Below are positions 1 through 34,503 of a stretch of DNA of 34,503 nucleotides, one piece after another. The position numbers were made by a program, and so were the translations under genes. This stretch comes from Macrostomum lignano. Taxonomy: Eukaryota. Each line of letters starts with the position of its first letter. Positions within the stretch are counted from its first letter, which is position 1. The notes under the pieces were generated by a model. It was not told where the DNA came from and did no database searches. It saw nothing but the letters and a program-made list of their open reading frames with translations. The stretch is from assembly GCA_002269645.1 (NCBI GenBank), contig NIVC01004810.1, positions 1-34,503 of the forward strand. Reading direction: 5' to 3'.

Positions 1-378
1 TACGGCATGGAAGCGGTGCGATTACCGACTCACGAGAGCGAGCCTGGACGCCCTCTACAGGTCCCTGCTTGCAATACCGCGAGGGGGTTGCCGTCCAGAG
101 ACCTGATGCCCCCGCGCCGGCGTTCCAGACCTGAGCGTCACCCTGCGCCGGCGCCGCCAGATGCTACTGGGTCACTGACTTCGAAGTCATGGTCGCGGCG
201 ACCAAGTCCCATTGGCGCTGGATCTCCTGCACCAGGCAACGGAGCGGAAGCACCATGACCAAGGGCTGTTTTGTGGCTGACTTGCAGGCTCTGGTTCTCA
301 GCCCCCTGACCGCAGCCGTCTGCCCCTCCCGTCTGTGTTCGCGAGCGCGTGTGCGCTAGTGCCCAATCTATCTATCTA
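1..378 (+). mobile_element. Decayed 3' end of a non-LTR retrotransposon (RT thumb/C-terminal region, RTE-like), 5' part outside the window
   Basis: Joining frames gives YGMEAV..ITDSRERA-LDALYRSLL...PDLSVTLRRRRQMLLGH*LRSHGRG...ADLQALVLSPLTAAVCPSR. This matches the LYGxE...LD..Y..LLR...LS..LRRRR...GH.LR pattern that follows RT in non-LTR elements. It has stops and frameshifts and ends in a short (ATCT)n tail near 366-378. Confidence 0.6.
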
Positions 379-1017
379 GTGGAGAAGATAACTCCAGATT
401 CGAAGTAACCAGTCTCTTTTTGAAGTTGACGTTGACAATCAACATCAGTAGAACCAGCGGCAAGACTTTCCGACACGGGCTGCATCGTCAGAATTGAAAC
501 TTGTCTCTCGTTCGACTTTCATAATAATCTGAACTACTAGTTGTCAGAGGTTGCAGAGAAGAAACCGTCTGCTTAGCCTTGGTTACCTTGCGAGCCATCA
601 TTCTATCGCTCGACGTCCATCTGCTCCTGGCCTGTAGCGCCTGAAAAACCGTCTGCCGTTTTGATGTTTCGCTGAGCATGGTTTTGCACTAGGCGCGTTA
701 TCTGTGCATATCTTCAGTGCAACCAGAGCATCAGACCTGCTTGTATAGAGCCCATAGCCATAGCTTCAGTATCACGGCCTTGTACCAATTGCTCTTCACG
801 ACTAAACCAACTGCCAGCTGAACTGATGAGGCAGGAAGCTCCGAAATATTTTCTAGCAATAGCCATCAATATCTGGCAGCTTTGACTTACTGCGGCTTCG
901 CAAACGTGAGCCGGTCTATAAAATCAGTAGCTTCCCGTTGAAGACGATACCGTGACAAGATTCGCTAAAAGTTGCAGACAAATTTCTAGTGACTCTGGCG
1001 ACTCTGGGACAGATTTT

Positions 1018-1410
1018 GTGACTTTTTAACGACCAAACGCGTCTAATGCGACGAAGAGACGACTTTTGCGTCACGAGCGCGTCACGTCAGTGAAAGAGTC
1101 GTCCAAGAATCATTGTGCTGGCACTTAACTTTCGCTAGAGATGTGACTCTAATTCATCAAGCGACGCAAGTGACTCTGGCACGATGGCATAACGACTCTG
1201 TGGCCGTAATTCGCTTCAAACACAACTCAGTGACTCTACAGCGACTCTAGCACGACTCAAGTAGGACTCGACGGCCCCAGAGTCACTTGCGTTGTTTCAG
1301 AGACGCATACAATAAAACACTTCAAAATGACTCTTGGGCGACTCTTTGACGACCTTTTGGCGACTTGCATCGCGACATCTCGTCGTTTTAGAGTCGTTTA
1401 AAAAGACTCT
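1018..1410. repeat. ~400-bp imperfect palindrome (foldback/MITE-like) rich in GACTC/GAGTC
   Basis: Perfect 16-bp inverted repeat at 1164-1179/1277-1292. A 22-bp inverted repeat with 2 mismatches at 1093-1114/1326-1347. Weaker outer arms near 1018-1055/1375-1410. All share a symmetry centre near 1220-1228. Confidence 0.6.
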
Positions 1411-1602
1411 GAGACGCTTCTTGGCCTAAGCACCGCTTTCATCAAGATTCGTATATGCAGTGCAGTGACCGCAGCTCTCGTTCCTGTACACTATAAGTGT
1501 GCCGCTCCCCCGACAGAATCCGGGGCGCGGGCGTCCGTCAGCAGGCAGTCGACGAAACCCCGAGTGGCTGTACTCGCGGGTAGGGTGCCTTCAGCGTTCG
1601 TA

Positions 1603-1672
1603 GAGCTCGTAGCCCAGTGGTCTAGCGCGGCGCTATTATGTGTCGGCGGCCCAGGCTCGATTCCAAGTGCAG
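1603..1672 (+). mobile_element. tRNA-derived SINE-like head (Pol III A and B boxes)
   Basis: A-box TAGCCCAGTGG at 1610-1620 and B-box-like GGCTCGATTCC at 1654-1664. No acceptor stem pairing. Homologous to 3307-3376 on the minus strand. Confidence 0.5.
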
Positions 1673-2053
1673 GTACAAGGTATATTGATCTCGGGCTAAA
1701 TTAGAATCTCCGTTTGGGTCTGCTCGTGCAATCAACGCCATTGAAAGCCAACCACCAAGACAAAGTAAAGTGTACATGCCTAACGTTAAATAAAGTTATG
1801 TCCGCTGTACACTCCTGTGTGAGTGGGCGCCTTCTCAGGGAAGTCGGTAAAATGGGCAGTAATGCCTCTCGCCGGTTGTGTGACAATGTCGCTTAAAGTG
1901 CACCAGGGTGCACACAGCCCCCCTGTATGTACTGCCTGTAATGTTACCTCTTTTGCCAGAGGCTGTCTCCATGTACACTTCGAAGCGGGTCTATGTAAAT
2001 CCTTTTGCGCTTAGATTGCTCACTTTTCCCGTCTCTCTCTCCCTGTCTTCCAG

Positions 2054-3190
2054 GTCCGCATCGCCACGGATCACCTGTTGCCAAAGCAGCTGAGCCAGCA
2101 CGGTCTCGAGCCCGGCTCCGTGTTGCTAAGAGAAGCTGAACTGTTGCGCGTCATCGACGCCTACACTCGGGAGGCCGGGGTGCGCCAGCTGGAGCGTCGG
2201 CTGGCCCGCCTGTGCCGCCACACCGCCCTGCTGGCAGCGGAGGCCCCGCCTAGCGAGCCGCTACGCGTCGATGCCGACGTGCTGCGCCAAATATTCGAAG
2301 AGGCCGACGGCGCCGATTGCCGGCCGACGCCGAGTCCGTACGAGCAGATGACGATGTCGGCGGCGAATTCCGGCGCGCCGTTGGAGCCCGGCGTCTGCCG
2401 GTGCTGGCCGTGACACCTCACGGCGGCGAAGTCCTGCTGTTAGAGTGCGGCTGGACACTGGAGCCGGCTGTCGATGGCGGCGGGCAGACGACGGACTTGG
2501 CGCCAGTCTGCACCGGACAGGTGAGTGACAGCTCTGCTGGATGTGGAGAACTTTTTTTACTCCATAAATTAACTTTATTACATTACACAATTCCAGTTGC
2601 TCATTACAGAATCCTACTTGCTCATTACACAATCCCCAATTGCTCATTATACAATACCGCAGGTAGGCGAGGTCATGCGCGAGTCGGTAACTCTGTGCAT
2701 CAGCTGGCTCAGCTCCAGGCTCAACTCCCAGCTCCGTCGCAATCGCCGCCGTCTGCACGTACACTTCCCGTCTGGCGCTGTGCCAAAAGACGGCACCTCG
2801 GCCGGTTTGCCGTTGGCCGCGGCGCTGACCTCCCTGGCCAGCGGCACCCCAGTCCGGGCTGGGGTCGCCCTGACTGGCGAGGTGACTCTCCGCGGCCGGG
2901 TGCTGGCGATCGGCGGCGTGCCGGCCAAGCTGGAGGCGGCCGCCCGGGCCGGCCTGCACTCGGTGGTGCTGCCGATGGCCAATCGGATTGAAGCAACTCG
3001 GACGGCTGGGCGGCTCGGCCTGGCCGGCCGCCTGCGGCTGCACTGCGTGGAAACTGTGGACCAGGCTCTGCGCTTTGCCCTGGAACCCCCCGCCGGGCAT
3101 CGGGGCTTGGGCGACTGGCCAGCTTTGCCCATCAAAGATGAGGATTCCACAGAGGATAGGGAAGCCTTGACTGCTCGGCCGAAGCTTTGA
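2054..3190 (+). CDS. LONP2: Peroxisomal Lon protease (LONP2-like), last two exons: 2054-2520 and 2663-3190; upstream exons not in window or not recognised; one apparent 1-nt deletion near 2398-2400
   Basis: HLLPKQL and YTREAGVRQLER (end of the AAA+ module), GV..VLAVTPHGGEVL, TGQ|VGEVMRES across a GTGAGT..CAG intron (2521-2662). Catalytic Ser motif PKDGTSAG and Lys motif GGVPAK. The C-terminus ends ARPKL*, a PTS1-like tripeptide. Confidence 0.9.
2581..2660. repeat. Intronic tandem repeat, ~21-22-bp unit (TGCTCATTACACAAT...), about 4 copies
   Basis: Seen directly inside the LONP2 intron. Confidence 0.7.
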
Positions 3191-3306
3191 ATGTGCTGGC
3201 CACAGATACAATACTTCACTGCGCCTTGGGGAGGTTGGCTCTCAAGGCCGTTAATTGCACGAGCAGAGCCAAGCCGAGATTCCAATTAAGCTCCAAATTA
3301 ATGTGA

Positions 3307-3376
3307 CTGCACTTGGAATCGAGTCTGGGTCGCTGGCACACCAGAGCAGCTGCGCTACCGCTGGGCTACGGCCCCC
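3307..3376 (-). mobile_element. tRNA-derived SINE-like head, second copy of the family at 1603-1672
   Basis: The reverse complement reads GGGGGCCGTAGCCCAGCGGTAGCGC...CCCAGACTCGATTCCAAGTGCAG. It shares TAGCCCAG.GG and CCCAG.CTCGATTCCAAGTGCAG with the plus-strand copy. Confidence 0.55.
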
Positions 3377-4240
3377 CCCTTCACCTCTGAGAGTCCGCAG
3401 AGTTGGGCTGGGTGAGGAGGGATTGAGAAGAGCGGAGGGCGAAGATTGGATGGATTAAAGCTTCCGCCTGGTTTCATTGTTGTTTCAAGCGTTTTTTAAA
3501 GAGGAGAGAGGGCCAGCCCCCCCCCCCAAGGCACAGAGTGTACATGCCTGGCGTTTAAAAAGTACGTACTCATGTCAGTGCGTGTTCCAGGCTGATGTAC
3601 ATTACGAATGCACTAATAGTGAATAACTAGCTAATTAGAGCTGGCTGCCAGCATCCAGAATAATTTTATTGCTCCCCCCCTTTAAGTGGGCCCAGTGAGT
3701 TTTCTTATCAGTTGGCTCTGGCGCAATCATTAAATCTATGATAGTTATCATTGTATCTTGATTGGAAAACCACTTTAATCACTGGATATAATGAAATTCC
3801 ATCAATATTTCGGCACTAATTGTTGGATCCTAATTTCTTTTCGTAATTAAAAAATAATTATTATAAAAACTGAGTTTTCAAAGATTTTTTGTTGGCGCTT
3901 ATTGTCAAGTCGGAAGTCGGGCGCCTTTTGTAATTTAAATTCAATTTGTAATTAAAGCTTTGAAACGATTTCATTTTCATTGCAACTGTAATTAATGATT
4001 ATCTGCGTTTTGAGAGATTTCTATTTTTAATTCTCGCGCATTGTGTGGCTTTTACACAACACGATTGTGTGTTGTGCAGACTTGATGCCAACTAATAGAA
4101 ATCGTGTGCGACTTCCTAGATAAACACGCTGATTCTCCGTATTTTAGATGCGATTTTTATATTGATTGTAAGACTTCAATGCTTTCAAGTTCAATTAAAT
4201 TGCTTGTTAACGAGCTTTCGCTCTTTGTTATTTAGACTCT

Positions 4241-4851
4241 GAGAGTGAGATTCTGAATTTCAGAGAGTGACTGCAGAGAGTGAGATTCTGAGAGTGACTG
4301 GAGAGACTGACATTCTAAGAGTGACTGGAGAGAGTGAGATTCTGAGAGTGACTGCAGAGAGTGAGATTCTGAGAGTGACTGCAGAGAGTGAAATTCTAAG
4401 AGTGACTGCAGAGAGTGAGATTCTGAGAGTGACTGCAGAGAGTAAGATTCTGAGAGTGGCTGCAGAGAGTAAGATTCTGAATTTTAGAGAGTGACTGCAG
4501 AGAGTGAGATTCTGAGAGTGGCTGCAGAGAGTGAGATTCTGAATTTCAGAGAGTGACTGCAGAGAGTGAGATTCTGAGAGTGGCTGCAGAGAGTAAGATT
4601 CTAAGAGTGACTGGAGAGAGTGAGATTCTAAGAGTGACTGGAGAGAGTGAGATTCTAAGAGTGACTGGAGAGAGTAAGATTCTGAGAGTGGCTGCAGAGA
4701 GTAAGATTCTGAATTTCAGAGAGTGACTGCAGAGAGTGAGATTCTGAGAGAGTCTGCAGAGAGTAAGATTCTGAATTTCAGAGTGAGATTCTGAGAGTGG
4801 CTGCAGAGAGTGAGATTCTGAGAGAGTCTGCAGAGAGTGAGATTCTGAGAG
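4241..4851. repeat. Minisatellite, 27-bp unit GAGAGTGACTGCAGAGAGTGAGATTCT, ~22 copies
   Basis: Tandem array seen directly, with GGA/GCA and AATTTC-insertion variants. Confidence 0.95.
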
Positions 4852-6776
4852 TCGCTTCTACTTCTGAGAGCTACGCTCGTACTTCTTGGCCAATGTATCG
4901 AATGGGACTGGCCATAGACAGGAGTGTGCACTCGTCATTTCCTTTCCTGCTATTTCAACCATAGATAAATTCAATTATCAATACGGTTACGCGAACTCGT
5001 AACCTTGGCACTTGAATTCTCGCTTCATATAACCTGCACTGGCAATGGGTCATGCACTCGCGATACGATAAATATGCGTTCCTCCGCCTCATTTCTAAGA
5101 AAACCGGGTGAGCGTCATTCTACTTCAGCTGTATGACCCATGCCTCTCCAGACGCTTCAGCTTATGGTGGGCCATGCGTGCTGAAAAAAATCCCCATGCC
5201 AATCATCGAAAATTTCACGATCTCTTCCTTCCTTTTCTTCATCACTGCTGCTACCTTTTCTTTTTTTAAAGTCTGATGCCTCAGCTCCGTTTCCATTGTA
5301 GCTGGACCTAAGAAGAGCCATGGTGACTTACAGTTACACCTGAGTTAACTCTGCTTAATCACGAATAGGAGACAGAAAGCGGGGGTCCCATTCAGGGTAC
5401 CTGGTAAAAGTGCATGGATTCAAGCAGATTCAGACTATAGGGGTGGCAGATCTGCAGGTTCACTTTAGCTAATTGAATCTGTCTGCCGTTCTGTCTGCCT
5501 GTCCGTCAGATCATTGTTGAAATATGAGCAGGTTTGGCGCATCAAGTCGACTACGTTCAAACTGCACAGAGAAACGCTCGACGACTGCATATACATTCAC
5601 CTTGACTGGTACGATTTCTGAAAATTGCTTTTTTCGATGTATATTTTTCTCTCTTGACTTTGAAATGTGTATCGCGTCAGAAAATGTTTAAATTTAGTTT
5701 AAATAGTGTTATACTCTGGGCTGGTTTACAGAGTTGGTATGCGAGTGTTGTGTGTGTTTAATGGGAGTAGCGAATTAGGTGAATCTGGTAAACCAGCCCC
5801 CTTAAACGCTTTACCCTTGCACTGTCACACCGTGTATCTAAAAATAGAGTTCTAACTTGAGGATTAAGCCAGACGAGATTTTGGCTTACAGTAGACAAAA
5901 AAATTAACACATCGGAACTAGAAGCCTCTCAAAGGTAGGTATGAACTCACGACAACCGGCCTTCTAAACCCTTTTTTAAGGTGTTACACTCAGCCTTCTG
6001 TGAAATAAGCTCTTGATTAGACAGATCTGTGAAGACACGTTGAAGAAAGCTTGCCTTTTGATCCAACTTTCCTGGCAGTATTTCATCTCGCTAACAGGAT
6101 TAGCCAGACCATATATCAGGTTAAGCAGAGTCAACCGTTGCACACTAAGGCTATAGCATGTCCTGTTCTTTCATCAAATTTTCCCATAGCCTGATCAAGA
6201 CATTCGGCGCGGAAAATCACTCCACATTTGAACTAGAGAAATTCACGCCTGGATCAGTGAAAAAAATCTTTAGCAAGCTTATATAAGACTCCGCAACCTA
6301 GTAATTAGAGACGCGTCTAAAAAGAACCCCAATAGTTGTTACTTCTGCTCGAAATATGCTCAACACTCCTCTGCCGCCCACTGTCTCTCTGTCTCTCCGT
6401 AATTTGGTTTTCTTCGACAAAAATAGACACAGCCAGGCCCAGGTTGCCATGCAGTGATTTATGAGGCTGGCCCGCCGGCTTTCCGCGTCGCTAGCGATTT
6501 TTCTTTCGACCTGAATGATACAATACCATCAGGCCGAGGACAAGGGTGTATTAGAAAGATCGGGAACTTCAACACGATTAACCTTGTTTAGACTTGAGTG
6601 GAAGTTCGTTTCTTGTATTGTATATAGTGAAACACGAATTTTTTCACTTTCCAGCAGAAGTTCCAAATTGTCAAAGTTTGGTTCATGGACAACTGAGTTG
6701 GAATGATGCTACAGTCGGTTTTCTTAGAAATTGAGCTGGAGGCTGGTAAGGAGAGCGCGTATTTGTCGCATCGCTA

Positions 6777-7120
6777 CAGAATCTGCGTACGCTGCTCCAG
6801 CGCCTGGCCGCGATGTTCGACGCCATCGCTCTGGTTCCACCGCCAGCCACCATCAAGGGCCACCATCTACCACCGTTTCGTGCCCCACATCGCCCGAGCC
6901 GACCGGTCAAAGCGGCTGGGTAGACGCCTCGGAGGCTTCAGACATCGTGGTCGGCGCGGCACTCGAGCAGCGAATTGTTGGCGATGCCTGAAAGTTGCTT
7001 GACTTCTTTTGCCCGCAACTCCCACTCGTTCGAGCAGAAGTACAGCGCCTTAGACCGCGAGCTGCTCGCGTTGTACCTGGCAGTCAGGCATTTACGGACC
7101 ACAAGCCGCTGGTCCACCCA
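6777..7120 (+). mobile_element. Degenerate Ty3/Gypsy LTR-retrotransposon pol remnant (end of RT and RNase H)
   Basis: Pieces read NLRTLLQRLA, IYHRFVPHIA, VDASEASDIVVGAALEQ, EQKYSALDRELLALYLAVRH and FTDHKPLV, which are the canonical Gypsy RT/RNase H motifs. There are stops, frameshifts and internal deletions. Confidence 0.8.
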
Positions 7121-7968
7121 ACTTCCGTCTTGTGGCCTCGGGTCCTGCGTCGCCTTACAGACGCCCCCGCGCGTACTGTCCCAATTAATGGTAGGTAAAT
7201 ATGAAGCGAGACTGCACCTGAGCTGATCAGTAAAGCCGGTTCGGCACGCGCCCGTGAAAACCAAATCAATGCTGTTAAAAATGATCTTTCAAATACAACA
7301 AGAGAACTGATAAATGTGTAATTAAAATGGGTTAACATAAGACGCCTTAGCGTGTGCAAGCGAGCATGGGTTGTGAGCTATCACCGGAATGAGCATGCCG
7401 ATCGTTGAAGACCCGCAATGGCTCACTAATTTCGGTTCAGTTGCTTTGCGTCTAGCTAAACGACGAAATTTCCTTTCTTTTGGTATCCGATTGCTCGTGG
7501 GACTTTCTCGAAAATGTTCTGAGGTTTAAGTAATGAGGCCTCCATAATGTAGATGGTGTAAAGAATTCATTGTTGTACCTCTAATTCGTTTCTGTTCCAG
7601 ATCATTGGGTTCTTCATCTGTCAATCCCTCATAGTCGTAGCCGTGAGAGCATCAGAAAATTCAACAAAAAATACAAAAGCGAAAAATCTCAAAAGAAAAT
7701 TAACCCATTTTAAAGATGCTTGTTGCTTGCTGCAGGTTAAAAAGCCTGTTGTTTTATTTTGTCATCAAAGCGTTTTCCTACTGACTCAAAGAAATAAACA
7801 CAGAAACGTATATATTTTTTCCGCCAAGTTGGGGTTCGGGGAAGTTAACAATAAAACCGCGGTAACAATTTCAATAGTTGGAATTAGGAGTGTTTTACTC
7901 GGTAAATCAAGATTCGAAGGATTCGCTTAGCAGACAGAGCAAGTTAAACAGTTAGTCCGGTGCTAAGT

Positions 7969-8247
7969 TCATGGCTGCACGTAACCCCCGTGCATCTCGC
8001 TCTCCGGGACGAGCGGCTGGCAGCCGGGCCTCAGCTGGATGCAGTGCTCGTTGTTCATTAGCCAGATAAGCTTCTGGTACATTAGCGCGGCCGAGGGTCG
8101 CTCGGGCGCTCCTCCGACAGACCTGGGATGCGGTGGCGAGTCCATCCCGAACGGGTCGGCGCCGAAGGCGCTCCGTTTGGTCGAAGCGGCGGCGGCGCCG
8201 AGAGCGCACAGAGCGGCAAGGATGATCAGACAGTTGCGAGCCTGCAT
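7969..8247 (-). CDS. Small secreted protein / putative peptide precursor, 92 aa, apparently single exon
   Basis: AAG-ATG start. Signal-peptide-like MQARNCLIILAALCALGAAAAS followed by a KR dibasic site, and a C-x6-C loop (CIQLRPGC). AATAAA on the minus strand at 7753-7758 and a TATA-like element upstream. Confidence 0.7.
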   Translation of the reverse strand: MQARNCLIILAALCALGAAAASTKRSAFGADPFGMDSPPHPRSVGGAPERPSAALMYQKLIWLMNNEHCIQLRPGCQPLVPESEMHGGYVQP

Positions 8248-8325
8248 CTTCTATTGACAAGATTGTCTGGTTTTATTGCGTTGCGATTGAGCTTCCGTTT
8301 CGATTAGCAATGATCGGCGACTTTG

Positions 8326-8361
8326 GACTGTAGCGACTGGGGCCTACGTGGCTCTATTTAT
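8326..8361 (-). promoter_or_regulatory. Possible core promoter of the secreted peptide gene
   Basis: The minus strand has ATAAATA at 8361-8355 and an Inr-like CAGT about 30 nt downstream (8330-8327), ~80 nt upstream of the ATG. Confidence 0.3.
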
Positions 8362-8579
8362 GCTGGGAGAGGCTTGGCGAGTTTCCACCTCAGGACCAAT
8401 GGCGGCGGCTTGAACTATGGACAGATCGAGTAGCATAGGACGCGATACACTGGCAGAGCGGCTTTGACTAGAGACCAGTCGAGCTGATAGGGGAATCTAC
8501 CCATTTTAGCATTCAACTGGCAATGGAAGCGTATCCCTCTCAACTTCCGAATTTAAAATTTAGCTGGAAGATTGATCCA

Positions 8580-8644
8580 GCCTGCGGCGCTAAAATGAGA
8601 GCCTGCGGCTCTAAAATGAGTGCCTGCGGCGCCAAAATGAGTGC
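8580..8644. repeat. 21-bp tandem repeat (GCCTGCGGCGCTAAAATGAGT-like), 3 copies
   Basis: Seen directly. Confidence 0.8.
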
Positions 8645-11578
8645 TAACAACTACGATTCTCAAAATATTGTAGAAATTTAGTCATGCAGAATTCTTGGCC
8701 TTGTCCCCCCACCACAAAATCCATGGCGACGCTCCTGGTTTGTAGAGTTTCGATTTCTCTTTGATGGAAATGCACACTTTCGGAAAAAGTTTCCGAATTA
8801 GGAAGAAATACAAAGAAAATTCAGTTTTCCCGCAACTCATTTTAAAATTCCGTAATTGTATCCAGCAAGCCAGACTCCAAACGCAGAAAAATGATGACGT
8901 CTTCATTCCTCTCAATCACTTTCATTCCTGCCTGCTAATTCATACATGTATTTCTTTTCTAATAAAAGTCACCAGCAATATCCGGAAGATTTCCTGATTT
9001 CCTGCAAATTTCCTGTCAACTTTGTCCGAACCAAGCCTGACTTTCTCTATTGTTCCATTGTCAGGCTTAGATCAGAGACCGACACGATCTGGTGAGATGA
9101 GTCTTTGACTTCCTTACTGTCCATTGTGTTTCAGCAGAATTGGCAGAAAATAAGTACAAGAGATAAACTAAAAGTTCTTGGAATTCTATTTAAAGCAAGA
9201 TAGAGAGACAGAGTATTGGGAATTTATTCATGATTTTTTACCCAATCTTTTGAGCCGTGCAGATTGATGCAATCAAGGTGAACTCCCCCTCAGCGGAAAA
9301 CTTGAGTTGATAAAAGCGCATGGAACAGATAAGTTGGATGGGCTTAAAACTTCCTGTCACCGAATCAAGTATCTTGGAGAGTCTAATTTTAGTTGAGAGT
9401 GCTTCAGTCAACGCTAGGCTTCCTTTGTCTCAGCCAGTTAATCATTGCAACCAGAGCAAGGCCTGTGTTTTAAACAAACCAGAGTTTAAAAGTAATTAGT
9501 TCCCGCGGGCTAAATTTATATTCATTGCCGTTATATTTGAGTCTTTGATCGCACCAGCTCGCATTGTGGCAAGGAAGTCCACAAATCTTAATGCATTTTG
9601 AATTAACTAGAAATGATTTATCAAAAGACAGTTTTTTCTGCTACTCAAATGGACTAAGCAAGTTCAGTAAAGATGCGGGTAATTTTCGAAGCCATTCTTG
9701 CCTTATGAAAAGAGCTCTGTGATAAAAAAGTAGCAAAATTCCAGACTGCTCCGTACATATACAGCGCATATAGTTCTGTTTTTCTCATTGCGAGGTATAT
9801 GCGAGGTATATACTGTATGCCAAATTCCAGATCTTTGTCAGGGATCAGGACGAGAGTCCGTTTCTAAGCAGTTGCGTCGCGGAAAACTGCTAGGATTATC
9901 TCAATCCGGCCCAGCGCAGACCAGGTGCTGCCTTAATCCGTTAGTCAATAAAATGATTGCAGAATTGACTGTGCTGACAGAAATTAACTTCTTCTCTCAA
10001 AGCAGAGAGCGCGAAATGCATATTTGATAAACATTTTTCAGCTAAATAAAGACGATCTTTCGAGTAAATTCGATTGAATTTATCTAGCAGAAAGGTGGAT
10101 TTGATAGTTTATTCTTTAGTTTCTGAATAACATTCGGAGATCCGGTAAGCCATTACATACGCTCGTATACACTTGTTTGCTATGCTTCAACTGGATAGTT
10201 GATAGTGGGTGCGCGAGTCAACAGACAACTGAAATTAAAAGACGCTTACACTCGGTTTTCTCAGAAATGAGCCAGAGTAAACGTACATTTATCGTATCGC
10301 TATACTATTTTAGCGCTGAATGGGGTTTTGCCATAGACAAATTCGGTTTTTCGTGAGAAAAACTGTGCAAATACTGTGCAAAACTGTCTGCTCCTGTTTC
10401 CTAGAAACTGCACGTGCTGATAGTCAACATTCATAAGTTTTGTTTCCTGCAGTTCTTATTTCAATTCGTGCGTCCGTTCATGAACAACAGCAGTCAGAAC
10501 TGGCTGAAATCGCCACTGTAAGACTGGGTGAATGCCACAGACAAGAGGATGCAGCAAGCAGTGAAAGAGCGAGAGAGCAGTAGCAGCATCAGCAGCAGTT
10601 GCCTGAAGCATGGCGTGCAAATTTAACGAAGAGTACCAATGATGGTCACCAACTGCGTCATCGTTAATTGTTTGAAATGTAATTGCACTGACTGCTGCAG
10701 ATGCAGTCCTTCATAGCTTGTTAAATTTTTGTATATCGATTTTAACGTGTTAACTTGTTGGGCACTATAGTGCAGTTTTGGGCCATAGATAACTCAAAAG
10801 GTAGACTTCTTTGCCACGTATTTATCACACAAATCATCAATTCAAATCCTCGGCACTGGCGCGAATTCAAATGAAAAATAATTTCGCGAACGAAACTGCA
10901 CTAGTGCCACTTGTTGCAGAAGTGCAGCTTGTTAAATCAACCAGAATAAGAAATTAGCCTCTTGTCTGTGGCATTCACCCATTCTGAGAGGCTGCTGCTG
11001 GCATCCTTCTTTGTACTGATGTCTATGGCCAATTCTGAACTTGCTTGCCTTTTCCGTCTACACGTATGTCTATATGGGCAAGACCAAATCTACTACGCTC
11101 GTGCTGCCGAATGGGAATTCTCTATAAACTTGGCTGACTGACAACAGCAATACTAAATGCACATAGCAATGCTAAAAATATAGATTCCTTGCCGACTTTG
11201 AGCTGATGTCTAAGAAAATCAAGTTTTGCGTCCTCCTAATTCAGCCGTCCATGCCACGCAAAATGGAGACGTTGTTGCTTGGCTCCTCGCTGGTAGCGGG
11301 GGTCGAAATTCGCTTCGATCAGTGGGCCCAAAATGACCCAATATCCTTCTGAATATTTCTTTAACTTACTTAACTTAGCTTCAGGAGCTCTGGGCATCTT
11401 GAAGCAACTCTTTCTCTCACTCCTGACGGTAAATTACTCAAAAATTCTATAATTTAAAAGACTGACAGCAATAGCTTCACGATCACAGTTGAAGTGCTCG
11501 ACGATGTTTAACTTTTAAGATCAAAATTAAAAAAAATTCGCACCGATCAACAGAGCTCTCAGCAAGTTCAAGCCCCGA

Positions 11579-14500
11579 ATGGCGTTAGCTGCGGCGGTCA
11601 GCTTCTGTATTGGCCTGATCTGCCTAACGGCTGGTTCATCTTACGGCGCATCGATTCGTTGCACATTCGACGGGGTGCAGATTCCTGTTAATGACACGTA
11701 CACGTATCTTCAAGGCTGCCACGAGATTACCTGCGTCTGCGATCCCAACCTGCAGCAGATGTGCAAGAGTGTGCCGAGTGAGTATCTACGAATTATCTTC
11801 ATGTATCTACCTATGAACTGCTCACTGCTCTACCTATGCTCTACCTATGAACTGCTCACTAAAAACTGCTCTACCTATGAACTGCTCTAATTCTATTCAC
11901 TAAACCTCATCCATAGAGGGCTGTCTGCATCCGCTGGGCACATGCGTGGACGAGAATGCGCGCTACGAAATGAACACAACGCGAGGAGTTCACGAGTGCA
12001 TCTGTCGGAGAGAGATAGACGGCAAGAGTCTTGTCGGAACTGAGTGCACTATCAGTGAGTAGCACTCTTTTAAGCTGTACCGTATCTTCTAAGCTCTTAT
12101 GGGTTATCATAAAAGCTCGTTGCAGCTTCCACTCTGTCTGCTTCAACAATTAGCCTCTAGACTATCATCTGACATCAAAGTCGAAGTCGAACAAGCTTTG
12201 CAAGAAGAATTCGGATTTCAAACTCTGGAATCATTCTTCTCATCGCTTTATTGCATCTTTGCCGTGATCAAGTAGAACCACAATTAGAATTCAATGGCTG
12301 TATTCCTTGCCTAGTTGTCTCGCTCACTGCAGCGGAAGTATTCTGCTTGACTTCTTCCCAGGGTATTTTCAAACTATGACTTGCTTTTTAGTCTTTACAA
12401 ACATCAGTAAGAATTTTTTGGGGAAGGGGGGCATCACAAACCCGAAAAATCACAACTCCGAAATATCATAACTTTAAAATTGCTAGCAATGTCCTTTTCG
12501 CTTTCGGAGTTATGGAGTCCGTTAATGATCACTTCTGTCCTGTACCCACTAGAGCGATGTCTGGACGTTGACGGCACGTACAAAAGCGTCGGCGAGCGAG
12601 TCACCGTGTCGCTTAGCGGCACATTGTTTGAGTGCACCTGCGGCGGCCGCATGGATTATTGCAACTGTTCGACTTTGGAGTCGATTCGTAACGCTGACAA
12701 ATGCCTGGACGTCAATGGGCATTACATCCAGTCTGGTCACCGGGTTGTTACGCAAAGTGAAAATGGTGAATTTCTAATTTGCACTTGTCGCGGCAGTTCC
12801 GGTTACTCTGACTGCATGACCCAGGCCGAGTACGACCATCAGGATATGTGCCAGGGCAAGGACCACCAGTGGGTTACCAAGGGCAGCGAATTACGGATCG
12901 AATTTCAAGGCGATGATTACATCTGTCGGTGCAACGGTACCAACAAGCACGCCGGATGTCGCCTAGCAGACGAGGACGCGAACAAGTACCGGGGCCGCTG
13001 CCAAGACTACCATGGCCGGTTGGTTAAGGCTGGCGGCTACGTTCGGATTCTTCGCGGCGGTGCTGTGTTCGTCTGCCACTGCACTGGTACGAACACACAC
13101 GAGGGCTGCCTAACGGAGCAGGCTTTTTCGCACAGAGATGACTGCATCGATCTTAGCGGTGGCTATGTTAAGCGCGGCCGACTGGTGCGTATTCTCAACA
13201 ACGAGAACGTGATTGTTTGCACCTGTAAAGGCTCGTCAGGTTATTCGGACTGCCAGTCAGAGCAGGATTATAGCACGCGAAATCAATGCAAAGGTGCCGA
13301 TGGAAAATTTGTATCCAAGGGCCGCAAAGTACGAATAGTCAGCGAGGGTATAAGCTACGTTTGCCACTGCGCTGGAGCGGCAGGCTACAAGAACTGCTTG
13401 ACAGAGGAGGCTTACATGAACAAGGGCAAGTGCAAGGACGTAAACGGGCAGTATGTTGACAGAGGCAAAGAAGTCGTGGTGTTTCACCACAGCATCCTGT
13501 ATCAGTGTAAATGCATTGGAACCAACAGGTACCAGCAATGCAAGGACTACAACGCGATCGTCAACGCTGATAAATGCAAGAACTACAACGATACTTACGT
13601 AGAGGCGGGACAGATTGTGGTAATTAAAAGCTCCACAAATACAACTTTTTACTGTGAGTGCATGGGCAGCCAAGGATATAAAAACTGCTTGACTAAAGAA
13701 ATATTCGACAATATCAACAGATGTCAGAGTGCTAACGGTTCCTACGTTGAAATAGGCGAGGTTGTAGAATACAAGGTGTCAGGAACCATCTACGTTTGCG
13801 AGTGCAACGGGACAAACAAGTACAAAGATTGTGTATCAAAAGATGCATATTTGAATCGCGACCGATGTCGAGATGTCGACGGCAAGTATGTCGGCCGAGG
13901 TGAAGCAGTCCGAGTGTTGTCAGGTACCGAAGTCTACATTTGCCAGTGCCACGGTAGTAAAGGCATCGCCGAGTGCATGAGCAACGAAACTTACTACCAT
14001 CGAGGCATGTGCAAGGACCTGGAGGGAAACTTCCTTCCAAAAGGCGAGAAGATCTCTATTGAGCAGAATGAAATCATCTATGTCTGCGATTGCATCGGCA
14101 ATAACACTTACAAAAACTGTAAGACAATAGAGGCATTTCAAAACGCTGGCCGTTGCAAAGGACACAACGGATCTTACACAGATATTGGCGAGCCTGTAGC
14201 TGTAAAACATGATAATTATATTTTTGTGTGTATCTGCAATGGCACGAATAATTACATTCAATGTATGCTCGAGGAGACATGGAACAACCAAAATAAGTGC
14301 AAAGACATAGATGGAATTTATGTTAGCGAAGATGAACTCGTCAAGCATCAAGTAGGGGCCAAAATTTATGTTTGCCACTGCAAAGGAACAAATAAGTATG
14401 CTAACTGCGTTCCACAGGACGTCTTCAATAATCGCGGAAAGTGCCGCGATCGTGATGGAGATTACGTAGAACCTGGAAAGAAGGTCCGAATACGTCACGG

Positions 14501-16479
14501 AAAAAGGCGCTACGTTTGCGATTGCGAAGGTGAGAATCTCTACAAACAATGCGTCACTGAAGATCAATTTGAGAACAGAGAAAATTGCATTGGTAGCGAT
14601 GGTGAATATGTACTTCTGGATGAGAAGGTAAAGGTTGAAGTAGAGCAGGAATCATACGTGTGCACCTGCAAGGGAGCAATGGGTTATAGCGACTGTGTGA
14701 GTGAAGAATCGCTGCTACATAAGGACCAGTGCAAGGATGCTGTTAGTAAGAACTATTCAAAACGAGGTGAGAAAGTGCGGGTCCGGTGCGAGAAACAAAG
14801 TATTATCTTCATATGCGAATGCGCCGGCTCTAATCAGTACCGAAACTGCGTGACGGAGTTGAGCGTTAAAAACCAAGGCAAATGCAAAGATAAAAACGGC
14901 ACGTTTGTTCCGCAGGGCCAGCTTGTTCGGCACATCGTCTCTGAGACTTTGTATGTATGCAACTGCGGCGGCACAAATAGGTACCTGGACTGCATGACCG
15001 AGACGCAGTACAACAACAGACACAAGTGCCGTGGCATGGATGAAAACTACGTCGAGGAAGGTCAAATGGTAGTTGTTAAGTCCGGAGCAGACGTATTTGT
15101 TTGCATTTGCAACGGTAGCGACGGAGTCAGGAATTGTGTGACAAACGAGACTTATCACAATAGGGACAAGTGCCGTGACCTTCATGGTAACTACGTTGGA
15201 AAAGGTGAAAAAGTTTCAATTGAGCGCGAAAATCAAATTTACGTTTGCAATTGCGGAGGCAATAATGCTTATAAGAACTGCCAAACATTAGAGGCATTTG
15301 AAAACAATGGCCGTTGTAAAGGTTACAATGAGTCGTACGTGGACGCGGGAGAGCCTGTTGTCGTGAAGCAAGACCAGTACACCTATGTATGCATTTGCAA
15401 CGGTACAAACAAATTTGTTCAGTGCATGCAAGAGGAGGTCTGGAGAAATAAGAACAAATGCAGAGATATCGATGGTAGCTACGTTGAAGAGGATGATCGA
15501 GTAAATTACCGGTACAATAATCAAATCTACGTTTGTCGTTGCAAAGGAACAAACAGGTACGCCGACTGTGTCACCAAAGAGGCTTTTGAAAACCAAGGCA
15601 AATGCCGAGCAAGTGACGGCAGCTATGCTGCACCGGGACAAACCGTCCGTGTTGAGCATGGAGGCAAGGCGTACATCTGCTTATGCGAAGGTCACAATCA
15701 GTACGGCAAGTGCATGACTGAAGAGACTTACGCTAATCGTGAGAGGTGCAAGGGCAGCGATGGTATCTATGTCGACAAGGGACAGAAAGTAAAGGTCAAT
15801 GTTGAGCACTTGGTATACGTGTGCGTCTGCAAAGGCCAAATGGGCTACAGTGATTGTGTAACAGAGGAGTCCTTAATGCATCAGGACCAGTGCAAGGACG
15901 TGGTTAGCGGGGAATTCATTAGTAAAGGGGACAACGTACGAATACGGTGCGATCAGAAAAGTGCTGTATTTGTCTGCGAATGTATTGGCACCGATCAGTA
16001 TAGAGGATGCGTGACGGAGGAGAGCATAAAGAACAGAGGCAAGTGTAAGGACGACAATGGCACATACGTATCTCAAGGACAAAATGTGGCGAGAACAGCC
16101 GATGGCAAAACCTACATTTGCGTGTGCCAGGGCACAAACAACTATGGCAACTGCATGACGGAGGAGGACTACGTGAATCGGGATAAGTGCAAGGATCATC
16201 GTAGTGGGAGGTACATTGACTACGGGGACACCGTGACAGTGCTATACGCCGGCAAAGTTTGGATCTGTGTATGCGCTAAAGGTCCGCAGTACACCCAGTG
16301 CCAACCGGAGGCGACGGAGGAAGACTCGAATACGTCTGGTTTGTAAGGACAAGCACGGCAATTGGATAAAGGCTGGGGATTACTACAAGATCATGTCGAG
16401 AGGCGTCGCCTACAGCTGCCGATGCAAAGGCAACAATGTTGCTGTTGACTGCGAATGTAAGCTGGGCGGTTGCGTCTGA
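11579..16479 (+). CDS. Large secreted cysteine-rich protein (~1,420 aa) with ~29 tandem 4-Cys FN1-like/half-VWC modules; exons 11579-11777, 11917-12054, 12553-16479 (apparent frameshift near 16341)
   Basis: Signal peptide MALAAAVSFCIGLICLTAGSSYG. Two GTGAGT..TAG phase-1 introns keep the frame. There are 26 modules of ~48 aa (C-x~24-CxC-x8-C) in the long ORF and a 27th in the next frame ending at TGA 16479, plus one module in each of exons 1 and 2. No transmembrane segment is visible. Confidence 0.85.
11807..11887. repeat. Intronic repeat CTACCTATGAACTGCTC, ~4 imperfect copies
   Basis: Seen directly in intron 1 of the FN1-like gene. Confidence 0.7.
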
Positions 16480-17077
16480 AATTATTTTTGTTAAGTTTTC
16501 TAAACTTAAATAAGAATTTCATATTACACTTGCAAACACTTGTCTTTCAGTTGCCCAAAGCAATGAAGACAGTAGCTCTCAGTGGAAAGGAGGCCGGTGA
16601 ACTATTTTTTAATGCATAAATATGCCTAAATTACTCCCATTGGTGGAAGACTTTACTCCTATCGTCTATGCTGACGGTCTGAATTTGTGTTGGTGACTGG
16701 TTCCTTGTTTTTTGTTTAAATCTAATACTACGGGCGTACACTATTATTATAGACAATTTTATTCAACATGGCCTTACTAAATACTACTTTTCAGTAATAG
16801 AATTCAAATATTCCAATGTTTAAATAACTGAATTCTGAGCAAACAATTCAATTCGGTTGAAGAATTAAAAAAATCAAGAATGACTTGAAAGAAAAAATAT
16901 ATTGAGTGGTTGATAGTGACCTGCAAATTCTTATTGCTAATCGTGAAAATAACAAACGAAACCTAACGAACTTTTTTAATTTTAAACAAATAAATAGTTA
17001 AAAAGATTGATAAGCGCTATTTTCAACGCTGAGAGGAATAGCAAACAAAATATCAAAAACCCAGTTTAGCAAGTACG

Positions 17078-20000
17078 TTATTTCTCCCTGCCTGTCCGAG
17101 CCGCGGCGGCAACAGCCCTGCCAGCCAGATATTGGCCCCAGTGGCAGGCCAGATCATGCGGCGTCCATTGTTCCAAGCTGTCAATAGCGTTGAGCGCGGC
17201 AAACACCTTGGCGTCGGCTTCATCACCCGGCGCAAAAACAGGCCCGGCAGCAGCGTGCCCGTCATCTACCGAGGAGCCGGTATCCGGTGCGGTATTGTCG
17301 CCTGACTCAGCAGCAGCCGTTACGTTCACTGGCAACAGAAGGTCGTCGCAGGCGTAGCCCCTGGCAACCAACGCATCAGCGAGGTGCTCCGTCGGACCCA
17401 GGGCAAAGTAGGCAGCCGGGCCGGTTGGAGTGGAAGCGGATGGAGTCGCGTCGTCGCCTTGTATGTTTGTTGCACCAGTTGATGTACCCGCATTCGCTGC
17501 CAGTTGCTGATGCTTACCAGGGCGACGACGTTGGCGTCTGAAAATCGCGATGTGCCAGCATGAAGCATGAAACAAACGCATTTTGGCTCAACTGATATGT
17601 ACAGAAAGGTTCTACAAGCGTGTACTTTCTGCTAGACTCTATCGGTGCGGATCAATTAAAGTATCTAACAAGAAGTATCTAACATTTACCTAACAAGAAG
17701 AACGAGACCTCGCTGACGCAGCAGCTTTACGAGACTGCAAAATTTGGCAACGGATTCATTCTCGGCAGCAACTGGCCGAATCAGTACCGGCCAGCCAAAT
17801 AAATGAGCTGGCGATAGACGTGTAAGGCTGGCCAAGCCGCAGGCTTCCAGGTGAACTTCATTGCTAGCGTCTAGCTCAGTGGTGCTGGATACCAGTCGGC
17901 TAAGCCTGGTGGGCGGACCGAACAGGGGCTGGAACGCGTCCAGCACAGCCGGTTCGGAGAGCAGGCCGGGGTTTAGCACCACTTCTGATAGGCGGAAATT
18001 TAGAAAGCGTTCTTTTTCAAAGCCGTTACTAGGGAATATTAGACGGTTGCTAGGCCGCTCCTGTTAATTTTGATTAACAAATGAATAGCATCAATGTGTA
18101 GTAGGGCAGATATGCTTTTATGCTACTATCAGTAGTTCTAGCCAGGGAAAATAATTATGGTGGGGTTAGATCGTGAATTCCTTATTACTATAAGTATTCA
18201 GCAGTTTGAGCTCCGTGGTAACCATGGCTTTGTCTCGCATAGAGACGCCTAACCGCAGTACCCCTGTGAAACTTGTCTCTGCCTGGCCGAAAGCTTGTAA
18301 TGAGTTAGTAGGCTGGGTTGGAGGGTAATAGTGGATCAGGGATCAGGAAGGGCTGTGGGTAGCTGTATAGGAAGGCAGGCCTATACCTGTTCCAGTTGGT
18401 GCTCTGACGGTCCCCCTCGGAGTGCCCTCTGAGCGAACAGCCAGCGACCCTATTAAAGTTGGAGTGTGCCAACTCCAGAAGGACCAGGACTGAGTCTGAA
18501 CAGGACGGGACCGTTGGCACGGTCACTATAGGCACGGTCACTATAGAAATGGTGAGTTGGCGAAGCAAAGGGTGAAATAATCCCGGCGATTAGCCCTCCT
18601 GCCGCTTCATAGATAAGAGACTGTCTTGGCAAGAGTACCCGGGGTCTGGTAGGGAGGCTCCTCCGGGTGGCCACGGCCTTGGGGAGGTCTTCGGACCACT
18701 TTTTGGCATTTTCTAACCCAGGAGAAGGCACGGGCTGCCCCCGAGGTTCATTTAACCCCTGCCAGCCTATTGGGTTTGGGGTAGGCGTACGCTCTGAGGG
18801 TCGGGGGTAGGGCCCGCTCTCGGCCTGACTGGCGCCGCTTGCCCGGCTCGATGTACAGTCCTCTTAGTTCTAATTAGGATTTAAGTGTACATTAGTACAC
18901 TCCCAACCTGGAACCTATATCTCTCTAGTGGCGTTAGAGCCTGTTCAATGGCTGAGGCGCCGGATTTACTTATTTAGTTAGTTAGTTGAGCTCCGAGGTA
19001 ACCAACATCGAACAACAAATATAAATATTAGCGTAATAGCCCTGGCTTAGGGGCTGAAGCGCTCATACTGCATATAAAACAAAAAACAAATTGAGCTCCG
19101 GGAAAAAACCCGTTGTTGGTTTCCAAGTTGGTTTTAGTCTTGAAGCCAAATTCTAACTTGGGAATAAGAGGTAAAGTTGGGGAATACGTAAAACTGCTAC
19201 AGGTAGTCGATGCCGATGCCCTTAACACTGTACAAAAGCAGTCGACGCCTAACTAAATCTGCACCATTTTAAGGAAAGTAATTGTAATAACTATTGCATG
19301 CTCATTTCTACGTTTATTCAGTTTTTTTACCACAAGTTTCCTGCCTTTATTCCTTGATCGCTAAATACTAGGATTAGAGAAAATCAGGGACCTGGTGGCA
19401 GCACTCTACCCAAATCAAACCAGTTACTGTTAAATCCACTAAGAATAATTATAATAAACCAGTAAGCTTAGACCGCAAGGACCACGGCTGCAAATGCATA
19501 TTCTGACTTTTAATTAAGAAATAATGCAGGAACAGCCTCATCTGCATTTAATTTTGACTCAATGAAGTGTGCATAAACTTCGAGATCGCACCGAACTCGT
19601 GGCTGACGGCGGTAATAGCCAAGCTCGCAGCGCCAGGAACAGCTCCGGATCGGCTCGACGCACCGTTGCCACTTCGACAAGCTGGTCAAACTTTTGCTCC
19701 GCTGCCTCATTTTCACTGGACTCGGCCGTGGTTGATGGCACTCTCTTCGGCGCCGCATAGCCTGGCAAGTGTAGCAGTCGAATTTTGCGACAGTGCCGCA
19801 GCAGACTAGGAAACTGTGGACAGTTGGAGCTGAAACTGCGGCGCAGCCTCAGAATGGTGGCGCTTCGACGCGTCAATAGGCACAGCTCTGCGGAGTCTGA
19901 CGGAGGTAACAACGCTAACTTGACCTGCTGTTCGGCTATCGCCAAAGCCACGTCAATCTCAGAGGCTTCCCCAGCGCCAGCAGCGGTGATTTGGCCATTT

Positions 20001-20262
20001 TCGAACTGAAAAAGTTGATGGCCTTCAGCAAGGAGGCGCTCAACAGCTCGACTAGTTGGCTGCAGCTCGAGGACAGCGAGAGCAGCGCTGGATTGCCGCG
20101 CAGGCAGATCAGGCAGATGGCGGCTGGCGAGTCGCCGCTGCAGTTGGCGCTCAGACAGAGAAATTCTGTAAAGCCGCTGGCCAGGACTTGCAGATCGGCG
20201 TCCGGAATGTCCTGTGTGTCCAGCAAGACTATGATGACTCTGCTGGGACTGCTTTGGTGGGC
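17078..20262 (-). CDS. M1AP: Meiosis 1 associated protein (M1AP)-like; exons 20262-19592, 18060-17690, 17537-17078; start exon not found; apparent 1-nt deletion near 20009-20013
   Basis: Colinear motifs against human M1AP as recalled: SPSRVIIV~QPPRLLIV, ALAIAEQQVK~AVEDGLQQFK, AELCLLT~LEITILT, LRAWL~FKAWL, SEVVLNPGLL~QERLLCPSLL, FGWPVLIRP~YGLPFILRP, YFALGPTEHL..DDLLLP~FYVIMPSHSL..RELMLP. GT-AG introns have matching phases (0 and 2). Confidence 0.8.
18206..19004. mobile_element. 761-bp non-coding insertion (18225-18985) flanked by a 19-bp target-site-like direct repeat; probable non-autonomous non-LTR retroelement in an M1AP intron
   Basis: TTGAGCTCCG[T/A]GGTAACCA at 18206-18224 and 18986-19004. 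A (TTAG)n tail at ~18970-18985. GC-richer than the flanks and no convincing ORF. Confidence 0.7.
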
Positions 20263-20855
20263 CTTAAATGTGTGAGCAAACGAGTAAAATATTACACAGA
20301 GTTAAATAATTTGTATTACTTTTAGGCTAAATAATATTATGTTATCAGATGCAGTAAGCTTAAGTAAATATTCAATGAAAAAAGATTAAAAAAACGAGTA
20401 TTTCCATTGTTATAGAGGGAAATTAATAATAGTGAATATTGCAAAACTGTATTAATTGTCATTTAGGTCATGCGAAAACAATCTGTCTTAGTTAGGGAGC
20501 CTGTGCATTTTTATTTAGTAAGAAAAGATTGAACATTTAACTATCAGTAGTTATTAAAATATTCGAAAATTTAAAATTTATAAAATCAAATAAGTTTATA
20601 TGGTGTCTAAGAAGCATTTTTATTAGAAAAGCATGGTAAGCAATAACCAAATTAATGTTATGATACAGTATTATAGCTTTTAAGTATCAAAACATGAAAA
20701 TTTCAGTTTAAAATAATTTATCAAAATTAAATTGCTTTCGAATATATGCTCTATTGAAAAATTATAGTTTTAAAGCATACAAAATTGAAAAAACTAAATA
20801 CTCAATGCTCAACTCATTAATTAATTTTAAAATTGTTAATTAATTTAAGGAAGTG

Positions 20856-20908
20856 TGGCACTCTCTTCAGCGCCACATAGCCTGGCAAGTGTAGCAGTCG
20901 AATTTTGC
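20856..20908. other. 53-bp copy of M1AP coding sequence (19736-19788) embedded in AT-rich DNA
   Basis: 51/53 identical, same orientation, offset 1120 bp. Both differences are CG>CA. Confidence 0.9.
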
Positions 20909-22546
20909 AATTTTGTGCAATTTGCAATTTTATGAAAATTGCAATAATTGCAATAATTGCAATAATATTAATAATTTTAAAATTGCCAAACCATGCCAAA
21001 GCATATAAATTATGCAATATACTCATATGTTTCAATATATACCATTAAGGGTATAAACTATGTAAAACTAAATATTCTGAAGTACTATGAAAATTAATTT
21101 TGAAATAAAAATCTTAGAATAGCACACTTGTTTTTAAAACTGTGGCAAGTGTAGCCAGTGGACAATACTTCAAGCTTCACAACTGAGAAAATAAATGAAA
21201 GAGGATGTAAAATTTGAATACAGAACTGCACACTTTTATAAGAATAAAAATGGTAATCATGCAGGTATAGTAAAACTAACTGTTAAACTTTTAAAATGTA
21301 GCCAGCCATACTACAACATTTAACATATCAGTTTATGGTCTCATAAAAGTTTCAGCCATTTCATATCAGCAGTAGCTTCAGAAACAAGTACTGGTGAGCC
21401 AGCACGGCTAAAGCAAGAGTCAAAAACAACCAGCAAATTTACATGGCATAAAGTAAATATACATAACAGTACAATTAAAAATCCAAATTTGCATAACTGG
21501 TATGACTGCCCATACAAAAAGTGCATTCTATGGTCCTGCAGAGTATCAAAACATTTTAACTCTTTAATAGTAAATAGATATAGATTTTAGTATATTGGAT
21601 TATCATGATTAAAGTTGCGCGTGTGTGAAATTTGCAGATCGCCAGTGTCGTCTTTTTTCTTTTCGTTTCTAATTACAAGCATTTTTTTAATTTTTAAGTT
21701 TTTTTTGTAAAAAGTATGTCCTACGTTTAAATTTCTGGTTAATCTTTTTAGCAAAAGAGTTGGCTTTGTTTAATGATGCGGATTCCGGGCTTTTTAAAGA
21801 ATCGAACTCTGAGAAAGTGATTTGTTCCATTTGTTACAAGTTTCTAATGTGGACTCTACGAGGTTGCTGTTTAGATAAAATTGTACTAGCGCTTACAATT
21901 TTATTTAAGCGACATTAAAATATAACTCAAACAGTAATACAGCGATATTGAGAAAAATGACCAAGAAGTAAAAGTTGTACCAAGTCTTTTAACGTCGTCG
22001 CTGTATTTGTGCAAATTTGGTCGTAAAGCGAGCAATATATCATTGGTTTTCCTCCTTATGGGATTTAAATAAGATGCATAAGAGCTAGGGACTAAAACTG
22101 TTGCGTTTTTTATTTTATGCAGCTTTAAAGCTTTTAAAACTGAGATCAAGCACGGAATTTACATGTAAATATAGTTGGCCATGACTAATGGCGCAAGAAA
22201 TAATAAAATATTTAGTCCTTTACAAGAAAATATTGATATACAGACAATACTAAGCTGCTAGAGTGAAAGCCACTCCTTTAAAAATTAATCCTGTATTGGC
22301 GTGGCAATGCATATTTCTAAGCACTTAGCCCAAATATTTGTTTTTACCTAACTATTTATCTCAATATGGGCCACGTAACATACGAAATCGTCGGCGTGGA
22401 AATTTTGAAGAGAAAATTTAAATCCACAGATTTTATTTTATTTTTTCTATTAGTTAAACATACTGAGTAATGGCAGTGGGCCACCATGGCAGTGCAGTCC
22501 TATCGATAGACTAGGCATATTGAACAGTATTATCTGAGTTTAAACG

Positions 22547-24227
22547 TATAAACTATGCATTTTGTTTGATATTATTTAATTAAATTAACTGGTATAAAAG
22601 TTAGGCTAAGGCAATGTCTTTAGACTTTAGTGTTTGTTGTAGTTATATAGATATAGAAACTCAGAGCATACAAAATTATTACCACTCAGCCAGACTCATT
22701 TTGGTATTATGATAATTAAATTAGGCCCTAGCTACTTTATTAGGCCTAACTCTTTGGACAGTTTTTATCATGCATTTGTTTGAAATTGCCAGTTGTTAAT
22801 GTTAATTCAATTATTTTGTATAAGGTACTTTTTTAAAATTCTATTTTATAGTCTTTCTTAGAATACTTTATATAGGGTTTATATCTAAAGACTTTGATAA
22901 TGATAGCTAGTTTAATATAGGTTAGGCTATATCATACATACATAATACCCAGCCAACCTAGCCAATCTAGCTAGCTGACAAGGGGCCCAGCCCCTTGCCA
23001 AGGTAAGTTACAAAAATTCCCACCCAAAAAGTATAGATGTAGTACTTATTAGATGATTAAACAATTTAGCTTTAATAATATAGTCATAGTAGGCTAGTTA
23101 GACCTTTTCTTATTATTCATCCAAAATTATATTAATTTTTGCTTACCTTAGCTTAGGTTTTTTATAGGTAAGTCACAATTTTTGTCAAAAAGTAAGTTGT
23201 ATGGCCAGTGTAAATCAGGGTGTTACTATTATATATATATATAAATGCATTATATATTATATTTTGTATTAGTATTTGAAAGGCAAAGTTTTACTATAGC
23301 TCATAACTGGAATTTACTTATATGTGTCTATAGCCATATCTAACTTTTCCTATTACTGAATCTATATTAATATCTAAAGACTATATCTACATCTATAGTT
23401 ATTAAATTTTCTATATCTTCCTATAACTTTTAATGATATTAAAGCTAGTGATAACATGAATAAATAAAAGATAAATAAATTCCTAATTCTTAAGGTCTCA
23501 AAGCAAATAATCAATCTTATTATCATAGGCTTTTTTATCTAAAACTATTTTTATTATAACTGTATCTCATTAAAATCTTATTGCTTGAATTCTTGACCTA
23601 GGACTTTAGAGATCCTTTGATTTAAAATGAAAACATTCATCTGAACTATAGCTCTTATTATCTTTGTAATAAAATTTAACATAAAAAACCTTGGTAGCTT
23701 AAGTATTCCAACCTAAAGAGATTTATAGTTCCTCTTATAATAGCTTTCAAATAGGCAATATTTATTTACTTTCACTTCTATTGTTCTACTCCTACCTACC
23801 AAATCAATAATTTTAATGGTCTTTCAAGTCTTAGTTATTGAATGGCAAATATTATTTGATCTAGGACCCTAGCTTAGCTTAGACACTATCTAGGGTCAAG
23901 AACCTATATTTTATTTGAAATATAGCTTTTATTTGAAATCTGACATTTTATTGTCAGTAACAATTGACTTTCTAGCCTTAATGTTAACTTTTCTTATTAC
24001 AATCAAGTACCTTTATATAGCATGTTAGAAATATAAATAGCCAACTACTCATAGTAGTAAACAATAAAAAACTGCTTATCTCAAAAAAATTTATCCCAAA
24101 AATGGGCCTTACTATAACATACCAGTTCAACATTGTATAATAATTGTTATACATATATATTCATAAACAAAAAATTATAACAAGACCAAACATTGAAAAA
24201 CTTAATTAAAATTCAAAGGATATCATT
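22547..24227. other. AT-rich, CpG-free, TA-rich block containing mutated copies of nearby satellites
   Basis: No CG dinucleotide found by eye in 1,681 nt. Decayed copies of the 30-bp and 17-bp satellites at 23865-23904 and 23941-23990. Confidence 0.8.
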
Positions 24228-24292
24228 CGTGCACTTTGCAGTAGATTTAATTCAACAGTGCAGGGAAGCATGTCAATAATCAGCCTGCAGTC

Positions 24293-27200
24293 ATGACTGA
24301 ATCAGATGACAATTTGACAGCTAAACAAGCTGATGAAAGTGGTGAAGGTAGGCTGTCATCTCTATCAGGACTGCAACCATCGCAACAAATTGAATTTGAA
24401 GGTTAGTAAACTGTACTACTCTAATAAACCAGATGCCTAGACAATGTTTAAATGTGTCTGTTCTAACCTGCGCACCTTTAATTCCTTTGAATGCCTGCAG
24501 ACTGCCTATCCGAGCTATTGGCTAATTTGACTAAATCGCAGGCAAAATGTTTAAATCGAATGCGAAGATTTGAATGGCCAGCGTCTGTTCGTAAGTTGAT
24601 ATTATGATTTATGAATATGCTGGGCGATTGAGGGATTAGCGACTAGTGAAGCAGCAAAATAAGGGATTAGCGACTAGTGTAGCATCAGACTGAGGGATTA
24701 GCGGCTGCTGAAGCATCAGAGTGAGGTATTAGTGGCTACTGGAGCATCAGACTGAGGGATTAGCAGCTACTGAAGCATCAAGAGTGAGGGATTAGCGGCT
24801 GCTGAAGCATCAGAGTGAGGTATTAGTGGCTACTGGAGCATCAGAGTAAGGGATTAGCGGCTGCTGAAGCATCAAGAGTGAGGGATTAGCGGCTGCTGAA
24901 GCATCAAGAGTGAGGGATTAGCGGCTGCTGAAGCATCAAGAGTGAGGGATTAGCGGCTACTGAAGCATCAAGAGTGAGGGATTAGCGGCTACTGAAGCAT
25001 CAGAGTGAGGGATTAGCGGCTACTGAAGCATCAAAGTGAGAGATTAGCGGCTACTGAAGCACCGATAAAGAGAATTAGGTAATAAATAAAAAGAAACATT
25101 CACAAAAGCATCTAACTAGGCCCCAAGCATTTCCTACACGTGCTCCCTCACCGCAGCCTGGCTAATGTCTCTGTCCTGTCGAACCTGCGAAGATGCCGAA
25201 CAAATATTACGCCGATTGCGTCGTCGTTTCGCCGCCGTTGCGTCTACCATTGGCGCATCTGACAGCGCAGATACAGGAGATGAGTCAGCTAGAGCCGGCC
25301 TCCCAGCCGAGTTAAGAGGCCTCGAACAATGCCTTAGCGTTGAACTGACTGCGGCAATGCAGAAATATCAATGTAAGTAGCTCCAATGACAGGAAATTAG
25401 AGTGCCTATCTACTAAATCAGGGGTCGGCAAACCTAGCGCATGACTGCGGGCAACATTGAGCGGGCTGAATTGCTATTGTGAAGTTTATTTAATATTTTT
25501 TTCGCATTTTTGTCAGCCGGGGAGATACCTGCTGGCGGCAGCCTGTTAGACAGTCCCGGTCGGCTATCCCGCCTCAACTGCGCCCGGGCTCGACGGTCTC
25601 AGTTCGCCGCCGCTGCCGCCTCCGCCTCCTCCTTTTCTGCTGAGTCCCCAGTGTCCGCCCCAGGCCTGTTGAGCGCGCTGCCAGATTCCACCTATTCGCT
25701 GTTGTGCTCCGTGTCCGATCTGCTAATTAATCTCTGGCTGTCTGCTGCCAATCAGCACGGTGAGCTGGGCTTTCTGGGAAATTTTTATCTTCTAGAAGAT
25801 TTTCATTCGGGTTTAGGGCAATTTCACTGTCAGTGACAATTGACTGTCAGGACGACAATTGACGGTCAGTGACAATTGACGGTCAGTGACAATTGACGGT
25901 CAGTGACAATTGACGGTCAGTGACAATTGACTGTCAGTGACAATTGACTGTCAGGACGACAATTGACGGTCAGTGACAATTGACTGTCAGTGACATTTGA
26001 CTGTCAGTGACATTTGAATGTCAGTGGTAATTTATTTTACTGTCAAGGTGACATTTGACTGTCAGGGTGACAATTGACTGTCAGTGACAATTGACTGTCA
26101 GTGACAATTGACTGTCAGGGTGACAAACAACTGTCAGTGACATTTGAATGTCAGTGACAATTGACTGTCAAGGTGACAACTGTCAGTGACAATTAACTGC
26201 CAAGGTGACAATTGACTGTCAGGGAGATAATTAACTGTCAGTGACATTTGACTGTCAGGGTGACAATTGACTGTCAGTGACAATTGACTGTCAGGGTGAC
26301 AAATAACTGTCAGTGACATTTGAATGTCAGTGACTTTTGAATGTCAGTGACAATTGACTGTCAGTGACAATTGACTGTCAAGGTGACAACTGTCAGTGAC
26401 AATTAACTGCCAAGGTGACAATTGACTGTCAGGGAGATAATTAACTGTCAGTGACAATTGACTGTCAGGACGACAATTGACGGTCAGTGACAATTGACGG
26501 TCAGTGACAATTGACTGTCAGTGACGACGGTCAGTGACAATTGACTGTCAGTGACATTTGACTGTCAGTGACATTTGACTGTCAGTGACATTTTACTGTC
26601 AGTGACATTTGACTGTCAGTGACATTTGAATGTCAGTGGTAATTTATTTTACTGTCAAGGTGACATTTGACTGTCAGGGTGACAATCGACTCAGTGACAT
26701 TTGACTGTCAGGGTGACAAATAACTGTCAGTGACATTTGAATGTCAGTGGTAATTTATTTTACTGTCAAGGTGACATTTGACTGTCAGGGTGACAATTGA
26801 CTGTCAGTGACAATTGACTGTCAGTGACAATTGACTGTCAGGGTGACAAATAACTGTCAGTGACATTTGAATGTCAGTGACTTTTGAATGTCAGTGACAA
26901 TTGACTGTCAGTGACAATTGACTGTCAGTGACAATTGACTGTCAGTGACAATTGACTGTCAGGGTGACAAATAACTGTCAGTGACATTTGAATGTCAGTG
27001 ACTTTTGAATTTCAGTGACAATTGACTGTCAGTGACACTTGACTGTCAGGGTGACAACTGTCAGTGACAATTAACTGCCAAGGTGACAATTGACTGTCAG
27101 TGACATTTGACTGTCAACCCTAGCCCAAACGCTAACGTTAACTTAAATCGTCGACATCTTTTAGTATTCGACACCTTTTACTTGTATCTTTTTACTCGGA

Positions 27201-30200
27201 TTGTTCAGTGTTTAACGCTTTCTCCTTGTTGTCCAGGTCCAGCAGAAATCATTACTATTGATGAGGTGAATATCTAATATATTTTAAGGCATTGAATATG
27301 AAACAACTGAGGTATGTCTTTAATCCATTTTTAGTCCCGTTTGCCGGTTATTTGTGAGTCATCCTGAACCCAGTAGTTATCATAGTCTGTAACTAAATTT
27401 TTATCACCAATCGATGGCGGGTATATCTGCATTATACTACTGTTTAGAAGTAGTGTTTTTGCATACTTCACAAACTCATTCTATAAGCCTGCTTGAATTT
27501 CTGTGGGCGCGTGGTTGTCACTGCTTTTAGTCAGCCCTTAATGTCGCTTTTAGGGTCATATAACTCCACCTTAGATATGCTTTTAAAATCATGGCCCATT
27601 TTGGGTTCTGTTTTTTGACATAACCCCACCTCAGACACAATGTCTAGGGTCGAAACCCCAGCTCAGACACTGTCTAGGGTCGAGACCCCAGCTCAGACAC
27701 TCTAGGGTCAAGACCCCAGCTCAGACACTGTCTAGGGTCAAGACCCCAGCTCAGACACTGTCTAGGGTCGAGACCCCAGCTCAGACACTGTCTAGGGTCG
27801 AGACCCCAGCTCAGACACTGTCTAGGGTCGAGACCCCAGCTCAGACACTGTCTAGGGTCGAGACCCCAGCTCAGACACTGTCTAGGGTCGAGACCCCAGC
27901 TCAGACACTGTCTAGGGTCGAGACCCCAGCTCAGACACTGTCTAGGGTCGAGACCCCAGCTCAGACACTGTCTAGGGTCGAGACCCCAGCTCAGACACTG
28001 TCTAGGGTCGAGACCCCAGCTCAGACACTGTCTAGGGTCGAGACCCCAGCTCAGACACTGTCTAGGGTCAAGACCCCAGCTCAGACACTCTAGGGTCGAG
28101 ACCCCAGCTCAGACACAATGTCTAGGGTCGAAACCCCAGCTCAGACACAATGTCTAGGGTCAAGACCCCAGCTCAGACACTGTCTAGGGTCAAGACCCAG
28201 CTCAGACACAATGTCTAGGGTCGAAACCCAGCTCAGACACTGTCTAGGGTCAAGACCCCAGCTCAGACACTCTAGGGTCGAGACCCCAGCTCAGACACTC
28301 TAGGGTCGAGACCCCAGCTCAGACACTGTCTAGGGTCAAGACCCCAGCTCAGACACTCTAGGGTCAAGACCCCAGCTCAGACACTCTAGGGTCAAGACCC
28401 CAGCTCAGACCCTCTAGGGTCGAGACCCCAGCTCAGACACTCCATGGTCGAGACCCCAGCTCAGACCCTCTAGGGTCAAGACCCCAGCTCAGACACTCTA
28501 GGGTCAAGACCCCAGCTCAGACACAGGTGTCTCCAATGGTGCACAATGCTTTCTATGGTCACCTATCCGCCTTAGACTCTGTTCAAAGCTTCACGCCACC
28601 CTAAGCAATGTATAGTAGATATCACATCACATTGCATAGTCCTCCAACCTACTCAATCCAGAGGGCCCACGCGCGGTTTGGACGAGCAGCCGGCGCTGGT
28701 ATCTGCGCTGCCTCGCTGACGCGGGCGTAGCTTCCAGTTCTAACGGGCTGGACGGGCAATCCAGCGTTGTGGAGACTGCCAGCGGCGACAAGGATATGCG
28801 CCAGTTCGTCCGGCTGGCATTGGCGCGCTACCTGGACGCGCTGGAGGCCAACACGAAAGTTTCTAGAAAGAGGAGCGCGCCCGCTTCCATCAGCAGTTGC
28901 AGCGGGAGCGAAACGGAAGGTACAACAAATTCATTCAGTATCTTTTAATAATCACCCTTTGTGTCCTTGCATGACCCCTTAATGAACTCCAGCAATTTGA
29001 TTCAATCTTCATTAGGAATCGATCTCCTTGAAGAATCGCCCTTCGATCTCATTGAAGAATCGCCCTTCGATTTCATTTAAGAATCGCCCTTCGATCTCAT
29101 TGAAGAATCGCCCTTCGATCTCATTTAAGAATCCCTTCGATCTCATTTAAGAATCGCCCTTCGATCTCATTGAAGAATCGCCCTTCGATCTCATTTAAGA
29201 ATCCCTTCGATCTCATTTAAGAATCCCTTCGATCTCATTTAAGAATCGCCCTTCGATCTCATTTAAGAATCCCTTCGATCTCATTTAAGAATCGCCCTTT
29301 GATCTCATTTAAGAATCGCCCTTCGATCTCATTTAAGAATTCCTTCGATCTCATTTAAAAATCGCCCTTCGATCTCATTTAAGAATCGCCCTTCGATCTC
29401 ATTCAAGAATCGCCCTTCGATCTCATTTAAGAATCCCTTCGATCTCATTTAAGAATCGCCTTTGATTTCATTCATGAATCCCTTCGATCTCATTTAAGAA
29501 TCCCTTCGATCTCATTTAAGAATCGCCTTTGATTTCATTCAAGAATCCCTTCGATCTCATTTAAGAATCCCTTCGATCTCATTTAAGAATCGCCCTTTGA
29601 TCTCATTCAAGAATCCCTTCGATCTCATTTAAGAACCGTAAATAATGCTCTGACACCACTTCAACAGACCGCCGCCAGCAGCAGCAGAAATCCGAGGAAG
29701 TCCTGTACCCTGCTTCCGGCCTGTTCTGCCGCAATATTGTCATTGATTTGGGCGCGGACCGGAACGCTAGTTTGTTAGCAACTGACCAAACACCAGACAC
29801 CCGTAAAGCCGATGAGCAGGCGGAGGCCGACCGCCCGGAACCGGATAGTCAACAAGATTTTACCGAAGCCTGCGAGACTGTTGATCCGTCCAGCATTGAA
29901 CAGAACGGCGGCGCTGTACAAGACGACGAGGAGGACGACTCTTGCAGCATCGATCTGGACAATCTAGAAGTGGTTGACGACCTTGTTAACGACTGCGCTT
30001 TAAGTTTAGTGGGTCCGGAACACGTCATCGGCGGCGAGGATAGCAACGGCGCTGTTGATAAGGACGCCAGCAATGGTGAAGCCTGCATCCTGCTGGAACA
30101 GCCGTCAAGCAGCGACTGTCCCGATCCGCTGATGCGTCTAGACACTACCGACCCCAGTCAGGAGTACACCGTGCCAGCTGCCCTTGCCGATGCCTACAGC

Positions 30201-32349
30201 CGACTGTCCACCGTCATTGCCGCCTGCAGTGTCGGCGTCGCCGACTTGTCCACTAGCAATCCACAGTCGGGATCGGCTGCGCCAGCTGATAGTCGCGAGT
30301 TCGTCCCCTACGCGGGAGCGGCAGTCGTCAGTCCCAGCCAGTGCGGCTTGTGTCGGAAGTACGCCTCCGTGCAGCCGGTTGGCGACACCAAGGCCAGGCG
30401 GAGGCAGCTGCGCCCCTTGCTGCCAAGGCCGCCGCGGCCTCCGCCTCCACCACTGCCGCCGTCATCAAACGAGATGATAGACTTGGACGTGTCGCGTTCG
30501 CTGAAGCTGCTTATTCGATTCGAATCTCGGCTGGGCTCTGATCCTCCGCCGCCGCCTTCAATTTCCTCTTTTCCGCCGCCGCCACCTCCGCCCCCTCGAG
30601 CACCAACGATAGCGTCGGAGCCTCCGGCAGCACCAATGAGTGCAGTGTCGGAGCCTCCATCTGCACCAGCGACTACAGCGTCGGAGCCTTCATCAGCACC
30701 AACGACTACACCGTCGGAGCCTCCATCAGCACCAAGGACTACACCGTCGGAGCCTCTATCAGCACCAACGACTACACCGTCGGAACCTCTGGCAGCACCA
30801 ACGACTACACCGTCGGAGCCTCCATCAGCACCAAGGACTACACCGTCGGAGCCTCTATCAGCACCAACGACTACACCGTCGGAACCTCTGGCAGCACCAA
30901 CGACTACACCGTCGGAGCCTCCATCAGCACCAAGGACTACACCGTCGGAGCCTCTATCAGCACCAACGACTACACCGTCGGAACCTCTGGCAGCACCAGC
31001 GACTACAGCGTCGGAGCTTCCATCTGCACCAACGACTACAGCGTCGGAGCCTCCATCAGCACCAGCGACTACAGCGTCGGAGCTTCCATCAGCACCAACG
31101 ACTACAGCGTCGGAGCCTCCATCAGCACCAACGACTACACCGTCGGAGCCTCCATCAGCACCAACGACTACACCGTCGGAGCCTCCATCAGCACCAACGA
31201 CTACACCGTCGGAGCCTCCATCAGCACCAACGACTACACCGTCGGAGCCTCCATCAGCACCAACGACAGCGTCGGAGCCTCCGGTAGGACCAGCGACTAC
31301 AGCGTCGAAGCCTCCATCAGCACCAACGACAGCGTCGGAGCCTCCGGTAGGACCAGCGACTACAGCGTCGGAGCCTCCGGCAGCACCAGCGACTACAGCG
31401 TCTGAGACTCAGCCCCGTCGCGTGTCGACATCCTCCGAGGCGGACACCTTCGTAGCCGACCAGTCAATCCAAGACGTGACGCAATCGATGGAGTCGCTAA
31501 TAGCGGGCGAATTGAGCTCGGTCGAATCTGAGCTGGCGTCGGTCATCGCACGAGGCGAATCGCTGCTGCTCCAACAGCCGAGTTTCGGGCCTACCTGGCC
31601 AGAGTCGCCGCCAGAATCGTCCAACGTCTTTCCAGCTGTGGACACTGTTGTTGGCCAAGCTGTTGGCTTATTGGCTAGCGATTTGGCCAAAACTGAGGAG
31701 GATTCTAACAGCAGCAGCAGAGCTAGAATGATTGACAGCTCGAATCAGCGTCAGTCGCTAGTTGCTAAGCGGATCGGTGGTCTTCGGACTTTATCGCAGT
31801 TTACCCAGTTGACCGTCGGTTCGAAGCGCAACTGCTGGCCAACGACTTCGGCCAATACCACAGCGGCAACTGGCGGCCAAGCCAGCGAGCAAGTCAGCAG
31901 CAGCAGTGGCGGAGGCGACGAGCCAGCCGCTGAAGTCGTCGTCCCTGAAGCTGGCGATGCAAACGACTTTGACAATGGCAACAGTCGCAGTTTGGGCCTG
32001 AAGTGGCGTCCAATCATGTTCAGCTGGGCAAAGTCCGGCAGCTCTGCTGCAGCCAAGCAGCGCCGGCTGGCACCCGCCGCCACGGCCTCCCCAGTCGACG
32101 AATCTGGCGACGCTGGCGAACCCGAAGCCGTCATTGATCCGGTAAAGGCCTTCAAATATTGCAATTCAACCTTACATAAGAAAAACCATAGGATTATAAT
32201 ATAGAAAGATTATCCTAATGCTTGCTGACCAGTTGCCTTTAGTAGAATGTTAAGCATTTGTTGTTATTTTCTCTCCTCAGGCCCGGTTAAGTTTGATGTC
32301 GCGCAGATCCTGGCGTCGATTCTCTGATCGGCTTCGAGTCCTGCCCTGA
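24293..32349 (+). CDS. Uncharacterised multi-exon gene; exons 24293-24401, 24501-24590, 25157-25372, 25517-25759, (optional microexon(s) 27237-27353), 28662/28664-28919, 29668-32141, 32281-~32349; large disordered Pro/Thr/Ser-rich exon
   Basis: Consecutive GT-AG introns with consistent phase 1 give one open frame (MTESDD..EFE|DCLSELL..WPASV|PWLMSLSCRTC..KYQ|SGEIP..NQH|EGPRAVW..ETE|DRRQQQQK..). No family was recognised. The start codon and last exon are uncertain. Confidence 0.75.
24629..25062. repeat. Intronic minisatellite, 31-32-bp unit AGAGTGAGGGATTAGCGGCTGCTGAAGCATC, ~14 copies
   Basis: Seen directly. Confidence 0.95.
25827..27117. repeat. Intronic minisatellite, 17-bp unit CAGTGACAATTGACTGT, ~75 copies with higher-order sub-duplications
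   Basis: Seen directly. Variant blocks recur, for example near 26016, 26628 and 26739, and near 26170 and 26380. Confidence 0.95.
27630..28524. repeat. Intronic minisatellite, 30-bp unit GACCCCAGCTCAGACACTGTCTAGGGTCGA (28-bp variants), ~30 copies
   Basis: Seen directly, with a homogeneous core at ~27770-28060. Confidence 0.95.
29026..29634. repeat. Intronic minisatellite, 24/22-bp unit GATCTCATTTAAGAATC(GC)CCTTC, ~26 copies
   Basis: Seen directly. Confidence 0.95.
30613..31406 (+). repeat. Coding minisatellite, 33-bp unit encoding SEPPSAPTTTP, ~24 copies
   Basis: Seen in the DNA and in the 818-aa ORF translation. Confidence 0.95.
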
Positions 32350-32417
32350 GAAATCCATTGTTGACTGGAGTGTCAGCCTTTAGTGCATCTATTATTGTCT
32401 TTTAGCGTGTTCTTGCA

Positions 32418-32910
32418 TGACCCCGACGCTGTGTCCTCATATGACCCCTTGATCGTGTCCTTGAATGACGTCTCCATCGATCATTTGACCCCTTGGCCGT
32501 GTCCTCATATGACCCCCTGATCGTATCCTTGAATGACCTCTCCATTGATGACCCCTTGGCCATATTTTCATATGACCCCTTGGCCGCGTCTTCATATGAC
32601 CCCTTGGCCGCGTCCTCATGACCCTTTCACCGTGTCCTCATATGACCCCTTCACCATATCCTAATATGACCCCTTTGATTGTCCTCTCCTCTCCATTGTA
32701 TCCTCAAATGACCCCTTGGTCGTGTTTTCATATGACCCCTTGTCCGTGTTCTCATATGACCCTTGGTCGTGTTTTCATATGACCCCTTGTCCGTGTTCTC
32801 ATATGACCCCTTGATCGTATCCTTGAATGACCTCTCCATTGTACCCTCAAATGACCCCTCCCATATTATCCTTACAAACGACCGTTCATGTTGTCCTCAA
32901 ATGACCCCAA
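32418..32910. repeat. Minisatellite, 24-bp unit TCATATGACCCCTTGGCCGCGTCC-like, degenerate
   Basis: Seen directly, downstream of the unknown gene. Confidence 0.9.
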
Positions 32911-33235
32911 TCAATTCGCAATTGTCCCCATATTTTGCGTCCTAACTTCAGCTGGTTTATTCAAAGAAATACGAGTATATTAATTAGTTGTAAATTGTCT
33001 ACGCCTTACTGTTTGTACATATTTCTCTGTCATTGTATTTGTACACAGCAGGTGTTTTCAACATTTAATGGCTCTGTTTCTGCTATCTGTCTTTCTTCCT
33101 GTCTGTTTATTCCAGCGCACAATTCCATTGTGTCTTGCTTTTTTGACTCTGCACTTTTCTGAGTTTGCGTGAAGCAGCATGTTTCTTTTCAATTCGATTG
33201 CTTTGATTGATTCGCCCGTGTTTAATACATTATCA

Positions 33236-33830
33236 AGAACAGGTTTTCACCCATATCTAACAGGTTTCCATCCATATCTAACAGGTTTCCACCCATATCT
33301 AACAGGTTTCCACCCATATCTAACAGGTTGTCCGCACATATCTAACAAGTTTCCACCATATCTAACAGGTTTCCACCCATATCTAACAGGGTTTCACCCA
33401 TATCTAACAGGGTTTCCGCCTATATCTAACAGGTTTCCACCCATATCTAACAGGTTGTCCGCCCATATCTAACAGGTTTCCACCCATATCTAACAGGTTT
33501 CCACCCATATCTAACAGGGTTTCACCCATATCTAACAGGGTTTCCGCCTATATCTAACAGGGTTTCACCCATATCTAACAGGGTTTCACCCATATCTAAC
33601 AGGTTTCCACCCATATCTAACAGGTTTCCACCCATATCTAACAGGGTTTCACCCATATCTAACAGGGTTTCACCCATATCTAACAGGGTTTCAACCATAT
33701 CTAACAGGTTTCCACTCATATCTAACAGGGTTTCACCCATATCTAACGGGTTCACACCTATATCTAACTGGTTTCCACCCGTAGGGTTTCCACCCATATC
33801 TAATAAATTTCCAGTATATGTAACAGGTTT
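33236..33830. repeat. Minisatellite, 21/22-bp unit CCCATATCTAACAGG(G)TTTCCA-like, ~27 copies
   Basis: Seen directly. Confidence 0.95.
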
Positions 33831-34503
33831 TTACTTTTTCAAGCAAAGCGAATAATCAAAATAAAGTAGTTTCTTGTTTGCTATAACCTTATTTAAACGG
33901 CTGTTCTCTTTTGTTGTGTTCTGTTTTATTTGTCTAACATCTAAGACAATCAAACCGTAGCACAGGTCTCAAGTTTATACTCTCGAGTGTAGAAGTTCCC
34001 ATTTTACAATACTTATCCTGTAAATCCTTCTATAGGCTGTAGAATTTTAAAGGTGCCTACAATTTTCAATCTACTGCCATTTTTACTGACTTGACTTGGA
34101 GACAGGTCTTGAAATTTTGTAAGCCGCTACTCACCATTGCGGATGTTTTGACATTATTATTAATATATAATTTCAAAAAATATTGCAATAATTAATGCTC
34201 TTGATTTATTTGATATTATATCAGTTCCTCTCTACTTTTGACTGAGTGCTGTGGATTTTTATTATTATCTATCAGCAAATTTTGATCAGTTCTCTTATCC
34301 TAATTGCTTTATTTTGTATATTTCTTATGTTTCTGACTTGATTTCTTATTCTGTCACTCATAAAATTGTTTTATTGCTTTGGAATTCCTTCGATTTTTAT
34401 GCACAAATGATCTCTTAATGTGTTTGATTTTTATTTCAGATTTTGTCTGTCAAACTGAACTATATAGTAAAGTTTTCAGTATTGTTTTGTGCTTGCGTTT
34501 CAC

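What the first reader, a model, noticed from the sequence alone, without database searches (positions are those of the whole stretch)
11579..16479. Invertebrate secreted protein made of ~29 tandem fibronectin type I-like modules
Seen: a signal peptide followed only by ~48-aa modules C-x6-7-[YFWL]V-xx-G-xx-V-x-V-x7-9-CxC-x-G-x6-C. The module at 12999-13109 (CQDYHGRLVKAGGYVRILRGGAVFVCHCTGTNTHEGC) fits the PROSITE FN1 pattern as I recall it: C-x(6,8)-[LFY]-x5-[FYW]-x-[RK]-x(8,10)-C-x-C-x(6,9)-C. Established: FN1 is considered essentially chordate-specific (fibronectin with 12 copies, tPA, factor XII, HGFA) and is structurally related to the N-terminal half of the VWC domain. Inference: this could be an undescribed extracellular fibril, adhesive or mucus protein family, representing either a pre-chordate FN1 relative or an independent half-VWC expansion. 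Many N-x-S/T sites suggest heavy glycosylation.
Basis: partly seen in the sequence, partly recalled or inferred. Interest (0 to 1): 0.9.

Follow-up and report, generated by a model that had tools for sequence, protein, structure and literature searches.

The report
Secreted chain of fibronectin-type-I-like modules
This is a real, intron-containing animal gene (closest relative in the flatworm Macrostomum) for a secreted protein made only of about 29 small disulfide-knit modules that are predicted to fold like the fibronectin type I 'finger', a module so far regarded as largely confined to chordates.

Summary
A three-exon gene (11579-16346, canonical GT/AG phase-1 introns) encodes a probable signal peptide, two 5-Cys cap modules and 26 regular 48-aa 4-Cys modules. 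A 29th intact module (16342-16479) lies one base out of frame behind the stop codon.

No Pfam family is significant: fn1 scores 13.5 bits against a 27-bit cut-off. A profile-profile comparison with PDB-verified human FN1 modules is in register but weak (P=1e-3). With the cysteine columns held fixed, 10 of 150 shuffles reach that score.

The fold evidence is strong. AlphaFold2 models a module pair at pLDDT 93.8, and the 17 best Foldseek PDB matches are all fibronectin F1 modules. The N-terminal cap of the Macrostomum homologue gives the same result. No VWC entry is in either top 50.

A module-profile search of 1.84 billion cluster representatives returned only one Macrostomum lignano gene (Mlig026500g2, 6 modules). 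It has the same three-exon layout.

Modules are about 35% identical. An old 7-module block duplication shows non-synonymous change well below saturated synonymous change.

Verdict: an undescribed, flatworm-restricted family with an FnI-like fold, probably an extracellular scaffold or adhesive glycoprotein. Homology to chordate FN1 versus convergence is unresolved, and the function is inferred.

The parts
11579..11777 (+). Exon 1. It holds the start codon, a probable signal peptide (aa 1-23, 11579-11647) and cap module 1 (5 Cys: C-x18-C-x4-C-x-C-x7-C). It ends in phase 1 before GTGAGT.
   Evidence: The intron is at the same position in the M. lignano homologue. The signal peptide is judged by eye from its hydrophobic core; no predictor was run.
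11778..11916 (+). Intron 1 (GT...AG), which contains a 16-nt tandem repeat.
11917..12054 (+). Exon 2. It is a symmetrical phase 1-1 exon of 138 nt that encodes cap module 2 alone (5 Cys).
   Evidence: The homologue has the equivalent exon.
12055..12552 (+). Intron 2 (GTGAGT...CACTAG).
12553..16346 (+). Exon 3. It encodes 26 regular 48-51-aa four-cysteine modules (modules 3-28, 12558-16331), a short acidic tail and the stop codon TAA at 16344-16346.
12999..13109 (+). Module 6, from C1 to C4. It is the first module of the modelled pair.
14010..15026 (+). Modules 13-19, the first copy of an old seven-module block duplication.
   Evidence: at an offset of 8 modules the identity is 50-68%, against about 35% otherwise.
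15171..16187 (+). Modules 21-27, the second copy of the block duplication.
   Evidence: 62% nucleotide identity, pN 0.26, synonymous sites saturated.
16342..16479 (+). The 29th module plus a Cys-rich tail (CECKLGGCV) and its stop codon. It is intact but one base out of frame with exon 3. Removing one base in the GG/TTT run at 16338-16342 would join the frames.
   Evidence: 38.6 bits, E=2.4e-13. This module gave the only marginal Pfam fn1 hit.

Best explanation
This is a genuine protein-coding gene of a flatworm-like animal.

Shown:
- The gene has three exons and encodes a protein of 1376 aa, or about 1420 aa if the 29th module is read through.
- The protein consists only of tandem small disulfide modules.

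Predicted with high confidence:
- Each module adopts the FnI-like fold. A two-stranded sheet (strands A and B) packs on a three-stranded sheet (strands C, D and E). The C-x-C motif lies on strand D and C4 lies on strand E.
- An 11-residue linker between modules forms a short helix.

Inferred:
- The N-terminal signal peptide (by eye; no predictor was run), and therefore secretion.
- The disulfides are C1-C3 and C2-C4.
- The protein is N-glycosylated, often in the D-E turn (NGT/NGS).
- It forms a long, stiffened beads-on-a-string rod.
- It works outside the cell as a structural or adhesive scaffold in matrix, mucus or another secretion.
- It probably binds partners multivalently by beta-strand addition to exposed sheet edges, as fibronectin F1 strings do.
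- The odd cysteines in modules 3, 18 and 26 and in the tail are available for intermolecular cross-links.

Evolutionary placement:
- The family is confined, as far as the databases show, to Macrostomum-like flatworms. There the same capped three-exon gene carries 6 modules.
- The module array grew by internal duplication and has since been kept under purifying selection.
- It belongs to the FnI-like fold class, but it cannot be shown to be a sequence-level member of the chordate FN1 family.
For: Gene model: canonical splice sites and consistent phases. Exon layout and intron positions are conserved with M. lignano Mlig026500g2.

Repeat: 26+1 HMM hits and no copies elsewhere. The four cysteines are invariant.

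Selection: pN is 0.26 with saturated synonymous sites across the duplicated block. The DNA repeat is too diverged for Tandem Repeats Finder to detect.

Fold:
- The AF2 module pair has pLDDT 93.8 and strand order A, B, C, D, E followed by a helix.
- In Foldseek against the PDB, ranks 1-17 are all fibronectin F1, with probability 0.72-1.00. Single-module alignments cover 41 columns at rmsd 2.5-2.9 and 27-32% identity.
- The homologue's cap has pLDDT 84.7, and its best matches are again F1 pairs, with TM-scores up to 0.51.

Sequence: human fibronectin 1F1-2F1 is the only hit of the protein's sequence search of the PDB. The aligned stretch puts C2-C4 of one module and C1-C3 of the next on the matching fibronectin cysteines. 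The hhalign alignment is also in register.

Distribution: only the M. lignano gene and its variants appear among 1.84 billion representatives.

Glycosylation and cysteine counts.
Against: - No sequence method reaches significance for FN1. Pfam fn1 scores 13.5 bits against a 27-bit cut-off. The PDB hit has E=0.06-0.2. hhalign gives 20% probability, and 10 of 150 cysteine-preserving shuffles reach its score.
- The tryptophan seen in most fibronectin F1 modules (strand C) is a valine here.
- The structure is predicted, from an alignment of paralogous modules only. AF2 was trained on F1 structures.
- Disulfide connectivity was inferred from strand register, not measured.
- No expression or localisation data were found for the homologue.
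- The 3' frameshift could mean a damaged allele.
- The source species is unknown. The protein is not in the 15-billion-protein collection.
Confidence: 0.62

Rival explanations
1. The modules are true, very divergent homologues of the chordate FN1 domain. On this view the FN1 module predates chordates and survives in macrostomid flatworms as a pure FN1 polyprotein.
For: - The four-cysteine framework and G/Y positions are the same and align in register.
- FN1 structures, not any other small disulfide domain, are the top Foldseek hits for two independent models.
- Module 2 sits on a symmetrical phase 1-1 exon. From memory, the same is true of F1 modules in vertebrate fibronectin genes.
Against: - Similarity beyond the cysteine frame is not significant.
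- Fibronectins did not reach E<=0.001 in the profile search of 1.84 billion proteins.
- The family was found only in Macrostomum. Deep ancestry would therefore require losses in almost every other lineage.
Confidence: 0.25
2. The modules are an expansion of the N-terminal half of a VWC (chordin-like cysteine-rich) domain. That half has an FnI-like fold and is present across animals.
For: - Cap module 1 carries a fifth cysteine in a C-x4-C-x-C arrangement that resembles the VWC C-x2-C-x-C motif.
- The two-module cap has 10 cysteines, the same number as a VWC domain.
- The structural kinship of FN1 and the VWC subdomain 1 is established knowledge, recalled here and not tested.
Against: - No Pfam VWC hit appears even at E<=10 for the cap, the modules or the homologues.
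- There is no CC-x2-C motif.
- The cap models as two F1-like modules. No VWC entry is among the 50 best PDB matches for either model.
Confidence: 0.12
3. The protein is a multi-headed inhibitor, toxin or antimicrobial array. On this view each small disulfide module is an independent active unit, as in Kazal or antistasin polyproteins, rather than part of a scaffold.
For: - Tandem arrays of small disulfide domains are often inhibitors (general knowledge).
- The modules are only about 35% identical, with variable surfaces.
- Copy number differs strongly between relatives: 6 against 29.
Against: - To my knowledge, no FnI-like module is a known protease inhibitor.
- There are no dibasic processing sites between modules. 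The linkers are conserved and partly helical, which argues for a continuous rod.
Confidence: 0.08
4. The locus is a decaying or unexpressed gene copy, with the frameshift before module 29 as its first lesion.
For: - An in-frame stop at 16344-16346 cuts off an otherwise intact terminal module.
- No matching protein or transcript is in the collections searched.
Against: - The spliced reading frame of 4131 nt is uninterrupted.
- All conserved cysteines are kept in 28 modules.
- Non-synonymous change is far below synonymous change.
- A single-base error in a GG/TTT run is an equally good explanation of the shift.
Confidence: 0.07
5. It is an EGF-like repeat protein, as UniProt's automatic name for the Macrostomum homologues says.
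For: The source names appear. Some modules contain C-x-C-x5-G-x2-C, which by my recollection fits the PROSITE EGF_1 pattern.
Against: - The modules have four cysteines, not six.
- No member of the core Pfam EGF families appears at E<=10; the only EGF-named hit is EGF_C8A_B_C6, in 1 of 27 modules at E=0.034, below significance.
- Apart from FnI-containing two-domain fragments of tPA (1tpg) and factor XII (4bdw), no EGF structure is among the Foldseek matches.
Confidence: 0.02

Closest known systems
Fibronectin type I module (FN1/F1, Pfam PF00039), as in the 1F1-5F1 string of human fibronectin, tPA and factor XII
   Same: - About 45-aa module with four cysteines spaced C-x(20-28)-C-x-C-x(6-10)-C.
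- A Gly and an aromatic residue near strand B, and G after C-x-C.
- Predicted AB + CDE double-sheet fold, with C2 opposite C4.
- Head-to-tail strings with linkers of about 10 residues.
- Secreted.
- Fibronectin F1 structures are the top structural matches.
   Different: - Below the Pfam cut-off.
- The strand-C tryptophan of most fibronectin F1 modules is replaced by valine.
- C3-C4 spacing is 8 residues, against 6-10 (mostly 9-10) in the FN1 modules.
- The linker has a conserved TEExxxN helix.
- 29 copies with no FN2, FN3, EGF or kringle partner.
- Found in a flatworm lineage, whereas FN1 is described as chordate-specific or largely confined to chordates (PMC3308698).
Macrostomum lignano BOX15_Mlig026500g2 (290 aa; UniProt relatives A0A1I8J0D2 and A0A1I8FH02, automatically named 'EGF-like domain-containing protein')
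   Same: - Same family: signal peptide, the same 10-Cys two-module cap, then regular modules.
- The same three-exon layout, with introns at the same positions.
- No Pfam domain.
   Different: - 6 modules instead of 29.
- Modules are only about 30-36% identical to the window's.
- GC-rich coding sequence.
- No Cys-rich C-terminal tail.
VWC / chordin-like cysteine-rich domain (Pfam PF00093), N-terminal subdomain
   Same: FnI-like beta-rich subdomain held by disulfides (recalled knowledge). Cap module 1 has a VWC-like extra cysteine just before C-x-C.
   Different: - Regular modules have 4 cysteines, not 10.
- No CC-x2-C motif.
- No Pfam hit.
- No VWC structure in the top 50 matches.
Flatworm temporary-adhesion proteins (Mlig-ap1/ap2, Tmed-ap1-3)
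   Same: Large, secreted, cysteine-rich, repetitive, glycosylated flatworm proteins (PMC6410801, PMC9229212).
   Different: Those proteins are built from vWD, C8, TIL, EGF, TSP1 and C-type lectin domains and long 220-330-aa repeats. None of these is present here, and no FnI-like module is reported in those papers.

Membership tests
Fibronectin type I domain (FN1, PF00039) | Scores at or above the Pfam gathering threshold (27 bits). | tested here: not met
   The best score is 13.5 bits (E=0.03-0.08), for module 29 only. The other 26 aligned modules (3-28) and the whole protein give no fn1 hit, and the cap gives none either.
Fibronectin type I domain (FN1, PF00039) | Four conserved cysteines in a module of about 40-45 residues, with spacing C...C-x-C...C. 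| tested here: met
   The four cysteines are invariant in all 27 aligned modules. Twenty-eight spacing matches were found. The cysteines align on those of fibronectin F1.
Fibronectin type I domain (FN1, PF00039) | The PROSITE-type FN1 pattern with [LFY]-x5-[FYW]-x-[RK].
   Only 1 of 29 modules (12999-13109) fits.
Fibronectin type I domain (FN1, PF00039) | Fold: a two-stranded antiparallel sheet packed on a three-stranded sheet. | tested here: met
   The test used predicted structures. The AF2 model has pLDDT 93.8 and strands A-E. Foldseek ranks 1-17 are fibronectin F1. The cap of the homologue gives the same result.
Fibronectin type I domain (FN1, PF00039) | Disulfides C1-C3 and C2-C4. | not testable with these tools
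The DSSP hairpin register places C32 opposite C43, and C80 opposite C91. This implies C2-C4 and hence C1-C3, but it is an inference only.
Fibronectin type I domain (FN1, PF00039) | Profile-level sequence similarity beyond the cysteine frame. | tested here: inconclusive
   hhalign gives P=1e-3 and 20% probability, in register. One of 150 full column shuffles, but 10 of 150 cysteine-fixed shuffles, reach the score.
VWC / chordin-like CR domain (PF00093) | Ten cysteines with C-x2-C-x-C and CC-x2-C motifs, and a Pfam match. | tested here: not met
   Regular modules have 4 cysteines. The cap has 10 but no CC-x2-C motif. No VWC hit appears at E<=10. No VWC entry is in the top 50 structural matches.
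EGF-like domain | Six cysteines bonded 1-3, 2-4 and 5-6, and a Pfam or SMART EGF match. | tested here: not met
   There are four cysteines per module. No hit to a core Pfam EGF family; one module hits EGF_C8A_B_C6 at E=0.034, not significant.
   The profile hit has E=2.5e-35. Window module 1 is the best match of the homologue's cap module 1. Intron positions are the same.

The most novel reading that the evidence does not exclude
The fibronectin type I module is not a chordate invention. On this reading, a homologous FN1 module existed in the bilaterian ancestor and survives in macrostomid flatworms as a protein made of nothing else. That protein would be a 29-module string that assembles or binds by the same tandem beta-zipper mechanism as the N-terminal domain of fibronectin.
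Probability: 0.22. Interest if true: 0.82.

Novelty: new variant of a known kind. Interest (0 to 1): 0.6.

Why it matters
FN1 is one of the few extracellular modules treated as a chordate novelty, tied to the rise of fibronectin matrices and the clotting and fibrinolysis proteases (PMC3308698). A protostome family with the same predicted fold and cysteine frame means one of two things. Either the module is older than thought, or the fold has been reached twice. Both options can now be tested with a concrete sequence.

The protein is also a natural case of a very long, pure string of such modules. That is useful for studying how F1-type strings stiffen, bind extended peptides and cross-link. 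It also adds a candidate component of flatworm matrix, mucus or adhesive secretions, whose composition is poorly known.

Tried and rejected
- **Whole-protein homology search.** The search of the 5.8-billion-cluster collection found nothing at E<=0.001. Exact look-ups of five alternative products were all absent, so the source species could not be named.
- **Placing the species by the neighbouring Lon protease.** This gave only about 45% identical bacterial or metagenomic hits and no flatworm hit.
- **Pfam scans.** Scans of the protein, every module, the spliced cap and the homologues gave no significant family.
- **Spurious profile hits.** A CDGSH-type protein (P0004) and a low-complexity protein (P0005) were judged by eye from the sequences and rejected.
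- **Expression data for Mlig026500.** The identifier is not in any full text. It is not in the supplements of four Macrostomum papers.
- **Literature search for 'fibronectin type I' plus Macrostomum.** It returned only fibronectin type III mentions.
- **Known flatworm adhesion proteins.** They have a different domain make-up.
- **Adding the window's exon-2 module to the cap alignment.** MAFFT misaligned it, so it was left out.
- **A very short intron as an explanation of the 3' frame shift.** Rejected, because the only GT...AG candidates there span about 9-14 nt.
- **Other scans.** tRNA and Rfam scans of the window found nothing.
Full report
**What is in the sequence**

The region holds a eukaryotic gene on the + strand. 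An ATG at 11579 opens an exon that ends in phase 1 at 11777, before GTGAGT. A 138-nt phase 1-1 exon follows at 11917-12054. After a 498-nt intron, a 3794-nt exon runs from 12553 to a TAA at 16344-16346. The spliced frame is 4131 nt and encodes 1376 aa.

The first 23 residues (MALAAAVSFCIGLICLTAGSSYG) look like a signal peptide. That is judged by eye; no predictor was available.

An HMM built from the repeat units finds 26 consecutive in-frame modules between 12558 and 16331, each with E of 1e-15 to 1e-21. It finds one more intact module at 16342-16467 in a frame shifted by one base. It finds nothing else on either strand of the 34.5-kb window. Exons 1 and 2 each encode one divergent five-cysteine module.

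Loss of one base in the GG/TTT run at 16338-16342 would join the frames. This may be an assembly error or a recent lesion.

**Anatomy of the repeat**

- The period is 48 aa in 20 of 25 intervals, and 49-51 aa in the rest.
- Four cysteines are invariant. The consensus is CKDxxGxYVxxGxxV-x8-YVCxCxGxNxYxxC, followed by the linker xTEExxxNxxx.
- Modules are on average only about 35% identical. Tandem Repeats Finder sees no repeat at the DNA level, so the array is old.
- Modules 13-19 and 21-27 are a later block duplication, with 50-68% aa identity and 62% nt identity. Across that block, non-synonymous difference is 0.26 per site while synonymous sites are saturated. This indicates purifying selection on a working protein.
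- The mature protein is about 152 kDa with a pI of 6.4 and 8.6% Cys. It has 20 N-x-S/T sequons, by my count about ten of them at or next to the turn after C-x-C.
- It has 117 cysteines, an odd number. Single extra cysteines sit in modules 3, 18 and 26, and the out-of-frame tail adds CECKLGGC.

**Is it FN1? Sequence tests**

- Pfam gives nothing significant for the protein, for each module, for the spliced cap or for the homologues. The best fn1 score is 13.5 bits against a cut-off of 27, and only for module 29.
- The single hit of a sequence search of the PDB is the human fibronectin 1F1-2F1 pair, at E=0.06. The aligned stretch puts C2-C4 of one module and C1-C3 of the next on the corresponding fibronectin cysteines. 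The module profile gives E=0.2 for the same chain.
- I recalled the human F1 and tPA finger sequences and verified them against PDB chains: fibronectin 1F1-9F1 and the tPA finger as far as its F1 module were identical, and 11F1 matched apart from one flanking residue. I aligned 11 of them and compared the two profiles.
- hhalign aligns them in register, with P=1e-3 and 20% probability.
- Only 1 of 150 full column shuffles reaches that score. When the cysteine columns are kept in place, 10 of 150 do.
- Sequence similarity beyond the cysteine frame is therefore not established. By the family's own sequence criterion, this is not a member.

**Is it FN1? Structure tests**

AlphaFold2 was run on a module pair (modules 6-7), with the other 24 overlapping pairs as the alignment. 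It gives mean pLDDT 93.8. Each module has five strands in the order A, B, C, D, E, followed by a short helix in the linker.

Foldseek against the PDB returns fibronectin F1 entries at ranks 1 to 17, with probability 0.72-1.00 and best E of 1.2e-3. TM-scores for pairs are low (0.3-0.44), presumably because the angle between modules differs. Single-module alignments cover 41 columns at rmsd 2.5-2.9 and 27-32% identity.

The two-module cap of the Macrostomum homologue was modelled independently from a four-sequence alignment and reaches pLDDT 84.7. It again matches F1 pairs best, with TM-scores up to 0.51. No VWC-domain entry is in either top 50.

I could not read coordinates, so disulfide geometry was not measured. 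The hairpin register in the DSSP string does put C2 directly opposite C4 (residues 32/43 and 80/91). That leaves C1 for C3, which is the FN1 pattern. This step is an inference.

**Relatives and source**

A search of 1.84 billion cluster representatives with the module profile found five proteins at E<=0.001. Three are versions of one Macrostomum lignano gene (BOX15_Mlig026500g2, 290 aa); two of these are garbled models. The other two are spurious. A 73% identical transcript comes from sequencing run SRR28338165.

The Macrostomum protein has a signal peptide, the same 10-cysteine cap and four regular modules. Its gene has the same three exons, with introns at the same residues. Its modules are about 30-36% identical to the window's.

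The window's own protein is absent from the collection. The neighbouring Lon protease has no close flatworm match. The source is therefore not an annotated M. lignano sequence. I take it to be a related flatworm, species unknown.

**How it probably works**

Shown:
- An animal gene under purifying selection whose product has no transmembrane segment.
- A product made only of tandem disulfide modules.

Predicted:
- An FnI-like fold and a semi-rigid beads-on-a-string shape.

Inferred by analogy with fibronectin's F1 strings:
- A multivalent extracellular scaffold that binds extended partners by adding a strand to exposed sheet edges.
- Possible cross-linking through its unpaired cysteines.
- Glycans on the D-E turns.

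Which secretion or matrix it belongs to is unknown. The large difference in copy number between relatives (6 against 29) is typical of secreted structural or adhesive repeat proteins. It does not discriminate further.

**Comparison with what is known, and novelty**

The closest known module is FN1, which is described as chordate-specific or largely confined to chordates (PMC3308698).

The present family shares with FN1:
- the cysteine frame;
- the predicted fold;
- the head-to-tail arrangement.

It differs from FN1 in:
- failing the Pfam threshold;
- lacking the strand-C tryptophan of most fibronectin F1 modules;
- having a helical conserved linker;
- occurring alone, 29 times;
- being found in flatworms.

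The VWC and EGF readings failed their defining features. The known flatworm adhesion proteins have other domains.

I file this as a new variant of a known kind: a new FnI-like-fold family. Whether it is homologous to chordate FN1 or convergent is open. The very narrow distribution argues mildly for a lineage-specific origin.

**Scores**

- Interest is 0.6.
- The strongest reading not excluded is that FN1 predates chordates. I give it about 0.22 probability; it would deserve about 0.8 interest if true.

Noticed in passing
window 2040-3190 (+): These are the last exons of a Lon protease: Lon_lid at E=1e-16 and Lon_C at E=4e-38, split by an intron at about 2521-2661. The stretch is 64% GC and the protein ends in PKL, a possible peroxisomal signal. 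The best database matches are bacterial or metagenomic Lon at about 45% identity. No animal or flatworm hit is among the top 120.
   Followed up: partly
window 1632-1756 and 3230-3347: A pair of inverted repeats of about 120 nt (80-81% complementary) flanks the Lon exons. The sequence looks tRNA-derived by eye (SINE- or MITE-like), but ARAGORN and Rfam report nothing.
   Followed up: partly
window 29748-32204 (+): An 818-aa open frame contains about 25 copies of a 33-nt unit (30599-31410) encoding P/T/S/A-rich repeats (TTPSEPPSAP...). It looks mucin-like, has no Pfam match, and lies 13 kb downstream of the module gene.
   Followed up: partly
window 4241-4856, 24629-25061, 25826-27116, 27623-28524, 29019-29635, 32548-32859, 33238-33780: The window is unusually rich in minisatellites, with periods of 17-54 nt and up to 73 copies.
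   Followed up: no
window 20001-24000: A long AT-rich stretch (25-34% GC) contrasts with exons of up to 64% GC elsewhere in the window.
   Followed up: no
window 16338-16346: The in-frame stop is created by what looks like a one-base excess in a GG/TTT run. It cuts off an intact 29th module and a Cys-rich tail (CECKLGGCV). The tail could act as a dimerisation or cross-linking end, as the C-terminal cysteines of fibronectin do.
   Followed up: partly
window modules 3 (12558-12701), 18 (14730-14882) and 26 (15891-16043): Each of these modules has a single extra cysteine, which makes the mature cysteine count odd (117). Modules 18 and 26 are duplicates and carry the extra cysteine at the same strand-C position, together with a 3-residue insertion.
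   Followed up: no
P0002 and P0003 (M. lignano protein models); L001 10080-12062: Two database proteins of the family are frame-shifted or fused gene models: low-complexity N-termini and scrambled modules. UniProt's 'EGF-like domain-containing' name for the family probably comes from a short cysteine pattern match.
   Followed up: partly

Follow-up and report, generated by a model that had tools for sequence, protein, structure and literature searches.

A CpG-free, TAG-rich block between two divergent genes of Macrostomum lignano, possibly eroded by cytosine methylation

Repeat-induced point mutation (RIP) in fungi is directed at duplicates of at least roughly 400 bp and mutates all of their copies. 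In Neurospora (RID/DIM-2), C>T changes set by the 3' neighbour occur on both strands with a preference for CpA, raising AT content and TpA and leaving sharply bounded AT-rich blocks beside normal genes. RIP is known in fungi only (PMC9246332, PMC12543289), and a "RIP-like" hypermutation of CpG occurs in basidiomycetes (PMC3318451). The footprints of AID/APOBEC enzymes in animal retroelements consist of clustered C>T/G>A changes in non-coding or mobile DNA, and these enzymes are set by the 5' neighbour (TC, CC, WRC) and leave strand asymmetry. CpG-depleted methylated transposons and intergenic DNA occur in vertebrates and in some invertebrates. Beyond CpG, DNMT3A/B prefer CAC and CAG, which occur in methylated form (mCAC/mCAG) in neurons and embryonic stem cells of vertebrates; this system has been described in somatic and ES cells of vertebrates. 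We know of no report of a mutational footprint left by it; moreover, to our knowledge, non-CpG methylation is generally regarded as negligible in invertebrate germlines and is not known from that of a flatworm. The statement on methylation in the flatworm Macrostomum lignano reportedly comes from Wasik et al. in 2015. According to published accounts, this species has kept DNMT1 and DNMT3 and carries low-level 5-methylcytosine (PMC11292947, PMC9246332, PMC10658182).

The locus considered here lies in a window, i.e., the whole stretch of 34,503 nt that was analysed (contig NIVC01004810.1 of M. lignano assembly GCA_002269645.1), and is arranged as follows:

17078..20301, minus strand: left flanking gene of the BOX15_Mlig030923 family, hypothetical protein (P0121, 98% identical; gene model in genome copy L001)
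20302..22546, no strand: AT-rich remainder of the intergenic region, CpG kept (36 CpG against 48.8 expected)
22547..24227, no strand: CpG-free AT-rich block at the right-hand end of the intergenic region, of which it makes up 42% (0/29 CpG)
22560..24040, no strand: core with the full mutational signature, delimited by sliding trinucleotide counts
24293..32204, plus strand: right flanking gene, proline-rich and uncharacterised (P0122 matches exons of the L001 gene)

The annotated gene pair bears out an earlier sequence-only reading, which had placed the block between two divergent genes. The start codon of the right gene stands 65 nt beyond the block end, and the start of the corresponding L001 gene (1-5978, minus strand) maps to about 24293 of the window. 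The same reading had noted zero CpG where tens were expected, together with abundant TA, and both observations hold. The 1,681 nt of the block contain 245 C and 199 G, from which 29.0 CpG are expected and none is found. The interval from 22545 to 24228 is the longest CpG-less gap of the window, while the runners-up (634, 506, 504, and 443 nt) each lie in CpG-less satellite or in 20899-21405. The probability of finding no CpG is 5e-10 at the observed/expected ratio (o/e) of the local AT-rich DNA (0.74) and 0.003 at a vertebrate-like ratio of 0.2. GC content is 0.26, TpA reaches an o/e of 1.13 against 0.80 in the window and 0.89 in adjacent AT-rich DNA, and CpA is mildly depleted (82 against 86 expected, o/e 0.95).

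The AT-rich rest of the same intergenic region, 20302..22546, served as the internal control, and its 1.1 kb next to the block (21405-22546), which are as AT-rich as the block, keep all expected CpG (30/30, o/e 1.0) with TpA at 0.89 and CA/TG at 1.05. In strand-merged o/e values, CG is 0 in the block and CA/TG 0.91, versus 1.05-1.11 for CA/TG in the control, whereas TA (1.12 versus 0.89), AG/CT (1.29 versus 0.97-1.08), and CC/GG (1.47 versus 0.88-0.96) are raised. The classes defined by the 5' neighbour, AC/GT and GA/TC, do not change between block and control, GA/TC being 0.77 in both. Among trinucleotides (block versus control, Fisher p=3e-7 and p=0.002), CAC falls to 0.46 from 1.10, CAG to 0.88 from 1.56, and CAT to 0.80 from 1.02, while CAA stays at 1.18 against 1.14 and TAG climbs to 1.68 from 0.75. 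Counted on both strands, the block holds 101 TAG+CTA and 19 CAG+CTG, versus 62 and 54 in adjacent AT-rich DNA (Fisher p=3e-7). The ratio TAG/(TAG+CAG) is 0.78-0.92 in each 300-nt window of 22560-24040 and at most 0.69 in all other non-satellite DNA of the window, and the two strands contribute alike (TAG 57, CTA 44; CAG 11, CTG 8). In composition, the block bears the mark of a loss that is strand-symmetric and depends on the 3' neighbour. Since TpA and TAG/CTA are in excess (the latter doubled) and CAG/CAC depleted with no excess of TpG/CpA, a component beyond CpG seems to be needed, in line with the earlier claim of a C>T loss exceeding plain CpG decay. TAC/GTA is not enriched in the block despite the depletion of CAC.

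The 5' context and the strand symmetry led to the rejection of AID/APOBEC enzymes: TC/GA and AC/GT are unchanged, and AGCT, a hotspot of AID, shows a 3.5-fold enrichment. The remaining G/C of the block is found in RGCY, with 28 AGCT against 7.9 expected and 10 GGCC against 1.0 expected. In turn, depletion in the block is strongest for CG, followed by CAC and CAG, next CAT, and last CAA, a ranking that resembles the non-CpG preference of DNMT3A/B.

Two further features of the intergenic region bear on CpG decay:

20856..20908, plus strand: 53-bp copy of left-gene positions 19736-19788, with just two differences, both CpG>CpA
20899..21405, no strand: second CpG-poor segment with a classical decay signature (1 CpG against 10.4 expected)

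At 20868/9, the source sequence TCGGC has become TCAGC in the window, whereas L001 has TTGGC; one and the same CpG was thus mutated on either strand in different copies. In segment 20899-21405, where L001 has 0 CpG, CA/TG reaches an o/e of 1.46. These changes make CpG hypermutability visible within the intergenic region that holds the block. With methylation-driven CpG decay, the block shares a total local loss of CpG, non-coding DNA as its target, strand symmetry, a host with DNMT1 and DNMT3, and neighbouring CpG>TpG/CpA changes. Unlike this decay, it lacks the reciprocal TpG/CpA excess that segment 20899-21405 displays, and its 0/29 CpG exceeds the bulk depletion of vertebrates; the host genome is otherwise nearly undepleted (o/e 0.88).

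Decay was simulated forwards from five ancestors, each a generic intergenic sequence of the window itself, and squared distances to the block composition were calculated. These were 0.07-0.75 for C>T targeted to CpG and CpA, 0.49-0.99 for CpG alone, and 0.43-0.72 for CpG plus uniform decay. The CpG+CpA model was best for four of the five ancestors, while the fifth was fitted best when weak decay in other contexts was added; within these simulations, CpG-only decay is thus outperformed by CpG+CpA-targeted C>T. An ancestor with the composition of 18000-19500, followed by CpG loss and uniform decay, gave a moderate fit (distance 0.24), so the signature may in part be inherited and not acquired. 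This latter result introduces the reading that a transposable, otherwise mobile, or foreign fragment arrived already CpG-free and rich in TA and TAG, with no special local mutation. The intron element at 18000-19500 has a milder likeness to the block (TA 1.15, CC/GG 1.28, CA/TG 0.89), and an ancestor of this type needs CpG loss and uniform decay alone. Moreover, the boundaries of the block are sharp, its signature is uniform over 22560-24040, and it has no homology to other parts of the window. Nevertheless, 0/29 CpG goes beyond known CpG-poor genomes (P=0.003 at an o/e of 0.2), and marks of a transposon insertion were looked for in vain: Pfam gave no transposon domain in its six-frame translation, the searches for terminal inverted repeats, LTRs, and target-site duplications at its ends gave chance-level AT-rich matches only, and no residual periodicity was detected. 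On balance, we hold an inherited composition to be unlikely.

The origin of most of the block was sought by Smith-Waterman alignment, in which C>T/G>A pairs counted almost as matches, against both strands of the whole window and five flank segments (18000-19500, 20300-22546, 24228-25830, 27117-27625, and 28520-29020). No score of this alignment exceeded those of shuffled sequences, which rejects hidden RIP-degraded homology, and for over 90% of the block the window offers no detectable source. A decayed satellite array was rejected, since autocorrelation gave no peak in the ACGT or purine/pyrimidine alphabets and TRF at score 30 returned trivial repeats only. A coding or transposon remnant or an organellar insertion was likewise discarded, Pfam being blank for the block frames and for the adjacent ORFs. 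Rfam and ARAGORN detected no structured RNA or tRNA, and a Cys-rich ORF of 1,288 aa had no homologue among 5.8 billion proteins; the species was recognised instead by the Lon gene and P0121. The part of the block that does have counterparts, and those counterparts, are listed here:

23860..23904, plus strand: relic of the 30-bp satellite, about 1.6 units, 26/29 over its core (23876-23904)
23908..23952, plus strand: 18-bp tandem duplication (TTTTATTTGAAATATAGC) found by TRF, between both relics
23941..23992, plus strand: relic of the 17-bp satellite, two units and the right-hand array junction, 27/32 over 23941-23972
25826..27145, plus strand: 17-bp satellite array and right junction, counterpart of the relic (TRF, 73 copies)
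27623..28524, plus strand: 30-bp satellite array, counterpart of the relic, CpG kept in TCGAG (TRF, 30.5 copies at 93%)

Both relics had been recognised in the sequence-only reading and withstand comparison with shuffled sequence, the 30-bp relic scoring 38 and the 17-bp relic 39, where shuffles reached no more than 20 and 24, respectively. The unique array junction CTAGCC..TAAyGTTAACTT (27120-27143) is found again at 23972-23992, the junction aligning to 27084-27149, and L001, which reads CTAGCCCTAAGGTTAACTT at this junction, is a closer match than the window. The homology of the relics is real, and their change appears to run from GC to AT. The weaker echoes that had been reported of a 24-bp satellite near 23562 (score 17, with 16.8 as the mean of the null; p=0.49) and of a 21-bp satellite near 23334 (p=0.04, uncorrected over 20 tests) have local scores that match 300 dinucleotide shuffles, and both were dismissed as chance. 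Since these echoes fail, the proposal that the pieces keep their orientation but occur in reverse order stands on the two real relics only.

Together, the relics span about 130 nt, or 8% of the block's length, and differ from the satellite consensus at 11 positions over about 80 aligned bases. Seven of these differences are C>T or G>A, three are G/C transversions, and one is A>T, with no T>C or A>G, which agrees with the C>T changes noted earlier, albeit in a small sample of 38 C/G sites. The seven transitions lie in CAG (2), CG (2), CAC (1), and CT (2), i.e., five at the 12 CG/CAG/CAC sites versus two at the 26 other C/G sites (p=0.022). One CAG>TAG change in the 30-bp relic is still polymorphic, L002 reading CTCAG where the window and L001 read CTTAG. 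Compared with its counterpart, a relic of local satellites displays GC-to-AT changes like those of the block, of which one is still polymorphic; this argues for decay in place and against a composition brought in from elsewhere.

The relics were also at the root of the earlier proposal that a repeat-targeted C>T process had acted here. Taken as a RIP-like genome defence, this process would be a premeiotic C>T system that senses repeats, or a deaminase guided by them, and would have destroyed a duplicate in an animal. In its favour, the block exceeds the window in TpA/ApT (1.18 versus 0.87) and falls below it in (CpA+TpG)/(ApC+GpT) (1.04 versus 1.23); the CpG+CpA model is the best fit, the transitions in the relic are never reversed, the 3' context and strand symmetry are those of the DNMT-family enzyme RID, and CpG removal is more thorough than in the usual slow decay. 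Sharp boundaries, AT gain, and a rise in TpA beside normal genes are further traits in common with Neurospora. However, Neurospora favours CpA, whereas in the block the loss at CpG far exceeds that at CpA, whose depletion is mild for true RIP; the recognisable duplicate covers only 8% of the block, most of which is no detectable repeat. Moreover, RIP strikes all copies, whereas the partner satellites are unaffected: at a distance of 1.6-5 kb, tandem arrays of kilobase scale stand unmutated with their CpGs kept, and at the locus no damage is seen in the 17-, 30-, 24-, and 33-bp arrays, of which the 24-bp one has a CpG o/e of 1.96. A tandem duplicate of 870 bp in L001 (85% identity) has 53 transitions and 46 transversions with no bias of direction, in particular none towards C>T, and no excess at CpA or CpG, and the genome copies show no current CpA bias. 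The process would be region-specific and not induced by repeats, and a true RIP-like system is held here to be very unlikely. The host, unlike those of RIP, is an animal.

The block is also present in contigs NIVC01002664.1 and NIVC01002013.1 of the same assembly with 0 and 1 CpG, the stretch containing 0 in L001 and 1 in L002. All three copies compared represent the same locus; L003, which reaches just 150 nt into the block, served for the control region only. The two public contigs are collinear with the window in the block and differ from it by 1.7% substitutions and by indels of 7, 5, 6, 9, and 18 bp, sizes that are typical of real alleles or paralogues. Since two other contigs carry the CpG-free block, it is not an artefact of assembly, and the caveat raised earlier that assembly, amplification, or sequencing might have produced it retains a practically negligible probability, barring a systematic error common to all assemblies. 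The block is older than the divergence of the genome copies. Segregating transitions among the three genome copies affect 5/145 CpA (3.4%) and 8/194 CpT (4.1%), and this lack of CpA preference in recent polymorphisms implies that a CpA-directed phase is perhaps over or never existed.

Divergence between the genome copies is 1.5-10 times higher in the block than in adjacent DNA, as for unconstrained sequence, and the relics differ from the satellites in the direction of A/T. Both observations would suit old unconstrained DNA drifting under a general AT-biased spectrum, with no local methylation. Nevertheless, a context-free process, under which dinucleotide o/e values stay as they are or approach 1, cannot push CC/GG to 1.47, AG/CT to 1.29, and TAG to 1.68, and CpG is barely hypermutable between copies in 11.7 kb outside this intergenic region (1.2% versus 0.8-0.9% in other contexts). 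With a CpG o/e of 0.88 in the window and 1.0 in the AT-rich neighbour, the genome-wide spectrum is thus unable to erase CpG, making neutral drift quite improbable.

The explanation we favour, although at somewhat less than an even chance and on the evidence of one locus, is that cytosines were densely methylated in the germline and that this methylation eroded the block, a spacer or old insert. The divergent intergenic region would have acquired a discrete spacer, about 1.5-1.7 kb long, probably as an old insertion or the product of a local duplication, with a small copy of the 30-bp and 17-bp satellites inside it. C-to-T (and G-to-A) changes on both strands would then have worn this spacer down where it lies, at cytosines set by their 3' neighbour, with a loss total at CpG and partial at CpA, chiefly CAG and CAC. 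By this erosion, GC would have fallen to 26%, and CAG/CTG and CCA/TGG would have become TAG/CTA. The likeliest cause would be that 5-methylcytosine deaminated spontaneously in a domain, presumably a silenced insert, that was methylated densely and persistently in the germline or stem-cell lineage. The DNMT1/DNMT3 system would lay down this methylation, and DNMT3-type spill-over into CpA might account for the non-CpG component. A rather improbable variant is that a locus-restricted hypermutation of the cytosine-methyltransferase type, specific for the 3' neighbour and much stronger at CpG than at CAG/CAC, completely clears CpG from selected non-coding DNA or inserts; if true, animals would have a counterpart of fungal RIP/MIP whose target is set not by simple repetition but, e.g., by piRNA-guided de novo methylation.

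If the block is the footprint of a methylated domain, it offers a sharply bounded test locus for the question of where the DNMT1 and DNMT3 of M. lignano are active, and a test case for CAG/CAC methylation, and its targeting, in invertebrate germline or stem cells. Zero CpG combined with TAG/(TAG+CAG) above 0.75 also provides a signature for a genome-wide scan. There would be nothing unusual about the block if it were simply an old element that had inherited its composition. Finally, the 18-bp duplication between the relics varies in copy number among the genome copies, L001 having one unit fewer.

The intergenic stretch at 22547-24227 (hereafter the block) contains no CpG, as the sequence-only reading had claimed, where its counts of C and G predict 29.0, and it is the largest CpG gap of the window. 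Since the adjoining DNA at 21405-22546 is AT-rich (GC 0.33) and yet holds 30 CpG for 30.1 expected, AT-richness alone does not account for this loss; the probability of finding no CpG in the block is 5e-10 at the local AT-rich observed/expected ratio (o/e) of 0.74 and 0.003 at a vertebrate-like o/e of 0.2. The reported abundance of TA also holds, with a TpA o/e of 1.13 vs 0.80 in the window and 0.89 in the neighbouring DNA, and the CA+TG o/e is 0.91 vs 1.10 and 1.05-1.16, respectively. The block fills the right-hand 42% of the intergenic region, in a eukaryotic window with spliced genes and many minisatellites:

1-3190, Lon protease gene (Pfam Lon_lid and Lon_C)
20302-24292, intergenic region, flanked by two divergently transcribed genes (annotation of contig NIVC01002664.1)
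24293, ATG of the right gene (same annotation)

The ORFs flanking the block, searched as a chimeric query, match PAA56103.1 ('BOX15_Mlig030923g3 [Macrostomum lignano]') at 98% identity, and through cluster mates of this protein three contigs of assembly GCA_002269645.1 were reached, namely NIVC01002664.1 (L001), NIVC01002013.1 (L002), and a third copy of the locus (L003). The reverse complement of L001 aligns to window 7063-29988 at 96.8-98.3% and L002 to 15810-30928 at ~96-98%. Together with the protein match, these alignments place the window in M. lignano, as a further haplotype, paralogue, or assembly of a locus with at least three near-identical copies. The homologue of the block has 1,670 nt and 0 CpG (30.0 expected) in L001, and 1,695 nt and 1 CpG (29.7 expected) in L002; both are collinear with the block and, relative to the window, carry 1.7% substitutions and indels of 5-18 bp, one indel between copies being a single unit of an 18-bp tandem repeat. 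Both are genuine copies that have diverged, and the CpG-free state is older than their divergence. The earlier caveat that the block could be an assembly artefact is thus refuted by its diverged, collinear, and nearly CpG-free copies in L001 and L002, which leave this explanation a negligible probability.

Strand-merged dinucleotide o/e values distinguish the block from all other non-coding DNA in the window, and the trinucleotide shifts relative to the adjoining AT-rich control run in the same direction.

Strand-merged dinucleotide o/e in the block and AT-rich controls, and trinucleotide values in the block and control
CG o/e: block 0; AT-rich controls 0.55-0.99
CA/TG o/e: block 0.91; AT-rich controls 1.05-1.11
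TA o/e: block 1.12; AT-rich controls 0.89-0.90
AG/CT o/e: block 1.29; AT-rich controls 0.97-1.08
CC/GG o/e: block 1.47; AT-rich controls 0.88-0.96
AC/GT o/e (5'-neighbour class): block 0.87; unchanged vs AT-rich controls
GA/TC o/e (5'-neighbour class): block 0.77; unchanged vs AT-rich controls
CAG/CTG: block 0.88; control 1.56
CAC/GTG: block 0.46; control 1.10
CAT: block 0.80; control 1.02
CAA: block 1.18; control 1.14
TAG/CTA: block 1.68; control 0.75

The ratio of TAG+CTA to CAG+CTG is 101:19 in the block vs 62:54 in the control (Fisher p=3e-7), and CA[C/G] vs CA[A/T], block against control, gives p=0.002. TAG/(TAG+CAG) is 0.78-0.92 in all 300-nt windows from 22651 to 24000 and at most 0.69 elsewhere, except in one very AT-rich and one satellite window; thus, the signature is uniform and sharply bounded, with a core at ~22560-24040. 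The remaining G and C occur in RGCY contexts (AGCT 28 vs 7.9 expected, GGCC 10 vs 1.0), and the strands are symmetric (TAG 57/CTA 44, CAG 11/CTG 8, CAC 5/GTG 5). Such a pattern would result from a filter that keeps C before a pyrimidine and G after a purine, which corresponds to C>T changes that are complete at CpG and partial at CpA, mostly in CAG and CAC. Five generic intergenic stretches of the window served as "ancestors" in forward simulations; the squared distance to the observed profile was 0.07-0.75 for a model targeting CpG and CpA, 0.49-0.99 for CpG only, and 0.43-0.72 for CpG plus context-free GC>AT decay. The CpG and CpA model was the best for four of the five ancestors, and the fifth (5000-6300) was best fitted by the same model plus weak decay in other contexts. 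As a caveat, the block profile recurs in weaker form in the intron element at 18000-19500, and an ancestor like this element requires just CpG loss and uniform decay (distance 0.24). This favours the main rival explanation, composition inherited from a mobile element family, which we consider unlikely overall; neutral drift is judged distinctly improbable, and some of the probability is given to none of the explanations considered.

Changes that depend on the 3' neighbour and affect both strands alike point to a specificity of DNA-methyltransferase type, exerted on double-stranded DNA. AID/APOBEC-type deaminases were rejected, since their hallmarks, a 5'-neighbour context and strand asymmetry, are not seen in the block, and AGCT, an AID hotspot, is enriched rather than depleted. 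CpG-directed decay is demonstrably active in the intergenic region, as seen in two places. Firstly, a 53-bp copy at 20856-20908 differs from its left-gene source (19736-19788) by two CpG>CpA changes and nothing else; at one of these sites, where the source has TCGGC, the window reads TCAGC and L001 TTGGC, i.e., the same CpG was deaminated twice independently, once on each strand. Secondly, the segment 20899-21405 is also CpG-poor (1 vs 10.4 expected; 0 in L001) and, unlike the block, carries the classical CpG-decay signature (CA/TG o/e 1.46, TpA 0.87). In the rest of the locus (11.7 kb), the mutability of CpG hardly exceeds that of other contexts (1.2% vs 0.8-0.9% between copies). Microsatellites of AATTGCAAT type directly follow the 53-bp copy in the AT-rich intergenic DNA.

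The most economical explanation, held tentatively and at somewhat short of an even chance, is that the block is an old insert or local rearrangement product that was long densely methylated and eroded by deamination. Once such a discrete non-coding piece had arisen, dense methylation long kept in the germline or stem-cell lineage would have allowed deamination to remove every CpG, and DNMT3-type non-CpG methylation followed by deamination would have removed part of the CpA. Vertebrate DNMT3A/B prefer CAC and CAG in non-CpG methylation. The decay of CpG in methylated DNA is well known; a sharply bounded, wholly CpG-free block with a CAG/CAC>TAG footprint is an unusual variant of it in an animal host whose bulk genome is almost undepleted. 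M. lignano is reported to retain DNMT1 and DNMT3 and to have low-level 5mC (PMC11292947, PMC9246332, PMC10658182). The block merits a scan of the whole genome and an examination of the bisulfite data already available.

Two of the decayed repeat copies previously described in the block are confirmed against 300 dinucleotide-preserving shuffles, i.e., that of the 30-bp satellite at 23876-23904 (26/29, score 38 vs shuffle maximum 20) and that of the 17-bp satellite at 23941-23972 (27/32, score 39 vs 24), directly followed, as claimed, by the unique right junction of the 17-bp array (in L001, CTAGCCCTAAGGTTAACTT). The supposed 24-bp and 21-bp satellite echoes are attributable to chance (p=0.49, and p=0.04 uncorrected, vs shuffles) and, therefore, the proposed reverse order is based on two pieces. 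Both pieces span ~130 nt (8% of the block). Beyond this relic, ordinary scoring on both strands and against each flank gave no alignment elsewhere in the window, and no source emerged from the window and flanks, on both strands, with C>T and G>A as near-matches. Residual periodicity, terminal repeats, protein-domain remnants (six frames), and Rfam or tRNA matches were sought in the block and not found. Aligned to the satellite consensus and junction, the relic offers a small sample of 38 C/G sites and has no T>C or A>G change. Its differences are seven C>T/G>A transitions, three G/C transversions, and one A>T. The 12 sites in CG, CAG, or CAC account for five of these transitions, and the 26 other C/G sites for two (one-sided Fisher p=0.022). 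One change still segregates, with CTCAG of the satellite kept in L002 and CTTAG in the window and L001.

Three observations speak against a repeat-targeted, RIP-like C>T process, as originally proposed. The kilobase-scale 17-, 30-, 24-, and 33-bp arrays, 1.6-7 kb from the block, have normal GC and keep their CpGs (24-bp array o/e 1.96). The two tandem copies in L001 of a 780-870-bp unit (window 18206-18990) differ by 53 transitions and 46 transversions without direction bias (29 vs 24), the transitions being mostly in CpT and CpC, not CpA and CpG. Moreover, transitions segregating inside the block among the three copies do not favour CpA (5/145, vs 8/194 for CpT). RIP is known in fungi only (PMC9246332, PMC12543289). 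Its defining dependence on repeats was tested and not found, and thus the block should not be classed as RIP; that a genuinely RIP-like system made it is highly improbable.

Divergence between copies is 1.45-1.73% in the block vs 0.18-0.99% in the neighbour, an excess that may be due not to continuing hypermutation but to deeper coalescence or a lack of constraint, and singleton differences among the three copies form a mosaic of haplotype segments. In the three-way alignment, the window equals L002 in the control region 20300-22546 and the left part of the block, 17 differences private to the window cluster at 23461-23795, and L002 is private at 23821-24108. This mosaic suggests that haplotypes or paralogues have recombined or undergone gene conversion.

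Minisatellite arrays vary strongly in length among the copies: L001 has ~0.46 kb and L002 ~0.38 kb of the 17-bp array, vs ~1.29 kb in the window (25826-27116); the 30-bp array (27623-28524) measures ~0.9 kb in the window and L001 and ~0.27 kb in L002; and the 24-bp array (29019-29635) is much longer in L001. The 780-870-bp unit (18206-18990) in the left gene region is bounded by the 19-nt direct repeat TTGAGCTCCGWGGTAACCA. It is single in the window and tandemly duplicated in L001 (reverse complement 11134-12870; the two copies 85% identical), and L002 has lost part of it, window 18180-18619 being missing there. The dinucleotides of this unit resemble a milder block profile (TA 1.15, CC/GG 1.28, CpG 0.66).

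The only close named relative of the Lon gene, a UniRef protein of M. lignano (P0006), repeats long stretches of peptide encoded in two reading frames of the window and is thus a frameshifted model of the same gene, in which a 21-bp minisatellite (2581-2655, 3.5 copies) lies within an intron between the lid and proteolytic-domain exons. At 6924-7223 (+), a weak RT_RNaseH_2 match (E=8e-4, under the gathering score), i.e., to the RNase H domain of LTR-retrotransposon reverse transcriptases, probably marks a retroelement fragment. The uninterrupted ORF at 12411-16346 (+), of ~1,300 aa with ~20 cysteine-rich repeats of ~62 aa (C..G.YV..G..V......YVC.C.G...Y..C), has no Pfam match and no homologue among 5.8 billion proteins searched; its counterpart is annotated in L001 as a 1,313-aa gene, and its product is apparently an orphan repeat protein specific to the lineage. 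The non-coding arrays at 24629-25061 (31 bp), 25826-27116, 27623-28524, and 29019-29635 appear to lie in introns of the right-hand gene, which also contains, at 30599-31410 (+), a coding 33-bp (11-codon) tandem repeat of ~25 copies with a proline-rich, TTTPSEPPSAP-type product.
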